A DNA stretch of 34,559 nucleotides from IMG/VR virus record IMGVR_UViG_2693429748_000009; one strand, written 5' to 3'. Below the pieces are notes generated by a model. That model was not told the origin of the DNA. It saw only the letters and a list, made by a program, of their open reading frames with translations, and did not search any database. The position numbers and the translations under genes are program-made. Below, in pieces: positions 1 to 34,559 of the stretch; within the stretch, counting starts at the first letter, position 1, and every line of letters begins with the position of its first letter. The DNA comes from a virus. Taxonomy: Duplodnaviria > Heunggongvirae > Uroviricota > Caudoviricetes.

Positions 1-650
1 AAAACCAGAACGGCGCAGATATTCCGGGGAAAGATACCTTCACCAAAAATATTGGTGCCTGCCGCGCATATAGCTCATGGCTGAATATTGGTGGCGATAG
101 TCAGGTCTGGACAACCGCGCAATTTATTTCGTGGCTGGAGAGTCAGGGAGCATTTAACCATCCTTACTGGATGTGCAAAGGCTCATGGGCTTATGCAAAT
201 AATAAGGTCATTACAGATACAGGTTGCGGAAATATTTGTCTTGCAGGTGCTGTGGTGGAAGTTATTGGCACTCGCGGCGCAATGACCATACGCGTTACCA
301 CGCCGAGCACGTCCAGCGGTGGCGGAATTACTAACGCTCAATTCACTTATATTAATCATGGTGATGCTTACGCTCCTGGCTGGCGACGAGACTACAACAC
401 GAAAAATCAACAACCTGCATTTGCTTTAGGGCAAACAGGAAGCACTGTCGGAAATGATAAAGCTGTTGGCTGGAACTGGAATAGCGGGGTCTATAACGCA
501 AACATTGGTGGCGCATCGACATTAATCCTCCACTTCAATATGAATACGGGGAGCTGCCCTGCTGTACAGTTCCGCGTGAATTACAGGAACGGCGGTATTT
601 TTTATCGTTCAGCGCGTGATGGTTATGGCTTTGAAGCTGACTGGTCAGAG
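1..650 (+). pseudogene. Side tail-fibre gene, distal variable segment (5' end outside window, frame 3), interrupted by IS600 after codon GAG at 648..650; the reading frame resumes at 4876
   Basis: Open frame from position 3 encodes ...GSTVGNDKAVGWNWNSGVYNANIGGASTLILHFNMNTGSCPAVQFRVNYRNGGIFYRSARDGYGFEADWSE, parallel to the fibre segment at 1926..2928. The stop codon TGA at 651..653 is supplied by the IS600 left end. Continuation FYTTTRKPSAGDVGA... begins at 4876. Confidence 0.75.
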
Positions 651-714
651 TGAGGTAGCCTGAGTTTAACGGACACTCCTTCCTGAAATAGAATGGCATC
701 AGAAGGAGCTAATA

Positions 715-1017
715 ATGAGCAGAAAAACCCAACGTTACTCTAAAGAGTTCAAAGCCGAAGCTGTCAGAACGGTTCTTGAAAATCAACTTTCGATCAGTGA
801 AGGCGCTTCCCGATTATCTCTTCCTGAAGGCACTTTAGGACAATGGGTTACCGCCGCCAGAAAAGGGCTCGGTACTCCTGGTTCCCGCACGGTGGCTGAA
901 CTGGAATCTGAAATTCTGCAACTGCGTAAGGCGTTAAATGAAGCTCGCCTTGAGCGAGATATATTAAAAAAAGCAACAGCGTATTTTGCACAGGAGTCGC
1001 TGAAAAATACGCGTTAA
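715..1017 (+). CDS. IS600 OrfA (transposase N-terminal HTH part)
   Basis: 100 aa MSRKTQRYSKEFKAEAVRTV..., with leucine-zipper-like C-terminus. A AAA AAA slippery heptamer at 966..972, and the -1 frame is open from 969 into orfB. Confidence 0.85.
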   Translation: MSRKTQRYSKEFKAEAVRTVLENQLSISEGASRLSLPEGTLGQWVTAARKGLGTPGSRTVAELESEILQLRKALNEARLERDILKKATAYFAQESLKNTR

Positions 1018-1052
1018 TCGAACAATGGCGACAACAATTTCCCATTGAAGCG

Positions 1053-1871
1053 ATGTGTCAGGTATTTGGTGTATCCAGGAGCGGTTATTACAACTGGGTA
1101 CAGCATGAACCCTCAGACAGAAAACAAAGTGATGAGCGGCTAAAACTGGAGATTAAGGTGGCACATATCCGCACTCGCGAAACATATGGAACCCGGCGGC
1201 TCCAGACGGAGCTGGCAGAGAATGGCATCATCGTTGGTCGTGACCGACTGGCACGTCTTCGTAAGGAGCTAAGGCTACGCTGTAAGCAGAAACGCAAGTT
1301 CAGAGCGACTACGAACTCGAACCACAATCTGCCAGTTGCGCCAAATCTGCTGAACCAGACGTTCGCTCCTACAGCACCAAATCAGGTCTGGGTGGCGGAC
1401 CTGACGTATGTTGCCACACAGGAGGGATGGTTGTACCTCGCTGGCATCAAAGATGTTTATACGTGCGAAATTGTCGGCTACGCCATGGGAGAGCGCATGA
1501 CAAAAGAGCTGACAGGTAAAGCCCTGTTTATGGCGCTCAGGAGCCAGCGCCCACCTGCCGGGCTAATCCACCACTCTGATCGAGGTTCACAGTACTGCGC
1601 ATACGATTACCGGGTCATACAGGAGCAGTCTGGTCTGAAAACATCAATGTCGCGTAAAGGTAACTGTTACGACAACGCTCCGATGGAAAGCTTCTGGGGA
1701 ACGCTGAAAAATGAGAGCCTGAGCCACTATCGTTTTAATAACCGGGATGAAGCCATCTCAGTAATACGGGAATACATTGAGATTTTCTACAATCGTCAGC
1801 GTCGTCACTCTCGTCTGGGGAATATCTCCCCGGCAGCCTTCAGGGAAAAATATCATCAGATGGCTGCTTAA
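1053..1871 (+). CDS. IS600 OrfB (integrase-like catalytic domain; probably expressed as an OrfAB fusion by -1 frameshift)
   Basis: 272 aa. IS3-family organisation; the orfB frame is open upstream to the slippery site at 966..972. Confidence 0.8.
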   Translation: MCQVFGVSRSGYYNWVQHEPSDRKQSDERLKLEIKVAHIRTRETYGTRRLQTELAENGIIVGRDRLARLRKELRLRCKQKRKFRATTNSNHNLPVAPNLLNQTFAPTAPNQVWVADLTYVATQEGWLYLAGIKDVYTCEIVGYAMGERMTKELTGKALFMALRSQRPPAGLIHHSDRGSQYCAYDYRVIQEQSGLKTSMSRKGNCYDNAPMESFWGTLKNESLSHYRFNNRDEAISVIREYIEIFYNRQRRHSRLGNISPAAFREKYHQMAA

Positions 1872-1914
1872 AAAAAGAACAAATGGTAGTGTCCGCTATT
1901 GCCAGTACACCTCA

Positions 1915-1925
1915 NNNNNNNNNNN
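1915..1925. other. Assembly gap (11 N) directly after the IS600 right end
   Basis: Run of n characters in the sequence. Confidence 0.99.
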
Positions 1926-3078
1926 CGAGCTGGCTGCGGCGCTGGGCAACGACCCGAATTTTGCGACCACCATGACTAACGCGCTTGCGGGTAAGCAACC
2001 GAAAGATGCCACCCTGACGGCGCTGGCCGGACTTACTACTGCGGCAGGCAAGTTTCCGTATTTTACGGGGAATGATGTCGCCAGCCTGGCAACCCTGACA
2101 AAAGTCGGGCGGGATATTCTTGCGAAATCGACCGTTGCTGCCGTTATCGAATACCTCGGTTTACGAGAACTCGGCACAAGCGGGGAGAAAATACCGTTAC
2201 TCAGTACAGCGAATACCTGGACTAATCGACAAACATTCAGCGGTGGCCTTTCTGGTGAACTATCCGGCAATGCTTCTACAGCTGCAAAATTAAAAACTGC
2301 CAGGAAAATAAGCAATGTGGCTTTTGATGGTTCCTCCGATATCACATTAAAAGCAAGTCATGTTGGTGCGTTTGCCTTAGGGAAAACAGGAAGCACCGTT
2401 GCGAATGATAAAGCAGTTGGATGGAACTGGAGTAGCGGAGCCTATAACGCAACTATTAGTGGTGCATCAACGTTAATTATTCATTTTTATATGGGAGAAG
2501 GAAGTTGTCCTGCAGCTCAGTTTCGGATTAATTATAAAAATGGCGGTATTTTTTATCGTTCAGCCCGTGATGGTTATGGTTTTGAAGCCGACTGGTCCGA
2601 ATTTTACACCACCAGAAAACCTTCAGCAGGAGATGTTGGTGCACTGCCGTTATCTGGTGGTCAACTGAATGGTGCACTGGGTATCGGAACATCCAGTGCT
2701 CTTGGCGGTAATTCGATTGTATTGGGTGATAATGACACGGGCTTTAAACAAAAAGGCGATGGTAATCTGGATGTTTATGCTAATAACGTCCATGTTATGC
2801 GCTTTGTCTCCGGAAGCATTCAAAGTAATAAAACCATAAATATTACGGGACGTGTTAATCCCTCGGATTACGGTAACTTTGATTCCCGCTATGTGAGAGA
2901 TGTCAGACTTGGCACACGAGTTGTTTAGACCATGAAGAAAGGCGTGATGTATGAAAAATCAGGCCATGTAATCACGGGGCTTGGTATTATCGGTGAAGTC
3001 GATGGTGATGATCCGGCAGTATTCAGACCAATACAAAAGTTAATTAACGGAACATGGTATAACGTATCGCAGGTATAA
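1926..3078 (+). pseudogene. Tail-fibre gene 3' portion (P2 H-like shared region followed by variable distal segment), 5' end lost in the gap, with an in-frame amber TAG at 2926..2928
   Basis: Translation ELAAALGNDPNF...AVIEYLGL matches the minus-strand H gene at 8569..9639 at about 98% nucleotide identity. After RLGTRVV comes TAG, then the same frame continues [49 protein letters not shown] to TAA at 3076..3078. That tail is the C-terminus kept in the other fibre cassettes (compare ...[17 protein letters not shown] at 6236). Confidence 0.7.
2144..2169. other. gix/pix-like 26-bp crossover site, variant, at the constant/variable junction of the fibre gene
   Basis: TTATCGAATACCTCGGTTTACGAGAA. 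Compare the gix-type consensus TTATCCAAAACCTCGGTTTACAGGAA (recalled from memory). Inverted relative to the sites at 7124 and 8614. Confidence 0.55.
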
Positions 3079-3080
3079 TC

Positions 3081-3614
3081 ATGCAGCATTTAAAAAACAT
3101 TGTCGCAGGTAATCCAAAAACCGTTGAACAATACCAGCTAACAAAGAATTTTGATGTTATCTGGTTATGGTCCGAAGATGGAAAAAATTGGCATGAGGAA
3201 TTAAAAAACTTTCAGGAGGATACAATAAAACTGGCTTACACAGTTGAGGGAATAATTATTGCTATAGACAAGGATGTATCAGCAATTAATCCAGAAGGTT
3301 TAAGTGTCGTTGAGTTGCCTGATATTACAGCAAATCGCCGGGCTGATATTTCGGGCAACTGGATGTTCAAAGATGGTGCGGTGATAAAGCGAACTTATAC
3401 CGAGGAAGAGCAAAGGCAACAAGCGGAAAATGAAAAGCAGAGCCTGCTGCAGCTCGTCAGGGATAAAACCCAGCTGTGGGACTCTCAGCTACAGCTGGGC
3501 ATCATTTCCGATGAGAATAAACAAAAATTAACCGAGTGGATGCTCTATGCGCAGAAGGTCGAATCCACAGACACCTCCAGCCTGCCAGTAACGTTTCCCG
3601 AACAACCAGAATGA
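3081..3614 (+). CDS. Tail-fibre assembly protein (Tfa; P2 G / Mu U family)
   Basis: 177 aa. C-terminal half is nearly identical to the Tfa at 5145..5678. The stop codon overlaps the IS600 left end. Confidence 0.8.
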
Positions 3615-3675
3615 GGTAGCCTGAGTTTAACGGACACTCCTTCCTGAAATAGAATGGCATCAGAAGGAGCTAATA

Positions 3676-3978
3676 ATGAGCAGAAAAACCCAACGTTACT
3701 CTAAAGAGTTCAAAGCCGAAGCTGTCAGAACGGTTCCTGAAAATCAACTTTCGATCAGTGAAGGCGCTTCCCGATTATCTCTTCCTGAAGGCACTTTAGG
3801 ACAATGGGTTACCGCCGCCAGAAAAGGGCTCGGTACTCCTGGTTCCCGCACGGTGGCTGAACTGGAATCTGAAATTCTGCAACTGCGTAAGGCGTTAAAT
3901 GAAGCTCGCCTTGAGCGAGATATATTAAAAAAAGCAACAGCGTATTTTGCACAGGAGTCGCTGAAAAATACGCGTTAA
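3676..3978 (+). CDS. IS600 OrfA
   Basis: 100 aa, one residue different from the copy at 715..1017. Confidence 0.85.
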   Translation: MSRKTQRYSKEFKAEAVRTVPENQLSISEGASRLSLPEGTLGQWVTAARKGLGTPGSRTVAELESEILQLRKALNEARLERDILKKATAYFAQESLKNTR

Positions 3979-4013
3979 TCGAACAATGGCGACAACAATT
4001 TCCCATTGAAGCG

Positions 4014-4832
4014 ATGTGTCAGGTATTTGGTGTATCCAGGAGCGGTTATTACAACTGGGTACAGCATGAACCCTCAGACAGAAAACAAAGTGATGAGCGG
4101 CTAAAACTGGAGATTAAGGTGGCACATATCCGCACTCGCGAAACATATGGAACCCGGCGGCTCCAGACGGAGCTGGCAGAGAATGGCATCATCGTTGGTC
4201 GTGACCGACTGGCACGTCTTCGTAAGGAGCTAAGGCTACGCTGTAAGCAGAAACGCAAGTTCAGAGCGACTACGAACTCGAACCACAATCTGCCAGTTGC
4301 GCCAAATCTGCTGAACCAGACGTTCGCTCCTACAGCACCAAATCAGGTCTGGGTGGCGGACCTGACGTATGTTGCCACACAGGAGGGATGGTTGTACCTC
4401 GCTGGCATCAAAGATGTTTATACGTGCGAAATTGTCGGCTACGCCATGGGAGAGCGCATGACAAAAGAGCTGACAGGTAAAGCCCTGTTTATGGCGCTCA
4501 GGAGCCAGCGCCCACCTGCCGGGCTAATCCACCACTCTGATCGAGGTTCACAGTACTGCGCATACGATTACCGGGTCATACAGGAGCAGTCTGGTCTGAA
4601 AACATCAATGTCGCGTAAAGGTAACTGTTACGACAACGCTCCGATGGAAAGCTTCTGGGGAACGCTGAAAAATGAGAGCCTGAGCCACTATCGTTTTAAT
4701 AACCGGGATGAAGCCATCTCAGTAATACGGGAATACATTGAGATTTTCTACAATCGTCAGCGTCGTCACTCTCGTCTGGGGAATATCTCCCCGGCAGCCT
4801 TCAGGGAAAAATATCATCAGATGGCTGCTTAA
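4014..4832 (+). CDS. IS600 OrfB
   Basis: 272 aa, identical to the copy at 1053..1871. Confidence 0.8.
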   Translation: MCQVFGVSRSGYYNWVQHEPSDRKQSDERLKLEIKVAHIRTRETYGTRRLQTELAENGIIVGRDRLARLRKELRLRCKQKRKFRATTNSNHNLPVAPNLLNQTFAPTAPNQVWVADLTYVATQEGWLYLAGIKDVYTCEIVGYAMGERMTKELTGKALFMALRSQRPPAGLIHHSDRGSQYCAYDYRVIQEQSGLKTSMSRKGNCYDNAPMESFWGTLKNESLSHYRFNNRDEAISVIREYIEIFYNRQRRHSRLGNISPAAFREKYHQMAA

Positions 4833-4875
4833 AAAAAGAACAAATGGTAGTGTCCGCTATTGCCAGTACACCTCA

Positions 4876-5142
4876 GAGTTTTACACCACAACCCGCAAAC
4901 CCTCTGCGGGAGATGTTGGTGCATATACGCAGGCAGAATGTAACTCAAGGTTTATTACAGGTATTCGCCTTGGTGGTCTGTTATCTGTTCAGACATGGAA
5001 TGGTCCCGGATGGTCTGACAGGTCAGGTTATGTTGTTACCGGTTCCGTTAACTCAAACAGAGATGAACTAATTGATACAACTCAGGCAAGGCCAATTCAG
5101 TATTGCATTAATGGGACGTGGTATAACGCGGGGAGTATTTAA
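4876..5142 (+). pseudogene. 3' part of the tail-fibre gene interrupted at 650 (distal receptor-binding end)
   Basis: Frame EFYTTTRKPSAGDVGAYTQ...ARPIQYCINGTWYNAGSI* continues ...GFEADWSE from 1..650. GAG at 4876..4878 repeats GAG at 648..650. Confidence 0.75.
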
Positions 5143-5144
5143 CG

Positions 5145-5678
5145 ATGATGCACTTAAAAAACATTTCTGCTGGTAATCCTGAAACAAAAGAGCAATACCA
5201 GCTAACGAAACAATTTAACATCAAATGGCTTTATACAGAGGATGGGAAAAACTGGTATGAGGAACAAAAGAACTTTCAGCCTGATACGTTGAAAATGGTC
5301 TATGACCACAACGGCGTTATTATTTGTATTGAAAAGGATGTTTCAGCAATTAATCCGGAAGGCGCAAGCGTCGTTGAGGTTCCTGATATTACAGCAAATC
5401 GCCGGGCTGATATTTCAGGTAAATGGATGTTCAAAGATGGCGTAGTGATAAAGCGAACTTATACCGGGGAAGAGCAGAGGCAACAAGCGGAAAATGAAAA
5501 GCAAAGCCTGCTACAGCTCGTCAGGGATAAAACCCAGCTATGGGACTCACAGCTACGGCTGGGCATTATTTCCGACGAGAATAAACAAAAATTAACCGAG
5601 TGGATGCTCTATGCGCAGAAGGTCGAATCCACAGACACCTCCAGCCTGCCAGTAACGTTTCCCGAACAACCAGAATGA
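5145..5678 (+). CDS. Tail-fibre assembly protein (Tfa)
   Basis: 177 aa, begins 2 nt after the fibre stop; paralogue of 3081..3614. Confidence 0.85.
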   Translation: MMHLKNISAGNPETKEQYQLTKQFNIKWLYTEDGKNWYEEQKNFQPDTLKMVYDHNGVIICIEKDVSAINPEGASVVEVPDITANRRADISGKWMFKDGVVIKRTYTGEEQRQQAENEKQSLLQLVRDKTQLWDSQLRLGIISDENKQKLTEWMLYAQKVESTDTSSLPVTFPEQPE

Positions 5679-5681
5679 GAG

Positions 5682-5711
5682 AAGGCCCGCTATCGGGCCT
5701 TAATTTTTATT
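5682..5711. terminator. Hairpin plus T-run between the convergent tfa genes
   Basis: AAGGCCCG-CTAT-CGGGCCTT followed by AATTTTTATT. Confidence 0.6.
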
Positions 5712-6234
5712 CAGGCTTTTGTGGCCATTCAGGATTTGCCGTATCCACACGGCTGACCAGAACACTGTAGCGTTCCCATGCTTCCAGTCGTGTGCGTTCC
5801 TCGTCCGTCGCCATATTCAGCCTGACAGCGCGTTCCAGCGGCTGGATGACTGATTCAGCTTCGGAAAGCAATGCGGCCTTTTGTGATTCGGCCTGTTGTT
5901 GCAGTTCCTGTTCTGTATATTCCCTCTTTACTACTTTACCATCCAGAAACATCCATTTTCCGTTATTGTCTGCGTGACGATTTGCCGTAATATCAGGAAC
6001 TTCAACTATGCTTAGCCCTTCAGGATTAATAGTTGAAACGTCTTTACTGACAGCAACGATGATGTTGTTCTCATCGTAAGCAATTTTTATGGTGTCTGGC
6101 TGAAAATTCTTTTGTTCCTCATACCAGTTTTTGCCATCTTCGCAAAAGAGCCATACCACGCCCGCTTTTTTAGTTAGCTGGTATTGTTCCGGTGTTTTCG
6201 GATTCCCGGCCTTAATATTTTTCAGGTGCATCAT
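5707..6234 (-). CDS. Tail-fibre assembly protein (Tfa), opposite orientation
   Basis: [22 protein letters not shown]... with the conserved Tfa N-terminus. The ORF-track start at 6270 overlaps the fibre gene, so the start at 6234 is preferred. Confidence 0.8.
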
Positions 6235-6235
6235 C

Positions 6236-7141
6236 TTAAACACTCCCCACGTTGTACCATATTCCCCCAATCAATTTCTGAATTGGCCTTCTGGCAACAG
6301 TGTCGACAATATCATCCGCATTGCTGTTAATTGCGGCTGTTAAAACATAACCTGACGCATCGCCAAAGCCGTAGTCGCGCCATACGTTTTTATATTCAAT
6401 GCTGCCAAGACGAATATCCCGAACGACATGATTATGCAGCCATGTGCTTAACCAGTTGTTTTCCCACACTGAACCATAAATATCGCCACTAGACGCAACT
6501 TGCGCACCACTTCCCAGCGCAAATCCCCCATCTGTTTTAAAAATGAAATCACCACCACCATCTGAACCGTTATTAATATGAACACCATCACCACCGTTAT
6601 CTTTCCACAAAAACATACGAATTCTTCCGTCTTCGTTGGCGAATGTAATGTGGTGGCGGTAATTACTTTTTAATCTAAAATTGCTGCCATTAGATTCAAT
6701 ATCTTTATAAAGATGTAATCCTAACTCATCAATATGTCCGATGCGCGAACCATTTGAATAGAAGCTAATAATACCATCTCCATCTTGCCTAAATCCGGTG
6801 TCGTTATCTCCCAGAACAATGGAGTTTTCACCCAGTGCGTTATCAGTAGCTCCAATAGCTAGACCTCCTTTAATTTTGGCCCCGTGGCTGACAGATATAG
6901 CACCTGTTCTCAGATTTATAGCGAATGGCCTTAATGGGCCGATATTACCGTTTTCGCCTTGTCCTTCAGCCGTCGGAATGAAATGAAGAAAATCTTCTGA
7001 ACGACGGAAAATTAGACCGAAGGTATCATTGAAAATTCGCAGCGCATTCACCGTGCCAATTTTCAGTTCTCCGGTCATTTTATCGCCGGAACGCTGAACG
7101 GCGTTACCAGCCTTGTTTACCGTTTCCTGTAAACCGAGGTT
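6236..7141 (-). CDS. Alternative tail-fibre C-terminal cassette with no start codon of its own; would be expressed only after fusion to the constant part of the fibre gene by inversion
   Basis: Minus-strand frame is open from just below the stop at 7142..7144 and reads [29 protein letters not shown]...[18 protein letters not shown]. Its first codons are encoded by the crossover site at 7124..7149. Confidence 0.7.
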
Positions 7142-7149
7142 TTAGATAA
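7124..7149. other. gix/pix-like 26-bp crossover site next to the invertase gene
   Basis: TTCCTGTAAACCGAGGTTTTAGATAA, one mismatch to the recalled gix consensus. The outer half-site carries an in-frame TAA, as expected for the invertase-proximal site. Confidence 0.65.
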
Positions 7150-7203
7150 TGGCGGTTTCTGGCCTGCATGGCATGATTTGTGCTTTTGGACGGGAGATTC
7201 AGC

Positions 7204-7436
7204 GTGCTGATTGGCTATGTAAGGGTATCAACAAATGACCAGAATACAGACCTGCAACGAAACGCTCTTGTTTGTGCAGGATATGAACAAATATTTGAAG
7301 ATAAATTAAGCGGAACAAGGACAGGCCGACCTGGATTAAAACGTGCTTTAAAGCGCCTTCAAAAAGGTGACGCACTGGTTGTCTGAAAACTGGACTGACT
7401 GGGTCACTGTATGCGGCATCTTGTCGTGCTGGTGGT
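7204..7436 (+). pseudogene. pin: Pin/Gin/Hin-family serine DNA invertase, inactivated: two nonsense codons then truncation into a tfa 3' remnant
   Basis: GTG-start frame MLIGYVRVSTNDQNTDLQRNALVCAGYEQIFEDKLSGTRTGRPGLKRALKRLQKGDALVV reaches TGA at 7384..7386 where Trp is expected; a second TGA at 7396..7398. At about 7437 the frame merges into tfa-derived sequence. Confidence 0.75.
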
Positions 7437-7531
7437 GGAAGCCTAGAAAAAGTATCGGGTGTTGCTGAACCGTGTTGATACATCAACTGCACCTGATATT
7501 GAGTGGCCTACGAACCCTGTCAGGGAGTAAT
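7437..7531 (+). repeat. tfa 3'-end remnant (copy 1 of a 72-bp direct repeat) fused downstream of the pin pseudogene
   Basis: Encodes (E)[23 protein letters not shown]..., a lambda-Tfa-like C-terminus. Repeated at 8486..8557 with two mismatches. Confidence 0.7.
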
Positions 7532-7584
7532 CATTGGGATTATGCCGCAGCACGTCTTAAGCAAGAACGTGCTGCGGTTGGATG

Positions 7585-8253
7585 CTATTTTTTCCCTGAA
7601 GCGGAAAACATTACTACAGTACCTTGAACCCTGGTTTTAACATTCTCGAAATGCTCTGAGAGTATATGTGTTAAGCCTTCTTCGGAATCTTTTGTGTTTG
7701 AAAAGATGCCTTTCTGATTGTAAATGCGCATCAGTTTTTGACCGAAGCTATTGTGCACAACTCCATCGCCAAGAATTGTGGCTCCGTATAGAGTTCCATC
7801 ATCAGTTAAGGCCTGCGCCGCATTGCGTATTACACAGCTTTTTGTAGATATATTTCCAGGCAGGCAGTGAAGAAGGTAAAACATGGAAATGGAATCAAAT
7901 TGACCATGTAACGCCGCGGGATAAGGTTCAAAAACATCATGGCTAATTTTATGTTTAATTTTTGATTCCCCAGCCCTTGTAGATGCCGCGTTCAGGCTAG
8001 CTTCGTTCAAATCCATTAAAGATATCAGACTACTCTCAGGTACGTGAGTAAGGTAAAACCCAGTTCCAACACCAATATCCAGATGGTTGTTACCTAAATG
8101 TTCCAGAAAGTGTGGAAGAAGGTGTTCCTTTGTAGGACATCCCCATGCAAGCCGATTTGATACTCCCAAAACCCACCAGTCATAAAGCTTTAGGGTAAGT
8201 GGTGTGTAAATTTTAGCCCCATCATCTGTGTTTTTTTTCATTAATTTCACCAT
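7585..8253 (-). CDS. Class-I SAM-dependent methyltransferase (small-molecule/RNA type, not an obvious DNA methyltransferase), AT-rich
   Basis: 222 aa with motif I LDIGVGTGFY. No DPPY/NPPY or C5-methyltransferase motifs seen. Low GC compared with its neighbours. Alternative start at 8241. Confidence 0.7.
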   Translation of the reverse strand: MVKLMKKNTDDGAKIYTPLTLKLYDWWVLGVSNRLAWGCPTKEHLLPHFLEHLGNNHLDIGVGTGFYLTHVPESSLISLMDLNEASLNAASTRAGESKIKHKISHDVFEPYPAALHGQFDSISMFYLLHCLPGNISTKSCVIRNAAQALTDDGTLYGATILGDGVVHNSFGQKLMRIYNQKGIFSNTKDSEEGLTHILSEHFENVKTRVQGTVVMFSASGKK

Positions 8254-8355
8254 ATTATAGTTTTATTTGTGAATTAAATCAATTATGGCGATGAATTACA
8301 AGGGGTTAAATGCTGCCGCAGCATAGCGATATTGAAATAGCCTAGTATGCTTCGA

Positions 8356-8557
8356 TACAGCAGGAGCCGAATGGCTGGAAGACCGTCACCACACAGTTCT
8401 ACATCCAGGAATTTAGTGAGTATATTGCGCCACTGCAGGATGCTGTAGATCTGGAGATCGCAACGGAGGAAGAAAACTCGTTGCTGGAAGCCTGGAAGAA
8501 GTATCGGGTGTTGCTGAACCGTGTTGATACATCAACTGCACCTGATATTGAGTGGCC
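8356..8557 (+). pseudogene. Tail-fibre assembly gene 3' fragment (copy 2 of the 72-bp repeat), running into the gap
   Basis: Frame ...[49 protein letters not shown], lambda Tfa C-terminus-like; upstream in-frame TAG. Confidence 0.6.
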
Positions 8558-8568
8558 NNNNNNNNNNN
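8558..8568. other. Assembly gap (11 N)
   Basis: Run of n characters. Confidence 0.99.
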
Positions 8569-9639
8569 GCCGTTCTGGTTTTTCTGTAATGCGCCAGAAG
8601 CCTGATTTACCGTTTCCTGTAAACCGAGGTATTCGATAACGGCGGCAACGGTCGATTTCGCAAGAATATCCCGCCCGACTTTTGTCAGGGTTGCCAGGCT
8701 GGCGACATCATTCCCCGTAAAATACGGAAACCTGTCTGCCGCAGTAGTAAGTCCGGCCAGCGCCGTCAGGGTGGCATCTTTCGGTTGCTTACCCGCAAGC
8801 GCGTTAGTCATGGTGGTCGCAAAATTCGGGTCGTTGCCCAGCGCCGCCGCCAGCTCGTTCAGTGTGTTCAGTGCATCAGGCGAAGAGTCTACAAGTGCGG
8901 CAATCGCAGCCATAACGAAAGCCGTGCTTGCGATTTGGGTATTATTCGTTCCCTGTCGCGCAGTTGGTGTTGTTGGCGTTCCGGTCAGTGCCGGGCTGTT
9001 TAATGGGGCTTTCTTGTTCGTTTCATCCATTACTGCCTTAACGGCTTTTGGTGTCGCTGCCAGCGTTTCAGACGTGCTGTTGGTGGCGTTGCTGAGCTGG
9101 ACAAGGCCTTTTGCGGTCAGCGAGGCGTCCGGGTGACGTCGTGACTGTTCATGCTCTTTCAGTTTGTCATCCACGTAATTCACTGTGGCCATCACCATGG
9201 TGTTATCCACGGTAAGCGCCACAGTGGCAGTGCTGGATACGGTCAGAATGGTGCGAAATGTTTGTGCACGTCCGGATCCTTCGGCAACGGTTGGCTTGTA
9301 ACTTTCGGCAGTATTGCCTACCGCGATCAAATCGCCGTGCTCATCAAACACACCAATTTCCCGGATCCAGAATCCGCCCGTTTCAGGAGGAATAACCAGC
9401 TCCGCAATAATGTGGTTCTGATGTGTTGCGTCCAGGGTGACGCGATTAACGGTATGTCGCCACACCTCATGCACAAGACGGGTCTGCTTACTGTCTGGCG
9501 TGGGTAAAGTACCGCCGCCGTCACCCACGGCCATATGTGTCAGGCGGACAGGTTTCCCATCTGGCGCGGTTGCCTGCGCTAATTTTTTTGCACCCGTATC
9601 GGTGATAATGGTTTTAAATTTTCGTGTTGTGGTACTCAT
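8569..9639 (-). CDS. P2 gpH-like tail fibre, N-terminal and shared part; 3' end lost in the gap
   Basis: MSTTTRKFKTIITDTGAKKL... with repeated LTAKG/SATNSTSETLAATPKAVK-type motifs. Sits after gpI/gpJ as in P2. The ORF-track residues beyond the gap are artefact. Confidence 0.8.
8614..8639. other. gix/pix-like 26-bp crossover site inside the P2-like H gene
   Basis: TTCCTGTAAACCGAGGTATTCGATAA on the plus strand; codes ...[11 protein letters not shown] on the minus strand. Confidence 0.6.
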
Positions 9640-9641
9640 GC

Positions 9642-10172
9642 TTAATCGTCCGGATAAATGGTAATGACTTCACCGTCGTAAGTTGCTGCTGCCGCGAAAA
9701 TATCTCCCTGAATCTCCTGAATGATATTCAGCCCTGTCATGTGGCGGCTGACCGGGCGGGCATCAGCAATCAACCGCTCCATTTCCAGATACATTTCCTC
9801 CGTCACGCCACTGTCCAGCGTGCCAACATCAATCTTGAATGTTCCGGGTTCGCCGTTGAACTCCCACCACTCAGACACGCGAATGAGGTATCCCAGCGGC
9901 TCAATGGCCCGTCGCAGGGCGCTGATGGTTCCTTTGTGTCGGTGTATCAGCCATGCATCACGAATCACCTGTCGCTTTGTCTCTTCCGGCCAGTTGCGAT
10001 CCCAGCGGTCAACGGAAAACGCCCAGGCGAGATAAGGCAGCAGATGCACCGGGCAGGTGTCCGGCGACCACAGCGTGTTGAGGTCTGCCGGAATGTCTGT
10101 AATGCGTGTTCCGACGGCTTCGGCACAACGCATGAAATTGCTGGCTGATGGTGGTAACAGTGAATTACTCAT
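9642..10172 (-). CDS. Baseplate assembly protein (P2 gpI-like)
   Basis: Synteny plus motif LAWAFSVDRWD. Start chosen at MSNSLLPP. Confidence 0.75.
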   Translation of the reverse strand: MSNSLLPPSASNFMRCAEAVGTRITDIPADLNTLWSPDTCPVHLLPYLAWAFSVDRWDRNWPEETKRQVIRDAWLIHRHKGTISALRRAIEPLGYLIRVSEWWEFNGEPGTFKIDVGTLDSGVTEEMYLEMERLIADARPVSRHMTGLNIIQEIQGDIFAAAATYDGEVITIYPDD

Positions 10173-11061
10173 TACGCCCACCTTCGCTGATGGTGAATGA
10201 CTCACAGCGCGCCGCCTGTATGTCGCTGATGGCCATATTCTGTGTGGGTTCGATTATCTCCACGCGTTGCACACCGTGCACATGCAGTGCGGCAGCAATG
10301 GCGGACAACGCCACGTCCTGACCGATAAGCCCCTGCTCAGCCAGCCACTTCCTGAACGACGATTCAGCCGCAGCCAGAATAGGTTCGGATTCCGGACCGG
10401 GGTAAAAGTACAGTTTTGCATTCAGCCGCCATGTCACGATTCTGGCACTCTGTACGGTCAGGCGGTCGGCCACCGGGCGGGTATCCTCTGCATTCAGAAC
10501 GGCGCGAACGGTATTAAGCAACGCCTCCGTTGCTGTGCCGTCGCCCTCAGTGGACAGGATGGAAACCGTCACATTTGCCGGAGACGGACTGATGGCCCGC
10601 GCATCGCGCACCAGACCGCTGGCGCTGCGGGCAAAATACTCGTATGCGCCTGACGGGCCTGCAACACTCAGGCCGTCATACGCCCGCTGCGCCCGCAGTC
10701 TCAGCGAGGTGTCGTTCTCCATCACCACGTCGGTGGTATCCGTTGCCGGAGTGATAACCAGGCGCTTTGTGTTCATATTGCCCGCGAGGTTGTCCAGGTC
10801 TGTTCCGGCGCTGTGGCTCAACATGCAGGCGCGTGCGGCCTCATTGACCCGCTGGCGTAACAGCATTTCACGAAACGACATGGTTTGAGCGATAACGTTC
10901 AGGGGTTCCGATTCCAGTTCCAGTGCGGCGGAGACGACTTCACGCTGTTCGGCGGGATAAGCTGCAATCATCATGGCCTTTGTGTCAGCCAGAATTGCCT
11001 CAAAGTCAGGCTCCGCGATGATGGCGGGTTCCGGTAACTGGGAAAGGTCAACGGCAGGCAT
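10165..11061 (-). CDS. Baseplate assembly protein J (P2 gpJ-like)
   Basis: 298 aa, position between W and I. Confidence 0.75.
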   Translation of the reverse strand: MPAVDLSQLPEPAIIAEPDFEAILADTKAMMIAAYPAEQREVVSAALELESEPLNVIAQTMSFREMLLRQRVNEAARACMLSHSAGTDLDNLAGNMNTKRLVITPATDTTDVVMENDTSLRLRAQRAYDGLSVAGPSGAYEYFARSASGLVRDARAISPSPANVTVSILSTEGDGTATEALLNTVRAVLNAEDTRPVADRLTVQSARIVTWRLNAKLYFYPGPESEPILAAAESSFRKWLAEQGLIGQDVALSAIAAALHVHGVQRVEIIEPTQNMAISDIQAARCESFTISEGGRNE

Positions 11062-11064
11062 GAT

Positions 11065-11415
11065 TTACTCCCTCAGCGTGATGGTTAATTCAACATTCTG
11101 CATGGTCTGCATGACAGTGCCCGACAGCGTCACCCCGGCGTGGCCTCCTGCCTTCCAGACAACGTCGATGGCGTTCAGGGCAATGCGTGGTTCCCATCGT
11201 GTCAGTGCAATCACGGTAGCACTCATGCATTGCAGACGCGTGGTGTTATTCATGGGTTCGTCAATCAAATCAGGCACAAGGCTGCCATATTCCCGTCGCA
11301 TAACCCGGCTTGCCAGCGGGGTGGTCAGGATGTCCCTGACTGACTGTTTCAGGTGCGCCATATCGTTCAGGTTTCCCGTCCCGTCCGGGTTCATTCCTGT
11401 GTAGCGGGTTGTCAC
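11065..11415 (-). CDS. Baseplate protein W (P2 gpW / gp25-like)
   Basis: 116 aa, synteny. Confidence 0.7.
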   Translation of the reverse strand: MTTRYTGMNPDGTGNLNDMAHLKQSVRDILTTPLASRVMRREYGSLVPDLIDEPMNNTTRLQCMSATVIALTRWEPRIALNAIDVVWKAGGHAGVTLSGTVMQTMQNVELTITLRE

Positions 11416-11993
11416 TGCGGGCCTCCTGTCGAATCGCTGCCACCTTTAACGCCACCGTGCTTATGCGTATGCACTGTGATGCCGTTTGAGGTGAAATCGC
11501 CGCCGCTGTGCGTGATATTGCCGCTCATCGTTCCCCCTTTTGTGACGTCAAGCGTCGCTGTTCTCAGAAGGTCTGTGCATTCCACGACAGGCGTGTTCAG
11601 TGTCACGCTGATGGATGCCTGCAAAGTGGCCGTTTTCATGCCGCTTGCGCTCAGTGCGCCTGCGTCCGCGTCGTAGCGGAACACCGCGCCGTCCGGCGCG
11701 CTGACCACGATTTCTTTCAGGCTTTTGCCGGGTGCCGGAATGGCATCACTCCACAGGCTGCCGATTATCATGGCGGTTTCCGGGTTGCCGCCGATGCAGG
11801 CAATTGCCACCTGTTCGCCTGGTGATGGCGGAAACCACACGTTGAAGTCTCCCGCGCGCGTGGTGTTCCAGCGCAGCCAGCCTGTTTCCAGTTCGCCGCT
11901 GCGAACGCGCACGCACCAGGATTCCTCATCAACTTCAGAGATGATCCCGGTGCGGATGATATTGCTCAGCAGTCGCATGAGTTCTGCGCTCAT
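11412..11993 (-). CDS. Baseplate spike/assembly protein V (P2 gpV-like)
   Basis: 193 aa, synteny; glycine-rich C-terminus. Confidence 0.7.
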   Translation of the reverse strand: MSAELMRLLSNIIRTGIISEVDEESWCVRVRSGELETGWLRWNTTRAGDFNVWFPPSPGEQVAIACIGGNPETAMIIGSLWSDAIPAPGKSLKEIVVSAPDGAVFRYDADAGALSASGMKTATLQASISVTLNTPVVECTDLLRTATLDVTKGGTMSGNITHSGGDFTSNGITVHTHKHGGVKGGSDSTGGPQ

Positions 11994-12625
11994 CGTACAG
12001 CCTCCGCAATCCGGCCCAGCACCGTGTTATAAATCAGGCGCTCATCTGCCTGGCTGATACCCAGCAGCTCACGTACCGGGTAATCGGTGAAAATGCCCGG
12101 CGCAACCTGATCGCGCTCACCGAACTGATGAACGCGTGCAATACGTGCGGCCACGCCGCTGTAACCCACCGTCACACCGGAAGCATCTGCACGGGCTTTC
12201 AGGTAGCGGGCGGTGCGCAGTTTTACGAACATGGAGACGCGCCTGGTGCTGTCCTGGTTGATGCGCCGGGTGCGTATTTCCAGAAAACGGTCGATGTCAT
12301 CCCGGTAAAACGTGCGGATATTGTTTTTATCCTCATCCCACCCGGTGATGGTTCGCCCGTATTTCCCCGTGTCGTGATGCCAGTTTTTCAGCGTGCGTGC
12401 TTCGTTATTCCAGATAAAGCGAATGCGCTCCTGTATCCGGGTTACGCGGCGTCTGCGTGGTGTCCATGCGGTCCCGTCCGGCGCTTTCTGTGACCGGATA
12501 CGCGCCTGCTGGGCGCGGCGTAAATCCTGTGCCAGCTTTCTGGCGATGTTATTAATGGCCTGCTGATTCAGGCTGTCGCGGATAGCCTCAAAGGTTTCAT
12601 CCACGCGGGTGAATGCCTTATCCAT
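11990..12625 (-). CDS. Phage virion morphogenesis / tail completion protein (gpS-like)
   Basis: 211 aa, position between V and R. Confidence 0.6.
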   Translation of the reverse strand: MDKAFTRVDETFEAIRDSLNQQAINNIARKLAQDLRRAQQARIRSQKAPDGTAWTPRRRRVTRIQERIRFIWNNEARTLKNWHHDTGKYGRTITGWDEDKNNIRTFYRDDIDRFLEIRTRRINQDSTRRVSMFVKLRTARYLKARADASGVTVGYSGVAARIARVHQFGERDQVAPGIFTDYPVRELLGISQADERLIYNTVLGRIAEAVR

Positions 12626-13085
12626 CGCTTTCCCCCCACGTCACATCCTGGAATACATGCGACCAGTCGCCTTCGGAAGAGGGCAGGCGGGGTTTTGGCT
12701 CCGGCAGGTGTTCTGCCTGCGGTGTGCCCTGACTGCTGCGCGTGATGCGAACGCGTTCCCGCAGGGGGAGCGTAAACAGGAGATCGGCGCTGTCATCGTC
12801 ATTGATAACGGCGGAAAATTTGATGTCCTGATTACGCTCCGGATTGAGCAACAACTGTGGCTGATTTTCGGATAACCACGCCAGCAGCGGCAGCGTGAGG
12901 TCGTCCAGCTCTCCGGCGTAATCCATGACAAACATCACTATCTGATAGCGGTAAACAAACGATGGGGTTTCTCCGGTCGTTTCAATGTTGCCGCTCTCCA
13001 CGAAAATGGTGAATTTTTCCGGGTTGGCATGACACCACCGGCATGAACGGGTCATGGCTTCACGCAGGGAATCAGTTTTCAGCAT
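12618..13085 (-). CDS. Tail completion protein (P2 gpR-like)
   Basis: 155 aa, synteny. Confidence 0.65.
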   Translation of the reverse strand: MLKTDSLREAMTRSCRWCHANPEKFTIFVESGNIETTGETPSFVYRYQIVMFVMDYAGELDDLTLPLLAWLSENQPQLLLNPERNQDIKFSAVINDDDSADLLFTLPLRERVRITRSSQGTPQAEHLPEPKPRLPSSEGDWSHVFQDVTWGESDG

Positions 13086-13392
13086 GGTTGTTGTCCTCGT
13101 TGTTCAGTCGTTGCAGCCTGCGCTGTTCCAGTAATTCAATGGCCCGCTTATCGGCGTTACAGGTTTCCAGTGCGTCCATGAGGCTGTCGCTCCATATCCC
13201 GATGTTTCCCCATGATGGCGTCACCGGAAACGGCGGGGGAAGTACGGGGGCGGTCAGCCCTTCCGGGATGAAACGGAACGACGGCGGCGGCGCGGACGCG
13301 TTCTGCGTGCTGGTGCAACCGCTCAGTAAAGCGAGCGTCAGGAACAGCGCGGGCACATGCATCTGTCGTGATATCGTTGCGTAGCTGTTCAC
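13072..13392 (-). CDS. o-spanin (LysC/Rz1-like lipoprotein) embedded out of frame in the i-spanin gene
   Basis: Lipobox LLSGC after a hydrophobic signal; proline-rich mature part; overlaps 13157..13630 in another frame. Confidence 0.65.
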   Translation of the reverse strand: MNSYATISRQMHVPALFLTLALLSGCTSTQNASAPPPSFRFIPEGLTAPVLPPPFPVTPSWGNIGIWSDSLMDALETCNADKRAIELLEQRRLQRLNNEDNNHAEN

Positions 13393-13630
13393 GTCGGATT
13401 TCCCCTTCCTGTTGTCGGTTCTGGCGCGCTGTCATGACGTCACGCAGTACACCGGATGCGGTGCTGATGATGGTGCCGGCCTCTTTCAGGGTCCGGCTGT
13501 AATCGTCCAGTTGCGCCTGTGTATAACGGTTGTGTCCGTCTTCCTGCCCCAGTCTGAATGTCTGCCAGAGTGTTATGGTCAGCAGCGTGAGGACGGTCAG
13601 TGCCATCATCAGGATGTAACGCACTTTCAT
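13157..13630 (-). CDS. i-spanin (LysB/Rz-like)
   Basis: N-terminal transmembrane helix MKVRYILMMALTVLTLLTITLW, charged coiled-coil-like body, directly after the endolysin. Confidence 0.65.
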   Translation of the reverse strand: MKVRYILMMALTVLTLLTITLWQTFRLGQEDGHNRYTQAQLDDYSRTLKEAGTIISTASGVLRDVMTARQNRQQEGEIRREQLRNDITTDACARAVPDARFTERLHQHAERVRAAAVVPFHPGRADRPRTSPAVSGDAIMGKHRDMERQPHGRTGNL

Positions 13631-13715
13631 GACTGGCCTCCGGTGTCACGTAAGCACCATGCACGAAAATCAGTACGACGGTTAACCAGTCCCTGTGAGC
13701 GTTCGCCGCCGCTGT

Positions 13716-14171
13716 TCACGAAGTCAGTCTGTTGCACATGTCAGGCCAGTTGTGCGCCTGTGCATGTTTCCAGATAGTGGTGCGGTGGTAGTTACGGTTC
13801 TTATCCCTGAACCACATAAGATTTCTGCATCCAAGATTAAAGGCGGCATCTGTCATTGCCTCAAACGCGGACTGTGGCATGGCGTTGCCGCTGAAGTTCT
13901 GATTTATGCAGTTTTCTGCATGTTGCATATCATTAACCCAGCGCCCGGCGACTTCCGTTTCGGTGTACAGACGATTTTCCACATGCCCGGTCGAGCCGCA
14001 CCCCACGGTCATTACCCCGGCAATATCCCGGTAAGGCGTTGCGCGACAGTCCTCCCATGTGGCAATGCGGATTTGCGCTTCCGGGCTGGTCCGGAGTTTG
14101 TGAGGGGCAATGGAGAACCCCAGCGCCACAATGGCGGCTACGGCGTAACGTTTAACGGGCAGCTTTATCAT
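13716..14171 (-). CDS. Endolysin, phage lysozyme family (P2 gpK-like)
   Basis: 151 aa with WEDCRATPYRDIAGVMTVGCGST motif. Confidence 0.75.
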   Translation of the reverse strand: MIKLPVKRYAVAAIVALGFSIAPHKLRTSPEAQIRIATWEDCRATPYRDIAGVMTVGCGSTGHVENRLYTETEVAGRWVNDMQHAENCINQNFSGNAMPQSAFEAMTDAAFNLGCRNLMWFRDKNRNYHRTTIWKHAQAHNWPDMCNRLTS

Positions 14172-14454
14172 GTGTATCGTTATCCCGCAGAATGTTCAGA
14201 GCCTGACGCTCACTGTCGTGAAGTGGCCGTGCGTCTGACTGCGCCAGGATACTGGCGATGAGTTCATTGCGACGCTGCATGGCGGTTTCCATCAGGCGGC
14301 GATGTCGCCAGGCATGTAATGCAGACAGAGAACCGAGTAACAACCCGGCAAGGGCGATTTTTTCACTGATGGTCATCACGCCTATTGTGGTGGCTGTGAC
14401 TGATGCCCAGAAGGTGATCCAGTCACTCACCCGCAGAAAAAAACCTGTTACCAT
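14152..14454 (-). CDS. Holin (P2 gpY-like)
   Basis: About 100 aa with hydrophobic helices; start MVTGFF chosen inside the longer track ORF. Confidence 0.6.
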   Translation of the reverse strand: MVTGFFLRVSDWITFWASVTATTIGVMTISEKIALAGLLLGSLSALHAWRHRRLMETAMQRRNELIASILAQSDARPLHDSERQALNILRDNDTHDKAAR

Positions 14455-14645
14455 AGCTGTATCATCTCTCGTTGTTTTTTCTTCTCCGGCTCCGGCATTT
14501 CCACCTCCTGTCCGGCTTCCAGAAATACCTGTCGGCAGAGTCCGGGGTTGGCATCCAGCACCTTTTCGGTGACGCCCTGCGTCGTGCCGTAGTACCGGAA
14601 ACAGAGCGAATCCACGGTGTCGCCTTCCAGTGTCTTCACTTTCAT
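14448..14645 (-). CDS. Tail protein X (P2 gpX-like)
   Basis: MKVKTLEGDTVDSLCFRYYG...; start overlaps the gpL stop by 1 nt. Confidence 0.65.
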   Translation of the reverse strand: MKVKTLEGDTVDSLCFRYYGTTQGVTEKVLDANPGLCRQVFLEAGQEVEMPEPEKKKQREMIQLW

Positions 14646-15148
14646 CAGCACAACTCCGCAAAGATTCGCGGGCGGCACAGAATGTCAGAGATGGCCCAGC
14701 TCACATCGCGCCACAAATCCGATGTCTGTATATCCAGTGCGTCCGCCCGGCGGTCGCCCTTGTCCGTTGTGTCCGCATCGCGGTAACGCTCCAGAATCAG
14801 GGCGCGTGTGGCGGTATAAACAGCATTGCGCCAGTGCCAGAGATTGACGCTTTCTCCGTTAATTACAGGTGCCGGAACATCGGCCAGCGTCTGATGGCCA
14901 GCCGCCTGCTGTTCCTGCTGCCATGCTTCCAGCTCGCGGGTAACGTGTGCCACGGCCCCGGTGGCGGTATGCAGCAGGCGGGAGGTGGTCACGCGGCCCG
15001 GCAGTCGTACCGCCAGACGCAGCTCGCGCAGCACAATATCCGGCCAGAATGCACCCGCTGAAATACGGGTATCGCCATCTTCGGTGTCGGTGATGTCGTC
15101 CTCTGCGGGTCCGGGTTCAGTTCTGGCAACCATACTCATGGGGTTCAC
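14645..15148 (-). CDS. Head completion/stabilisation protein (P2 gpL-like)
   Basis: 167 aa, synteny. Confidence 0.7.
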   Translation of the reverse strand: MNPMSMVARTEPGPAEDDITDTEDGDTRISAGAFWPDIVLRELRLAVRLPGRVTTSRLLHTATGAVAHVTRELEAWQQEQQAAGHQTLADVPAPVINGESVNLWHWRNAVYTATRALILERYRDADTTDKGDRRADALDIQTSDLWRDVSWAISDILCRPRIFAELC

Positions 15149-15240
15149 TCCTGAAAAAATCGGGCGGTGGGTGCGCGGTGTAAACGGTCACGGAGCCAAA
15201 CCGGAACACCGCGCACGCCGCCCGCTGACGGGGTCAGTCG

Positions 15241-16041
15241 TTAACCGCGCTTCGCCTTCTGCGTCGCGGTGGTTTTTCGTGTTGCAGGCTTCCGCGTTGT
15301 CTTTTTACTTTCGCTGCTTTCGTCCTGCGCCTGCTGTGCGCTGGCGTCTTCTGGTGCGGCTGCGGAATCGGCTTTTTTCAGGGCGCGGGAAAGGGTTGCA
15401 ATCTCGCGTTTCACACCTGCGTTCTGGTTCAGATGCATCGCTTCGCGCAGCAGCTTCAGTGATGAGGCCATGCTGTCCGCATCGCTCAGGCCACGGCGGG
15501 CAAAGGCGCACGCCTTGCATAATTTGGCGCGCACTTCGTCCGGCATATCCTGGTTGGCGACAATTTCCCAAAGTGTGTCCAGTGGTTCGATAAAGACGGA
15601 CAAATCCGCGTCGGCATCCGTCCCGGCCTGCGTCAGTACCGGATTGCAGATTTCTTCGGTCAGCACTGTGGCAGCAGTACGGCCAAAGTTATCCGGCATG
15701 ATGAGGTTGTGACGGACCGCATACGCACCAATACGCAGCGCAAGCGGAAGATCGCCGCAGTCAATCGCCCACACCATCAGCGTGGCAATCACTTCGTCCT
15801 GTTGCCCGCCGTCAGCCTCCAGCGTTCCCTCAATCCAGCCGGAAAAGTCCGGCAACAACGCTTTTTTGATGTCGGCTTTCGCGCTTCTGGCCTGTACGCC
15901 CTTAAGCCGGGCCTGTGCCAGACGCAGACGATACAGCACCTCTTCATGCGCGGTACGCGCGGCGTGGTCCACACCTTCATTCGCCCGGCCTGCGCGCTGT
16001 GCCATCACGTTCTGCCAGTGTTGCTGTGCAGGAGTAATCAT
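15241..16041 (-). CDS. Terminase small/endonuclease subunit (P2 gpM-like)
   Basis: 266 aa with basic C-terminal tail, synteny. Confidence 0.7.
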   Translation of the reverse strand: MITPAQQHWQNVMAQRAGRANEGVDHAARTAHEEVLYRLRLAQARLKGVQARSAKADIKKALLPDFSGWIEGTLEADGGQQDEVIATLMVWAIDCGDLPLALRIGAYAVRHNLIMPDNFGRTAATVLTEEICNPVLTQAGTDADADLSVFIEPLDTLWEIVANQDMPDEVRAKLCKACAFARRGLSDADSMASSLKLLREAMHLNQNAGVKREIATLSRALKKADSAAAPEDASAQQAQDESSESKKTTRKPATRKTTATQKAKRG

Positions 16042-16086
16042 TTTTTCTCTCCGTTACAGGCGGGCATGATGCCCGCCGTGAGTTGA

Positions 16087-17139
16087 TTAGCTGTCGGCGA
16101 ACTTCAGGCCAGTGACCATCGCGCACTTGCCATAGTCTTCAACGACATAAGCGTCATTGATGGACTGGTAGGTGGCGATGCGGTTGTATTCCGGTTCGTC
16201 TTTCATCAGACGACGCATTGAACCTTTCTGCCAGTAAATCGACAGGTTGTTGAATGAGGTGATCAGCATCGTTGCATCCGGGAAGAACGGTGCAAGGAAC
16301 ACACCCAGCCCGCCAATGGTGCGCGATGACAGGATGAGCTGCCCGGCAAGTAATTCCGCATTGGGATTCTGGCCGCTGATGCTGTTCAGCACTGGCAGAC
16401 GCAGCGAGTTAAACAGGTTGCGCCCCATAATCACCACGAGGTCGTCAGCTTCCTTGTGCCATTCATCCAGCAGAGATGAGCGCGCGTCCTGTACCAGTGC
16501 ATCAGGGTTCGCGTATTTACCCGCGTGCGCCACGGTGTTGTCCATGTTGCGGGAAGTCAGCGTCACGTCATTCATTACGCGCTCGCTGGCATTGGTTCTG
16601 ATGTGCTCCAGCCACCCCACGTTAACGTCCTGAAGCAGCTTGTTGGTGCTGAAGTTGGACTCATCCGCGTGAGATGTGCCGTTGAAACCGATCATGATGC
16701 GGTCAAGTGCCACCTGTCGGGCAATCTGTGCGCTGATGCGGGACTGAAAATCGCTGTGTGCCGACCAGGCATCAAGCTGCGGATACGAAATAAACGTGTC
16801 GTAGTTCACCTGTTCGCACTGGTATTTGCGGTTTTTCAGATCAACCACGTTATTCGGGTTACGGCGTTTTGTTCCGTCATAACTGGTATTTGTGCGTGCA
16901 ATCGGTCCTGTGGTGTCCAGGAGGATTTTTTCGCCTTTCTGGTCGGTCACGCCGATCACGTTAATTTTTTTTGTAAGTTCGGTGCTATCCTTTGAGGCGT
17001 TTTCAAAACGTTGCTGCACCGCAGGTTCCACGGTAAATCGCGATACCAGTGCAGAAACCGGGATATTGTTAAGCGACGCCTGCTGCGCCATATAGCAACC
17101 CAGCTTGTTGCGGGTAATATCTGACATCACCAGATTCAT
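16087..17139 (-). CDS. Major capsid protein (P2 gpN-like)
   Basis: 350 aa, synteny. Confidence 0.8.
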   Translation of the reverse strand: MNLVMSDITRNKLGCYMAQQASLNNIPVSALVSRFTVEPAVQQRFENASKDSTELTKKINVIGVTDQKGEKILLDTTGPIARTNTSYDGTKRRNPNNVVDLKNRKYQCEQVNYDTFISYPQLDAWSAHSDFQSRISAQIARQVALDRIMIGFNGTSHADESNFSTNKLLQDVNVGWLEHIRTNASERVMNDVTLTSRNMDNTVAHAGKYANPDALVQDARSSLLDEWHKEADDLVVIMGRNLFNSLRLPVLNSISGQNPNAELLAGQLILSSRTIGGLGVFLAPFFPDATMLITSFNNLSIYWQKGSMRRLMKDEPEYNRIATYQSINDAYVVEDYGKCAMVTGLKFADS

Positions 17140-17162
17140 AAAAAATTTGCTCCTTTGTCTTA

Positions 17163-17999
17163 TCAGAAGTCAGCCAGCTGGTCGGAGGCTGCGCCCGTTG
17201 CGGTGAACCGGTTCTGCGGATCGCCGTCCTGCGTGCGCAGTTTTTCCTTCAGTGCTGTCAGCTCCGTGGTCAGTAAAGTGATTTTCTGGCTGTCCTGCTG
17301 ATGGCGTGTTTCCAGCGCATTAAAACGGTCGATAATGTCGGCCTGTGACGTTGCGACGCTTTCCACCGCTTCCTGAATACGGGAGAAACTGGCGTCATCC
17401 GCTTTGCGGCCACGACCAATAATCCCCATTACGCGGTTAAACCACTGGGTGCCTTCTTCCTGGCGTTGTTCTGCCATTTCGATGATTTCAGACTCGATGG
17501 CTTCGGAGATAAGCGGTGCTTCACCCTGGATACTGTTGAACGTCATCACCGCCTGACGTTGCTGTGCCGTGAATTTCAGGCGCTCAGTGCCCAGGCTTGC
17601 CGGGGTGTCGGTCATCGCCAGCCCGACCAGATAGGCGCGCCCGTTAACGGAGAACTGCGGGTGCAGTTCGATACTGGAATAGATTTTCTTGCCGTCCGCG
17701 ACAAGCTGCTTCATGCGCTCGGTCGGTTCGATTTCTGCATACAGCGCAGTACGTCCGGCCAGCGGACCTTCCGTAATGTCTTCCGTACTCAGTGCGGTGA
17801 CATCGCCCATTGCGGAAAATTCGCTTGACGGGCATGGCGAGAGATAGTGCTCAACGTTCACGCGGGCAGCGTAAACATCCGGGTTGAAGTTCTCGGCGGC
17901 TTCACGCAGATGCACCGGACTGATTTCACGGCCATCAACAGTTGATCCGGAGACAGCCACGCGAAACTTTTTGCGGGATGTCTTTTTTTCATTAGCCAT
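17163..17999 (-). CDS. Capsid scaffolding protein (P2 gpO-like)
   Basis: Start MANEKKTSRKKFRVAVSG preferred over the track start at 18032. Confidence 0.75.
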   Translation of the reverse strand: MANEKKTSRKKFRVAVSGSTVDGREISPVHLREAAENFNPDVYAARVNVEHYLSPCPSSEFSAMGDVTALSTEDITEGPLAGRTALYAEIEPTERMKQLVADGKKIYSSIELHPQFSVNGRAYLVGLAMTDTPASLGTERLKFTAQQRQAVMTFNSIQGEAPLISEAIESEIIEMAEQRQEEGTQWFNRVMGIIGRGRKADDASFSRIQEAVESVATSQADIIDRFNALETRHQQDSQKITLLTTELTALKEKLRTQDGDPQNRFTATGAASDQLADF

Positions 18000-18032
18000 A
18001 GTTTTTGCCCCTCTGACTGGTTCTTCAGTCAT

Positions 18033-18153
18033 GATGGCAAAGCGTAACAGGCTGATACAAAGGGCTTTTGTTGTAAGAAAACGGCCAGAACAGGGGGTTA
18101 AGGAGAACGGTTTCGCGCGCGGGTAATCTTCCTGTAATTACTCAGGGGGAGCA
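18033..18153. promoter_or_regulatory. Divergent late-promoter region between the O and P genes (expected site of Ogr/Delta-dependent promoters)
   Basis: Position only, by analogy with P2. I could not find a clean TGT-N12-ACA dyad by eye. Confidence 0.3.
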
Positions 18154-19905
18154 ATGATTCAGGACGCTTTTGTGCGCCAGCGTGCGCGGCAACTTTACTG
18201 GCAGGGTTATCCGCCCGCAGAAATATCACGTCTGATGGGAATAAACCCGAACACGATTTATGCGTGGAAAAAACGCGACCAGTGGGATGAAACGCCACCC
18301 GTGCAGCGTGTCACGCAGTCCATCGATGCGCGCCTCATCCAGCTTACTGAAAAACAGAATAAAACAGGTGGTGACTTTAAGGAAATAGACCTGCTGACCC
18401 GGCAGCTTAAAAAACTGCATGATGGCCAGCCGGATGCGACGGCCACAGGAAAGAAAGGCCGGGCGAAAAAACTCAAAAATCATTTCACGCCGGAACAGAT
18501 TGCCGCACTGCGGGAAAAAATCATCAGCAGGCTGGAGTGGCATCAGCGGGGCTGGTTTGACTCCCTGACGCTTTGCAGGGAAGCCGGGATACGTAACAGG
18601 ATGATCCTGAAATCCCGACAGATTGGGGCGACCTGGTATTTTGCACAGGAAGCACTGCTGATGGCGCTGCGTGACGATGTGGCACAACCTTACCAGCGTA
18701 ACCAGATTTTTTTGTCTGCGTCGCGTCGTCAGGCGTTCCAGTTTAAAAGCATTATTCAGAAGGCCGCGGCTGAAGTCGATGTGGAGCTGAAAGGGGGCGA
18801 TAAAATCATCCTCTCCAACGGCGCAGAGATGCATTTTCTCGGCACTTCTGCTGCGACGGCGCAATCTTACACGGGCAATTTTTATTTTGATGAATTTTTC
18901 TGGGTCAGTCGCTTTGCTGAACTGCGCAAGGTGGCTGGCGCTATGGCAACCCTCAGCGGACTGCGGCGCACCTGCTTCTCCACGCCATCCACCGAAACGC
19001 ACGAGGCATACGCCTACTGGAACGGCGACCGCTGGAACGAGAAAAAGGCCGCGCATAAACGCCAGCGTTTTTCTGTGGACTGGAAAACGCTGCATAACGG
19101 GCTTATCTGCCCTGACCGGACGTGGCGGCAAATTGTCACGCTGGAAGATGTGGTTAATCACGGCTGGAAACACACCGATATTGATGAAATTCGTGATGAA
19201 AACACCGAAGACGAGTTCCGCAATCTCTATATGTGTGAGTTTGTCCGCGAAGGGGAATCGGCATTTAACCTGAATATCCTGATTGGCTGCGGTGTTGACG
19301 GATACGACGACTGGAAAGACTGGAAACCCTTTGCCCCCCGCCCGATGGGGAATCGTCCGGTATGGATTGGGTATGACGCAAACGGCAGCAGTGGTAACGG
19401 CGACAGCGGCGCTGTGTCCGTGGTGGTTCCTCCGGCTGTTCCTGGTGGTCGTTTCAGAACGGTGGAGACGCGACGCGTTCAGGGGCTGGAATTTGAAGAG
19501 CAGGCCAGAGTTATTGAAGAGTTCACGTATCGCTACAACGTGGAACACATCGGCATTGATGCGACGGGAGGGCACGGGGATGCCGTCTATCAGATAGTGA
19601 AACGGTTTTTTCCCGCCGCCATCCCTTACACCTTCACGCTGTCATCAAAACGGTCGCTGGTACTGAAAATGCTGCAAATAATGCGTGCCGGGCGGTGGGA
19701 ATACGATCGCGCCGAACGCGAGCTGGTTGCGGCCTTTAACGCCGTGCGTAAGGTGAAAACACCGGGCGGTTTTATCACTTACGAAACGGACCGCGCGAGG
19801 GGGATCAGCCACGGCGACCTTGCGTGGGCAACCATGCTTGCTGTCATTAACGAACCGATTGGCGGCGAAGGAGAAAACGAGCGTTTCACGGTTATGGAGT
19901 TCTGA
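18154..19905 (+). CDS. Terminase large (ATPase) subunit (P2 gpP-like)
   Basis: 583 aa, divergent from O, followed by the portal gene. Confidence 0.85.
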   Translation: MIQDAFVRQRARQLYWQGYPPAEISRLMGINPNTIYAWKKRDQWDETPPVQRVTQSIDARLIQLTEKQNKTGGDFKEIDLLTRQLKKLHDGQPDATATGKKGRAKKLKNHFTPEQIAALREKIISRLEWHQRGWFDSLTLCREAGIRNRMILKSRQIGATWYFAQEALLMALRDDVAQPYQRNQIFLSASRRQAFQFKSIIQKAAAEVDVELKGGDKIILSNGAEMHFLGTSAATAQSYTGNFYFDEFFWVSRFAELRKVAGAMATLSGLRRTCFSTPSTETHEAYAYWNGDRWNEKKAAHKRQRFSVDWKTLHNGLICPDRTWRQIVTLEDVVNHGWKHTDIDEIRDENTEDEFRNLYMCEFVREGESAFNLNILIGCGVDGYDDWKDWKPFAPRPMGNRPVWIGYDANGSSGNGDSGAVSVVVPPAVPGGRFRTVETRRVQGLEFEEQARVIEEFTYRYNVEHIGIDATGGHGDAVYQIVKRFFPAAIPYTFTLSSKRSLVLKMLQIMRAGRWEYDRAERELVAAFNAVRKVKTPGGFITYETDRARGISHGDLAWATMLAVINEPIGGEGENERFTVMEF

Positions 19906-20951
19906 TGAGCAGAAAAAATAAAAAAGTGCGCATGAGTTCACGCATTGATCTCGCTGATGCGCTCAGGAAAGAATCGTCGCTCAGTGCATTCACATTTGAT
20001 GGTCCTTACCGCCTGACCGGGCATGACCTGCTGGACAATATGTACTGTGCTGATAACGGGCGGTGGTATGAAACCCCGGTGGACTGGTACGGTCTGGCAA
20101 GAGCTGCCCGGCAAACGTCCTGGCATCAGTCTGCGCTTTACTTTAAGCGCAATGTATTGCTCGGCTGCTATATTCCGCACCCGCTGCTTTCCCGGCAGGA
20201 TTTCTCGGCGCTGGCGCTGGACTGGTTTGTGTTCGGTAACGCATTCCTTGAGCTTCGGAGCAATATGCTCGGCGAACCGCTTAAATTACGGCACGCCCTG
20301 GCGAAATACATGCGACGCGGAAGCGATCTTGAATCATGGTGGTATGTGCAGGATGGCAAGGATGCGTTTCAGTTTCGTCCTGGCAAAGTGTGCCACCTGA
20401 TGAATCCGGATATTAACCAGGAAATCTACGGCATGCCGGAATATCTTGGCGCATTACTCTCGGCCAGCCTTTCTCATTCGGCGGACATGTTCAGAAAACT
20501 GTACTACGACAACGGATCCCACGCCGGGTGCATCATCTACATCGGTGCAGCGCAGGTAAACCGCGAAAGCATGGACTCCCTGAAAGAAACGCTACAGGGG
20601 GCACGTGGTGGTGGTGCGTTTAAAAACGTGCTCATTCATGCGCCCAACGGGGGCAAAGAGGGGGTGCAAATTTTGCCGTTCCAGCAGATCACCGCAAAGG
20701 ATGAGTTCATGAATGTTAAGGCGGCATCCCGTGATGATGTGCTGGCTGCGCACCGCGTTCCGCCGCAACTGATGGGGGCGATGCCGGGCGAAAAAAGTGC
20801 GTTTGGTGATGTGGAGAAGGCCGCGCGGGTTTACGCAATTAACGAGCTGATGCCCGTCATGGAGGCCATGAAGCACATCAATGACTGGCTTGGCGAAGAG
20901 GTGATCCGCTTTAACCCTTACGCACTGTTAGACACCCAGCCCACATCCTGA
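19905..20951 (+). CDS. Portal protein (P2 gpQ-like)
   Basis: 348 aa, start overlaps the gpP stop. Confidence 0.85.
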   Translation: MSRKNKKVRMSSRIDLADALRKESSLSAFTFDGPYRLTGHDLLDNMYCADNGRWYETPVDWYGLARAARQTSWHQSALYFKRNVLLGCYIPHPLLSRQDFSALALDWFVFGNAFLELRSNMLGEPLKLRHALAKYMRRGSDLESWWYVQDGKDAFQFRPGKVCHLMNPDINQEIYGMPEYLGALLSASLSHSADMFRKLYYDNGSHAGCIIYIGAAQVNRESMDSLKETLQGARGGGAFKNVLIHAPNGGKEGVQILPFQQITAKDEFMNVKAASRDDVLAAHRVPPQLMGAMPGEKSAFGDVEKAARVYAINELMPVMEAMKHINDWLGEEVIRFNPYALLDTQPTS

Positions 20952-20978
20952 CGCGCTTCGCTTGTCTGCTGCTTCGCC

Positions 20979-21001
20979 GGGGCATAAAAAATTTATGCCC
21001 C
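20979..21001. terminator. Strong hairpin after the portal gene, possible terminator at the cos-proximal end
   Basis: GGGGCATAAA-AAA-TTTATGCCCC, no clean downstream T-run. Confidence 0.4.
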
Positions 21002-21442
21002 GACTCTCCAGCTCCTGTATCAGTCAGATAATTTCACGACGCTTTCCTGCTGATTGCCATCATCGACAGTCAGACTCTTACGCAATCCCACCTCGTTGAC
21101 TGCATATTCTCGCCGTCTCAGTGCGATTTTGACGGCCTTACCTTTCACCCCATCAAATCAAAAGCCCTCACGTCTTTTTCACGCTCAGCGTGAGAAATAC
21201 AGCCATTCTGTTGTATCTCTGCGACATCGTTCAGGGAATGCTATTTACCCCCTGAAACGCGGGCTGTTCCCCCGTCACCTGCGCGCAGAAAAAACGCGTT
21301 TTTTTGTGCATGCACGGATCCTTGACGGATCCAGCCGCCACGCGGGCCGGAAGGGCAAAAAGTCGTTCAAAAAAATTGTGCAAATTTGTGCACTATTGTG
21401 CATTTATAAAATCAACTAAAAAACACCTAGTGTGACTTACCT

Positions 21443-21628
21443 CTACCACTCGATCGGCACGTAGTCATTAAGTTCCGGAGACCAATTGCACTTTTCACAT
21501 CTGTGTTTTCCATTCTGGCAGATACATAAACGATAACGGCCACAATGCGGGCACCCATTTTCACCATTATCATAATCACCGAGCGACCATTCCTGCATAA
21601 GCAGCTCTTCTTCATCATCATTTAGCAT
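21443..21628 (-). CDS. Small Cys-rich (zinc-ribbon-like) acidic protein, unknown function
   Basis: 61 aa with CPHCGRYRLCICQNGKHRCEKC; strong SD (AGGGGGA) 5 nt upstream. Confidence 0.55.
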   Translation of the reverse strand: MLNDDEEELLMQEWSLGDYDNGENGCPHCGRYRLCICQNGKHRCEKCNWSPELNDYVPIEW

Positions 21629-21642
21629 TAATCCCCCTTGAG

Positions 21643-21882
21643 CTATTTACTCTTCTCGGCCCTCAAAATCATACGAGAACCATCATCCAGCTCCCAATTA
21701 ATTTCACCGCCTTCTGCCATGACTAGATGCCAAACGAGTTGAGCGGCCTCGTTGGTTACATCGCGACCGCGATCATTTCCTACGCGGCGTTTTGTTCCGT
21801 CTCCTAAGTCACGCATTTTTGCCAATACGATGGTTTTTGATAGCGGTGAAAAACCAAGCTGTAGTCGTGCTGAATTACTCAC
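21643..21882 (-). CDS. Hypothetical protein (79 aa, GTG start overlapping the upstream stop)
   Basis: ORF with GTGA start/stop overlap with 21879..22403. Confidence 0.45.
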   Translation of the reverse strand: MSNSARLQLGFSPLSKTIVLAKMRDLGDGTKRRVGNDRGRDVTNEAAQLVWHLVMAEGGEINWELDDGSRMILRAEKSK

Positions 21883-22403
21883 TGGCTGCCCCCTTTGTAC
21901 TGTGTTAACTCTTCCTGCTCCTGCATCATGCGATTGACCTGAACGCGTGTGCGTCGAACGGCAAAATTAAATTGAAACATGAGCCGGAACATTTCTGATG
22001 CTTCCGTGTGAGCATCACGGATAGGTGACAGGCGGTACAGTTCTGCCTCCGTAGCTTGTTGAATCAATGACAGATCAAATTGAAGTGCGGGTCTGGTACA
22101 TTTTGCACATCTGGCAGCAAGCTCCGGTATTAGTCTCTTAACGAAGGTGTTTTGCACCGCTTTGTTGATTTGTGTCTGCATCCAAATCGCAAATTTCAGC
22201 GAACGCATAAGTTTGATAGCCTCGGGCAGCGGCAGATAGATCATGCTGGTAGATTTGGGTGGTTGGTGAACCATCTTCACGGATACGCGATTTCGCAGCG
22301 TTCGGAAAATCGTGTTCCCAACAACAGCTTCTACGGATACAGGACAGGGAGCCAGACCAGCCCGCAGTGCTTCTTTCATTAGCATGTATTCGTATTTTTT
22401 CAT
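21879..22403 (-). CDS. Hypothetical protein (174 aa), unknown function
   Basis: GAGGA Shine-Dalgarno 7 nt upstream of the ATG; same strand as parR. Confidence 0.55.
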   Translation of the reverse strand: MKKYEYMLMKEALRAGLAPCPVSVEAVVGNTIFRTLRNRVSVKMVHQPPKSTSMIYLPLPEAIKLMRSLKFAIWMQTQINKAVQNTFVKRLIPELAARCAKCTRPALQFDLSLIQQATEAELYRLSPIRDAHTEASEMFRLMFQFNFAVRRTRVQVNRMMQEQEELTQYKGGSQ

Positions 22404-22463
22404 CGTGTTTTCCTCGTGCGGGGCGACAGTGCACCCCGATAAAATTAAAAGCCGTCAAATTCG

Positions 22464-22775
22464 TCATTCAGGAAATAATGCCCGGATATTCCCTGCTATC
22501 TGACTGGTTATCTGTGCGGTTGGTACTGGCTGTGGCACGGGGCGTTCTGTCCTGGTTTGTGTCACCGATAACGCCTCATCGTCAGCCCATGCAGCCAGTC
22601 GGTAAGCCTCTGCTGGATTCATTTTCAGAAGTGCCAGCCCGGCCAGAAAAGCCACGCGTTGGCCGCTTTTGCGGGCTTCTGGTGTAAGGCTGCCCAGCCA
22701 GGCGCATGCTTCGCTTTCGTTCTTGACGGCCGCAGGCTTCAGATAGAAACTTATCCGTCTGGTTGGTGTCGTCAT
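22464..22775 (-). CDS. parR: ParR-like centromere-binding adaptor (ribbon-helix-helix)
   Basis: MTTPTRRISFYLKP...AFLAGLALL...NIRALFPE resembles R1 ParR (recalled). AAGGAG SD lies inside the parM 3' end. Confidence 0.6.
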   Translation of the reverse strand: MTTPTRRISFYLKPAAVKNESEACAWLGSLTPEARKSGQRVAFLAGLALLKMNPAEAYRLAAWADDEALSVTQTRTERPVPQPVPTAQITSQIAGNIRALFPE

Positions 22776-22779
22776 TGGT

Positions 22780-23739
22780 TTACTCCTTGTCCATTGCGTA
22801 CAGCCCATTAACCAGAGCAAACTGTGGCACCCCGTCCGCGATGAAAGTCGCATTAACTCCGCAGGCTTCGCGGATAGCGGGTGCCACAATCTCCGCCCCT
22901 CCACCGACAACCATCACCCGCCCGTAACCCGAAAAACCCGCCAGCGCGCGGATCACGCGTTGTTTCAGTGTTTCTTCCTTTTCACGAATAACCGCCATCA
23001 GGCTGGCGTAATGCGCGTCATTGTGGATGTGCTGGCGCAGCCAGGCTTCATCATGGCGATGTTCGATAATGGTATTGGCGATGTGGTGACTGGTGCGCAT
23101 ACCGTTAGTGGCCATCACCGACAGTACGGCATCGGCCATCAGAGAAACGCCTACGTGTGGATCGCAAAACACCTGGCTGATACCTGCCAGTTGCCCCTGA
23201 ACCTTTGCCACATCCAGCGTGGTTCCGCCCAAATCCACAATCAGCAGGGATTCAAACGGACTCATGTCAGCCAGTGCCTTAAAGCCAGCCGGAATGGATT
23301 CAGGCATAACCCGCACGTTACGGATAGTGAATGCTTCGCCGTTCTGGTACTCCACCGGGCGCATAACGTTCGCTTTTTTGCGGTTGATGTTGGCCATGTC
23401 CGGCTGTGCGTTTGTGTCGAAATACTCGCTCAGTGGCAGGGTGACAACCACATCCACCTCCTGTGGCGTGATGCCTGATTTGACCAGCGCGTGATGAATG
23501 GCAATGACATTTACATCGCTGTACTGGTATTGCGTGTCGGTTGTCTGGACAAAGCGATCGCTGACCGGATCAAAACCATAGCGCACGCCATCAAGCATGT
23601 AGTTCGCGGGCTGCATGCCACCGAACGGCGCAGACCATTCCGACTTGAAGCTGTTCGGGCTGATGGCGTTGCGGCGTTCGCCGTTCTCAGTCCATGCCAG
23701 CTTGATGTTGGTGGAGCCGTCGTCGATACAAATTTTCAT
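22780..23739 (-). CDS. parM: ParM/StbA-family actin-like segregation ATPase
   Basis: 319 aa: MKICIDDGSTNIKLAW..., YSDVNVIAIHHAL, MPESIPAG, DLGGTTLD, GGGAEIV. Close to R1 ParM as recalled. Confidence 0.8.
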   Translation of the reverse strand: MKICIDDGSTNIKLAWTENGERRNAISPNSFKSEWSAPFGGMQPANYMLDGVRYGFDPVSDRFVQTTDTQYQYSDVNVIAIHHALVKSGITPQEVDVVVTLPLSEYFDTNAQPDMANINRKKANVMRPVEYQNGEAFTIRNVRVMPESIPAGFKALADMSPFESLLIVDLGGTTLDVAKVQGQLAGISQVFCDPHVGVSLMADAVLSVMATNGMRTSHHIANTIIEHRHDEAWLRQHIHNDAHYASLMAVIREKEETLKQRVIRALAGFSGYGRVMVVGGGAEIVAPAIREACGVNATFIADGVPQFALVNGLYAMDKE

Positions 23740-23767
23740 GTCGCTTTTCCTTATGTTGATTAATTAA

Positions 23768-23882
23768 TCGTTTACGGGATTCTGAAATCCCGTTTTTGCC
23801 TGTTTTGTGCGCGCTTCATATATCGCTGCGCGTTTTTTGCTCATTTACGGGATTCGTGAGTCCCGTTTCTGTCTGTTTTTTG
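23768..23882. repeat. Two roughly 40-bp direct repeats, each with internal dyad symmetry, upstream of parM (candidate parC centromere/operator)
   Basis: TTTACGGGATTCTGAAATCCCGTTTTTGCCTGTTTTG at 23768..23807 and TTTACGGGATTCGTGAGTCCCGTTTCTGTCTGTTTTTTG at 23842..23882. The second overlaps the last codons of gene A. Confidence 0.45.
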
Positions 23883-26638
23883 TTTCCACTGGTCAGGCCA
23901 CCCCGCAGCAGGTCTGCTTTGCGGCGGGCGCGTTCAGTGGTTTCACTGATTCTCTGTGCGTGCTCTGCGTCGCGGATGGCGCGCAGCATGTCAGAAAGCA
24001 CGGTAACGGGTGTTTTCATGGTGTTCTGGTCCTGCTGAAGTGTGGATGCCAGGCGTGCGGCGGCTTCAGGGTCTGATGCCCCCAGCTGTGTCAGATAGCT
24101 GGCGACCGGGTTATGGCGGATCTCCGTGCTGCTTACGCCATGATTACGGCTCAGGCGCTGCCAGAGCTGCGTGATTCGGCTGTCCGGGCGGGTATCCGGT
24201 TTGCGTACAATTTCAAATCCCTGCGGTGCAATGATGCTGCCGTCAACGTACAGACTGCCGCCCCGTAACAGGTGCTGCATCTGTTGTTCACCGATATGCA
24301 GGCCGAGAGATTCAGCAGACTCCCGCCATTCTTTAGCGAGTAATTCGTGGTTATCAGGCAAAGGCCGCTGCTGTTTGCGGCTCTGTGTCCAGCTCTGCAT
24401 TTCATCACTGCTGTTTTTTGCCTGTTTGTCACGAAGCGAACGCATCAGCGCCCGGCGTTCGTGCCGTTTCAGTGAGCGCATCCATTCATCCACATCAACG
24501 CCGTCAGGGAGCTGCGGCCACGGTGCTGGCCGTTCTTCCGGCTGTTCTGTCCCGTTGTTGTCCGTTTCCTGTACACGGGGACAGTTATTGCCACGAGTCC
24601 AAGGGGCGGCAGGGCCGCCCTGAAGGTCAAAACCATTTTCGCGGGCGCTGTCTTCCGCTTCCGGTTTGCGTCTTACCAGCTTCCAGTTATCCGGATGCGT
24701 GCACACACGGGAGGATTCCCCGATGAGTGGTGACCAGATCCCGTAAATCTGTACGCTCTGTTCGCCGTAATCGTTCAGCTCATCGGCGAGGTCGTAGGCG
24801 GTGCGAATCAGGTAGTCTTTGCGTGGAACAAGTACGCCGCCCTGTTTCTCTATGTAGGTGGCAAAACATCCGGCATCAGCGGCGGCAAGAACCGCATCCA
24901 TTGCGTCATCCTTCAGCCGTTGCGGGCCTTCCGGGTTGCGTGCCATCTGGCTGGCAAGGCGGCGCAGTTCACGCCATACCTGGCGGGAGGGGATGCCAAA
25001 GAACTGGAACTGGCGGACCCGGTGAAGGCGCGCCCAGCCGATGGCGCGTTCCACGCTCTCGGCCATTGATTTTCCGGTTTCGTGGTCAACGCGTGGCTTG
25101 CCCGTTTTCGGGTCGATGCCATCCACGGCGCGGCTGTCCAGGTTTTTCCCGATGTAGGTGGCGATGTAGCTGGTTGGCGTGCCTTTTGAGCCGTCTACAT
25201 ACTCCGCCTTAAAGCGCGGAGTTATGTCATCGCCCAGCTCGTGACGATCTTCCTGAATGGCAATATCGCGGGTGTGGGACACAATGGTGTCGATTTCTTC
25301 CGGATGAGCAAAGACCATCATATGCCAGTGCACGGTGCCGTCATGGTGAGGCTCCGCCGTGCGGATGCCATACCAGCGCAGGCCGTCGCGGTTCAGTTTT
25401 TTGCGGACCGTCGCAAAAAACGTGTTAACCAGGTAATCGCTGGAGTCGCGCATTGTGGCCCCGTTCCATTTGGGATTCGGATGACCGTTCTCCGTTGTGG
25501 CGTGGTATTTTGACGGGCAGGTGACAGTCAGAAACACCGCTTTGTCGCCACGGGCTTCGGCCAGAAGTTCCAGCCCCTTCATGGTGGCCATCATTTCTGC
25601 CTTACGGTGAACCGGGTTACTTACTCCCGCGTAATACACCGTCTCGAGATCAATCGTGAACCCGTCTTCATTTTCCAGCATGAAACTTTTCAGGAAATCG
25701 CGTGTTTTCTCGCGCTGTGCGCGAAACTCGCTTAACGCGTCCTGGCTCAGATAGGGCGATGTTTTTCTGGAAACCAGACAGGCGGCGCGAAGTTGTTCTT
25801 CTCTCCACTCGCAACGTAACAGCCACAGTTTGCGTTTCCACCATTCCGCACAGGTCAGGCGAAGGATTGCGCCCGGCAGCAGTTCTGTGTCCGGTTCGTG
25901 CCTCCGGTCTTTGTCTGTTGTCAGTGCGTCATAATGCGGAGGCATGGCGTGTAAGTGTAACGCCATGCGGGCCAGCATCTGATACGCCTTCAGCGTTACA
26001 TCCATGGTCAGCTCGCCATCAGTCGCGCCAAAACCATCGCAGAGTTTTTCGAAGGTGCTGCTGAACATCGCCGCCGTCATGGTGGCCAGCGTCTGTATCT
26101 GGTGTTTGTTGAGTTGCGGCAGGTAAAGCAAATCGTCCAGGCGTTCACGTCCGGCAAGGGAGCGATAACCCGGTGTCAGCCAGTGTCCGTCAGTGCGATC
26201 CAGACGTTCGAATATTTTGCGCAGGGTTCCGCGTGCATAGCGTTCCGCCTGCCAGCTCTTTTTGCCTTTCCGGCGATCGGCTTCCTGTTTTTTGCGCAGG
26301 AAGGAGAGGTGGCGAATAAGCGGATCGCGCAGATAGGACGGCAGCAGGCGCAGCGAGGCCATGGCTTCATCCACCGCGCCGCGTGCCTGTTTTCTGGCGT
26401 CTCCTGCCAGTGTGATGGTTTTGTCCTGTTTTTCCTGTGCGTCCAGGCTTTTATTAATCAGGTTGCCCAGTGGCGTGGCGGAGAACGCCGCATCAGCCAT
26501 TTCCTGGCGGCGCTCGTTCTCTGCCCGGTGGGCATCCAGCCAGGAGGAAAGCGCGGATTCAGGAGCGGGGATCCCCGTTCCTTCACGCCCCACTGCGTGG
26601 CGCGGTTGTTGCCAGTCCCTGATGTACTCTGCCGTCAT
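23816..26638 (-). CDS. Replication initiator endonuclease (P2 gpA-like, rolling-circle type)
   Basis: 940 aa with HWHMMVF metal-binding motif and the paired-tyrosine motif YIATYIGK (Y-x3-Y). The N-terminal extent is uncertain. Confidence 0.75.
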   Translation of the reverse strand: MTAEYIRDWQQPRHAVGREGTGIPAPESALSSWLDAHRAENERRQEMADAAFSATPLGNLINKSLDAQEKQDKTITLAGDARKQARGAVDEAMASLRLLPSYLRDPLIRHLSFLRKKQEADRRKGKKSWQAERYARGTLRKIFERLDRTDGHWLTPGYRSLAGRERLDDLLYLPQLNKHQIQTLATMTAAMFSSTFEKLCDGFGATDGELTMDVTLKAYQMLARMALHLHAMPPHYDALTTDKDRRHEPDTELLPGAILRLTCAEWWKRKLWLLRCEWREEQLRAACLVSRKTSPYLSQDALSEFRAQREKTRDFLKSFMLENEDGFTIDLETVYYAGVSNPVHRKAEMMATMKGLELLAEARGDKAVFLTVTCPSKYHATTENGHPNPKWNGATMRDSSDYLVNTFFATVRKKLNRDGLRWYGIRTAEPHHDGTVHWHMMVFAHPEEIDTIVSHTRDIAIQEDRHELGDDITPRFKAEYVDGSKGTPTSYIATYIGKNLDSRAVDGIDPKTGKPRVDHETGKSMAESVERAIGWARLHRVRQFQFFGIPSRQVWRELRRLASQMARNPEGPQRLKDDAMDAVLAAADAGCFATYIEKQGGVLVPRKDYLIRTAYDLADELNDYGEQSVQIYGIWSPLIGESSRVCTHPDNWKLVRRKPEAEDSARENGFDLQGGPAAPWTRGNNCPRVQETDNNGTEQPEERPAPWPQLPDGVDVDEWMRSLKRHERRALMRSLRDKQAKNSSDEMQSWTQSRKQQRPLPDNHELLAKEWRESAESLGLHIGEQQMQHLLRGGSLYVDGSIIAPQGFEIVRKPDTRPDSRITQLWQRLSRNHGVSSTEIRHNPVASYLTQLGASDPEAAARLASTLQQDQNTMKTPVTVLSDMLRAIRDAEHAQRISETTERARRKADLLRGGLTSGNKKQTETGLTNPVNEQKTRSDI

Positions 26639-26644
26639 AGTGAT

Positions 26645-27010
26645 TTACTTCGTCATGCCATTCAGGGTGTCGCGGCAGACTGTAGCCAGCCGCTGAATTT
26701 CCAGCACGGTGTCTTCTGTGTCGGCATGGCGATGTGTGATGCGGATGCTGTCGGCAATCACATCGACGATTGCAGAGGATGGGCGCTGGTAAATGCCAAT
26801 AACGGACGGGGTGCCACCTTCAATGCGGTAAAGCCTGTAATTTCCCTCGTGGCTGTCAATCATGTAGCGACCATCAATAACAATCTTTCCGTCAGCGAGC
26901 TGCGGTACAGGCAGGGATTTCAGGTACATGTCATAACGATCACGCACGCGAGCGGCAAGATCACGCTCTGTGTTGAGCAGGTATTCAAGAAAGTCGTTGG
27001 CGAGAATCAT
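26645..27010 (-). CDS. Hypothetical early-region protein (121 aa)
   Basis: ORF immediately upstream of gene A on the same strand. Confidence 0.5.
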   Translation of the reverse strand: MILANDFLEYLLNTERDLAARVRDRYDMYLKSLPVPQLADGKIVIDGRYMIDSHEGNYRLYRIEGGTPSVIGIYQRPSSAIVDVIADSIRITHRHADTEDTVLEIQRLATVCRDTLNGMTK

Positions 27011-27151
27011 TGCGGCAATCCTCTTGTTACAGATGTGCGAAGGCCTCCCGCCGCAAGGTGCAGGAAAGGCCCGGAACAGGAATTAATGGAGTTTGTTTTG
27101 CTGCCGGATGAGCTGCTGAAGCCCGACGTGGTTTCCGGCAGTTGGAGGTGC

Positions 27152-27397
27152 TCATGCTCTGATTTCCCTCAGTAGCTGGTTGAACATCTGGGTTAGTGGG
27201 TTGCTACACCCAAACGGCATCAGGTTTACCTGATAAGAAAAGCGACCGCCTGTTTTGCGCTCTTTTCTTGTGACTAAACCGCTGCGCCAGAGACGGCGTA
27301 GCTCCGCATTAATGGTTGTGGTTGGTGTATTCAGTGCTGCGGCGATTTCTCCACTGCTACAACCCGGATTGGCAGCGATGTAGTCCAGAATGGTCAT
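27152..27397 (-). CDS. Hypothetical small protein, possibly DNA-binding (81 aa)
   Basis: ORF in the early operon. Confidence 0.45.
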   Translation of the reverse strand: MTILDYIAANPGCSSGEIAAALNTPTTTINAELRRLWRSGLVTRKERKTGGRFSYQVNLMPFGCSNPLTQMFNQLLREIRA

Positions 27398-27597
27398 CTG
27401 CGTGACTCCTGTACCTGTCTGATAAGATTCACCTGCACCACGTTGGTGGCGCAGAAGTAAGTGCCGTCAGTGAGATAGATATGATGTGCATCCTTTTCTG
27501 AACGGTGTTTGTCGATTGTGGTAATCAGGCGTTCGTCAACTTCGTATTCACGTCCTCTGGAGGTGAAACGAACGACAGGAAAATGCTTAATTGCCAT
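27394..27597 (-). CDS. Hypothetical early-region protein (67 aa)
   Basis: Start MAIKHFPVV, preceded by AAGGAGG 5 nt upstream; the track N-terminus is probably spurious. Confidence 0.5.
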   Translation of the reverse strand: MAIKHFPVVRFTSRGREYEVDERLITTIDKHRSEKDAHHIYLTDGTYFCATNVVQVNLIRQVQESRR

Positions 27598-27683
27598 TAC
27601 GCCTCCTTGGCGTGTGCGAATACCTCCGCGAATGCGGATTGTTTTCACATTTTCTTATTTAACCTGGGGTCTTATTTGCGCGG

Positions 27684-27797
27684 TTATTCTTCAGTGAAAA
27701 AGCGTTCAATCTTTTTTACTGAATTAATAATTCGCATAATCCCAATGGCGCAGACCACCGAAATAATCAGAACAAGCCATGAAATAAATATACTCAT
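27684..27797 (-). CDS. Candidate 37-aa hydrophobic membrane peptide (not in the ORF track)
   Basis: MSIFISWLVLIISVVCAIGIMRIINSVKKIERFFTEE; its ATG overlaps the TGA of the upstream ORF (ATGA). Confidence 0.3.
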   Translation of the reverse strand: MSIFISWLVLIISVVCAIGIMRIINSVKKIERFFTEE

Positions 27798-28039
27798 GCG
27801 ATATTTCCCAGCTTATACGGTTCAATATGTTCCCCGCATTCTGCGGCACAGATCAGCTCGGAAAGTTCGTTAAGTGCATCCAGATCATCAGCGTAAAAAG
27901 CCACGTCATACAGACTTCGGATTGCTCTGGTCAATGAGTCACGGGCCGCACGTTCAGCATGAGCGCCTGATGCACTTAAGCGAAAATAAAAACGCTCAAG
28001 TGCTTTGTTAATGAGAGTTTTATATTCTTTGCCCATCAC
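27794..28039 (-). CDS. Hypothetical early-region protein (81 aa)
   Basis: ORF in the early operon. Confidence 0.45.
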   Translation of the reverse strand: MMGKEYKTLINKALERFYFRLSASGAHAERAARDSLTRAIRSLYDVAFYADDLDALNELSELICAAECGEHIEPYKLGNIA

Positions 28040-28047
28040 AACGCCCT

Positions 28048-28335
28048 TTAATCTGCTTTCTGTATTTCAGCTTCTGAATCCATACAAATAATTTCGATAT
28101 AGGGTTCATCGCCATTAACCTGGCGTGCCTTTTCATCTTCGCTGATGATTTCTCGTACGGTCTGGTACGGAAGTTCCACAAGCAGTCGCGTGCCGTTCAG
28201 ATAAACGTAAGTGGCTTCGTCGGCTCCGTTTTTACCCGCCGGAGTCACTCCGTCAATAGCGGATGCACGTAATAACAGTTCACCGCGAAAATCAATAAAA
28301 CGGATAAATACACCTTGTGCATTGTCTTTGGTCAT
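28048..28335 (-). CDS. Hypothetical early-region protein (about 95 aa)
   Basis: Start MTKDNAQG chosen to avoid overlap with 28346..28684. Confidence 0.45.
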   Translation of the reverse strand: MTKDNAQGVFIRFIDFRGELLLRASAIDGVTPAGKNGADEATYVYLNGTRLLVELPYQTVREIISEDEKARQVNGDEPYIEIICMDSEAEIQKAD

Positions 28336-28345
28336 AAAGCACCTG

Positions 28346-28684
28346 TTATAAATCAGCCTGTTTAATAAAACTTTGCCCGCGAAGCAGACGATCAACCGTG
28401 CGAAGTGCTTCGTATAATGTGAAATCCTGCCCGAACTGATTGTCGCCACAGCTCAGTGCAAAAATGCGGTTTCCGGTAAACGGATTGCGTGGGCATTTGT
28501 GGATCACGATTCCAGCTTTCTCAATCAGCCAGGCGTGCTCGCCGATTTGTTTTACTGGGTAGCCATCCGGCGTTGCGTGTGTATCACTCAGGCTGTAGCG
28601 GATGTTGCTGCGTGATGCACTGGTAGTGAAACGGTTAGCGTGGCGTTCTGTTCCGGTACAAAAATTACGGCGTTGCTTCAGCAT
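28346..28684 (-). CDS. Hypothetical early-region protein (112 aa)
   Basis: ORF in the early operon. Confidence 0.5.
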   Translation of the reverse strand: MLKQRRNFCTGTERHANRFTTSASRSNIRYSLSDTHATPDGYPVKQIGEHAWLIEKAGIVIHKCPRNPFTGNRIFALSCGDNQFGQDFTLYEALRTVDRLLRGQSFIKQADL

Positions 28685-28698
28685 AAAATGACACCTCG

Positions 28699-28977
28699 TT
28701 ATTTTGTCATCTGCACGTATTTCTCTGCGTTTCTGATGGTTTTCAGGAAAATTGCGAAGAGATTTACTTTGCGTTTTGTGTTTCTTCCTTCTTGAGTAAC
28801 GGGAATTACCGATCTATCAGCCTGCCTTCTTACAGCGAGAATGCTTTGATTTGTGCGTTTCGCATAATCCTCTAGGCTTTCTTCAAGTACCGGTAGCCCA
28901 TGTTCATTACGGTATGGGTAGAACGCCGCCAAACGCTCAAAATCCGCTTGTTCGTATGTGTTAAGGACTTTTGCCAT
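28699..28977 (-). CDS. First gene of the early operon, in the position of Cox/Apl (function not confirmed by sequence)
   Basis: 92 aa, divergent from the C repressor gene. Confidence 0.45.
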   Translation of the reverse strand: MAKVLNTYEQADFERLAAFYPYRNEHGLPVLEESLEDYAKRTNQSILAVRRQADRSVIPVTQEGRNTKRKVNLFAIFLKTIRNAEKYVQMTK

Positions 28978-29072
28978 GGTGTGATAACCTATTCAATCTG
29001 GTGCTATTTGTGGCTCTTTGTAGCGTCAAGTGGTACTCAACTGATAACCAATATAGTATTCAGGTGCACACC
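28978..29072. promoter_or_regulatory. Divergent early/repressor promoter-operator region (lysis-lysogeny switch)
   Basis: Intergenic region between divergent genes; position only. Confidence 0.45.
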
Positions 29073-29384
29073 ATGTCAATAGAGATATCAAAGAAGCTAA
29101 AAGCAATTCGAGAATCTGAGGGGCTTAGTCAGGCAAAGTTCGCGGATTCAATAGGTATTGCGGTTGGTACGGTTAAGCAATACGAGACTGGTATTCGAGG
29201 TGTGGGAACGGAGGTTTTACTGAAAATCACAATGCACCCGGAATTTAAAAAATACACTACGTGGTTGATGAGTAACGAAACAAATGAGGCTGCTGGGCAG
29301 ATCAGTCCTTCTCTCTCCCCTGATGGGCCAGAAAACACATCGTCTTCTCAAAAATCCCGCAAGACTGGCACACAGCCCGGCTAA
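29073..29384 (+). CDS. Immunity repressor (P2 C-like HTH)
   Basis: MSIEISKKLKAIRESEGLSQAKFADSIGIAVGTVKQYETG (HTH) and FKKYTTWLMSNE tail; AGGTG SD. The track N-terminus from 28971 is probably spurious. Confidence 0.7.
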   Translation: MSIEISKKLKAIRESEGLSQAKFADSIGIAVGTVKQYETGIRGVGTEVLLKITMHPEFKKYTTWLMSNETNEAAGQISPSLSPDGPENTSSSQKSRKTGTQPG

Positions 29385-29433
29385 TCATGGAACGCTGGGG
29401 GCATGGTGGTCTTGTAACGCTGGGGCTTCACGA

Positions 29434-30411
29434 ATGAGCATAAAATCAATTCCGGGAGGGTATCTTCTTGACATGCGTCCTGAGGGGCGTAAAGGCAAAC
29501 GCATTCGCAAAAAATTTAAAACGAAATCGGATGCAGTTTTATATGAGCGGTGGGTGCTGGCGCAACAGCATAACAATGAGTGGAAAGGAAACTCCATTGA
29601 TCGCCGTCCGCTGTCAGTGCTTATTGACTTGTGGTGGAAATACCACGGCCAGCTAATGAAGTCAGGGCATAACACGCGCCTTAAATTGCTGCGCTTGAGT
29701 GAGGCAATGGATGACCCGTGCGTGCATAAACTTAATACAACGATGCTCACCGAGCTACGTGTGTCCAGGATAGAGCAGGGGATACAGCCCAGCACCATAA
29801 ATCGAGAGATTGGGGCGTTAAGCGCGATGTTTACCGCACTCATCTCATCCGGCCATTTTCTTAACGATAACCCCGTTCAAGGCCTTAAAGGAATGAAGGT
29901 TAACGAGCGTGAAATGGGATATCTGAGTAAGTCTGAATGTGTTCAGTTGCTGGATGCACTGGCTGAAAATCCCGATGAACGGCTGGCCGTCGAAATCCTT
30001 CTGTCGACCGGGGCGCGATGGGGCGAGGTAGCGGCACTGGAGCAGCGCCGTGTTCTTCATTGTCGAATCACTTTTTCAAAAACGAAGAACAGCAAAAACC
30101 GTACCGTTCCTATTTCTGAAAGCCTGTTTGAAAAGATCAAAAAACGGGGCGGGAAACTGGTGTTTCCGACGCTGGATTATTCATTGGTTCGCGATGTCAT
30201 CAAAACGGTCGCACCTGATGTTCCTGACGGCCAGGCTGTTCATGCGCTGCGCCACACCTTCGCCAGTCATTTCATGATGAACGGCGGCAATATTCTGACG
30301 CTCCAGAAAATTCTGGGGCACGCAAAGATTCAGACAACGATGATTTATGCCCATCTTGCGCCGGATTACTTGCAGGATGCGGTGAGGTTTAATCCCTTGG
30401 GAGGAATGTAA
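29434..30411 (+). CDS. int: Tyrosine integrase (P2 Int family)
   Basis: LSTGARWGEVAAL ... HALRHTFASHFMMNGGNILTLQKILGH ... MIYAHLAPDYL. Start MSIKSIPGGY preferred. Confidence 0.85.
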   Translation: MSIKSIPGGYLLDMRPEGRKGKRIRKKFKTKSDAVLYERWVLAQQHNNEWKGNSIDRRPLSVLIDLWWKYHGQLMKSGHNTRLKLLRLSEAMDDPCVHKLNTTMLTELRVSRIEQGIQPSTINREIGALSAMFTALISSGHFLNDNPVQGLKGMKVNEREMGYLSKSECVQLLDALAENPDERLAVEILLSTGARWGEVAALEQRRVLHCRITFSKTKNSKNRTVPISESLFEKIKKRGGKLVFPTLDYSLVRDVIKTVAPDVPDGQAVHALRHTFASHFMMNGGNILTLQKILGHAKIQTTMIYAHLAPDYLQDAVRFNPLGGM

Positions 30412-30413
30412 CT

Positions 30414-30914
30414 ATGGAAATAAAAAAACCTACAAAAAAAGAGTTATATGACTATTTACTATCGAAATATATAGAAGATAAATGCAAAGAAGAAGCTGAT
30501 GAAATCAATAAGAAGTCGATGAGTCGTGTCAAAAAACATAAAGAGCGGCTGATGGAGATTACGCCAGAAATCTTCTTCCGTTTCTTGTCTGAGAAGGGGG
30601 TCTCCAGTGTCTGCCCTTCATGTGGATCGTCGCGATTATCTGTTCCAGAAAGTATGGATCTTTGCTGGGATAAAAATAAGAAACCAGAAAATTTTAACAA
30701 TCTACCCCTGGAGGAACAGAGTGAGTTAATTAAAGAGAACATAAAGCATTATGTATCTTATGCTTTTTTGGGTGATGTTAAGAGCATACCTGATATGCGC
30801 AAAACTTATTACACGCTGCATTGCCTGAATTGTGGTTACCTGAGCCTTTATCGTACGTCTGCGGTGCTGAAGTGGTTGGAGAAAGACAAAGCGCAGGATG
30901 GTGATAATGGGTAA
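30414..30914 (+). CDS. Hypothetical protein with split CxxC...CxxC (zinc-ribbon-like), AT-rich
   Basis: 166 aa with CPSCGSS and CLNCG; starts 2 nt after the int stop. Confidence 0.6.
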   Translation: MEIKKPTKKELYDYLLSKYIEDKCKEEADEINKKSMSRVKKHKERLMEITPEIFFRFLSEKGVSSVCPSCGSSRLSVPESMDLCWDKNKKPENFNNLPLEEQSELIKENIKHYVSYAFLGDVKSIPDMRKTYYTLHCLNCGYLSLYRTSAVLKWLEKDKAQDGDNG

Positions 30915-31452
30915 TGTAGCAAGAAATCTTTTCGGTAATTCAGCAGGTAGTGTGTCGCATTCTGAGCGTGATGTGCTTTATCATGGTGGCGATGGCGGCA
31001 GTAGTGGAGGCGGAATGTCAGATAAACTTGAAAGGCGAATTGAGCGGCTCGAAGGTGATTTATCGCTAACAAGAAACGACCTTGCGACGCTTGCTGAACG
31101 CACTACAAACCTCTCAACTAAAGCCGATGTTGGTGAGGTGAAAGGTGAACTCAAAGCAGACATAGCACATCTGAAAGGTGATCTTGAATGCGATATTGCG
31201 AATCTGAAAGGTGAGCTTAAATCTGATACAGCTAACCTGAAAGAGCAGCTCAAATCAGACATTAACAGCCTGAAGGGTGAGCTTACCGAAGCGATGGATA
31301 AACGCTTTGACAAGATTATGGATGAGATGAATCGGCGGTTTGACAAGGTTGATGATAATACGAAGTGGCGTTGGAGTGGCATTATTGTGCCAGTGTGCAC
31401 AACCATTTTCACAGCGGCGGTTGCTGTATTTGTTGCTAAATTTGTTGGCTGA
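30898..31452 (+). CDS. Coiled-coil protein with five 11-residue repeats and a C-terminal transmembrane helix
   Basis: Repeats LKGDL/LKGEL...; C-terminal IIVPVCTTIFTAAVAVFVAKFVG. Start ambiguous (30898, 30907 or 31015). Confidence 0.6.
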   Translation: MVIMGNVARNLFGNSAGSVSHSERDVLYHGGDGGSSGGGMSDKLERRIERLEGDLSLTRNDLATLAERTTNLSTKADVGEVKGELKADIAHLKGDLECDIANLKGELKSDTANLKEQLKSDINSLKGELTEAMDKRFDKIMDEMNRRFDKVDDNTKWRWSGIIVPVCTTIFTAAVAVFVAKFVG

Positions 31453-31561
31453 TGATCCACAAATTGACCACATCTCTGTTATTTGTTGTGGTTGGCTGTG
31501 TTTTTGTGTGTCTGTAAGTCTTTGATAATTACCTAACTTATTGATTTTTGTTTGTGTTTAT

Positions 31562-31587
31562 GGCCGCTCTGCGGCCTTTTTTCTTTT
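31562..31587 (+). terminator. Rho-independent terminator upstream of btuC
   Basis: GGCCGC-TCT-GCGGCC followed by TTTTTTCTTTT. Confidence 0.65.
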
Positions 31588-31644
31588 CACTGTCGAAGAG
31601 TCACCGTAAAATCAACGCCATGACACTTCAGCAGAACGGATACC

Positions 31645-32625
31645 ATGCTGACACTTGCCCGCCAACAACAGCGACAAAATATTCGCTGGTTATTATGCCT
31701 GTCAGTTTTGATGCTGCTGGCGCTTCTCTTAAGCCTTTGCGCCGGTGAACAATGGATTTCGCCAGGTGACTGGTTTACTCCTCGTGGCGAACTGTTCGTC
31801 TGGCAAATTCGCCTGCCACGTACGCTGGCTGTATTGCTGGTTGGTGCGGCGCTGGCTATATCCGGCGCTGTAATGCAGGCGTTGTTTGAAAATCCTCTGG
31901 CAGAACCTGGACTACTTGGCGTCTCTAACGGCGCAGGCGTGGGGCTTATCGCCGCGGTATTGCTTGGGCAAGGGCAACTCCCCAACTGGGCGCTAGGGCT
32001 GTGTGCGATTGCTGGCGCGCTTATCATCACTTTAATACTCTTACGTTTCGCCCGTCGTCATCTTTCGACCAGTCGGTTATTGCTGGCTGGCGTTGCATTA
32101 GGGATTATCTGTAGCGCACTAATGACGTGGGCTATCTACTTTTCCACCTCTGTTGATTTACGTCAGCTGATGTACTGGATGATGGGCGGTTTTGGCGGCG
32201 TAGACTGGCGGCAAAGCTGGCTGATGCTGGCATTGATCCCCGTGTTGTTGTGGATCTGTTGTCAGTCCAGGCCGATGAATATGTTAGCACTTGGCGAGAT
32301 CTCGGCGCGGCAACTGGGTTTACCCCTGTGGTTCTGGCGCAATGTGCTGGTGGCAGCGACCGGCTGGATGGTTGGCGTCAGTGTGGCGCTGGCGGGTGCT
32401 ATCGGCTTTATTGGTCTGGTGATCCCACATATTCTTCGGTTGTGTGGTTTAACCGATCATCGCGTATTACTTCCCGGCTGCGCGCTGGCAGGGGCGAGCG
32501 CAGTGCTGCTGGCCGATATTGTAGCGCGCCTGGCATTAGCTGCCGCAGAGCTGCCTATTGGCGTGGTCACCGCAACGTTGGGTGCGCCGGTGTTTATCTG
32601 GTTATTGTTAAAAGCAGGACGTTAG
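31645..32625 (+). CDS. btuC: Vitamin B12 ABC transporter permease
   Basis: 326 aa, polytopic membrane protein; matches BtuC as recalled; followed by btuE and btuD. Confidence 0.9.
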
Positions 32626-32687
32626 CCGCAAAAAGACGGTCTATGATTAAAAGCTAAGATTTTTACTGACCACACCCAGGAGAAACG

Positions 32688-33239
32688 ATGCAAGATTCCA
32701 TTCTGACGACCGTAGTGAAAGATATCGACGGTGAAGTGACCACGCTGGAGAAGTACGCCGGTAATGTGCTGTTGATTGTCAATGTCGCCTCAAAGTGTGG
32801 CTTAACGCCGCAATATGAGCAGTTGGAGAATATTCAGAAAGCCTGGGCCGATCGAGGTTTTGTGGTGCTGGGATTCCCGTGCAACCAGTTTCTGGAACAA
32901 GAACCGGGCAGCGATGAAGAGATTAAAACTTACTGTACCACCACATGGGGGGTGACGTTCCCGATGTTCAGTAAGATTGAAGTTAACGGCGAAGGACGCC
33001 ATCCGCTGTATCAAAAATTGATTGCCGCAGCGCCGACCGCAGTCGCGCCGGAAGAGAGCGGATTCTATGCCCGTATGGTCAGCAAAGGTCGTGCACCGCT
33101 GTACCCTGATGATATTTTATGGAATTTTGAGAAATTTTTAGTTGGCAGGGACGGATTGGTCATCCAGCGTTTTTCCCCGGATATGACGCCGGAAGACCCC
33201 ATTGTGATGGAAAGCATTAAACTGGCGTTGGCAAAATAA
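32688..33239 (+). CDS. btuE: Glutathione peroxidase-family protein
   Basis: 183 aa with [10 protein letters not shown] and WNFEKFL motifs; between btuC and btuD. Confidence 0.9.
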
Positions 33240-33988
33240 TGTCTATTGTGATGCAGTTACAGGATGTTGCGGAATCTACCCGCCTGGGGCCACTTTCTGG
33301 CGAGGTTCGGGCTGGGGAGATCCTGCACCTGGTGGGGCCGAATGGCGCGGGTAAGAGTACCTTACTGGCACGAATGGCCGGAATGACCAGCGGTAAGGGA
33401 AGTATTCAGTTCGCGGGGCAACCACTGGAAGCATGGTCCGCAACAAAACTCGCGCTGCATCGCGCCTATCTTTCACAACAGCAGACGCCGCCGTTTGCAA
33501 TGCCGGTCTGGCACTATCTGACACTGCATCAGCACGATAAAACGCGTACCGAACTACTGAATGATGTCGCAGGGGCGCTGGCTCTTGATGACAAACTCGG
33601 ACGTAGCACCAATCAACTTTCCGGCGGTGAATGGCAACGCGTACGTCTTGCTGCGGTGGTGCTGCAAATCACACCACAAGCCAATCCCGCAGGCCAATTG
33701 CTGCTTCTTGATGAGCCGATGAACAGTCTTGATGTTGCGCAACAAAGTGCGTTAGACAAAATTCTGAGCGCTCTGTGTCAGCAAGGACTGGCGATTGTGA
33801 TGAGCAGTCACGATCTCAACCACACATTGCGTCATGCGCATCGGGCGTGGTTGCTAAAAGGTGGAAAAATGCTGGCCAGTGGACGCAGAGAAGAGGTGCT
33901 CACGCCGCCAAATCTGGCGCAGGCCTATGGGATGAATTTTCGCCGTCTGGATATCGAAGGTCACAGAATGCTGATTTCGACCATCTGA
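33239..33988 (+). CDS. btuD: Vitamin B12 ABC transporter ATP-binding protein
   Basis: Walker [10 protein letters not shown], signature LSGGE, Walker B LLLLDEP. Confidence 0.9.
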
Positions 33989-34065
33989 TTTCATTAGTAT
34001 CTTGAAAATCGGGTAATTACGACGCTAAATTAATGCAAGAATAAAAAACAGAGGAACCGTACGGA

Positions 34066-34530
34066 ATGCGTTTCTGCCTTATTTTGATCACAGCACTGTT
34101 TCTGGCCGGGTGTAGCCACCATAAAGCACCGCTGCCAAATGCCAGACTTTCTGATTCGATTACCGTTATTGCCGGTTTGAACGACCAGCTACAAAGCTGG
34201 CATGGCACGCCGTATCGTTATGGTGGCATGACGCGGCGCGGTGTGGACTGTTCGGGATTTGTGGTTGTAACGATGCGCGATCGTTTCGATTTGCAGCTGC
34301 CCCGAGAAACCAAAGAACAAGCCTCTATCGGCACGCAAATTGATAAAGACGAGTTGCTGCCTGGTGACCTGGTCTTTTTCAAAACGGGTTCCGGACAAAA
34401 TGGTTTGCATGTAGGTATTTACGATACCAACAACCAATTTATCCACGCCTCTACCAGCAAGGGAGTGATGCGTTCCTCACTTGATAATGTCTATTGGCAG
34501 AAAAATTTCTGGCAGGCGAGACGAATCTAA
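34066..34530 (+). CDS. nlpC: NlpC/P60-family lipoprotein (cysteine peptidase)
   Basis: Lipobox LAGC; catalytic region DCSGFV; H at ...LHVGIY. Confidence 0.85.
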   Translation: MRFCLILITALFLAGCSHHKAPLPNARLSDSITVIAGLNDQLQSWHGTPYRYGGMTRRGVDCSGFVVVTMRDRFDLQLPRETKEQASIGTQIDKDELLPGDLVFFKTGSGQNGLHVGIYDTNNQFIHASTSKGVMRSSLDNVYWQKNFWQARRI

Positions 34531-34559
34531 ATAGCTGCGCGGAATAGTAGATCACTTTG

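Follow-up and report, generated by a model that had tools for sequence, protein, structure and literature searches.

The window, by which we mean the whole 34,559-nucleotide stretch of viral DNA analysed here, is best read as a draft scaffold of three contigs in which tail-fibre modules from two different prophages, both probably of Shigella sonnei, have been mixed. In this reading, to which we give a probability of about two in three, a simple IS600 insertion with a GAG duplication is accompanied by a probable second IS600 at the stop codon of the tfaA gene, and a contig as well as the scaffold is chimeric. The lambdoid fibre module that stands between the two IS600 copies would not be their passenger.

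The contigs are joined through 11-N spacers. The preliminary description had correctly placed one such gap exactly at the right end of the first IS600 copy; the second spacer was absent from it. The features of the scaffold frame, the insertion sequences and the P2-like prophage are as follows.

1..650, plus strand: 5' part of SvA, the variable region of the P2-like H fibre gene; 100% identical to positions 9085..9735 of the reference locus L019
648..650: GAG, left copy of the target-site duplication (the uninterrupted allele has one GAG)
651..1914, plus strand: IS600 copy 1, 1264 bp, T at 776; left junction with SvA, right end meets the N gap
1915..1925: 11-N spacer, beginning directly after the last base of IS600 copy 1
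3612..4875, plus strand: IS600 copy 2, 1264 bp, C at 3737; flanked by GAA on the left and GAG on the right
4876..4878: GAG, right copy of the target-site duplication (again a single GAG in the uninterrupted allele)
4876..5142, plus strand: 3' part of SvA, the last 87-88 codons of H; identical to L019 from 9729, with the same junction in the sister assembly L031
5145..5678, plus strand: tfaA, the fibre assembly gene of the P2-like prophage; Caudo_TAP match, 0 nt differences from 6 of 10 P2-type loci
8558..8568: second 11-N spacer
8569..9639, minus strand: constant part of H and the first 45 nt of SvA, with a crossover site at 8614-8630

The inserted element belongs to IS600 of the IS3 family. 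It is 99.8% identical to elements annotated in complete genomes as 'IS3-like element IS600 family transposase' and encodes orfA (100 aa) and orfB (272 aa), with an A7G frameshift motif at 3927 and imperfect terminal inverted repeats (ends TGAGG.../...CCTCA). In precomputed Pfam results an identical orfA matches HTH_Tnp_1, and the adjacent 272-aa orfB call matches HTH_21, rve, rve_3 and rve_2. The two direct copies and the matching GAG triplets are present as had been reported. The 3-bp duplication, described earlier as expected for an IS3-family element, is found here at the outer junctions only; identical 3-bp flanks border 9 of 15 distinct full-length IS600 copies in the reference chromosomes. 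Copy 2 has GAA and GAG as its flanks, and thus, as assembled, lacks a duplication of its own. The copies differ from each other at 1 nt only (776 T vs 3737 C), a site 126 nt from each left junction that is polymorphic among IS600 copies (13 T, 15 C).

The junctions at 650/651 and 4875/4876 are both ends of a single IS600 insertion. The uninterrupted 60-mer obtained by joining 621-650 to 4879-4908 with one GAG occurs exactly in 8 related loci. Joining the reverse complement of 8569..9639 to 15..650 and 4879..5142 restores an intact 656-aa P2-type H that is 2 aa off the Shigella sonnei-type H fibre, which bears out the earlier claim that one fibre gene is split and its frame resumes exactly. IS600 interrupts H at codon 569 of 656 and cuts off the last 87 codons. 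The left junction recurs in L032, a second assembly, and a further assembly, L031, has the right one. The segment 1..650 has a gp37_C match that falls narrowly short of the Pfam threshold (21.5 vs 22.5 bits). Of the 10 loci returned for the exact tfaA protein (L011-L020), 9 belong to P2-like prophages, the tail-gene context of L014 being different.

The order of the contigs in the scaffold is contradicted by their ends. Bases 1-14, the start of contig 1, are the reverse complement of 8569-8582, the left end of contig 3. The two ends are continuous in 9 loci; in the window they lie head to head, 8.5 kb apart. This 14-nt overlap indicates that the scaffold order is not the physical order, and that contig 1 is the continuation of contig 3 and does not come before contig 2, so that the H sequence of contig 3 runs on physically into window position 15. 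The P2-like prophage occupies contigs 3 and 1, and a single, simple IS600 insertion, with GAG duplicated, interrupts its H gene. The 11-N joins would be placements made by the scaffolder and not physical neighbourhoods.

The segment between the IS600 copies, and the sequence that follows tfaA, have another origin.

1926..2928, plus strand: 3' part of stfB, a lambdoid side tail fibre gene; gp37_C and gp37_trimer matches
2932..3078, plus strand: 48-aa ORF, a C-terminal piece split from stfB; called as a gene in reference chromosomes
3081..3614, plus strand: tfaB, the lambdoid tail-fibre assembly gene; Caudo_TAP match
5679..7078, minus strand: lambdoid-type downstream module, with tfa' at 5707..6234 and Sv', an alternative fibre tip, at 6236..7078

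From 1926 the lambdoid segment is 99.94% identical to 8846..10535 of L008; the stfB part terminates at an in-frame TAG that the references carry too. Over its first 239 nt it shares 98% identity with the constant H part at 8619..8857 within the window itself. All occurrences of the exact tfaB protein, in 10 chromosome-size records (L001-L010), were in lambdoid prophages adjacent to trp. There tfa' and Sv' follow directly on the minus strand, never an IS, and none of the 10 lambdoid loci has an IS at either boundary of the putative passenger. In CP026802.1, which holds both prophages (0.93-0.95 Mb and 1.45-1.47 Mb), the lambdoid and the P2-like locus are ~520 kb apart. Segment 1926..3611 is the 3' stf/48-aa ORF/tfaB module of the lambdoid prophage next to trp. 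The preliminary description had named a location of this segment elsewhere as evidence against a composite transposon, and elsewhere it lies, adjoining the trp operon in all 10 complete or near-complete reference chromosomes. Besides the P2-like locus, the source strain would then hold an intact lambdoid stf-tfaB-tfa' locus at another site.

The two prophages meet inside contig 2, where their only links are IS600 and R, an exact repeat of 102 bp at the 3' end of tfa.

3513..3614, plus strand: repeat R, copy 1, 102 bp, common to the 3' ends of tfaB and tfaA
5577..5678, plus strand: repeat R, copy 2, within tfaA

Contig 2 is lambdoid in 1926..3512, P2-type in 3560..3611 and 4876..5678 (zero mismatches to L019), and lambdoid again from 5679; the switches of type fall within R. 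Both copies of R carry C at a site that is T in 10/10 lambdoid and C in 10/10 P2 references, and the last 55-102 nt of tfaB are of the P2-type allele (C at 3560). Alleles are mixed at other sites as well: 5806 and 5809 are P2-type within the lambdoid downstream module, and a patch at 8748-8770 in the constant part of H is lambdoid-type. Such mixing of both paralogues around repeats fits a collapsed-repeat consensus; against this, the mixed alleles could be real gene conversion.

In the reading we prefer, the lambdoid module appears at this place because the assembler collapsed stretches that are near-identical between the prophages and walked them as a loop. The collapsed stretches would be IS600 and three shorter runs: 112 nt in the constant fibre part, 102 nt at the tfa 3' end (R) and 168 nt in the following gene. 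The walk would lead from the 5' part of tfaB through R and IS600 to the 3' part of SvA, and from there through the 5' part of tfaA and R to the lambdoid downstream sequence. The error probably sits both at the N gap and, in the form of repeat collapse, inside contig 2. The suggestion that a single insertion had been mis-scaffolded is thereby favoured in its main part: 650 and 4876 are the sides of one insertion, the enclosed segment lies elsewhere, and the contig overlap conflicts with the scaffold. In its simple form it is insufficient, as the 3611/3612 junction lies inside a gap-free contig.

Alternatively, contig 2 could be essentially correct and record a real recombination. The P2-derived IS600, SvA 3' part and tfaA would have been joined to the lambdoid locus by homologous exchange within the tfa 3' region that both share, whether or not IS600 copies also recombined with each other. 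Possible routes would be the integration of an excised IS600-flanked circle, or a large inversion or translocation. The P2-derived block 4876..5678 does lie between two recombinable sequences, IS600 and R. Some IS600 copies have unmatched flanks, and one left flank is combined with more than one right flank (L001/L005 vs L010), which shows that these fibre regions do undergo rearrangement through IS600; the mixed alleles could be gene-conversion tracts. A single crossover in R should, however, keep the lambdoid T in one R copy, and both have C. The exchange also requires two IS insertions and at least one further rare event, nothing similar exists in 10/10 complete lambdoid loci, and a sister isolate with the same IS600 insertion has P2-type sequence after tfaA. 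It is precisely repeats in the range of 47-168 nt that short-read assemblers thread wrongly. We consider such a recombinant unlikely.

The sister assembly L031 bears on these readings in both directions. It has the same right IS600 junction, but tfaA is followed by P2-type downstream sequence and a P2-type invertase. The order of SvA 5' part, stfB-tfaB, IS600 and SvA 3' part is common to the two assemblies, which counts against a chimera. In the L031 scaffold, in turn, paralogous contigs demonstrably stand between contigs that the reference shows to overlap, and a single N connects two distinct P2-like phages.

The shared order is also what a true composite transposon would give. IS600, the 3' part of stfB, the 48-aa ORF, tfaB and IS600 (651..4875) would have moved en bloc into SvA, with GAG duplicated in the process; the lambdoid cassette would then be present twice, and the join of tfaA to the lambdoid downstream sequence would be the sole assembly error. 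As assembled, the window resembles an IS-flanked composite transposon in its two direct IS copies around 1.7 kb and its outer 3-bp direct repeat. GAG lies on both outer sides, one base separates the IS copies, and L031 shows the same order followed by P2-type downstream sequence. Copy 1 stops at the exact last base of the IS, and contig 2 starts at 1926, 10 nt past a 112-nt exact run common to H (an stfB-specific base follows at 1935). Known paralogy gives no explanation for this break, and a true boundary between IS600 and a passenger would look alike.

A single IS600 nevertheless explains the GAG pair equally well, and the two inner junctions are not both sequenced and contiguous, as a composite transposon would require. 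The left one is an 11-N gap, and the right one lies in the collapsed 102-bp repeat with the other paralogue's allele, C at 3560, where two lambdoid copies would make T the majority allele. The presumed passenger is the resident module of another prophage. IS3-family elements transpose by a copy-out-paste-in mechanism that leaves the donor intact. The junction from R to the lambdoid downstream sequence is uninterrupted in the contig, so the resident lambdoid prophage is ruled out as the donor. Neither a donor nor a second site was found: the unit was at no other site in 30 loci, 5426 E. coli genomes, GTDB representatives and JGI metagenomes. A chance landing in the paralogous gene in the same orientation is improbable, whereas a place in that gene is what homology-driven misassembly predicts. 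In L031, which is demonstrably unreliable as a scaffold, at least 1.6 kb would have to be concealed by the 11 N between the 5' part of SvA (end 318) and stfB (start 1948). The earlier proposal of a composite unit moving a receptor-binding cassette is thus probably wrong, given the unsequenced inner junction, the allele at 3560, the uninterrupted lambdoid junction and the paralogous target; for the composite as spelled out here the chance is very small.

The junction at 3611/3612 between R and the left end of IS600 is probably real. If so, it marks a second IS600 at the stop codon of tfaA, ~0.8 kb further downstream, and the position of the junction inside a gap-free contig makes such an IS600 end beside a tfa gene probable. 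The stop TGA of tfaB is formed by the first three bases of IS600 copy 2. The junction was absent from 30 loci, 5426 E. coli genomes, GTDB species representatives and JGI metagenomes, and the second IS600 thus has this contig as its one source; its right-hand junction and duplication would lie outside the window. The P2-like arrangement would be H 5' part, IS600, H 3' part, tfaA, IS600.

That absence would also be expected if only one IS600 were present at the locus and the tfa stop/IS600 junction were a gap-closure artefact, in which a leftward extension through IS600 and a rightward extension through tfa stalled at repeat boundaries and merged through the TGA(G) common to both. After tfa the native sequence reads TGAGAG, and IS600 starts with TGAGG, which places the junction in a 4-nt overlap, and it coincides with the point where the paralogues begin to diverge (5679). 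The sister scaffold abuts the same two contigs via a single N, as an earlier stage of extension would. Common gap closers, however, generally merge only on overlaps of at least 10 nt. Furthermore, the polymorphic site 126 nt from each left junction was resolved as T in one copy and C in the other, where the sister assembly stalled, which suggests that reads were anchored in the flank of a second copy. An artefact of this kind is improbable.

A pipeline in wide use for Illumina data, which combines Velvet, SSPACE and GapFiller (120 rounds), is called greedy and prone to false joins by its own authors, and S. sonnei assemblies made with it have a mean of 405 contigs (PMC5320598). That the window was produced in this way is a lead only. 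Like short-read repeat-collapse chimeras of this type (PMC5320598), it has contig ends at or near repeats, fixed-size N spacers, overlapping contigs left unmerged, mixed paralogue alleles, full IS copies grown from one flank to the exact IS end, and a sister scaffold that interleaves paralogous pieces. Unlike them, it has one contig start, at 1926, that visible paralogy does not account for.

The fibre modules themselves belong to invertible segments.

2153..2169, minus strand: invertase crossover site, 2 mismatches; left boundary of the lambdoid invertible segment
7124..7140, plus strand: invertase crossover site; right boundary of the lambdoid invertible segment
7204..7386, plus strand: truncated pin-like serine invertase remnant, 60 codons; Resolvase N-terminal domain, E = 2.9e-15

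Three crossover sites with the sequence TTCCTGTAAACCGAGGT are present in the window, at 2153-2169(-), 7124-7140(+) and 8614-8630, with 0.08 expected by chance. The inverted sites, the opposed genes of Caudo_TAP and gp37 type and the Resolvase remnant mark the lambdoid region as an invertible segment. P2-type loci contain an inverted repeat of 65 nt together with a Resolvase/HTH_7 gene for 195 aa. Both orientations occur among the reference chromosomes, which provide the evidence of inversion (P2-type L011 vs L012/L016; lambdoid L008 vs L001). Tail-fibre segments inverted by serine invertases are found in Mu (G/Gin), P1 (C/Cin), e14 (P/Pin) and Shigella (pinB/pinD/pinF). By layout, both prophages resemble the Gin, Cin and Pin segments: the constant fibre part, a crossover site, Sv and tfa are followed by tfa' and Sv' on the opposite strand, and then by a crossover site and the invertase. 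In contrast to these systems, the lambdoid copy in the window retains only the 60-codon invertase remnant, and the P2-type invertase and second segment half are absent from the window.

Many copies of IS600 are inserted in Shigella chromosomes, and the window shares the size, ORFs, A7G motif, terminal repeats and 3-bp duplication (GAG) of such ordinary insertions. Nothing in it is unusual by this comparison: the target is the receptor-binding end of a prophage fibre gene, with a probable second copy 0.8 kb downstream at the tfaA stop codon.

The P2-like fibre gene H is cut at codon 569 by a simple IS600 insertion, the ends of which are the junctions 650/651 and 4875/4876. As assembled, two direct IS600 copies bracket a foreign fibre segment. 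The preliminary description had pointed out the two copies, the matching GAG outside them and the N gap at the right end of copy 1, all of which are borne out by the sequence.

Features of the fibre region (window coordinates)
648-650, GAG preceding IS600 copy 1
651..1914, IS600 copy 1, 1264 bp, T at 776
1915-1925, run of 11 N directly after the last base of copy 1
1926..3512, lambdoid sequence
3513..3614 and 5577..5678, the two copies of R, a 102-bp exact repeat at the tfa 3' ends
3560..3611, P2-type sequence
3612..4875, IS600 copy 2, 1264 bp, direct orientation, C at 3737
4876-4878, GAG following copy 2
4876..5678, P2-type sequence, including the assembly gene tfaA (5145..5678)
5679 onwards, lambdoid sequence
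8558-8568, second run of 11 N

The two copies differ by a single base (776 T vs 3737 C). The element is 99.8% identical to sequences annotated as IS3-like element IS600 family transposase and contains orfA (100 aa), orfB (272 aa), an A7G frameshift motif and imperfect terminal repeats. Identical 3-bp flanks were found in 9 of 15 distinct IS600 copies in the reference loci; a 3-bp duplication is normally the outcome of IS600 insertion. The P21 variant in orfA of copy 2 was dropped as a copy-specific tag, as it is common: in the fetched loci, 13 copies have T and 15 have C.

The second N run, which the preliminary description had not included, divides the window into three contigs: 1..1914, 1926..8557 and 8569..34559. 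The third contig is a P2-like prophage that aligns collinearly with the one in reference locus L019, at 99.88% identity over 9.1 kb. By gene families its order is O, N, M, L, X, lysis genes, R, S, V, W, J, I and H, with a GPA replication gene, a ParM-like gene, an integrase and then btuC through nlpC further right. The ParM/StbA-type actin-like segregation gene (22783-23739) lies beside an unusually long GPA protein of 940 aa (23819-26638). In all complete references the fibre segment is followed by the P2 genes for tail sheath, tube and tape measure, by U and D and by the 195-aa invertase. The window lacks all of these, which are either on another scaffold or deleted.

From 9639, gene H extends leftwards across a crossover site (8614-8630) as far as 8569, where the contig ends. 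Its final 14 nt, read on the H strand (8569-8582), are identical to window positions 1-14, and nine related loci show the two pieces as continuous sequence. Because of this overlap the first contig should follow the reverse complement of the third, and the two are physically adjacent head to head. The scaffold places the second contig between them, leaving their ends 8.5 kb apart. Joining the reverse complement of 8569..9639 to 15..650 and 4879..5142 restores an intact 656-aa ORF with two amino acid differences from a "phage tail protein [Shigella sonnei]", and the empty-site 60-mer with one GAG was found in eight loci. The fibre frame broken at 650 thus does resume at 4876, as had been noted. 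The intact ORF, the one-GAG empty site and the usual 3-bp IS600 duplications together identify the two junctions as the ends of one insertion. A 649-nt contig of GCA_001256555.1 has the left junction as well, and GCA_001255415.1 has the right one, so the insertion is real and marks a small lineage. Sources named in the full-H homologue search were Shigella sonnei and E. coli O28ac; a 569-aa truncated-H cluster was not seen among the matches listed, which were filled by full-length fibres.

The segment between the IS600 copies (1926..3611) matches part of a lambdoid prophage at 99.94% identity, with one mismatch in 1690 nt. This prophage adjoins the trp operon in 10 chromosome-size records. Its layout is J, lom, stf (875 aa), a 48-aa ORF, tfaB, an opposed alternative module (tfa' and Sv'), an invertase remnant, a methyltransferase and a tfa fragment. 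None of the 10 records has an IS after tfaB, and tfa' starts 28 nt past it. An in-frame TAG at 2926-2928 separates the last 48 codons (2932-3078) from stf; since the reference chromosomes L003, L005, L008 and L009 carry the same split, it is either a long-standing nonsense mutation or a true arrangement in two genes. The pin-like invertase is cut to 60 codons (7204-7386). It is followed by a 76-nt lambda-type tfa 3'-end fragment (7433-7508), 96% identical to a repeat at the right end of the second contig (8482-8557), and the two repeats enclose a methyltransferase gene of 222 aa (7585-8253, minus strand). The tfaA gene is part of the P2-like invertible segment, which consists of H, tfaA, opposed tfa'' and Sv'', the 195-aa invertase and tail genes. 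Both prophages are present in the CP026802.1 chromosome, approximately 520 kb apart.

The second contig reads as a lambdoid locus carrying an extra loop. Its P2-type parts, 3560..3611 and 4876..5678, show no mismatch to L019, and the modules are linked by IS600 copy 2 and R. As a graph walk, the contig leads from the 5' part of tfaB through R and IS600 to the 3' part of SvA (the variable part of H), then from the 5' part of tfaA through R to the lambdoid downstream sequence. Such a walk is the natural linearisation of a cycle through two collapsed repeats. The position 3560/5624 within R is T in 10/10 lambdoid and C in 10/10 P2 references, and both window copies have C. P2 alleles are also present at 5806 and 5809 inside lambdoid sequence, and lambdoid alleles at 8748-8770 inside H, where they extend the exact run shared by the second and third contigs to 112 nt. 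At these patches the paralogue alleles stay distinct in all, or almost all, of the 10+10 reference loci. The mixed alleles support repeat collapse, while real gene conversion could leave the same pattern. A genuine recombinant between the two prophages is an improbable source of the arrangement.

The sister assembly GCA_001255415.1 shows that scaffold joins of this kind are unreliable. It too places an stfB-tfaB contig between the 5' part of SvA and IS600 with the 3' part of SvA, and its tfaA runs on into P2-type downstream sequence and a P2-type invertase. Two contigs that the reference shows to overlap by 6 nt are separated there by 743 nt of paralogous fragments and N's, and others overlapping by 58 and 81 nt are held apart by 121 and 54 N. 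In its record CXCB01000030.1, a different P2-like phage (4047-5297, ~70% identity in the I/H region) is joined mid-gene to S. sonnei-type H (5298-6214) through a single N, a join that is almost certainly false. Runs of 11 N occur twice in the window and twice in this assembly, which also has single N's. Spacers of 11 N are a habit of some reference-guided scaffolders, to which we give no weight. No reference relates the right end of the second contig (the tfa fragment) to the left end of the third. The authors of a widely used pipeline describe its scaffolding and gap-filling as greedy, with false joins possible (PMC5320598); that the window is a product of this pipeline is only a lead.

The tfa/IS600 junction at 3611/3612 sits in a gap-free contig. 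An IS600 after the lambdoid tfaB was ruled out: the contig holds a direct junction from R to lambdoid downstream sequence, with six lambdoid-specific bases in the 56 nt that follow the stop codon, so tfaB is uninterrupted there. With two R copies and the lambdoid one intact, the left end of IS600 would have to abut the P2 copy, tfaA. The polymorphic IS600 site lies 126 nt from each left junction; both of its alleles are common. The T/C difference between the copies and the stalling of the sister assembly at this site suggest two physical IS600 copies, and a second IS600 at the tfaA stop codon is favoured. The real P2 arrangement would then be H-5', IS600, H-3', tfaA, IS600, with the right side outside the window.

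The junction could instead be a gap-closure artefact, with one IS600 only. It lies in a 4-nt TGAG overlap of native sequence and IS end, and was not found in any other sequence scanned (30 fetched loci, 5426 E. coli genomes, GTDB species representatives and JGI metagenomes). We consider this unlikely. An exact-pattern scan for three junctions in the GTDB representatives and JGI metagenomes gave 0 matches, as expected since GTDB has no separate Shigella genomes. Exact-protein look-ups returned no record for the 134-aa ORF that spans the right junction, the partial H product encoded by the first contig, or the 52-aa and 54-aa minus-strand ORFs that span the tfa/IS600 and left junctions, respectively.

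We conclude that the bracketed segment is probably a chimera, produced in assembly and scaffolding from the paralogous fibre loci of two prophages (probability about 0.65, to which the variant with one IS600 adds a little). Of the two alternatives in the preliminary description, mis-scaffolding is favoured by the overlap of the first and third contigs and the lambdoid context of the module in 10 records. Insertion of 651..4875 as a block would mean that an IS600-bracketed 3' part of stfB and tfaB was copied from the lambdoid prophage into the P2-like fibre gene. The start of the second contig fits this reading: 1926 lies 10 nt past the exact run shared with H and includes an stfB-specific base, unexplained by the inspected paralogues. 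However, the left inner junction consists of 11 N, and one IS600 predicts the GAG pair equally well. The repeat at the right inner junction carries the P2 allele, whereas two lambdoid copies would make the lambdoid allele the majority. Because IS3-family elements transpose by copy-out-paste-in, the donor would be expected to survive with both its IS copies, but no IS interrupts the lambdoid junction between tfa and its downstream sequence. Landing in a paralogous gene by chance is improbable, while homology-driven misassembly predicts the same product. Block insertion is therefore very unlikely; a literature search for IS600 composite transposons yielded nothing relevant.

Nothing in the window departs from known systems. 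Its real feature is an IS600 simple insertion, and its two invertible tail-fibre segments, with three crossover sites, opposed Sv and tfa modules and a resolvase remnant, are of the Gin/Cin/Pin kind; both orientations occur among the references. In the reference locus L012, an IS600 (7772-9035) lies inside the crossover site of the P2-type segment with a 3-bp duplication (flanks ...ctaaAAC / AACctcggttta) and should block inversion. In L001, L005 and L010, one and the same left flank of IS600 in the lambdoid Sv' (position 11381) pairs with three different right flanks, and the AAT duplication is confined to L010, a pattern that points to rearrangements mediated by IS600 at the lambdoid prophage in different strains.

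Were the composite true, IS elements would shuffle host-range cassettes between unrelated prophages, and an IS600-borne receptor-binding cassette would be a route by which phage families exchange host-range modules. Such a cassette is not supported by the present evidence. Shigella drafts contain prophage fibre modules with exact shared stretches of 50-170 nt and dozens of IS600 copies, so their scaffolds can mimic composite transposons, target duplication included. The main value of the case is caution about such convincing false transposons. As the best explanation puts the second IS600 at the tfaA stop codon, two copies would bracket the 3' part of SvA and tfaA (4876..5678), a potential 0.8-kb translocatable or deletable unit of tip plus chaperone. 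The real biology is ordinary: in one Shigella lineage, an invertible P2-type fibre has lost one of its two alternative tips to IS600, a further step in prophage decay.

Follow-up and report, generated by a model that had tools for sequence, protein, structure and literature searches.

Tail-fibre switches with Gin-type crossover sites are textbook biology. In phage Mu, the site gix (TTCCTGTAAACCGAGGTTTTGGATAA) is present at both annotated boundaries of the invertible G segment. Prophage Phi4 of Escherichia coli EC958 has the crossover sites described below, together with a truncated invertase without an HTH domain, and both orientations of its segment were seen in PacBio reads, an inversion ascribed to a trans-acting invertase (Forde et al. 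2014, PMC4134206). PinQ inverts the P segment of e14 in trans and is reported to give fibre chimeras that block adsorption (PMC12529663), while Min of plasmid p15B is cited as a multi-site inversion system (Sandmeier 1994, as cited in PMC4134206). A recombinational enhancer bound by Fis lies in the 5′ coding region of hin (PMC2724282).

Here we analysed a window of 34,559 nucleotides (IMG/VR record IMGVR_UViG_2693429748_000009), in which an earlier note had described one fibre inversion locus comprising three or more crossover sites and several cassettes. Tail-fibre switching DNA of the Mu G or e14 P type is indeed present, with gix-like sites and mirrored cassettes; the single locus is not supported, as the site at 8614 comes from another prophage and N-run joins lie between. 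The interval is probably a scaffolded composite of two separate, known and decayed Gin-type tail-fibre switches (Table 1), and we infer that its juxtaposed, multi-site architecture is most likely an artefact of scaffolding or of IS600.

Table 1 Features of the two fibre switches, the IS600 copies and the scaffold joins, in window coordinates
Feature	Position	Strand	Remark
varA, 5′ two-thirds	1..650	+	100% identical to L018 9085-9735
IS600 copy a (IS3 family; orfA 715-1017, orfB 1053-1871)	651..1914	+	99.9-100% identical to annotated IS600
11-N run, probable scaffold join	1915..1925	.	Flanking sequences of different origin
stf constant part, last 218 nt	1926..2143	+	100% identical to L010, 99.9% to L011 stf
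stf-side crossover site	2144..2169	-	TTCTCGTAAACC GA GGTATTCGATAA; 4 mismatches to Mu gix
Variable cassette B (varB)	2170..3078	+	gp37_C domain; nonsense codon inside
tfaB, tail-fibre assembly gene	3081..3614	+	Exact protein in 4765 collection blocks
IS600 copy b	3612..4875	+	Full copy
varA 3′ end, last ~88 codons of P88-like fibre gene	4876..5142	+	100% identical to L018
tfaA, assembly gene paired with varA	5145..5678	+	Exact protein match
tfaC′, assembly gene of mirrored cassette	5707..6234	-	Caudo_TAP, E = 7.9e-37
Start-less variable cassette C (varC′)	6236..7123	-	gp37_trimer; 100% identical to L011
Invertase-side crossover site	7124..7149	+	TTCCTGTAAACC GA GGTTTTAGATAA; 1 mismatch to Mu gix
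gin-like invertase pseudogene	7204..7436	+	TGA at codons 61 and 65; resolvase N-terminal domain only
tfa 3′ remnant fused to invertase stump	7433..7533	+	Repeat; alignment
SAM-dependent methyltransferase, class I	7585..8253	-	Cargo of lambdoid prophage end
Second tfa 3′ remnant	8380..8557	+	Contig end falls inside
11-N run, probable scaffold join	8558..8568	.	Collinear E. coli E66 match ends exactly at 8557
First 45 nt of varA	8569..8613	-	QETVNQASGALQKNQNG
Crossover site inside P88-like fibre gene H	8614..8639	+	TTCCTGTAAACC GA GGTATTCGATAA; 2 mismatches to Mu gix
Constant part of fibre gene H, P88-like (Xuanwuvirus, P2-family)	8640..9639	-	99.6% identical to L018/L020

The three 26-bp sites lie exactly where they had been reported, within one to four mismatches of Mu gix, and those at 2144 and 7124 form an inverted pair, as proposed; 7124 and 8614 are direct repeats and not inverted ones. 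With up to three mismatches tolerated, a scan picked up sites 7124 and 8614, where 100 shuffles gave an expectation of 0.00, and none of the three is expected by chance. All have GA as the central dinucleotide between imperfectly symmetric 12-bp halves (dyad matches at 7–9 of 12 positions), and their variable-side half-sites are near-identical. The same sequences recur elsewhere: site 2144 as the stf-side site of L011 and NCTC86, site 7124 as the invertase-side site of P88, L018, L011 and E66, and site 8614 as the H-side site of phage P88 and L018. Conserved fibre sequence had been said to flank every site; at 7124 the flank is instead the invertase-side half-site, reading AII*NLGL.

Sites 2144 and 7124 can be identified, from their surroundings, as the natural two-site pair of a lambdoid side-tail-fibre (stf) switch. 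Positions 1926–3611 and ~5700–8557 are 99.9–100% identical to a single contiguous prophage in CP026802.1, and identity to L011 is 99.94% over 1926–3611 and ~100% over ~5680–8557 (for tfaC′, from ~5870 onward). The constant arm at 1926, of 244 nt, begins directly after an N run, and the 5′ ~2.3 kb of stf is missing from the window; 1926–2143 is only 96.7% identical to the constant part of the P88-like gene H. Beyond this arm, varB–tfaB on the plus strand opposes tfaC′–varC′ on the minus strand, giving mirrored fibre 3′ cassettes that each carry a tfa, and of these varC′ is start-less with a reading frame open from the crossover site on. A plus-strand cassette with tfa (varB 2170–2928 with tfaB) and a start-less minus-strand cassette with tfa were thus both described correctly before. 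The varB frame is closed by a TAG at 2926–2928, its last 48 codons forming a separate ORF (2932–3078); this TAG is common to L011, and NCTC86 has CAG there. In the complete genomes read, the exact tfaB protein is found in the lambdoid prophage adjoining trpA. The layout would run from the stf constant part through site 2144, varB–tfaB facing tfaC′–varC′, and site 7124 to the gin-like pseudogene, a tfa remnant, the SAM methyltransferase and a second tfa remnant, and a flip of the segment would place either varB or varC behind the constant part of stf.

E. coli E66, NCTC86 and EC958 share the truncated recombinase with its tfa remnant and methyltransferase, at a lambdoid prophage end adjoining potB or trpA, and the truncated-invertase module is also in L011. 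Relatives of this Phi4-type end have a lambda-like J-lom-stf order upstream and lie at ompW/trpA or potB; at least 80% of 7095–8400 is carried by at least 409 of 5426 complete E. coli genomes.

The adjoining invertase is, judging by its reading frame, dead. In alignment to Gin, PinE and P88 gp43, TGA replaces W61 and R65, and the stump ends at about codon 77 of ~193, continuing into a tfa 3′ remnant; the two in-frame stops and the truncation into tfa had both been recognized earlier. Over the first 60 residues the stump matches Gin at 57, the DNA at 7121–7394 is 96–97% identical to Mu gin and P88-like gin, and neither domain search nor alignment found another invertase-like match in the 34.5-kb window. 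The 5′ region of the gene is kept, with 96–97% identity to the 5′ end of Mu gin, and by analogy with hin a Fis-dependent enhancer probably survives there in cis.

The locus had been called probably frozen unless an invertase acted in trans. The need for a trans-acting enzyme stands, and relatives and the literature show that such inversion does happen. Both switches were found in both orientations among near-identical genomes, with half-sites swapped exactly at the central GA: L011 differs from L005 and L010, which carry the same prophage at trpA, by an exact half-site exchange at the GA core, and the P88-like segment also occurs in both orientations among relatives. Because both orientations and exact half-site exchange are seen in near-identical genomes, the lambdoid segment appears invertible in trans. 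With two intact inverted sites and the 5′ invertase region retained, an invertase from another prophage should therefore be able to flip the 2144–7124 segment. Inversion at these sites is thus shown in relatives; for this particular strain we infer, by analogy, that it would occur in trans.

Site 8614, from its flanks, is recognizable as the one in fibre gene H of a different prophage, which is P88-like (P2 family) and sits at btuC. Positions 8569–9700 are 99.6% identical to L018, and this prophage extends rightwards to an integrase at 29284–30411 adjoining btuC (gene order; integrase and btuCED). The H constant part, its crossover site and a variable cassette with tfa are all present, with varA and tfaA dispersed over three places in the window. 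The fragment at 1–650 continues 8569–8613 directly, but on the opposite strand, until cut off by IS600a; joining the reverse complement of 8569–9639 to 15–653 gives one open frame of 569 codons that ends in an IS600 TGA, and in the contiguous relatives L018, L016 and L020 the H constant part runs through the site into the sequence of window 15–651 without a break. Positions 4876–5142 carry on the reading frame of 1–650 across a GAG duplication, GAG being both the left flank of IS600a and the right flank of IS600b. On this evidence, a single IS600 insertion interrupts varA, with GAG as its target duplication. Identity to L018 is 100% from 4873 to ~5870, and the exact tfaA protein was found in P88-like prophage switches, in both orientations, in seven of the eight places listed. 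The second fibre 3′ part with tfa reported earlier is therefore present (4876–5142 and 5145–5678), but it is the tail of the P88-like varA. The P88-like layout would be the H constant part, site 8614, varA (1–650), the IS600 split, 4876–5142 and then tfaA.

Gene H, an invertible segment and an intact 195-aa invertase occur together in phage P88, L012, L013, L015, L016, L018, L020 and L022–L025. In L018 the partner site is 3 kb from the H-side site, and the intact invertase of the relatives lies just downstream of it. The P88-like partner site, second cassette, 195-aa invertase and tail genes U and T are absent from the window, as is the rest of that prophage (E, tube, sheath and D).

As the sequence stands, the lambdoid and P88-like systems meet only across N-run scaffold joins, the run at 8558–8568 separating site 8614 from the other two sites. 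Because window 1–14 is the reverse complement of 8569–8582, at least one join appears mis-oriented. The N runs and the two IS600 copies had gone unnoticed in the earlier reading.

That reading was of a single working Mu G-like locus, whose three or more sites would let a trans-acting invertase bring various fibre and tfa cassettes into place after one fibre gene, in the manner of p15B Min. Three GA-core sites with near-identical variable-side half-sites within 6.5 kb of scaffold speak for it, and invertases of this family do work on heterologous sites in trans. We give it hardly any credence, however: the third site lies beyond a scaffold gap and is native to another prophage, recombination between the direct repeats at 7124 and 8614 would delete rather than invert, and no fibre gene is intact from 5′ to 3′, the 5′ part of stf being missing, varB having its nonsense codon and varA being split by IS600. 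In the relatives examined, each switch has two sites and no more. A Min-like or shufflon-like multi-site system is likewise not supported, given the foreign third site beyond an N-run join and the two-site relatives.

A different case can be made from the IS600 copies. The junction of tfaB with IS600b (3611/3612) is continuous sequence without N, where the tfaB stop codon is formed by the first three bases of IS600b and only TGAG is common with the native sequence. This junction is probably real, in which case IS600 has rearranged the lambdoid switch at least once in this strain. IS600a and IS600b differ at one base (position 776), so they are not simply copies collapsed by the assembler; IS600b sits within the supposed invertible segment. 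The change from P88-like to lambdoid identity at ~5680–5870 could be a real homologous exchange instead of an assembly path. The scaffold might then be right apart from its N runs, IS600 and homologous recombination having fused P88-like and lambdoid modules into a scrambled, non-functional region in a Shigella-like, IS-rich genome, possibly by integration of an IS600-bounded stf–varB–tfaB unit into an IS600 already within varA. Such a history fits related complete genomes, in which IS600 and IS1 have rearranged these prophages many times, and also the natural varA–tfaA–tfaC′–varC′–dead-invertase arrangement of E. coli E66. We nevertheless consider it unlikely, as N runs fall exactly at the two joins that it requires, the inverted 14-nt overlap of contigs 1 and 3 fits one broken gene and not two loci, the remainder of the P88-like prophage is missing, and the junctions of the scaffold were found in no public genome searched. 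That the two switches were truly fused in the strain via IS600 and the shared tfa repeat, with three compatible sites, is very improbable; if so, a trans-acting invertase could exchange receptor-binding cassettes between two unrelated prophages, and could also delete the stretch that separates direct site 7124 from direct site 8614.

We thus favour the scaffolded composite, in which the pieces would have been united by N-run contig joins together with an assembly path, or a real exchange, that ran through IS600 and through the tfa 3′ repeat of ~200 nt; they would not owe their proximity to the evolution of a multi-site switch. Both switches have already been described, the dead-invertase lambdoid type with trans inversion having been published in 2014 for EC958 Phi4, and the region is ordinary, with little new biology. 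N-run joins and IS copies within prophage fibre regions can imitate multi-site switches. A locus is not to be called frozen on the strength of a truncated invertase stump, since its cis sites are still there and its enhancer probably is too. If trans inversion of cryptic modules makes adsorption-blocking chimeras, the widespread Phi4-type module could, by analogy with e14, have a role in host defence, to which the window itself adds no support.

Compared with known systems, the lambdoid part resembles the Mu G segment in its mirrored Sv-U/U′-S′v cassette layout, and the sites are one to four positions from gix; unlike in Mu, the invertase is a pseudogene and the hosts are lambdoid and P2-like prophages. 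With the e14 P segment and PinE it shares the form of a cryptic-prophage fibre switch that another prophage's invertase can flip (PinQ, PMC12529663), but the e14 sites are more than six positions from gix and PinE is intact. Unlike Min of p15B, the window has no demonstrated contiguous array of at least three sites. Its H constant part, H-side site, varA and tfaA are those of Escherichia phage P88 (Xuanwuvirus, Peduoviridae) and P88-like prophages; where these relatives have the order I-H-[segment]-invertase-U-T, the window has the H side only, with varA broken by IS600 and a contig end and with neither invertase nor partner site. For the lambdoid part the counterpart is EC958 Phi4, an stf switch adjoining ompW/trpA in a prophage of E. 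coli ST131. The window differs from it in its varB and varC cassettes, the varB nonsense codon, the IS600 abutting tfaB, the inserted foreign varA 3′ end and tfaA, and a scaffold that does not hold the 5′ part of stf. The 26-bp sites of Phi4 are made from the same half-sites, and window 7129–8557 is 98.6% identical to Phi4 (NZ_HG941718 1487871-1489299) through the truncated gin-like invertase, tfa remnant, SAM methyltransferase and second tfa remnant.

The three 26-bp sequences that the earlier note had proposed as gix-like crossover sites are present in the window and share a central GA. Mu gix (TTCCTGTAAACCGAGGTTTTGGATAA) occurs exactly twice in the Mu genome, inverted, at both annotated boundaries of the G segment, and scanning the window with up to three mismatches to gix recovered two of the three sites, against 0.00 expected from shuffles. 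The fibre and tfa cassettes also match the note's description. Its reading of the whole as one Mu G-like locus with at least three crossover sites was not supported, as the switches of all relatives examined have two sites each, 7124 and 8614 stand in direct orientation, and the third site is linked to the others only via a scaffold gap; neither the N runs nor the IS600 copies figured in that account.

Features of the fibre-switch region and flanking prophage in the window
Feature	Coordinates	Strand	Sequence	Mismatches to Mu gix
Site 2144	2144–2169	−	TTCTCGTAAACCGAGGTATTCGATAA (other strand)	4
Site 7124	7124–7149	+	TTCCTGTAAACCGAGGTTTTAGATAA	1
Site 8614	8614–8639	+	TTCCTGTAAACCGAGGTATTCGATAA	2
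IS600a	651–1914
First N run	1915–1925
IS600b	3612–4875
Invertase stump	7204–~7436
SAM-dependent methyltransferase	7585–8253	−
Second N run	8558–8568
P88-like integrase	29284–30411

Window 4873–8557 matched, collinearly and in one piece (96.3%), the right-hand end of the lambdoid prophage beside potB in E. coli E66, ordered J-lom-stf-tfa-(tfa' stf')-65-aa recombinase stump-tfa remnant-SAM methyltransferase-tfa remnant, with collinearity ending exactly at the second N run. Window 1926–3614 shared 99.1% identity with the 3' part of stf and the tfa of the lambdoid prophage by ompW/trpA in NCTC86, which terminates with the same stump and methyltransferase module. Among complete genomes with the exact tfaB protein, the prophage in CP026802.1 (locus L011) was 99.94% identical over 1926–3615 and ~100% over ~5680–8557. 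As L011 matches both stretches, sites 2144 and 7124 form the natural pair of an L011-type lambdoid switch. The varB part carries a CAG-to-TAG nonsense change at 2926–2928 that is common to L011, the codon being intact in NCTC86; this TAG is a lineage marker for decay of the varB cassette.

The invertase was correctly called dead: TGA replaces W61 and R65 in the stump, which beyond about codon 77 passes into a tfa 3' remnant, and the 34.5-kb window holds no other invertase-like sequence. Of its first 60 residues, 57 are identical to Gin; over the gene's first ~190 nt and its upstream region, identity to Mu gin is 96–97%. Past the Gin-like first 64 codons, at 7395–7436, the stump (LGHCMRHLVVLV) resembles e14 PinE (LGRSMRHLVVLV) more than Gin (LGRSMKHLISLV), and may therefore be a recombinant pseudogene. 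The stump module (7129–8557) shares 98.6% identity with the EC958 prophage Phi4, and at least 80% of 7095–8400 was found in 409 of 5,426 complete E. coli genomes. The orphan class I SAM-dependent methyltransferase at the lambdoid prophage end has a tfa 3' remnant on either side, and this tfa-remnant/methyltransferase part is far commoner among E. coli than the stump of the invertase. Before the second N run, the last ~85 nt (8473–8557) are 89% identical to L011 and 99% to E66, and are similar in sequence to the other tfa remnant copy (7433–7508), a pattern that suggests either tfa-remnant gene conversion or a repeat collapsed where contig 2 ends.

Gin-type enzymes recombine two inverted 26-bp sites by strand exchange at the central dinucleotide and require Fis bound to a cis enhancer. 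The lambdoid switch has a dead invertase but both of its sites intact; the intact sites and the gin-like 5' region indicate that the cis requirements are probably met. In L011, the stf side reads TTCTCG..GA..GGTATTCGATAA and the stump side TTCCTG..GA..GGTTTTAGATAA. Two further loci, L005 and L010, carry this prophage at trpA, and their DNA is ~100% identical. Relative to L011, their half-sites are exchanged exactly at GA and stf is joined to varC, not varB. This is direct evidence, from relatives, that inversion of the module does not depend on its own enzyme. Phi4 showed both orientations in PacBio reads from one culture, and the Phi1 invertase was proposed to act in trans (Forde et al., PMC4134206); the e14 P segment is inverted by PinQ of Qin (PMC12529663). 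The outputs in the present strain would be crippled in any case, given the varB TAG, the splitting of varA by IS600 and the absence of the stf 5' part from the scaffold.

Genes from 8640 to ~29000 constitute a P2-family prophage (I, J, W, V on to portal, terminase and replication genes), whose closest phage relative is P88 (Xuanwuvirus) and whose integrase adjoins btuC-btuE-btuD-nlpC, defining the integration site. P88 itself has the order I-H-tfa-(tfa' fibre')-DNA invertase-U-T. Relatives whose J or tfaA protein is exactly that of the window have an H-side site, a 3-kb segment (found in both orientations among strains), an invertase-side site and an intact 195-aa invertase (VLIGYVRVSTNDQ...GTIEKSQETK), and window 8569–9700 is 99.6% identical to these P88-like relatives. 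Site 8614 belongs to a different prophage than sites 2144 and 7124. We also considered 1926–2169 and 8614–8857 (244 nt) as the long inverted repeats of a single P1-C-like switch; this was rejected, the identity of the two arms being 100% to a lambdoid stf and 99.6% to a P88-like H, with six positions differing between them.

The P88-like fibre gene itself could be pieced together. Window 1–651 matches, at 100% identity, the stretch with which this gene continues in the P88-like locus L018, and 1–14 is the reverse complement of 8569–8582; the reverse complement of 8569–9639 joined to 15–653 gives a single open frame of 569 codons, ending at the first TGA of IS600a. The ~88 missing H codons lie at 4876–5142, followed by tfaA, and are 100% identical to L018. 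GAG flanks IS600a on its left side and IS600b on its right, the 3-bp duplication expected of one insertion. Together, the shared GAG flanks, L018 match and open frame give a gene of H-constant, site 8614, varA::IS600 and tfaA, dispersed in the record over three places and two strands. The rest of the P88-like prophage, from its second cassette, partner site and invertase to U, T, E, tube, sheath and D, is absent; its tail-gene half is missing from the scaffold.

Both IS600 copies are full IS3-family elements (IS600 by RefSeq annotation), one base apart in sequence. As a marker, the Leu-to-Pro change in OrfA of IS600b is useless: it is a common IS600 allele with many copies. In the P88-like relatives L019 (7772–9053), L022 (12103–13400) and L025 (12102–12650), the same IS600 insertion lies within the invertase-proximal crossover site, as TTCCTGTAAACCGAG(GTT)-IS600-(GTT)TTAGATAA, and it occurs with both orientations of the invertible segment. 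Either the remaining quasi-site TTCCTGTAAACC GA GGTTTGAGGTGT would still recombine, or IS600 would have struck the same spot twice.

The only ambiguous bases are two runs of exactly 11 N, both within the interval of the finding; the window is apparently a whole scaffold of three contigs with fixed 11-N spacers. The arrangement is probably a scaffold of separate pieces, because the window begins at the break of a gene whose other half begins directly behind an N run, each of the two runs falls exactly at a change of sequence origin, the rest of the P88-like prophage is absent, and the lambdoid module lies by trpA or potB in relatives versus a P88-like prophage by btuC here. The inverted 14-nt overlap between the starts of contigs 1 and 3 implies that contig 1 is wrongly placed, either in strand or in position. 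Within contig 2, identity changes from P88-like to lambdoid inside a ~200-nt stretch common to both modules (5680–5870), where a repeat-induced assembly path would change. That the N runs mask 11 real bases is unlikely, given the same overlap and the changes of origin at both runs. An assembler k-mer size read from the contig ends (62-nt overhang past the divergence point at 8631) was discarded, as the other ends do not fit the same k. What speaks against a pure artefact is the tfaB/IS600b junction, which is continuous and has only TGAG in common with native sequence, so that at least one real IS600 event probably touches the lambdoid switch. Exact-pattern searches of genome contigs matched neither the join at the second N run (with wildcards) nor the IS600b/varA3' junction, and those of viral and metagenome contigs found no contiguous copy of the junctions; none of the public genomes searched has them, and protein look-up found no record of the sole possible ORF over the IS600b/varA3' junction. 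A candidate IS600-junction match in E. coli 720632 proved to be a different P2-like prophage with IS600 within a tfa gene.

The finding is thus biology that was known before, met here in a degraded, Shigella-like setting ridden with IS elements. In its working mode it is like the Mu G segment, and unlike Min, which is a multi-site system. The lambdoid part is the same module as in EC958 Phi4, here accompanied by a P88-type H gene.

Follow-up and report, generated by a model that had tools for sequence, protein, structure and literature searches.

The locus examined here raises the question of how a methyltransferase gene came to lie between two direct repeats, next to the remains of a DNA invertase, in a region of tail-fibre genes, and what its product may do there. 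It occupies positions 7437 to 8557 of a viral DNA of 34,559 nucleotides (IMG/VR record IMGVR_UViG_2693429748_000009, referred to below as the window), which corresponds to NCBI scaffold CXBM01000039.1 of assembly GCA_001260235.1 and contains 11-N runs at 1915-1925 and 8558-8568. The locus is interpreted, with a probability of about 0.8, as the tfa'-ybcY-tfaX cargo cassette of lambdoid prophages, which carries a methyltransferase of the small-molecule/lipid type and is exchanged via tfa ends. Here the cassette is located distally in a lambdoid prophage that has decayed, with an IS-riddled invertible fibre segment and a dead invertase.

Judging by its sequence, the methyltransferase gene is the intact orthologue of ybcY (b0562) of Escherichia coli K-12. 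Positions 7433-8556 of the window align over 1124 bp, with 97% identity, to the K-12 segment running from the tfaD 3' end through ybcY to tfaX (positions 7001-8122 of the K-12 sequence compared). The only gap in this alignment is one of 2 bp, the proteins being otherwise collinear; since the deletion removes the conserved ATG, ybcY is called a pseudogene in K-12, whereas its reading frame in the window is intact. The gene order in K-12 is tfaD (b0561), ybcY (b0562, pseudogene), tfaX (b0563), appY, ompT and the end of the cryptic prophage DLP12, and the gene, its orientation, the flanking tfa 3' ends, the hairpin and the promoter spacer are all as in the window. The two loci differ in the left flank, which is a 187-aa tfaD in DLP12 and about 32 tfa codons fused to a dead pin in the window, and in the tfaX-like fragment, which in the window has a nonsense codon and ends at a scaffold gap. 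A previous reading of the window, made from the sequence only, had found a non-DNA-type methyltransferase at a fibre/invertase locus unexplained; the structure turns out to be a standard, widely annotated one (DLP12 tfaD-ybcY-tfaX), and the arrangement is already known both from the K-12 annotation and from the RefSeq annotation of thousands of genomes. Meanwhile, the literature on ybcY consists of incidental mentions only, and searches with RefSeq protein accessions and phage names yielded nothing useful. A ybcY mutant of K-12 showed no effect in an Hha toxicity assay, the K-12 copy being the one without a start codon. This start-codon lesion of the laboratory strain may be the reason why ybcY was never characterised.

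The sequence-only reading had turned to prophage e14 for comparison and, in particular, to its gene ymfD. Like the cassette, e14 has accessory genes past its invertase/tail-fibre module, close to the attachment site, and its YmfD (b1137), a protein of approximately 221 aa, likewise carries the annotation of a putative SAM methyltransferase. However, YmfD has no detectable similarity to YbcY (best BLASTP E=14) and was rejected as a homologue; the K-12 counterpart is ybcY of DLP12. The gene mcrA, which we take to lie beyond pinE on the e14 map, would hold a position analogous to that of ybcY. McrA is a nuclease and not a methyltransferase.

The listed ORF (7585..8253, minus strand) specifies a product of 222 aa that contains motif I as LDIGVGTG and matches Pfam Methyltransf_12, Methyltransf_23, Methyltransf_25 and Methyltransf_11 above their thresholds, which bears out the earlier call of a class I methyltransferase. 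Translation is predicted to start at the second ATG (8241) rather than at 8253, giving a gene of 7585..8241 (minus strand) and a protein of 218 aa, because the first ATG directly adjoins the predicted -10 box, the methionine of the second one (M5) is invariant across 44 homologues, and the alignment to the PHROG profile begins at residue 5. The DIGVGTG motif occupies residues 59-65, and D59, G61, G63, T64 and G65 are invariant in the 44-sequence alignment, as is D81, the acidic residue that ends strand 2; an N-terminal Y-D-W-W...N...W-C block and an LLHCLPG motif are also conserved. Thus motif I of the form (D/E)xGxGxG, the strand-2 acidic residue and the seven-stranded Rossmann-like fold that define class I SAM methyltransferases are all found in YbcY, for which AlphaFold (AF2) gave a model with a pLDDT of 89.4 and a pTM of 0.86.

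The best Foldseek matches of this model in the PDB were the bacterial PE N-methyltransferase 8ys9, insect JHAMT and Plasmodium phosphoethanolamine methyltransferases (12-21% identity), while the sequence/profile search of the PDB returned JHAMT (E 1.4e-5) and UbiG as the best matches. The enzymes with solved structures (8ys9, JHAMT 7ec0, 3uj7, UbiG 4kdr) share only 12-22% identity with YbcY, and since the structural scores are no better than those of dozens of enzymes with unrelated substrates, no substrate can be transferred from them. YbcY matches PHROG 2132 with E=1.9e-156, a family annotated as 'unknown function'; the NCBIfam search gave only sub-threshold matches to CpaM and RquA, and the viral structure library was uninformative for this protein.

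Enzymes that methylate DNA are common in phages, and the flat list of structural matches does include CmoA, Trm9 and an mRNA cap methyltransferase, so that an anti-restriction or epigenetic DNA or RNA methyltransferase has to be weighed. In agreement with the sequence-only reading, no DPPY/NPPY ((D/N/S)PP(Y/F/W)) or PCQ motif occurs in YbcY. Its one ENV tripeptide, at residue 203, lies outside any C5 context, no DNA methyltransferase is present among the top structural matches, and the structural neighbours are small-molecule or lipid enzymes. A DNA methyltransferase was rejected on these motifs and fold neighbours, and a nucleic-acid substrate of either kind is considered highly improbable. 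From the sequence and the predicted structure, YbcY is firmly placed among cytoplasmic class I SAM methyltransferases of the small-molecule/lipid type rather than among nucleic-acid enzymes; this is an assignment of class and not of function, because the searches gave no substrate-specific family, no conserved neighbour and no informative fusion.

The YbcY family comprises 1119 clusters (50% identity) at E below 1e-10, and a relative is encoded at 527 loci across GTDB species genomes. Members with 50-69% identity stand alone on the chromosome, outside any phage context; they are known from Enterobacter, Salmonella, Yersinia (Y. pestis among them), Erwinia, Pantoea, Proteus, the Pseudomonas syringae group and Xanthomonadales. 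The closest relatives (88-90%), in turn, are mobile and were found in a Citrobacter prophage remnant beside dinI and on a Salmonella plasmid. A chromosomal position outside any prophage, which would speak for a housekeeping enzyme and against an accessory one, therefore holds for the 50-69% homologues in Enterobacter, Salmonella and Yersinia, but not for the phage-, prophage- and plasmid-borne clade to which ybcY belongs. Clustering of the ORFs of 80 GTDB loci revealed no neighbour that recurs from genus to genus: dcp together with a ydfG-like gene is found beside the homologue in some Citrobacter/Enterobacter loci only, and the ydfG-like gene alone is present in Yersinia. The fusions were equally uninformative, with ten longer members carrying generic methyltransferase domains only and one fused to RCC1. 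The gene may have originated from a chromosomal one. Compared with the prophage copy from Citrobacter and the plasmid copy from Salmonella, the gene has a dN/dS ratio of 0.16-0.18, which indicates that YbcY is maintained by purifying selection. With respect to base composition, the claim that ybcY is clearly lower in GC than the fibre genes stands for one part of these genes only, its 40.8% being well below the P2-like constant part of the fibre (53.9%) and the window as a whole (51.5%), but only marginally below the adjacent variable fibre/tfa genes (42.7-45.6%).

The two 72-bp direct repeats that had been noticed around the gene, 7437-7508 and 8486-8557 with two mismatches, were verified and are far above chance expectation; a repeat finder extends them to 76 bp with three mismatches (7433-7508 and 8482-8557). 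In complete genomes the repeat is longer and more diverged, 148 bp at 89% in strain JJ1886 and 157 bp at 85% in K-12, and in both strains it takes in the tfa stop codon as well as the GC-rich hairpin. Both copies in the window translate to a lambda-Tfa-like C-terminus. By translation and repeat search, copy 1 belongs to the last ∼32 codons and the stop codon of a lambda-Tfa-like gene and corresponds to the K-12 tfaD 3' end (7433..7530, plus strand). Copy 2 lies in a tfaX-like, 5'-truncated tfa pseudogene recognised by translation (8310..8557, plus strand), of which approximately 8415-8557 is derived from tfa and 8482-8557 is the repeat itself; this fragment has a TAG nonsense codon at 8343-8345 and is cut by the scaffold gap 21 nt short of its stop codon. 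In JJ1886, ATCC 25922 and E2865 the corresponding fragment is labelled by RefSeq as 'incomplete tail fiber assembly protein'. Among the tfa-end copies 96 of the 150 differences (64%) fall on codon position 3, an excess which argues that the flanking copies come from distinct functional tfa alleles and not from a decayed in-situ duplication. The direct repeats are accordingly read as tfa 3' ends from two distinct alleles. On the left stands the end of the resident tfa, whose body was probably lost here in the deletion that fused the tfa end to the invertase remnant (pin'), and on the right a 5'-truncated tfa fragment, the inner junction of which is fixed across all copies.

The same repeats can also be read as copies of a small-RNA gene (Rfam RF02111, 'IS009'), around which, rather than around tfa remnants, the cassette would be organised. 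Copy 2 scores 121 bits against this model at 8333-8536 (gathering threshold 117 bits) and copy 1 gives a partial match of 46 bits, while in K-12 the tfaD 3' end reaches 228 bits and tfaX 110 bits. The best of these matches, however, falls within the uninterrupted tfaD frame, where the sequence codes for the lambda-Tfa-like C-terminus, the differences follow the coding pattern described above and not one of base pairing, and the paired region spans only part of the 199 positions of the model. Because the family was seeded on tfaD coding sequence and the variation is in codon phase, membership in it is uninformative as to an RNA function, and an RNA-centred cassette seems very unlikely.

To the left of copy 1, the sequence-only reading had recognised a dead invertase, and this identification was upheld. 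A serine DNA invertase is reduced here to its N-terminal ∼76 codons (pin' pseudogene, 7204..7432, plus strand), with in-frame stops at 7384 and 7396 in the translation MLIGYVRVSTNDQ...DALVV*KLD*LGHCMRHLVVLVVE, and the same stretch is annotated by RefSeq in JJ1886 as an incomplete recombinase. The pin' remnant runs on in the same frame into the tfa 3' end, and the two meet at a short stretch of microhomology (CTGG/GGAAG). This exact arrangement of pin'::tfa, ybcY and tfa fragment was detected in 409 genomes, including the ST131 strain JJ1886, where it lies at the end of a lambdoid prophage in ompW, beside trp. In most genomes, on the other hand, an intact tfa stands to the left of ybcY, so the association with the dead invertase is attributable to a secondary deletion in one lineage and is not a feature of the cassette. 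The suggested link between methyltransferase and invertase is thus a secondary one, the left repeat being in most cases the 3' end of an intact tfa. Further upstream, at 7124..7149 (plus strand), lies a gix/pix-like crossover site of the invertible tail-fibre segment, which has an inverted partner at 2144-2169 (minus strand). A search with the crossover-site pattern found three sites where none were expected; the site forms part of direct repeat D2, and its core, CTGTAAACCGAGGTTTT, occurs in a paper on the target sites of the Gin recombinase.

At its other end the locus is limited by the second scaffold gap (8558..8568), which begins exactly where repeat copy 2 stops, and because of which the P2-like tail-fibre gene to its right is only putatively adjacent. 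Three assemblies with an identical protein have the cassette close to mlrA, where it is part of a prophage remnant and is situated 315 bp upstream of an ipaH-type (LRR+NEL) gene, and homology of the window to these mlrA-linked copies ends precisely at 8557. In the mlrA-linked loci and in a sister draft, copy 2 continues with GGAAGAACCAGACACAATGTAA, giving ...DIEWPEEPDTM*. The break in the contig at 8557 thus coincides with the point of divergence between genomic copies of a repeat of ∼1 kb. Sister drafts of the same project have several copies of the cassette linked by single Ns; for gene order they are unreliable. Such implausible multi-copy scaffolds, the presence of at least two cassette copies in the source genome, the end of copy 2 at the gap itself and the identity of the two copies, which at 97% exceeds that in JJ1886 (89%) and K-12 (85%), would all be compatible with the direct repeat being an assembly artefact, produced when a repeat was collapsed or chimerically joined at the end of a contig. 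The two-copy architecture is nevertheless also present in closed genomes and in phage genomes, and the copy-2 variant recurs in three gap-free Shigella-type loci, which makes an artefact exceedingly improbable.

The gene is widespread. By megablast with the gene alone, ybcY was found in 3832 of 5426 complete E. coli genomes (∼70%, K-12 MG1655 included), in 1-4 copies and with at least 98% identity. The canonical order in closed genomes is J-lom-stf-tfa-ybcY (convergent)-tfa fragment-(alpha/beta hydrolase, ompT)-att; it is seen at potB in ATCC 25922 and at the DLP12 site in E2865, and in O157:H7 TW14359 an additional block of stress genes separates tfa from ybcY. In the lambdoid phages ev243, 2G7b and Kati, as well as in several PhiR isolates, ybcY lies between the fibre genes and int. 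The window, JJ1886, ATCC 25922, E2865, O157, K-12, ev243 and 2G7b all have ybcY distal to tfa and convergent with it, followed by a tfa fragment. The slot is always the cargo region that extends from the tail-fibre genes to the attachment site, in line with the published placement of phage cargo after the tail-fibre genes and beside att (PMC3530523). The view of the methyltransferase gene as an accessory module is therefore supported, ybcY being a prophage cargo gene of the tail fibre-att region. It resembles the morons and other exchangeable cargo of lambdoid phages, such as the T3SS effectors of the O157 Sp prophages or ompT and appY of DLP12, in being a putatively independent transcription unit of atypical GC content located between tfa and att, in a slot whose occupants differ between sister phages. 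It differs from them in encoding a metabolic-type methyltransferase and not a secreted effector or an outer-membrane protein, and in having duplicated tfa ends on either side; a strict empty-site pair was looked for and not found.

How the cassette moves can be judged from its boundaries. In seven other contexts the homology breaks at window positions 7433/7457 and 8534/8556/8557, within the tfa ends, or at 7545/7572, in the hairpin. The hairpin travels with ybcY in all 16 contexts compared, including those that lack copy 1, and the left tfa end is present wherever tfa precedes ybcY (16 contexts). In each of the 15 contexts that have the right tfa fragment its inner end is 206 nt from ybcY, whereas the outer end is variable (reference positions 76, 98/99 and 171/176) and defines three sequence classes. 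Sister phages without ybcY have other cargo in its place: ev099 carries an AraC regulator and a transposase there, and 2B8 NleG, a tfa fragment, EspM2 and Ibe. A strict empty site, at which tfa would continue straight into the same downstream DNA, was not detected in the phage collection; wherever a phage has the hydrolase-linked right flank, ybcY is present too. As no such before-and-after pair was found, insertion is deduced from mosaicism. That the breakpoints keep to the tfa ends and the hairpin speaks for homologous recombination as the route of cassette exchange and sustains the proposal of a module inserted or exchanged at the tfa 3' boundary, the mechanism being a matter of inference. 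According to this scheme, a single ancestral event would have set ybcY together with its promoter beside a tfa end, spread and replacement coming later; the conserved tfa ends of ∼150 bp and the hairpin would serve as homology arms, through which general recombination between co-resident lambdoid phages may move or replace the cassette.

The cassette also appears to bring its own transcription signals. A sigma-70-type promoter, TTGATT-17-TATAAT, with 10 of 12 consensus matches and followed by a GGTGA Shine-Dalgarno-like box, is predicted at 8254..8282 (minus strand), its TATAAT -10 box lying at 8254-8259. The stretch of ∼50-70 bp upstream of the gene, with TTGATT-17-TATAA(T/C) and the GGTGA box, is conserved in the chromosomal copies of Citrobacter meridianamericanus and Enterobacter hormaechei, and a promoter common to ybcY and its chromosomal homologues suggests that the gene was acquired promoter and all. 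In K-12 the ybcY-tfaX spacer is catalogued as a constitutive promoter site of the RpoD holoenzyme, TTGATT-17-TATAAC, and flagged as H-NS-bound (PMC3946193). On the opposite side, a GC-rich hairpin lies between the convergent stop codons of tfa and the methyltransferase gene (7544..7578), with a fold energy of -24 to -28 kcal/mol and z-scores of -4.4 on the plus and -3.8 on the minus strand. It is probably a bidirectional terminator; a simple terminator scan of the locus passed it over for want of a neighbouring T-run. The picture that emerges is one in which ybcY would constitute an AT-rich, self-contained, moron-like transcription unit, antiparallel to the late tail operon and ending at a hairpin shared with tfa. 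Since it has its own sigma-70 promoter and is directed against the late tail operon, it is probably expressed in the lysogen, where it may be subject to H-NS and act as a lysogenic-conversion or fitness gene.

An anti-defence function, also put forward in the sequence-only reading, would have the methyltransferase neutralise a host immune signal or toxin during infection. The gene is indeed phage-borne and located in a variable accessory region among other host-interaction genes, and PADLOC returned one very weak match, to mad2 (E=0.0026, 14.6 bits). This match is not significant, however, and nothing else in the PADLOC search pointed to defence. The orientation and promoter of ybcY resemble those of a gene expressed in the lysogen rather than early in infection, its 50-69% homologues stand alone on chromosomes of many Gammaproteobacteria (Enterobacter, Salmonella, Yersinia, Erwinia, Pseudomonas) outside any phage or defence context, and intact ybcY persists in long-dead prophage remnants. 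Counter-defence cargo is accordingly regarded as improbable. As for a function in the lysogen, the top Foldseek matches, taken by themselves, suggest N-methylation of an ethanolamine/phosphoethanolamine-type amine, as carried out by PE N-methyltransferase and phosphoethanolamine methyltransferase, as a candidate reaction. That YbcY is a lysogenic-conversion enzyme methylating a host lipid head group or metabolite is a tentative and, at present, rather unlikely proposal.

With the cassette reading, the locus provides a clean example of tfa 3' ends and a hairpin acting as the cargo-swap junctions of lambdoid phages, in a slot occupied in other phages by T3SS effectors, ompT, appY or ipaH neighbours. 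As a structure it is ordinary, and the interest that remains is in what YbcY methylates, this being an intact, selectively maintained and promoter-bearing enzyme in most E. coli. If the lysogenic-conversion reading were true, envelope or stress properties would be altered by this enzyme in ∼70% of E. coli strains.

Two runs of 11 Ns (1915-1925 and 8558-8568) identify the window as a scaffold built from three or more contigs. Each gap lies beside repeated DNA, namely a copy of an IS3-family element at one and a tfa end together with a crossover site at the other, and the gene order across the two gaps is provisional. The IS3-family element occurs twice (715-1871 and 3676-4832), each copy with ORFs of 100 and 272 aa, and the two copies break up the side-tail-fibre genes of a lambdoid prophage. 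A P2-like prophage, encoding baseplate proteins V/W/J/I as well as tail, capsid, terminase and portal proteins, occupies the minus strand from 8569 to ∼30000; its fibre gene is cut by the scaffold gap at the crossover site.

Three gix/pix-like crossover sites were located in the window. The first (2144-2169, minus strand) and the second (7124-7149, plus strand) are inverted relative to each other and bracket an invertible stf/tfa segment of ∼5 kb, which is no longer able to flip because the serine invertase gene pin is dead. The third site (8614-8639, plus strand), which lies inside the P2-like fibre gene, is in direct orientation relative to the second, with an N gap between them.

The tfa 3' ends on either side of the methyltransferase gene ybcY match the Rfam model IS009 (RF02111), partially at 7408-7487 and above threshold at 8333-8536, as do positions 6857-7055 of the K-12 DLP12 locus. 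This model is in effect one of the tfa 3' coding region, and therefore every lambda-type tfa end will match it. A match to CssrB (chromosome-encoded Shigella sRNA B) at 7514-7576, which overlies the tfa-ybcY hairpin, stays below threshold, with 32.6 bits where the gathering score is 76. In the 5'-truncated tfaX-like fragment, positions 8343-8345 read TAG, whereas JJ1886 (E. coli ST131) and the other copies have TGG (Trp); hence the residual 89-aa tfaX-like ORF is also broken in the window strain. In K-12, ybcY (7153-7807 of the DLP12 locus) owes its pseudogene status solely to the loss of 2 bp (TTAATGAAAAAAAAC to TTAAT--AAAAAAAC), which abolishes the conserved start codon; its frame is otherwise intact.

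In three assemblies whose YbcY protein is identical to that of the window, an ipaH-type gene (LRR and NEL E3 ligase) lies 315 bp downstream of ybcY and is co-oriented with it (10001-12628 of each locus), the locus being a prophage remnant with yehU/yehT-like genes on one side and mlrA on the other. In O157:H7 TW14359, an inserted block between tfa and ybcY (2290-4503 of that locus) codes for a manganese catalase, two ferritin-like proteins and a general stress protein. This block presumably resembles the chromosomal katN/yciEFG cluster adjoining ompW, a likeness which would suggest the capture of att-adjacent host DNA. As for the chromosomal homologues, those of Erwinia, Pseudomonas, Yersinia and Salmonella have a GC content like that of their surroundings, while the “chromosomal” ones of Citrobacter and Enterobacter (L028, L031 and L016) are likewise AT-rich (39-43% GC versus 49-51% for the locus). 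The enteric chromosomal copies may themselves be old acquisitions.

Follow-up and report, generated by a model that had tools for sequence, protein, structure and literature searches.

Why should a phage that integrates into the host chromosome carry the partition genes of a plasmid? This question is raised by a 34,559-nucleotide stretch of viral DNA (IMG/VR record IMGVR_UViG_2693429748_000009), here called the window, in which actin-type parM and parR genes lie inside a P2-like prophage. The first-pass annotation had read these two genes and three small genes behind them as a single five-gene cargo block, and had offered a phage-plasmid lifestyle, a repurposed cytoskeletal function or an exclusion/defence module as possible explanations. 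In our analysis, a repurposed cytoskeletal role appears to be the best reading among these three. The association of parMR with P2-like phages is already known from the literature, where a putative partition system has been reported in about one quarter of P2-like phages (Rousset et al. 2022, PMC9122126).

Organization of the locus

The prophage is a chromosomally integrated member of the P2 family (P88-like), as had been annotated; an integrase gene (29284..30411) and the host genes btuC/btuE/btuD (31645..33988) are both found in the window, and the parMR-bearing prophage adjoins btuC. Its tail-fibre region is broken by insertion sequences and parMR is still kept. The locus lies between gene A and cos/portal, which confirms the proposed equivalence to the P2 tin/old interval. 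All five open reading frames (ORFs) are on the minus strand, in the same orientation as gene A, and the features are arranged as follows.

23816..26638, minus strand: gene A, replication initiator of 940 aa (PF05840 Phage_GPA, 6.6e-131; phrog_91, 'nicking at origin of replication')
23841..23882, no strand: distal 42-nt repeat with the dyad ACGGGAC-N6-ATCCCGT, candidate parC-like ParR site, within the 3' end of the gene A coding sequence
23768..23809, no strand: proximal 42-nt repeat, lying in the 76 nt that separate gene A from parM; its dyad, ACGGGAT-N6-ATCCCGT, is perfect
22780..23739, minus strand: parM, actin-fold ATPase of type II partition systems, 319 aa (PF06406, PF21523)
22464..22775, minus strand: parR, adaptor of 103 aa (PF10784)
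21879..22403, minus strand: 174-aa orphan protein without family match, first gene of the variable slot
21643..21882, minus strand: 79-aa DUF7446 protein (PF24233, 9.7e-17; phrog_1578, 2e-32)
21443..21628, minus strand: 61-aa Cys4 zinc-ribbon-like protein, CxxC...CxxC (phrog_24897, 2.6e-46)
21372..21402, minus strand: where the transcription unit ends and the variable slot has its right edge, with a terminator-like hairpin and T-run at 21393-21378
20952..21390, no strand: cos-proximal conserved backbone from the portal stop codon to the variable slot (70-91% column identity in 50 related loci)

Everything first described was recovered in its place: the five ORFs, the couplings between them and both dyad repeats. 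The couplings are real: the ATG of parR is preceded by AAGGAG within the 3' end of parM and stands 5 nt after the parM stop codon, the GTG start of the 79-aa ORF overlaps the stop codon of the 174-aa ORF as GTGA, and AAGGGGGA forms the Shine-Dalgarno sequence of the 61-aa ORF. The promoter search detected no sigma-70 promoter between gene A and parM, and no sense-strand terminator separates gene A from parMR. The terminator-like hairpin at 21393-21378 is embedded in three TGCACAA(T) repeats with a period of 10, and beyond it, near 21330-21350, is a stretch, CGCGTGGCGG, that may be cos-like by comparison with the 186 and P2 cos sequences. The A-parM-parR module is found with portals of two distinct types. 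The parMR pair belongs to the same module as gene A, and would be expressed by read-through in the early operon.

ParM and ParR

Profile searches matched ParM to PF06406 (2.7e-82) and PF21523 (1.3e-68), and it aligned over its full length with R1 ParM (PDB 1mwk; E 8.5e-93, residues 2-316) and with R100 ParM at 47% identity. The phosphate-1, phosphate-2 and adenosine motifs expected of a type II ParMRC ATPase are all present alongside this full-length similarity to R1, and the motifs DDGST, DLGGTT and GGGA are invariant across 14 diverse homologues.

ParR was found to match PF10784, the ParR/StbB family, at 2e-23. The profile of the phage ParRs matches pB171 ParR (2jd3) over residues 9-75 (E 8.5e-4), and identity to R100 ParR is 32% across 56 aa. 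At the sequence level it has the features of a type II adaptor, being a small protein encoded directly 3' of parM with the expected N-terminal domain. Behind this domain, which is of the ribbon-helix-helix-type StbB kind, come a linker that is hypervariable and a C-terminal tail, NIxAxFPE, that is conserved. Comparison of alleles showed that the N-terminal strand is invariant, that the linker is hypervariable and that a NIxAxFPE or KNxxxLFP tail is kept in all phage ParRs. The tail resembles the C-terminus of R100 ParR, KKNAMKLIN, and in R1 ParR the tail is reportedly the ParM-binding peptide (PDB 4A62; Gayathri et al. 2012). ParR falls into two allele groups which differ mainly in the linker, and the beta-strand predicted to contact DNA is common to both. 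In the AlphaFold2 monomer of ParR (pLDDT 57) the N-terminus is extended, three helices follow (20-29, 32-52 and 54-61) and, after a disordered stretch at 67-87, the chain closes with a helix at 87-100; a Foldseek search of this low-confidence model against the PDB returned nothing below E 3.

The identification of both proteins in the first-pass annotation is borne out by these family matches and by the similarity to R1, R100 and pB171. As judged from sequence, ParM and ParR are a genuine plasmid-type DNA-segregation pair.

Dyad repeats upstream of parM

The two direct repeats with internal dyads that had been noticed upstream of parM (23768..23882) are two 42-nt units, at 23768-23809 and 23841-23882, which share 81% identity and begin 73 nt apart. 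The dyad pattern occurs twice in the 34.5-kb window as compared to 0.05 occurrences expected by chance. The stop codon of gene A is at 23816, which places the distal repeat within the 3' end of its coding sequence, a point absent from the first-pass annotation. The proximal repeat is followed by a conserved ATTAATCAAC-ATAAGGAA box holding the Shine-Dalgarno sequence of parM.

Among 78 distinct upstream sequences the dyad arms are conserved and the spacers variable. A related CGGG[AT] core is found at the equivalent position in Hafnia, Plesiomonas, Serratia and Enterobacter prophages, and in Plesiomonas there are again two repeats, at 72-nt spacing, with one copy within gene A. The dyad was not found in the A-to-cos region of P2, a phage without parMR. 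Covariation of the dyads with the two ParR allele groups was tested and none was seen; the dyads are the same in both groups, a likeness that the identical beta-strand of ParR may explain but does not prove. The dyad units stand directly upstream of parM, and there are only two of them, unlike the 5+5 iterons of R100. The dyads are regarded as a candidate parC-like ParR site.

On the plus strand both dyads also score as terminator-like hairpins, and they could instead work at the RNA level or stop antisense transcription. An RNA hairpin test based on G-U versus A-C substitutions in the 78 distinct sequences gave no consistent signal, the proximal dyad favouring the sense strand by 12 to 4 and the distal coding dyad the antisense strand by 12 to 2. 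The RNA folding z-scores were alike on both strands, and an Rfam search of the region gave no match.

Conservation, distribution and the variable slot

parMR was found in 1308 of the 5426 complete E. coli genomes (~24%), and in 1278 of them the copy spanned 80% or more of the query. P88-type gene A was present in 1323 genomes, its co-occurrence with parMR being ~97%. In the same complete genomes, parMR directly after gene A was counted in 1454 chromosomal copies versus 2 on plasmids, and the carriers of the prophage cassette include EDL933 (O157:H7) and ST131 lineages. The parMR proteins are 98-100% identical across 80 loci. The order A-parM-parR is kept in the P2-like prophages of Hafnia, Plesiomonas, Serratia and Enterobacter, where ParM is only 54-63% identical. 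A scan of genome contigs with a single ParM query gave 3 close loci only, and a scan of the viral collection with Hafnia ParM as query gave no match.

For ParM a dN/dS of 0.053 was obtained over 72 distinct alleles, every one of them full length, in comparison to 0.139 for gene A and 0.011 for the portal gene. The parMR cassette evolves under purifying selection close in strength to that acting on structural genes.

The region between parR and the cos flank behaves in a different manner. Portal-anchored conservation extends for ~440 nt in the 50 related loci and then falls to random, and the variable slot of 1.07 kb (21391..22463), which holds three unrelated small genes here, has more than 25 gene families in these loci, including toxin-antitoxin, PARIS-like or DUF4760-like genes. 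Among near-identical phages this slot varies, as hotspot cargo does, and parMR does not. In other prophages the three small genes have other neighbours, and they are seen alongside both ParR alleles.

The 174-aa protein had no match in Pfam, PHROG, PADLOC, NCBIfam or the PDB, including a PDB profile search. Relatives are few: 5.8 billion sequences yielded only 8 clusters, and an exhaustive HMM search of 1.84 billion proteins only 3 representatives. Its AlphaFold2 model has a pLDDT of 50. The gene is present in 9 of the 50 related loci with differing neighbours. The DUF7446 gene has DNA copies of 80-92% identity in lambdoid, P1-like and Yersinia phages and on ~48-kb and ~93-kb plasmids, a distribution which marks it as a promiscuous small gene of temperate phages. 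For the 61-aa protein the zinc-ribbon matches are weak (PF12760, 0.005; RpoM, 0.02), and its gene travels with DUF7446 in four of the loci (L004, L014, L016 and L017). In PADLOC-DB no family was matched at E up to 1 by any of the five proteins. The early view that the three small proteins have no assignable function holds, with an orphan, a DUF7446 match, a weakly matching Cys4 ribbon and no defence model among them. They are probably early-expressed accessory proteins of the kind encoded in the lambdoid ead/Ea22 region.

The five-gene cargo block of the first-pass annotation is thus upheld for the three small genes within 21391..22463, which are variable, and has to be given up for parMR (1278 genomes against 1323 with gene A; dN/dS 0.053). 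In this P2-family sublineage parMR is a conserved core part of the genome, and it carries no assigned morphogenetic or replication role. Gene comparisons across the loci indicate that parMR is conserved lineage backbone and that only the three genes behind it are variable cargo.

Proposed mechanism and alternative explanations

On balance, we somewhat favour the view that parM-parR and the two dyads form a type II (ParMRC-like) segregation cassette which has become fixed in the replication module of P88-like phages (Xuanwuvirus) and serves extrachromosomal phage circles. The protein identities, conservation and gene order are shown by the data, and from them we infer the following steps. Transcription of parMR would run on from gene A as part of the early operon, in a unit ending at the terminator past the 61-aa gene. 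ParR dimers would then bind the CGGGAT/ATCCCG dyads via the invariant RRISFYL beta-strand, and the conserved C-terminal tail of ParR may capture the ends of ParM filaments. ATP-driven polymerisation of ParM would push apart or position the circular genomes made by gene A. Since the gene A circles are the substrate in these steps, the machine would be expected to work during the extrachromosomal phase, after infection or excision. In this way the replicating circles could be spread through the cell and into both daughter cells, and the prophage would not be kept as a plasmid. A further proposal, put forward more tentatively and with a little less than even confidence, is that parMRC is an obligatory part of the P88-like rolling-circle replication module, which positions or segregates the monomeric gene A circles in infection or induction. 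By analogy with R1, in which ParM and ParR stimulate the HUH relaxase TraI (PMC4949242), parMRC may also stimulate the HUH nuclease gpA directly.

A different explanation was suggested by Rousset et al. (2022, PMC9122126), in which these phages are facultative phage-plasmids and parMRC keeps the prophage as a low-copy plasmid when it cannot integrate or finds its attachment site taken. Stabilising low-copy plasmids is the classical task of ParMRC systems, a ParM homologue of 48% identity is present in the P1-like phage-plasmid D6, and NZ_CP148288.1, a circular 34,461-bp 'plasmid' record, is a complete P88-like genome, so that an episomal state does sometimes occur. However, this lone circular contig, the one record of its kind for this phage among 72,556 plasmid records, may equally be excised or induced phage DNA, and its phage is 100% identical to an integrated prophage of another strain. 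This ParR was found in only 7 of the 72,556 records, all of them copies of this phage, and most of the seven are very large or linear, unplaced. A 26.7-kb 'plasmid' of Shigella boydii was also considered as evidence of an episome and was rejected, as it is a linear contig with IS1 interruptions. P88 and PhiSM have been described as integrated, inducible phages (PMC5285337; PMC6456863). Replication is of the rolling-circle type, driven by gene A, and a theta-type plasmid replicon was not seen, both of which speak against a phage-plasmid. A stable phage-plasmid lifestyle, as first suggested for this locus, is disfavoured by the 1454 chromosomal versus 2 plasmid copies (>99.8% chromosomal), with integration next to btuC, and by the retained integrase, and we consider it unlikely. 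The suggestion of a joint exclusion/defence module, in which parMR alone or with the three small genes would hinder incoming phages or plasmids (e.g. by partition incompatibility or filament-based interference), draws on the location of the locus, as the gene A-to-cos interval is a known P2 defence hotspot (PMC9122126; PMC13586616), on the toxin-antitoxin, PARIS-like or DUF4760-like genes in nearby slot variants, and on the split of ParR into two allele groups, each perhaps with a specificity of its own. This module is quite improbable: none of the five proteins matches PADLOC, parMR does not vary as defence cargo does, the small genes shuffle independently of parMR and combine freely with other partners and either ParR allele, and the allele difference resides mostly in the linker and not in the DNA-binding strand.

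parMR might also be expressed from the integrated prophage and act on the host chromosome or on host fitness, and Magaziner et al. have classed it as a 'fitness factor' in PhiSM (PMC6456863). The retention of parMR in a prophage whose tail-fibre region is disrupted by insertion sequences could be cited in favour of such a function, but a single defective copy that decayed recently would be expected to keep the genes still, which is uninformative on function. With no upstream promoter detected, and with the co-orientation and tight linkage to the lytic replication gene A pointing to early-operon expression, a function in the lysogen is in our opinion very improbable. That the genes are a non-functional relic of an old plasmid-phage recombination is suggested only by the oddity of partition genes in an integrating phage, and is hardly credible in view of the invariant catalytic motifs of ParM and the synteny kept across genera; the selection signal (dN/dS of 0.053 over 72 distinct full-length alleles) effectively refutes it.

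Implications

The cassette is present in a prophage in roughly a quarter of sequenced E. coli genomes. If parMRC is indeed obligatory in the replication module, it would be the first bona fide R1-type ParM system of a Gram-negative tailed phage to have a role other than in stable plasmid lysogeny. The idea of a phage-encoded cytoskeleton so far rests on PhuZ of jumbo phages and AlpC of CGP3; should parMR organise replicating phage DNA, the idea would extend to ordinary small temperate coliphages by way of the textbook ParM, and P88 and PhiSM would be tractable models. For surveys of P2-like hotspots, parMR should be treated as backbone and the variable slot should begin after parR, as counting parMR as cargo inflates the tally of 'systems' in the defence hotspot.

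Comparison with known systems

The closest likeness is to the ParMRC (StbA/StbB) systems of R1/R100 and pB171. The phage ParM is full length, is 47% identical to that of R100 and has all the nucleotide-binding motifs, and ParR is of the same Pfam family and aligns with the N-terminal domains of R100 and pB171 ParR. The order of repeats, parM and parR is also shared, and the ParR tail resembles that of R100. On the other hand, parMR of the P88-like phages lies behind a rolling-circle gene A in an integrating P2-family phage and not on a plasmid, as in the IncFII systems of R1/R100, and its ParR clade was not found on true plasmids among the 72,556 plasmid records. Whereas R100 parC has ten 11-bp iterons in a 5+5 arrangement around the promoter, the candidate site here has two 42-nt dyads, one of them in a coding region.

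With the phage-plasmids P1 (ParAB), N15 (SopAB) and D6 (StbA-type ParM), the P88-like phages share a plasmid-type partition system in a temperate tailed phage. Those phages are extrachromosomal and common in plasmid collections, whereas the P88-like phages keep an integrase and are more than 99.8% chromosomal. The gene A-cos interval is the same as that of the P2 tin/old hotspot, and 21391..22463 behaves as a hotspot. In P2, however, tin and old have a promoter of their own and are read in the direction of gene A, whereas here the five genes are co-oriented with gene A; unlike the cargo of that hotspot, parMR is not variable and the three cargo genes match no defence model.

The CGP3 prophage of Corynebacterium glutamicum, in which the actin-like AlpC and its adaptor AlpA are needed for efficient phage DNA replication after induction and the alp genes are expressed early after induction (PMC4446434), is adopted as the functional model for P88-like parMR by analogy. 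CGP3 is an integrated prophage with an actin-like filament former and a co-transcribed adaptor that binds sites upstream of the operon (alpS), and the P88-like prophage resembles it in architecture, with its ParM, an adaptor predicted to be co-transcribed and candidate binding sites upstream. CGP3 differs in its Gram-positive host and is an unrelated phage, and AlpC is a distant actin-like protein, whereas the P88-like phages would employ a ParM of the R1 type.

Genes and transcription unit

Both parM and parR are already annotated in RefSeq, a putative partition system was reported in about a quarter of P2-like phages (Rousset et al. 2022, PMC9122126) and a partition system was listed as a fitness factor of phage PhiSM (Magaziner et al. 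2019, PMC6456863). A functional study of the P88-like parMR pair was sought in the literature and none was found. Hence the feature itself is known. In the window lies a P88-like prophage (Xuanwuvirus, Peduoviridae). In our analysis the five co-oriented ORFs downstream of gene A were found exactly at the coordinates of the first-pass annotation, and its claim of integration was confirmed by the integrase and the host genes next to it.

23816..26638, minus strand, gene A, replication initiator, 940 aa (PF05840 at 6.6e-131)
22780..23739, minus strand, parM, 319 aa (ORF call, Pfam)
22464..22775, minus strand, parR, 103 aa (ORF call, Pfam)
21879..22403, minus strand, orphan ORF, 174 aa (ORF call)
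21643..21882, minus strand, DUF7446 gene, 79 aa (ORF call, family match)
21443..21628, minus strand, Cys4 zinc ribbon gene, 61 aa (ORF call)
29284..30411, integrase gene, then host btuC, btuE and btuD

The proposed couplings between these ORFs were also evident, as the parR Shine-Dalgarno sequence AAGGAG lies within the parM 3' end and the 174-aa and 79-aa genes overlap by GTGA; a G-rich Shine-Dalgarno sequence precedes every small gene. Consensus scanning detected neither a sigma-70 promoter nor a sense-strand terminator in the spacer from gene A to parM, and it located a terminator-like hairpin with a T-run at 21393-21378, directly past the last small gene. Most simply, the early operon, gene A and the five genes behind it would form a single transcription unit that ends at about 21378. 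Three copies of TGCACAA(T) with a period of 10 (21372-21402) overlap this hairpin, at the border of the conserved cos flank, and are kept in most related loci; these could be packaging-related or another protein-binding array.

ParM and ParR proteins

The identification of both proteins in the first-pass annotation was upheld by the family and structure matches. ParM matched both ParM Pfam domains end to end and the R1 ParM structures (E 8.5e-93), with 47% identity to R100 ParM, and its nucleotide-binding motifs (DDGST, DLGGTT and GGGA) do not vary in an alignment that extends down to 49% identity. ParR matched PF10784 (2e-23), and the phage ParR profile reached the solved pB171 ParR (2jd3, E 8.5e-4, residues 9-75); its N-terminal 56 residues are 32% identical to those of R100 ParR. 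The ParR relatives all share the N-terminus MTTPTRRISFYLKP and the C-terminal tail NIxAxFPE, residues 65-95 being hypervariable, while remoter phage ParRs end in KNAxxLFP, near the R100 C-terminus KKNAMKLIN. In the window and loci L014-L093 the ParR alleles form two groups (84-100% versus about 50-55% identity to the copy in the window) beside a nearly invariant ParM; most of the difference lies in the linker (residues 65-95) and some of it in the helical core. The AlphaFold2 monomer model of ParR showed the expected layout but was weak (pLDDT 57), and a fold search with it gave nothing useful.

Partition genes as part of the replication module

The five genes had initially been taken as one cargo block, and the distribution of parMR argues against this. 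The gene A-parM-parR segment is present in phage P88, Citrobacter phage PhiSM and several other isolates at 95-99% DNA identity, and parMR was found in 1308 of 5426 complete E. coli genomes, EDL933 and O25b:H4 strains among them. At a coverage of at least 80%, the matching gene A type occurs in 1323 E. coli genomes versus 1278 for parMR, and the two are therefore almost always together. In Hafnia and Plesiomonas (ParM identity 62-63%), Serratia (58%) and Enterobacter (54%), beyond the tight clade, the copies likewise lie in P2-like prophages in the order gene A, parM, parR, variable genes, portal. In some E. coli loci (L007, L034, L045, L048, L051, L054, L061, L065, L075 and L092) a portal only 30% identical to that of the window is joined to the gene A-parMR module with ParM 99-100% identical, so that parMR travels with the replication module and not with the head module; the replication and partition module hence recombines with two different head modules. 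From co-occurrence and gene order, our analysis places parMR in the replication-module backbone, not among the hotspot cargo.

In 80 IMG/VR loci ParM has 98-100% protein identity and gene A 72-100%, and pairwise dN/dS was lowest for the portal (0.011), followed by parM (0.053), gene A (0.139) and parR (0.219). The ParM/ParR pair is intact, under selection and, in this lineage of integrating phages, fixed to the rolling-circle initiator. A tblastn search found this ParR type in only 7 of 72,556 plasmid records, all seven being copies of this phage, and among 50,697 phage records ParM homologues were found only in P88-like phages and the P1-like phage-plasmid D6 (48% identity). Judged from these searches, we add that this ParR clade is specific to these phages. 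A 226-kb contig with a Gram-positive label (NZ_JBQPOM010000071.1, 'Vagococcus sp. WN89Y', locus L008) also carries a P88-like prophage (ParM 98% and portal 100% identical to the window); this assembly is most likely contaminated or mislabelled.

Junction repeats as a candidate ParR site

The two direct repeats with internal dyads that had been noticed upstream of parM are indeed present.

23768-23809 and 23841-23882, two 42-nt repeats, 81% identical, 73 nt start to start

Each carries the dyad ACGGGAT-N6-ATCCCGT, a pattern observed twice in the window versus 0.05 expected by chance, and the distal copy falls within the final codons of gene A. A comparison of 78 distinct upstream sequences showed retained dyad arms (5-7 of 7 pairs) and variable spacers. 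In Plesiomonas there are two 26-nt repeats with 72-nt spacing, one copy likewise within the 3' end of gene A; the loci of Serratia and Enterobacter show a long inverted repeat starting AAAAACGGGAAC; and in Hafnia one CGGGTT...ATCCC dyad precedes the ATTAATCAA-ATAAGGAA box that is also present in the window's lineage. A shared ParR strand RRISFYL (KISFYL in Serratia) thus goes together with the CGGG[AT] core in all these lineages, and P2, which is without parMR, lacks a dyad of this kind in its gene A-cos interval. These comparisons point to the junction dyads as a putative cognate ParR site and candidate centromere, which is a further addition of this study. The candidate site has only two units versus the 5+5 iterons of R100 parC. 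Caution is also advised since on the plus strand both dyads score as terminators too, and the substitution patterns in the dyads gave no consistent RNA-strand signal.

Variable slot between parR and portal

Measured from the portal, conservation extends for about 440 nt, to about 21390, and is then random; measured from the parR stop, it is random from the outset. This alignment behaviour newly sets the hotspot boundary at the parR stop. The parR-portal interval (hotspot plus the conserved cos flank of about 440 nt) spans 990-2852 bp and holds more than 25 gene families in 50 loci.

Gene families in the slot
ead/Ea22-like proteins: 19 of 50 loci
ClpX-type zinc-finger protein: 13 of 50 loci
174-aa protein: 9 of 50 loci
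DUF7446 with zinc ribbon: 5 of 50 loci
YafO toxin: locus L005 (RefSeq annotation)

Other cargo, called from ORF translations read by eye and not by family search, includes a PARIS-like AAA ATPase with a 172-aa partner, Doc/Phd-like and HigBA-like pairs, DUF4760-like membrane proteins and a 268-aa DUF3800-like protein. Defence-like or toxin-antitoxin cargo occupies the slots of L024/L082, L040, L062, L005, L044, L052 and L088, and several of these genes lie on the opposite strand with transcription towards parR.

The window's small-gene trio is unchanged in three related loci (L014, L016 and L017). Elsewhere the 174-aa gene is paired with ead/Ea22 genes and the DUF7446-zinc ribbon pair with other genes, and these changing partners mark them as separate modules. 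For the 174-aa protein, 8 clusters were found in a set of 5.8 billion sequences and 3 representatives in one of 1.84 billion proteins; family, structure and defence matches were sought for it and none was found. DUF7446 copies (80-92% DNA identity) are present in small-gene arrays of lambdoid, P1-like and Yersinia phages. A joint exclusion or defence module of parMR with the three small genes, which had also been suggested, is not favoured by this modularity, nor by the PADLOC models, which gave no match for any of the five proteins.

Other features of the window

A 222-aa SAM-methyltransferase gene (7585..8253, minus strand) is an insertion that separates the tail-fibre N-terminal gene (8413..9639) from a C-terminal piece (6236..7078), with two 76-nt direct repeats around it (7433-7508 and 8482-8557, 96% identical); an Rfam IS009 match (8333..8536, plus strand, 121 bits) overlaps the right repeat. 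Lambdoid phages carry this cassette at 99% identity, next to tail-fibre assembly genes. The tail-fibre and tail-fibre-assembly region also contains two IS3-family copies (646-~1900 and 3607-~4860, 99% identical; orfA HTH_Tnp_1, orfB rve), a 244-nt inverted repeat (1926-2169 / 8614-8857, 98%) and duplicated assembly genes. This prophage probably cannot make functional tail fibres, parMR being nonetheless intact. Between the integrase and host btuC, two overlapping plus-strand ORFs encode a 166-aa protein with a weak zinc-ribbon signal (30414..30914) and a 184-aa coiled-coil protein (30898..31452), with only weak coiled-coil-type PADLOC matches; these may be cargo of the integrase-att end, which is a minor hotspot in P2 (PMC13586616).

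Possible role of the pair

Rousset et al. (PMC9122126) suggested stable plasmid lysogeny, which would find its example in L002 (NZ_CP148288.1), a complete P88-like genome with integrase from a cat isolate, deposited as a circular 34,461-bp 'plasmid'. However, this lone circular record is the same phage as the chromosomal H87 (NZ_CP148378.1) of a human isolate, with 100% identity over 24,965 bp, both strains having the name prefix Z1323. Further, parMR occupies 1454 chromosomal versus 2 plasmid places in complete E. coli genomes. The pair is absent from true plasmids and almost never found as an episome, and stable plasmid lysogeny is disfavoured. Instead, we propose that parMR may be expressed together with gene A, that ParR would load onto the junction dyads and that ParM filaments would separate or position the circular genomes of the phage during their extrachromosomal phase. 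Of the analogues studied by experiment, AlpAC from the integrated prophage CGP3 is the closest; it is induced early and needed for efficient phage replication (PMC4446434). In case of R1, ParM and ParR bind and stimulate the HUH relaxase TraI (PMC4949242), and by this analogy a direct coupling to the HUH-type gpA is conceivable.

Follow-up and report, generated by a model that had tools for sequence, protein, structure and literature searches.

A candidate bipartite parC-like site upstream of the parM-parR genes of P88-like prophages

The window, by which we mean the entire 34,559-nucleotide stretch of DNA analyzed here, is a P88-like prophage (genus Xuanwuvirus, P2 family), and the 2 kb around the region considered below are 97-99% identical to phage P88 and its relatives, as well as to prophages of 1,437 among 5,426 complete E. 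coli genomes. On the minus strand the gene order is gene A, parM, parR and a variable cargo; the portal and terminase genes come next, on the opposite strand, and all credible genes within 21427-26638 lie on the minus strand (Table 1). The region of interest, 23768-23882, contains two repeats at the junction of gene A and parM. As the stop codon of gene A falls between them, the distal repeat lies inside gene A, and the proximal repeat lies in the 76-bp gap before the parM ATG.

Complete E. coli genomes were searched with a probe spanning the junction of gene A, the repeats and parM. This junction is carried by 1,372-1,437 of the 5,426 genomes (about a quarter), in up to four copies per genome, and strains of O157:H7, O26, O145 and O111 are among the matches listed. 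The record NZ_CP148288.1 (E. coli Z1323PEC0009), which was deposited as a plasmid, is a circular, 34,461-bp, complete P88-like phage genome in which gene A, the repeats, parM and parR are all present. The assembly could have captured an episomal or induced circular form, and the record is in this sense compatible with, and no proof of, an episome. Public records already carry annotations for the ParM and ParR proteins of P88; in those that we examined the cis site is unannotated, and no publication on the site or on the function of the P88 parMR cassette was found in the literature searched.

Table 1. Features of the gene A-parM-parR region of the window, GGG-N10-CCC cores in three lineages, and putative centromeres of related loci.
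Feature	Position	Strand	Remarks
Gene A, replication endonuclease, 940 aa	23816-26638	-	Pfam Phage_GPA, E 7e-131; stop codon 23816-23818
Distal 42-nt unit	23841-23882	-	A-tract sub-repeats and dyad; overlaps last ~20 codons of gene A
Distal 20-bp dyad	23847-23866		ACGGGATT-CGTG-AGTCCCGT; one T:G position on plus strand; GGG-N10-CCC core at -125 from parM ATG
Spacer between units, 31 bp	23810-23840	-	includes gene A stop codon
Proximal 42-nt unit	23768-23809	-	in gene A-parM intergenic gap
Proximal 20-bp dyad	23774-23793		ACGGGATT-CTGA-AATCCCGT; perfect 8+4+8; GGG-N10-CCC core at -52 from parM ATG
Conserved ATTAAT(T/C)AA box	23757-23769	-	between proximal dyad and Shine-Dalgarno AAGGA (23748-23752)
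parM, actin-like segregation ATPase	22780-23739	-	StbA_N 2.7e-82, ParM_N 1.3e-68; ATG at 23739
parR, 103 aa, presumed repeat-binding protein	22464-22775	-	Plasmid_stab_B (PF10784), E 5e-23
GGG-N10-CCC, P88 group (E. coli, E. albertii, Salmonella)	-125 and -52 from parM ATG		spacing 73 bp
GGG-N10-CCC, Plesiomonas	-131 and -59 from parM ATG		spacing 72 bp
GGG-N10-CCC, Hafnia	-128 and -55 from parM ATG		spacing 73 bp
Putative Serratia/Enterobacter centromere, locus L091	4870-4990		
Putative Serratia/Enterobacter centromere, locus L094	3870-3990		
Putative Serratia/Enterobacter centromere, locus L115	1210-1330		

A repeat search recovered a single repeat family, comprising two 42-nt direct repeats that are 81% identical and start 73 bp apart. 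Each unit contains one 20-bp palindrome and two A-tract sub-repeats of about 10 bp; the palindromes have the general form ACGGGATT-N4-AATCCCGT, and a T-rich tract follows each of them on the plus strand. The preliminary description, which had reported paired dyad-containing direct repeats with T-rich tracts upstream of parM, overlapping the end of gene A, is thereby borne out, although the distance between the copies measures 73 bp rather than about 74 bp. In most related prophages the second, distal dyad is perfect (ACGGGATT-TGTG-AATCCCGT), and the proximal dyad ends 34 bp from the parM ATG. With up to three mismatches allowed, the dyad pattern matches only these two sites in the 34.6-kb window, compared to 0.18 expected from shuffled sequences, and two or more matches arose in 2 of 100 shuffles. 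No Rfam family was found at the repeat locus, and a search of plasmids for DNA distantly similar to the repeat region returned nothing but P88-like DNA.

Comparison of the partial matches to the junction probe indicates which neighbor the repeats accompany. In two E. coli prophages with a P88-type gene A but no parMR (L120 and L121), similarity to the window is lost about 28-46 bp ahead of the distal repeat, and no dyad was found in either of them. A third locus (L119, E. coli 720632) has a different gene A and an unrelated 155-aa ORF ahead of parMR, and it becomes similar to the window precisely from the A-tract of the distal repeat onwards. Likewise, in Hafnia and Enterobacter prophages other genes are found between gene A and parM, and the repeat-bearing region still adjoins parM. 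The element thus forms one module with parM-parR, being absent where parMR is absent (L120, L121) and present where the upstream gene is another one (L119, L087 and L094). Judging from these sequence junctions, the repeats are the 5' end of the parMR cassette and are inherited with parMR, not with gene A. The overlap with gene A is incidental, as any upstream ORF reads into the distal repeat. The 155-aa ORF of L119 (tail at 2500-2565) and P88 gpA end in the same 18 residues, KQTETGLTNPVNEQKTR. A fusion of P88 gene A with the ORF upstream of parM in L119 and Hafnia was considered and rejected, since the shared part is confined to these 18 residues encoded by the distal repeat. The gpA tail is frameshifted, truncated or extended in about 7 of 80 related loci, which suggests that it is dispensable as a protein segment; it looks like a by-product of the DNA element. 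The region downstream of gene A in P2-like phages is a known variable hotspot, and the cargo that replaces parMR in L120 (2900-3150) and L121 (2900-3120), e.g. an AAA ATPase with an S8 peptidase, or hypothetical genes on the opposite strand, fits this pattern.

ParM relatives of 54-63% identity are also present in P2-like prophages of Hafnia, Plesiomonas, Serratia and Enterobacter, with those of Plesiomonas and Hafnia being 62-63% identical to the window ParM. Read in the orientation of parM, a GGG-N10-CCC core occurs exactly twice upstream of the gene in three lineages, namely the P88 group, Plesiomonas and Hafnia, and in none of the upstream regions of 18 other parM genes examined. An alignment of the four upstream regions from P88, Salmonella, Plesiomonas and Hafnia is invariant mainly in the two cores, the ATTAAT box and the ATG. 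Conservation of the half-sites, of a spacing of seven helical turns and of the position relative to parM are hallmarks of a protein-binding site rather than an RNA structure. Scanning IMG/VR for the two-dyad layout gave at least 119 matches, all of them just upstream of a P88-type parM; no new lineage appeared among the matches listed, which are P88-type loci only. Both copies of the repeat are kept in all 85 P88-type loci examined. The ParMR loci of Serratia and Enterobacter phages have a different putative centromere (Table 1), in which an inverted repeat of about 19 nt (GGGAACGAxAxAGAAAAAT) flanks a core of 26-30 bp, and a GCCGTTTAAACGGC palindrome and ATTTCATGACC direct repeats are situated closer to parM.

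The presumed repeat-binding protein clearly belongs to the StbB/ParR family of R1, and it varies strongly in sequence. The 85 P88-type loci encode 51 distinct ParR sequences, which belong to two types (A and B) with about 54% identity and a middle region that is almost free to vary; recombination and diversifying selection are possibilities for the cause of this hypervariability. ParM is 98-100% identical across P88-type loci. The invariant parts of P88-type ParR are an N-terminal TRRISFYLKP and a C-terminal NIxxLFPE (NIRALFPE in the window parR). The ParR proteins of R1 and pB171 are ribbon-helix-helix proteins that read DNA with their N-terminal strand, and by homology to them we take TRRISFYL to be the DNA-reading ribbon and the NIxxLFPE tail to be the ParM-binding peptide. 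Across the lineages compared, the N-terminal motif varies in step with the kind of repeat that precedes parM: TRRISFYL in the P88 group and TRR[IV]SFYL in Plesiomonas and Hafnia go with GGG-N10-CCC, whereas NRKISFYL in Serratia and Enterobacter, NRKCSFYI in IncL/M and IncFIA plasmids and RRTIAFKL in R1-like plasmids each go with repeats of their own. No association of ParR types A and B with dyad variants was found within the P88 group, as would follow from the invariance of the N-terminal stretch. An AlphaFold2 model of the ParR monomer, built from 14 sequences, is of low confidence (mean pLDDT 56.6) and contains 17 disordered N-terminal residues, two helices, a linker and a C-terminal helix. 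This topology is compatible with, without demonstrating, a ribbon-helix-helix, and at this pLDDT the fold is assigned by Pfam homology instead of from a structure; searching the PDB with the ParR sequence gave no match at E<=1. The closest plasmid ParMs are about 52% identical to the window ParM, and R1-type ParM about 47%.

Polymorphism within the P88 group was studied in a covariation sample of 54 distinct sequences from 79 IMG/VR loci, together with 119 further loci. Nucleotide diversity is 0.18 in the loops, 0.063 in the spacer, 0.061 at the third codon positions of gene A, 0.059 in the dyad arms, 0.038 in the A-tract flanks and 0.032 in the GGG/CCC cores. Hence, the dyad arms are near the neutral level, and only the cores and the A-tracts lie lower. 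No double compensatory changes were found in the dyads of the group, and one of the variants suits pairing on the plus strand (U:G) while another suits pairing on the minus strand. Given variants that suit either strand, near-neutral arms and the lack of double compensatory changes, this sample does not allow an RNA hairpin to be told apart from a palindromic site for a protein.

With respect to expression, a scan of 20800-24600 for sigma-70-like sites with at least 9 of 12 matches returned only one, at 21697, and none in or around the repeats; manual inspection of -35/-10 candidates between and around them likewise yielded nothing convincing. The ATTAAT box may be a weak -10 element that falls below the threshold of the promoter scan. 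No minus-strand terminator was detected between gene A and parM. With neither a promoter of its own nor such a terminator detectable, transcription of parMR is probably a read-through from gene A, as part of the P2-type early operon. If so, ParMR would act after infection or induction on excised, circular, replicating phage DNA, and not in the repressed lysogen. The alternative suggestion of the preliminary description, an operator controlling the cargo operon, loses ground on two counts: no sigma-70-like promoter is detectable here, and the element belongs specifically to the parMR cassette rather than to a wider cargo operon.

A property that competes with a protein-binding site is the propensity of the dyads to fold. 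On the plus strand they fold at -10.4 and -10.2 kcal/mol (z -2.55 and -2.41), and both units score as terminator-like, with an 8-bp stem that includes 4 GC pairs, a loop of 4 and a T-rich tail; indeed, they head the list of such sites in the 3.8 kb scanned (20800-24600), in keeping with the earlier remark that they resemble plus-strand terminators among minus-strand genes. They might be tandem Rho-independent terminators directed against antisense transcription on the plus strand, which would stop transcripts arriving from the cargo or late-gene side before gene A, as a primary or a second function. In some relatives the DUF3800 cargo gene points towards parR-parM, and the window variant G23860 still pairs, as U:G, on the plus strand only. 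We nevertheless regard this as unlikely. A GC-rich stem-loop followed by a U-tract is present at both sites, but neither lies at the 3' end of a same-strand transcription unit, the approximately 2.8 kb upstream being devoid of any plus-strand gene or promoter-like site. Plesiomonas and Hafnia keep the GGG/CCC cores, the spacing and the position but not the hairpin and tail: for three of their four elements, folding is no better than for shuffled sequences (z -0.1 to -0.6), and the antisense-strand T-tail is absent from all four. Among E. coli, Plesiomonas and Hafnia, only the E. coli lineage has dyads whose inner part is self-complementary. Moreover, the apparent T-tail is the A-tract of the parM strand, which is shared with the Serratia and Enterobacter loci as GCAAAAACGGGAAC and recurs there without an adjacent hairpin. 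The absence of the element from P88-type prophages without parMR argues that it does not serve gene A, and the common variant G23776A (12 of 55 distinct sequences) creates an A:C mismatch on the plus strand, with no compensatory double change seen. The terminator likeness is real only in the E. coli lineage and is probably secondary; it may possibly reflect a second or alternative function, and most of the small weight we give to the terminator explanation stands for such a possible secondary role.

Folding of the sense strand raises a different prospect, in which minus-strand stem-loops at the gene A/parM junction would act as barriers to 3' exonucleases or as processing sites, and would thereby determine how stable, or how well translated, the gene A part of the early transcript is relative to the parMR part. 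Both dyads also form stems when the sense RNA is folded (-10.7 and -9.0 kcal/mol, z -3.6 and -3.2), the proximal stem-loop ends 34 nt before the ATG, and a read-through mRNA would include both stem-loops as the minus strand has no terminator tail. However, the structure is not kept in Plesiomonas or Hafnia, no compensatory changes are seen among about 200 P88-type copies, and both the 72-73 bp spacing and the link to the N-terminal motif of ParR are left unexplained, making this quite improbable. Somewhat less probable again is that the repeats serve no function and are what remains of a local duplication, or of the recombination event by which the cassette was inserted. Such a relic would accommodate the copy number of only two, the position of the distal copy at the module junction and the near-neutral polymorphism of the dyad arms; against it, the two-element layout, the spacing and the distance to the ATG persist across lineages with almost fully diverged flanks, and none of the P88-type loci examined has lost either copy. 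Finally, the P2 ori sits inside gene A (nick site at record position 29892, 427 nt before the end of the gene), and hairpins located at the end of the gene would form once single strands are displaced, which could make the dyads the gpA nick site or a single-strand initiation hairpin for lagging-strand synthesis. This has been largely refuted and retains hardly any probability, given that the homolog of the P2 nick site lies about 700 bp from the repeats and that the dyads are missing from prophages with a P88-type gene A and no parMR. The nick-site similarity (GCGCCTCG/GAGTCCTGTCAA), which led us to reject 23768-23882 as the nick site, maps to about 24581-24625 on the minus strand, inside gene A, where GCGGCCCTGCCGCCCCTTGGACTCGTGGCAATAACTGT is homologous to the P2 nick site GCGGCATCGCCGCGCCTCG/GAGTCCTGTCAATAACTGT; on the strength of this similarity that segment is likely to be the ori of the prophage.

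Taken together, the linkage to parMR, the conservation of core and spacing, and the tracking of repeat type by the ParR motif favor parC-like repeats over plus-strand terminators, as the preliminary description had preferred. We consider it likely that the 115 bp at 23768-23882 are a bipartite, ParR-binding, parC-like cis site of a phage-borne type II ParMRC cassette, and possibly also the operator of parMR. In the mechanism that we infer, including ParR binding and its stoichiometry, the centromere function and the time of action, the site would comprise two units of about four helical turns, each offering the conserved contacts CGGGA and TCCCG (i.e. GGG-N10-CCC) and phased A-tracts. The 73-bp spacing corresponds to seven helical turns and would place both units on one face of the helix. 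By homology to R1 and pB171, ParR would bind each unit as multiple dimers, with the N-terminal strand TRRISFYL reading the DNA, and the resulting complex would present the conserved C-terminal tail NIRALFPE to ParM filaments, which would then move the DNA bearing the site.

ParMRC is a textbook plasmid-segregation machine, and to our knowledge the cis site is directly upstream of parM-parR in every characterized locus of this type. The window region shares this location, immediately upstream of the parM-parR pair, and likewise has two repeat blocks flanking a core, the two 42-nt units being 73 bp apart and the spacing being kept at 72-73 bp in three lineages. However, there is no five-fold direct array in 23768-23882, whereas the plasmid parCs compared do show direct iteron arrays. 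Plasmid parC further contains the par promoter, which is repressed by ParR; as no promoter reaches the scan threshold here, the autoregulatory-operator half of this definition is unsupported. The parC of the staphylococcal plasmid pSK41 has four contiguous direct 20-bp repeats, each of which is bound by a dimer-of-dimers of a ParR unrelated in sequence. The 20-bp dyads of the window would suit such a binding mode, although they are only two in number and 73 bp apart.

In plasmid R1, parC measures 159 bp and has two sets of five direct 11-bp iterons flanking a 39-bp core with the par promoter (PMC2241845). The window site resembles it in being bipartite, with two repeat blocks around a short core directly upstream of parM-parR, and in being rich in A-tracts, as expected for curved DNA (an R1-like example is L006, an IncFIA/FII plasmid); the cognate proteins also match, with ParR in PF10784 and ParM in StbA_N/ParM_N in both. 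It differs in that the region is 115 bp long and comprises two 42-nt units, each with its own 20-bp palindrome, on either side of a 31-bp core that has no recognizable promoter, the distal unit being located inside a coding region; the ParR N-terminal motif is TRRISFYL instead of RRTIAFKL, and the ParMs share about 47% identity. The comparison with parC iterons proposed in the preliminary description therefore holds for the bipartite layout and fails for the iteron array (two dyads against ten 11-bp iterons), and this difference in architecture counts against the parC-like interpretation, as does the fact that the dyad arms are no better conserved in the P88 group than the third codon positions of gene A.

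Two systems from integrating elements provide further parallels. The srpC centromere of SXT/R391 is small, with mixed direct and inverted repeats including four 13-bp repeats, and srpC-srpMR of this integrating element is thought to act on the transient circular form (PMC4489591). Both it and the P88 cassette are ParM-type partition cassettes in normally chromosome-integrated elements, but SrpR has no detectable homology to ParR and its host is a conjugative element rather than a phage; moreover, SrpR binding and plasmid stabilization were shown experimentally, whereas the P88 site is a candidate predicted from sequence. The alpS-AlpA-AlpC system of the Corynebacterium glutamicum prophage CGP3 is switched on early once excision has occurred, and without it the phage DNA is not replicated efficiently (PMC4446434). 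As a prophage-encoded actin-like filament with a DNA adaptor that binds repeats upstream of the operon, it offers what appears to be the best functional analogy for a ParMRC in an integrating phage, despite the adaptor gene coming first, the 24 short TTAAnnG repeats and the Gram-positive host, and despite AlpC and AlpA not being orthologs of ParM and ParR.

Combining these observations, a more specific scenario can be put forward tentatively, which we view as possible and, on balance, doubtful. P88-type phages might possess a promoter-less ParMRC driven by the early lytic operon, whose minimal, two-dyad centromere would allow the filaments to position or segregate phage circles that replicate after excision, or would maintain an unintegrated phage transiently as a plasmid, with the dyads doubling as antisense terminators. 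If true, this would be a case of a phage using a plasmid partition machine with a centromere architecture undescribed for the R1 family. The parC-like interpretation by itself would add to the R1-type ParR family a centromere layout that is compact, palindromic and made of two units. As an element this would be of an ordinary kind; what is unusual is its layout and its host, a phage that integrates. The site itself is of less interest than the question of why an integrating phage this common should retain a machine for plasmid partition, and locating the cis site gives a concrete handle on what ParMR does for the phage.

Three other features were observed elsewhere in the window on the plus strand. 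A hairpin with a 10-bp stem, GGGGCATAAA-AAA-TTTATGCCCC, is present without a T-tail at 20979-21001, past the stop of the portal gene. At 21283-21306, adjoining the presumed cos region, a weak CGCG stem is followed by T7. The segment 8333-8536 matches the Rfam family IS009 (RF02111) with 121 bits, relative to a gathering score of 117.

What the first reader, a model, noticed from the sequence alone, without database searches (positions are those of the whole stretch)
30414..31587. AT-rich two-gene cassette between the integrase and the host junction
The integrase stop at 30411 is followed 2 nt later by a 166-aa protein with a split CxxC...CxxC motif (about 34% GC by eye). That gene overlaps a coiled-coil protein built from five 11-residue repeats with a C-terminal transmembrane anchor. 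A terminator follows at 31562..31587, then host btuC. In P2 the attachment site directly follows int, so these two genes look like inserted cargo at a position where prophages commonly carry exclusion or defence genes. The pairing of a zinc-ribbon protein with a membrane-anchored coiled coil is not a system I recognise.
Basis: partly seen in the sequence, partly recalled or inferred. Interest (0 to 1): 0.7.

Follow-up and report, generated by a model that had tools for sequence, protein, structure and literature searches.

The report
Hypervariable two-gene prophage cargo module
Between the integrase and the attachment site of a P2-like prophage sits a rare, fast-changing gene pair, a small zinc-binding protein with no known structural relative plus a membrane-anchored coiled-coil stalk, which also occupies the rexAB slot of lambda-like prophages and is therefore a good but untested candidate for a new phage-exclusion system.

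Summary
ORF1 (30414-30914) encodes a 166-aa protein whose four cysteines are invariant across its family. ORF2 is a DUF1640/CCDC90-like coiled-coil protein with a C-terminal membrane anchor.

The hairpin at 31562-31586 is not the cassette's own terminator. It is the 25-bp att core, a copy of the host ihfA terminator. The cassette therefore lies inside the prophage.

It sits in a replaceable slot. Of 299 E. coli genomes with this integrase, 23 carry this pair, 100 carry two other very divergent alleles of the same pair, and 158 carry an unrelated gene.

The same pairing recurs in Salmonella, Klebsiella and Providencia P2-like prophages. In lambdoid prophages it sits directly after cI, where lambda has rexAB.

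ORF1's confident model (pLDDT 94.7) has no match among solved or viral structures. No defence-system model matches either protein.

ORF2 has a copy-number-variable 11-residue stalk. It also has two conserved starts: one coupled to ORF1, and an internal GGAGG+ATG (9/10 loci, P ≤ 4.5e-4).

The function is untested. A repressor-operon exclusion or abortive-infection module is the best reading (about 0.45).

The parts
29073..29384 (+). C-type immunity repressor gene (HTH), first gene of the lysogeny operon
   Evidence: PGAP annotation in the 99.9%-identical strain RM8426, mapped to the window. The same HTH gene precedes int in all P2-like loci.
29434..30411 (+). P2-type tyrosine integrase (325 aa)
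   Evidence: Pfam Int_N 1.5e-28 and Phage_integrase 1e-19. Found at 95% nt identity or more in 299 E. coli genomes.
30414..30914 (+). ORF1 = 'ZR', a 166-aa four-cysteine zinc-ribbon protein. It starts 2 nt after the int stop. A GGGAGGA Shine-Dalgarno sequence lies within the last int codons.
   Evidence: Family invariants are C67, C70, C137, C140 and W154. AF2 pLDDT 94.7. phrog_4293, 8e-23, function unknown.
30612..30623 (+). First CxxC knuckle (C67-P-S-C70)
   Evidence: Read from the sequence. Invariant in 57 family members.
30822..30833 (+). Second CxxC knuckle (C137-L-N-C140)
   Evidence: Read from the sequence. Invariant in 57 family members.
30907..31452 (+). ORF2 long form (181 aa), a DUF1640/CCDC90-like tail-anchored coiled-coil protein. 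Its start overlaps the ORF1 stop by 8 nt. An alternative in-frame ATG lies at 30898.
   Evidence: An overlapping or abutting start is conserved in all P2-like and lambdoid loci. The tail frame has 0 stops, against 1-9 in the other two frames, in 10 of 10 loci.
30985..31014 (+). Glycine-rich linker coding region (GGDGGSSGGG). It contains a GGAGG at 31006-31010.
   Evidence: The glycine-rich stretch is conserved in every partner protein. GGAGG lies 4-9 nt before the internal ATG in 9 of 10 loci. Synonymous resampling gives P<5e-5 with E. coli codon usage and 4.5e-4 with the tails' own Gly usage.
31015..31452 (+). ORF2 short form (145 aa), from the conserved internal ATG. This is the PGAP-annotated CDS.
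   Evidence: The AF2 helix begins at this Met.
31111..31128 (+). Beta-layer motif L-S-T-K-A-D at the start of the stalk
   Evidence: T71, K72 and D74 are invariant in the ORF2 family. The motif is defined for DUF1640 in PMC4786415. Profile matches to 6H9L and 5APZ.
31144..31308 (+). Five 11-residue (33-nt) repeats of the stalk. Copy number varies between close relatives.
   Evidence: Register. TRF array 31139-31243. Relatives of 112, 123, 134, 145 and 156 aa differ by whole repeats.
31375..31446 (+). C-terminal transmembrane anchor. Only 2-6 residues follow it.
   Evidence: KD19 2.43 at residues 159-177. AF2 helix 157-180. A TM within 1-10 residues of the C-terminus in all partner proteins.
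31453..31561 (+). Conserved 109-bp phage arm between the cargo slot and the att core. It presumably carries the Int arm-type and Cox sites. 32% GC.
   Evidence: This is the only part of the cassette region shared by about 306 genomes that carry different cargo alleles. By analogy with the annotated P2 attP arms.
31562..31586 (+). att core GGCCGCTCTGCGGCCTTTTTTCTTT (attR copy). It is a copy of the ihfA intrinsic terminator and also terminates the cassette.
   Evidence: Three-way alignment of attL, attB and attR. K-12 comparison. Terminator scan. Unique in the window.

Best explanation
This is a two-gene accessory ('moron') module of temperate phages. It is carried in a replaceable cargo slot between int and the attP arm of a P2-like prophage integrated at the ihfA terminator.

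Shown:
- The genes are co-oriented with, and abut, the C-int lysogeny operon. int stops 2 nt before ORF1, and ORF1 and ORF2 overlap by 8 nt.
- No promoter-like or terminator-like site separates them, apart from low-scoring terminator-like hairpins inside the int and ORF2 coding sequence. The att-core hairpin ends the unit.
- ORF1 ('ZR') is a soluble four-cysteine protein with no catalytic-looking conserved residues.
- ORF2 is a DUF1640-like protein with five parts: a disordered N-terminal peptide of about 35 residues, a glycine linker, one helix of about 115 residues with a beta-layer motif, a variable number of 11-residue repeats, and a C-terminal TM.
- ORF2 keeps two starts, one coupled to ZR and one internal with its own GGAGG.

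Inferred mechanism:
1. In the lysogen the pair is read from Pc together with C and int.
2. ORF2 inserts as a tail-anchored trimer in the inner membrane. Its stalk projects about 17 nm into the cytoplasm.
3. ZR docks on the distal tip or tail and serves as the fast-evolving specificity subunit. It recognises a component of a superinfecting phage at the membrane.
4. Engagement then either blocks establishment of the incoming genome or clusters the anchors and collapses the membrane potential, as in Rex-type abortive infection.
5. The long and short ORF2 isoforms would set how many tails each trimer carries.
For: Position inside the prophage:
- att core at 31562-31586.
- P2 itself has no room between int and attP.

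Replaceable slot behind a nearly identical integrase (299 genomes):
- This allele: 23 genomes.
- Short ZR plus partner: 86 genomes.
- Divergent ZR plus near-identical stalk: 14 genomes.
- Unrelated 131-aa gene: 158 genomes.
- With int 99-100% identical, ZR is only 25-56% identical.

The pairing is conserved down to about 25% identity, in several hosts and at three further attachment sites:
- Salmonella, E. coli, Providencia, Klebsiella.
- A yhbY/ftsH site and a hinT site.
- Feature table for all loci.

In lambdoid prophages the pair sits directly after cI and before gam-recT-exo. That is the rexAB slot.

Accessory genes co-transcribed with prophage repressors are mostly exclusion genes: RexAB, 933W Stk, 434 Hex, K139 (PMC3564112).

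The int-att interval is a described minor P2 defence hotspot. In the same study, 6 of 8 randomly chosen unknown loci in P4 hotspots protected against phages (PMC13586616).

Architecture:
- ZR invariants and model.
- ORF2 family: 14 of 18 members hit PF07798, and T-K-x-D is invariant.
- Profile matches to beta-layer coiled coils 6H9L and 5APZ.
- AF2: disordered tail, single helix, TM.
- Dual start.
Against: - No phenotype was tested and no defence-model hit exists, so the functional claim rests on position and variability alone.
- Neither protein has an enzymatic or known effector domain.
- A bundle of three single TM helices is a weak candidate for a pore.
- The bulk of ORF2 is predicted to be cytoplasmic, whereas many classical exclusion proteins act in the periplasm.
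- At least one repressor-operon gene, 434 Hex, acts on lysogen stability.
- Repeat-number variation could be neutral slippage.
- The loci used for the start-site statistic share ancestry, so they are not fully independent.
- No cultured virulent or temperate phage record apart from one Klebsiella P2-like record carries the module. No plasmid record does either.
Confidence: 0.45

Rival explanations
1. Lysogeny-stability or induction modulator. Like 434 Hex, the pair acts on the prophage's own switch, for example by tethering or sequestering a regulator at the membrane. It would tune spontaneous induction or excision rather than exclude other phages.
For: The pair has the same operon position as Hex, which is co-transcribed with the repressor and lowers spontaneous induction (PMC3564112). 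It always sits next to the immunity repressor or next to int and attP.
Against: A function tied to one repressor or integrase should co-vary with it. Here ZR alleles of 25-56% identity sit behind 99-100% identical integrases. The slot can also hold an unrelated gene (158 genomes). In Providencia the pair occurs with no adjacent repressor or integrase.
Confidence: 0.15
2. Toxin-antitoxin or addiction module. The tail-anchored ORF2 is a membrane toxin and ZR its translationally coupled antidote, and together they stabilise the prophage. This overlaps mechanistically with abortive infection.
For: The arrangement is two small genes, upstream gene first, with an overlap of a few nucleotides. There is a membrane-inserting second product. 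Two isoforms from one gene recall holin/antiholin regulation (the lambda S105/S107 comparison is from my own knowledge). A Hok/Gef gene at the other end of the same prophage shows that such cargo is tolerated.
Against: No TA family matches in Pfam, NCBIfam or PADLOC. A helix of about 115 residues with variable length is unnecessary for a simple membrane toxin.
Confidence: 0.15
3. Lysogenic-conversion factor acting on host physiology (envelope, division, virulence), or cargo with no selected function for the host.
For: The 23 carriers listed are largely STEC serotypes O26, O157, O145 and O103. DUF1640 relatives in eukaryotic organelles act as membrane scaffolds (PMC7519068).
Against: The enrichment probably reflects which genomes are sequenced. 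Other alleles occur in avian, porcine and human commensal or ExPEC strains. Conservation of four Cys, of the beta-layer motif, of gene order and of two start sites at 25% identity argues for selection.
Confidence: 0.15
4. Accessory factor for site-specific recombination. ZR would bind DNA at the adjacent attP arm and help Int or Cox.
For: It lies between int and the conserved arm and core. Zinc ribbons often bind nucleic acids; there is a weak Zn_ribbon_13 match at E 0.0056, below the cut-off.
Against: In lambdoid prophages the pair is next to cI, not next to int or att. 158 genomes with the same int and arm lack it altogether. A membrane-anchored partner has no obvious role in recombination.
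Confidence: 0.05

Closest known systems
DUF1640 / CCDC90-like family (Pfam PF07798; MCUR1, CCDC90B, yeast Put6/Put7) and the beta-layer (alpha/beta) coiled coils of the Lupas laboratory (Tcar0761, PDB 5APZ; 6H9L)
   Same: ORF2 shares the family signature: a beta-layer motif ([aliphatic]-[A/S]-T-K-x-[D/E], here LSTKAD) at the start of a coiled-coil stalk, followed by a C-terminal TM (PMC4786415). 14 of 18 family members match PF07798, best E 6.4e-12. The best PDB profile hits are 6H9L and 5APZ; in 6H9L the aligned part is 11-residue ATKEDIEALRK repeats. NCBI names it DUF1640/CCDC90.
   Different: The window protein itself scores 24.5 bits, below the 33.5-bit Pfam cut-off. It has no folded head domain, only a disordered peptide plus glycine linker. 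Its stalk repeat number varies between close relatives. It has a conserved internal start. It is encoded by phages next to a dedicated zinc-ribbon partner. No function is known for any prokaryotic member.
Lambda RexA/RexB
   Same: A two-gene unit co-oriented with and immediately downstream of the immunity repressor, between cI and the PL operon. It combines one soluble and one membrane protein and is expected to be expressed in lysogens.
   Different: No sequence relationship was detected: no PADLOC, Pfam or PHROG hit to Rex. RexB is a polytopic membrane protein, whereas ORF2 is a single-pass tail-anchored coiled coil (the RexB topology is from my own knowledge). The phenotype is untested.
Other repressor-operon accessory genes: 933W Stk, 434 Hex, K139 exclusion gene
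   Same: Non-essential genes read from the maintenance promoter together with the repressor. Most exclude heterologous phages (PMC3564112).
   Different: These are unrelated proteins: a kinase and a small soluble protein. Hex also stabilises lysogeny, which keeps that rival alive.
P2 accessory loci (old, tin, fun/Z) and the int-att minor hotspot of P2-like prophages
   Same: Variable cargo at fixed positions of an otherwise conserved P2 backbone. The int-att interval holds 3% of recognised P2 defence systems (PMC13586616).
   Different: This module is not one of the recognised systems. It is also not confined to P2-like phages.
Dual-start lysis genes such as lambda S (S107/S105)
   Same: One membrane-protein gene with two conserved in-frame starts, giving products that differ at the N-terminus.
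   Different: Here the isoforms differ by about 36 residues rather than 2. The upstream start is coupled to another gene. Use of both starts is inferred, not shown. The comparison with lambda S rests on my own knowledge.
Small zinc-ribbon proteins (Pfam Zn_ribbon_13/DUF2082, NrdR N-terminal ribbon, TFIIS-type ribbons)
   Same: Two CxxC knuckles on beta-hairpins. Weak sub-threshold matches exist.

Membership tests
DUF1640 / CCDC90-like (PF07798), for ORF2 | Score above the Pfam gathering threshold | tested here: inconclusive
   The window protein scores 24.5 bits against a 33.5-bit cut-off. 14 of 18 aligned relatives match at E<1e-3, best 6.4e-12.
DUF1640 / CCDC90-like (PF07798), for ORF2 | Beta-layer motif [aliphatic]-A-T-K-[polar]-[D/E] at the start of the stalk | tested here: met
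   LSTKAD at residues 69-74. T71, K72 and D74 are invariant in the family. Motif definition from PMC4786415. Variants FATKSD, FVTKTD, MCTKED and YAKKED occur in the partners.
DUF1640 / CCDC90-like (PF07798), for ORF2 | Integral membrane protein with a C-terminal transmembrane helix after the coiled coil | tested here: met
   KD19 2.43 at residues 159-177. AF2 TM helix 157-180. The same holds in all partners.
DUF1640 / CCDC90-like (PF07798), for ORF2 | Trimeric assembly (beta-layers are described in trimers) | not testable with these tools
   Only monomer prediction was possible. Trimer status is inferred from the motif and from profile matches to 6H9L (3 chains) and 5APZ.
Zinc-ribbon proteins, for ORF1 | Four metal-ligand cysteines in two CxxC knuckles, conserved across the family | tested here: met
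   C67, C70, C137 and C140 are invariant in 57 sequences down to about 20% identity.
Zinc-ribbon proteins, for ORF1 | Match to a curated zinc-ribbon family or to a solved zinc-ribbon fold | tested here: not met
Zinc-ribbon proteins, for ORF1 | Zinc actually bound | not testable with these tools
   Needs metal analysis of purified protein.
Known anti-phage defence systems (PADLOC-DB 2.0) | Significant match of either protein, or of other alleles, to a defence-system model | tested here: not met
   ORF1: one 14-bit hit. ORF2: only coiled-coil stretches of LmuB and ZorA at 21 bits or less. Eight other module proteins and two non-module neighbours gave nothing, or hits of 14 bits or less.
RexAB-type repressor-operon exclusion module | Position immediately downstream of, and co-oriented with, the immunity repressor | tested here: met
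   Lambdoid loci L038 and L047: cro-like | cI -> ZR -> partner -> gam, recT, exo. P2-like loci: C -> int -> ZR -> partner.
RexAB-type repressor-operon exclusion module | Homology to RexA or RexB | tested here: not met
   No Pfam, PHROG or PADLOC match to Rex proteins.
RexAB-type repressor-operon exclusion module | Exclusion or abortive-infection phenotype in lysogens | not testable with these tools
   Requires plating assays.
P2-like int-att cargo hotspot | Genes lie between int and the att site, inside the element, and vary between otherwise similar prophages | tested here: met
   att core mapped. Four alleles behind the same int. Hotspot described in PMC13586616.
Type II toxin-antitoxin modules | Match of either protein to a known toxin or antitoxin family | tested here: not met
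   None in Pfam, NCBIfam or PADLOC.

The most novel reading that the evidence does not exclude
The ZR-partner pair is a previously undescribed anti-phage system of temperate phages. A zinc protein of new fold acts as a hypervariable sensor. It sits on the tip of a membrane-anchored trimeric alpha/beta coiled coil whose length and tail occupancy are tuned by repeat number and by two translational starts. This would give the first function for any prokaryotic DUF1640/CCDC90 (MCUR1-family) protein. It would also be a Rex-like module shared by P2-like and lambdoid phages.
Probability: 0.4. Interest if true: 0.75.

Novelty: new variant of a known kind. Interest (0 to 1): 0.6.

Why it matters
If the pair excludes phages, it adds a defence module built from two uncharacterised protein families. 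It would be expressed from the only operon that is active in a lysogen and shared by two unrelated groups of temperate phages.

It is present in about 2% of complete E. coli genomes at this single site (123 of 5426).

It would also give a first handle on what prokaryotic DUF1640 proteins do. These are relatives of the mitochondrial MCUR1/CCDC90B scaffolds.

The locus offers natural experiments: alleles of 25-56% identity behind identical integrases, stalks of 0-7 repeats, and two isoforms.

Practically, it shows that PGAP annotates ORF2 from the internal start and misses some ZR genes entirely. The ZR gene is unannotated in all 8 listed records of the 14 genomes carrying that allele.

Tried and rejected
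- **Megablast and tblastn of the cassette and of ZR against GenBank phages:** no match. Only distant DUF1640 hits appeared for ORF2.
- **tblastn of ZR against plasmids:** none.
- **Pfam, NCBIfam, PADLOC:** nothing above threshold.
- **PDB sequence search with the ZR profile:** nothing.
- **The search for related loci with the broad alignment:** failed because it had no conserved stretch. The search with P0102 found nothing.
- **Rfam scan of 28900-31800:** only a sub-threshold STnc540 match across the att and btuC leader. An RNA element is therefore rejected.
- **Literature:** no paper mentions the protein accessions or the pairing. PDB code 6H9L is not in the searchable library and the Adlakha 2019 paper is not held.
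- **A dedicated cassette terminator:** rejected, because the hairpin is the att core.
- **Host origin of the genes:** rejected.
- **Antisense ORFs 30452-30742 and 30981-31460:** treated as by-products of the coding strand. They were not pursued.
Full report
**1. What is in the sequence**

The integrase ORF ends at 30411. An ATG at 30414 opens a 166-aa ORF (30414-30914), and a second ORF runs to 31452.
- ORF1 has C67-P-S-C70 and C137-L-N-C140.
- In its 181-aa form, ORF2 has a glycine-rich stretch (residues 27-36) and the motif LSTKAD (69-74).
- An unbroken 11-residue register runs from residue 69 to the membrane segment, with five clean repeats at 80-134.
- The strongly hydrophobic C-terminus has KD19 2.43 at residues 159-177.
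- TRF sees the repeats as a 33-nt period at 31139-31243.
- GC content is 38.5% for ORF1, 45.2% for ORF2 and 41.1% for the cassette, against 53.1% for the rest of the prophage and 52.0% for the host flank.

**2. Where the prophage ends**

I aligned the window with the empty ihfA-btuC site of K-12. Identity starts at about 31560.

I then aligned three sequences: attL from the 99.9%-identical strain RM8426, attB from K-12, and attR from the window. This defines a 25-bp core, GGCCGCTCTGCGGCCTTTTTTCTTT, at 31562-31586. The core occurs once in the window.

The core is the intrinsic terminator of ihfA. It regenerates the ihfA terminator at attL and closes the cassette at attR.

The cassette is inside the prophage. 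Reference P2 has its attP core 79 bp beyond the int stop, its P' arm overlaps the end of int, and C and int are read from Pc. Here 1,150 bp separate the int stop from the core.

**3. A replaceable slot**

The cassette is complete in only 23 of 5426 complete E. coli genomes, always next to btuC. The integrase, at 95% nt identity or more, is in 299 genomes.

In most of these, similarity stops a few bases before the int stop. It resumes only in the last 109 bp before the core, at 31453-31561. This conserved stretch is presumably the displaced arm with Int and Cox sites.

| Content of the slot | Genomes |
|---|---|
| This pair (166 + 181 aa) | 23 |
| 120-aa + 145-aa pair | 86 |
| Unannotated ~132-aa gene + an ORF2 whose stalk is 99% identical to ours but whose tail differs | 14 |
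| Unrelated 131-aa gene | 158 |

The 120-aa and ~132-aa proteins carry the ORF1 family motifs (F..FL…C.SCG, C..CG…Y.A…W). Their partners have the ORF2 architecture.

With integrases 99-100% identical, ZR identity is 56%, 25% and 28%. Mosaic breakpoints fall inside ORF1 and in the glycine-rich region of ORF2.

**4. The two families**

ORF1 ('ZR'):
- 18 clusters at 90% identity, all Enterobacterales.
- 91 representatives among 1.84 billion in an exhaustive profile search.
- Across 57 diverse members the invariant residues are the four cysteines and W154. The conserved core is residues ~40-162, and many members lack the N-terminal helix.
- phrog_4293 (function unknown) is the only library family that matches.
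- AlphaFold gives a confident model (pLDDT 94.7, pTM 0.79).
- The family profile hits no PDB sequence.

ORF2:
- NCBI names it DUF1640/CCDC90.
- The window protein is below the Pfam cut-off (24.5 against 33.5 bits), but 14 of 18 relatives match PF07798, best E 6.4e-12.
- The family invariants include T71, K72 and D74. These form the T-K-x-D of the beta-layer motif that Hartmann et al. describe at the start of the stalk of DUF1640 membrane proteins (PMC4786415).
- The best PDB profile hits are 6H9L and the Tcar0761 alpha/beta coiled coil 5APZ. 6H9L has three chains and 11-residue ATKEDIEALRK repeats.
- AlphaFold on the monomer gives a disordered tail (residues 1-35), one helix at 38-152 and a TM helix at 157-180.
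- Close relatives have lengths of 112, 123, 134, 145 and 156 aa and differ by whole repeats.

**5. The pairing and its genomic positions**

The partner gene starts between -38 and +20 nt of the ZR stop in every P2-like and lambdoid locus examined. It always has the glycine-rich stretch, a following helix, usually a TKxD-type motif, and a TM within 1-10 residues of the C-terminus.

| Context | Arrangement |
|---|---|
| E. coli and Salmonella, ihfA/btuC site | C -> int -> ZR -> partner -> att |
| yhbY/ftsH site | same |
| hinT site | same; ZR cut by an IS |
| Metagenomic P2-like contig | same |
| 32-kb Klebsiella P2-like record | same |
| Providencia | pair next to ogr, no integrase beside it |
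| Two groups of lambdoid prophages | O <- ydaT <- cro-like, then cI -> ZR -> partner -> … gam -> recT -> exo |

The lambdoid position is exactly the slot of rexA-rexB in lambda.

A more distant ZR branch (21-29% identity) lacks the coiled-coil partner. It heads a conserved block of ZR, a 55-70-aa two-TM protein, DUF305 and csy1-4. Once, this block lies downstream of a P2-type repressor-integrase pair.

**6. Two starts in ORF2**

PGAP starts ORF2 at 31015. Gene callers on other assemblies use the start that overlaps ZR. Both appear to be conserved.
- The ~31-44 codons upstream of the internal Met contain no stop in frame in 10 of 10 non-redundant loci. The other two frames carry 1-9 stops.
- A short 'ERDV'-like motif recurs in this tail.
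- A perfect GGAGG lies 4-9 nt upstream of the internal ATG in 9 of 10 loci. It is made by a GGA-GGN glycine pair.
- Synonymous resampling expects 1.4 loci with E. coli codon usage (0 of 20,000 trials reach 9). It expects 3.6 loci with the tails' own glycine codon usage (P = 4.5e-4).
- The loci share ancestry, so these P values are optimistic. Even so, the pairs compared are down to 25-45% identical in protein.

I infer, but have not shown, that a long isoform (coupled to ZR, carrying the tail) and a short isoform (stalk only) are both made.

**7. Interpretation**

Shown:
- Position inside the prophage.
- Operon-like arrangement behind the immunity repressor in two phage groups.
- Conserved pairing and allele replacement.
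- The architecture of both proteins.
- Absence from every curated defence, TA or domain library searched and from the literature searched.

From established knowledge:
- Genes read with the prophage repressor are expressed in lysogens and mostly exclude other phages: RexAB, 933W Stk, 434 Hex, K139 (PMC3564112).
- The int-att interval of P2-like prophages is a minor defence hotspot. Unknown genes in P4 hotspots protected in 6 of 8 tests (PMC13586616).
- A TM at the extreme C-terminus implies post-translational, tail-anchored insertion with the N-terminal part in the cytoplasm (my own knowledge).

Inferred: ORF2 forms a trimeric stalk of about 17 nm on the cytoplasmic face of the inner membrane. 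ZR is the variable recognition subunit that docks on its tip or tail. Encounter with a superinfecting phage leads to exclusion or Rex-like abortive infection. I put about 0.45 on an anti-phage role.

The rivals are a Hex-like lysogeny stabiliser, a toxin-antitoxin or addiction pair, host-directed conversion, and a recombination accessory. They are listed above with their tests.

**8. Novelty and verdict**

The location type is known, and ORF2 belongs, at the edge, to a known domain family. The ZR family, its fold, the obligate pairing, the variable stalk, the dual start and the shared use by P2-like and lambdoid phages are not described in anything I could search.

I rate it a new variant of a known kind, namely repressor-operon prophage cargo with a soluble and a membrane component. 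Interest is 0.6.

Noticed in passing
window 1-9700: The tail-fibre region is rearranged. It holds two IS3-family copies (orfA/orfB at 715-1871 and 3676-4832, 99% identical). It also has three tail-fibre-assembly (Caudo_TAP) genes (3081-3614 +, 5145-5678 +, 5707-6270 -) and gp37-like fibre tips on both strands (1777-2928 +, 6236-7078 -). A methyltransferase ORF (7585-8253 -) sits between the fibre genes. This looks like alternative fibre-tip and chaperone cassettes interrupted by IS elements.
   Followed up: partly
L033, L034, L036, L043, L046 (distant ZR relatives): Five ZR representatives, each less than 50% identical to the others, head a conserved block. The block is ZR, a 55-70-aa two-TM protein, DUF305, an unusually short csy1 (241-288 aa), csy2, csy3 and csy4, with no cas1 or cas2-3 in view. 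In L046 the block lies downstream of an HTH repressor and a P2-type integrase.
   Followed up: partly
window 31006-31017 and equivalent positions in L004, L012, L014, L016, L030, L038, L041, L042: A conserved internal GGAGG+ATG lies inside the partner gene, formed by a GGA-GGN glycine pair. PGAP annotates many homologues from this internal start, giving 103-156 aa products. Other gene callers use the upstream start.
   Followed up: yes
L042 1515-1928 (E. coli strain 2D) and 13 other genomes: A ~132-137-aa ZR-family gene between int and the DUF1640 gene is not annotated in any of the 8 listed RefSeq records; features under the match read 'none'.
   Followed up: yes
L003 (RM8426, same prophage, left end outside the window): There is other cargo in the same prophage: a 501-aa PIN-domain protein between gpD and ogr, and a Hok/Gef gene between ogr and attL. 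There is also a serine O-acetyltransferase at the Z/fun position, and ParM, a partition protein and two hypothetical genes at the tin/old hotspot. The ParM gene is in the window at 22780-23739 (-).
   Followed up: no
window 31562-31612: The att core is the ihfA terminator. Integration therefore leaves ihfA terminated at attL and puts a phage-borne copy in front of btuC. A weak sigma-70-like site (31584-31612) follows directly in host DNA, so read-through from the cassette into btuCED is conceivable.
   Followed up: no
L040 1309-1704 (E. coli EC556 and 157 other genomes): The commonest occupant of the int-att slot is an unrelated 131-aa protein (WP_000416304.1) with no Pfam or PADLOC match.
   Followed up: partly
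L010 6869-8472 (Providencia rettgeri): In one Providencia locus the pair is followed by two further co-oriented genes of 309 and 216 aa without Pfam hits, before ogr. The 309-aa protein has no PADLOC hit.
   Followed up: no
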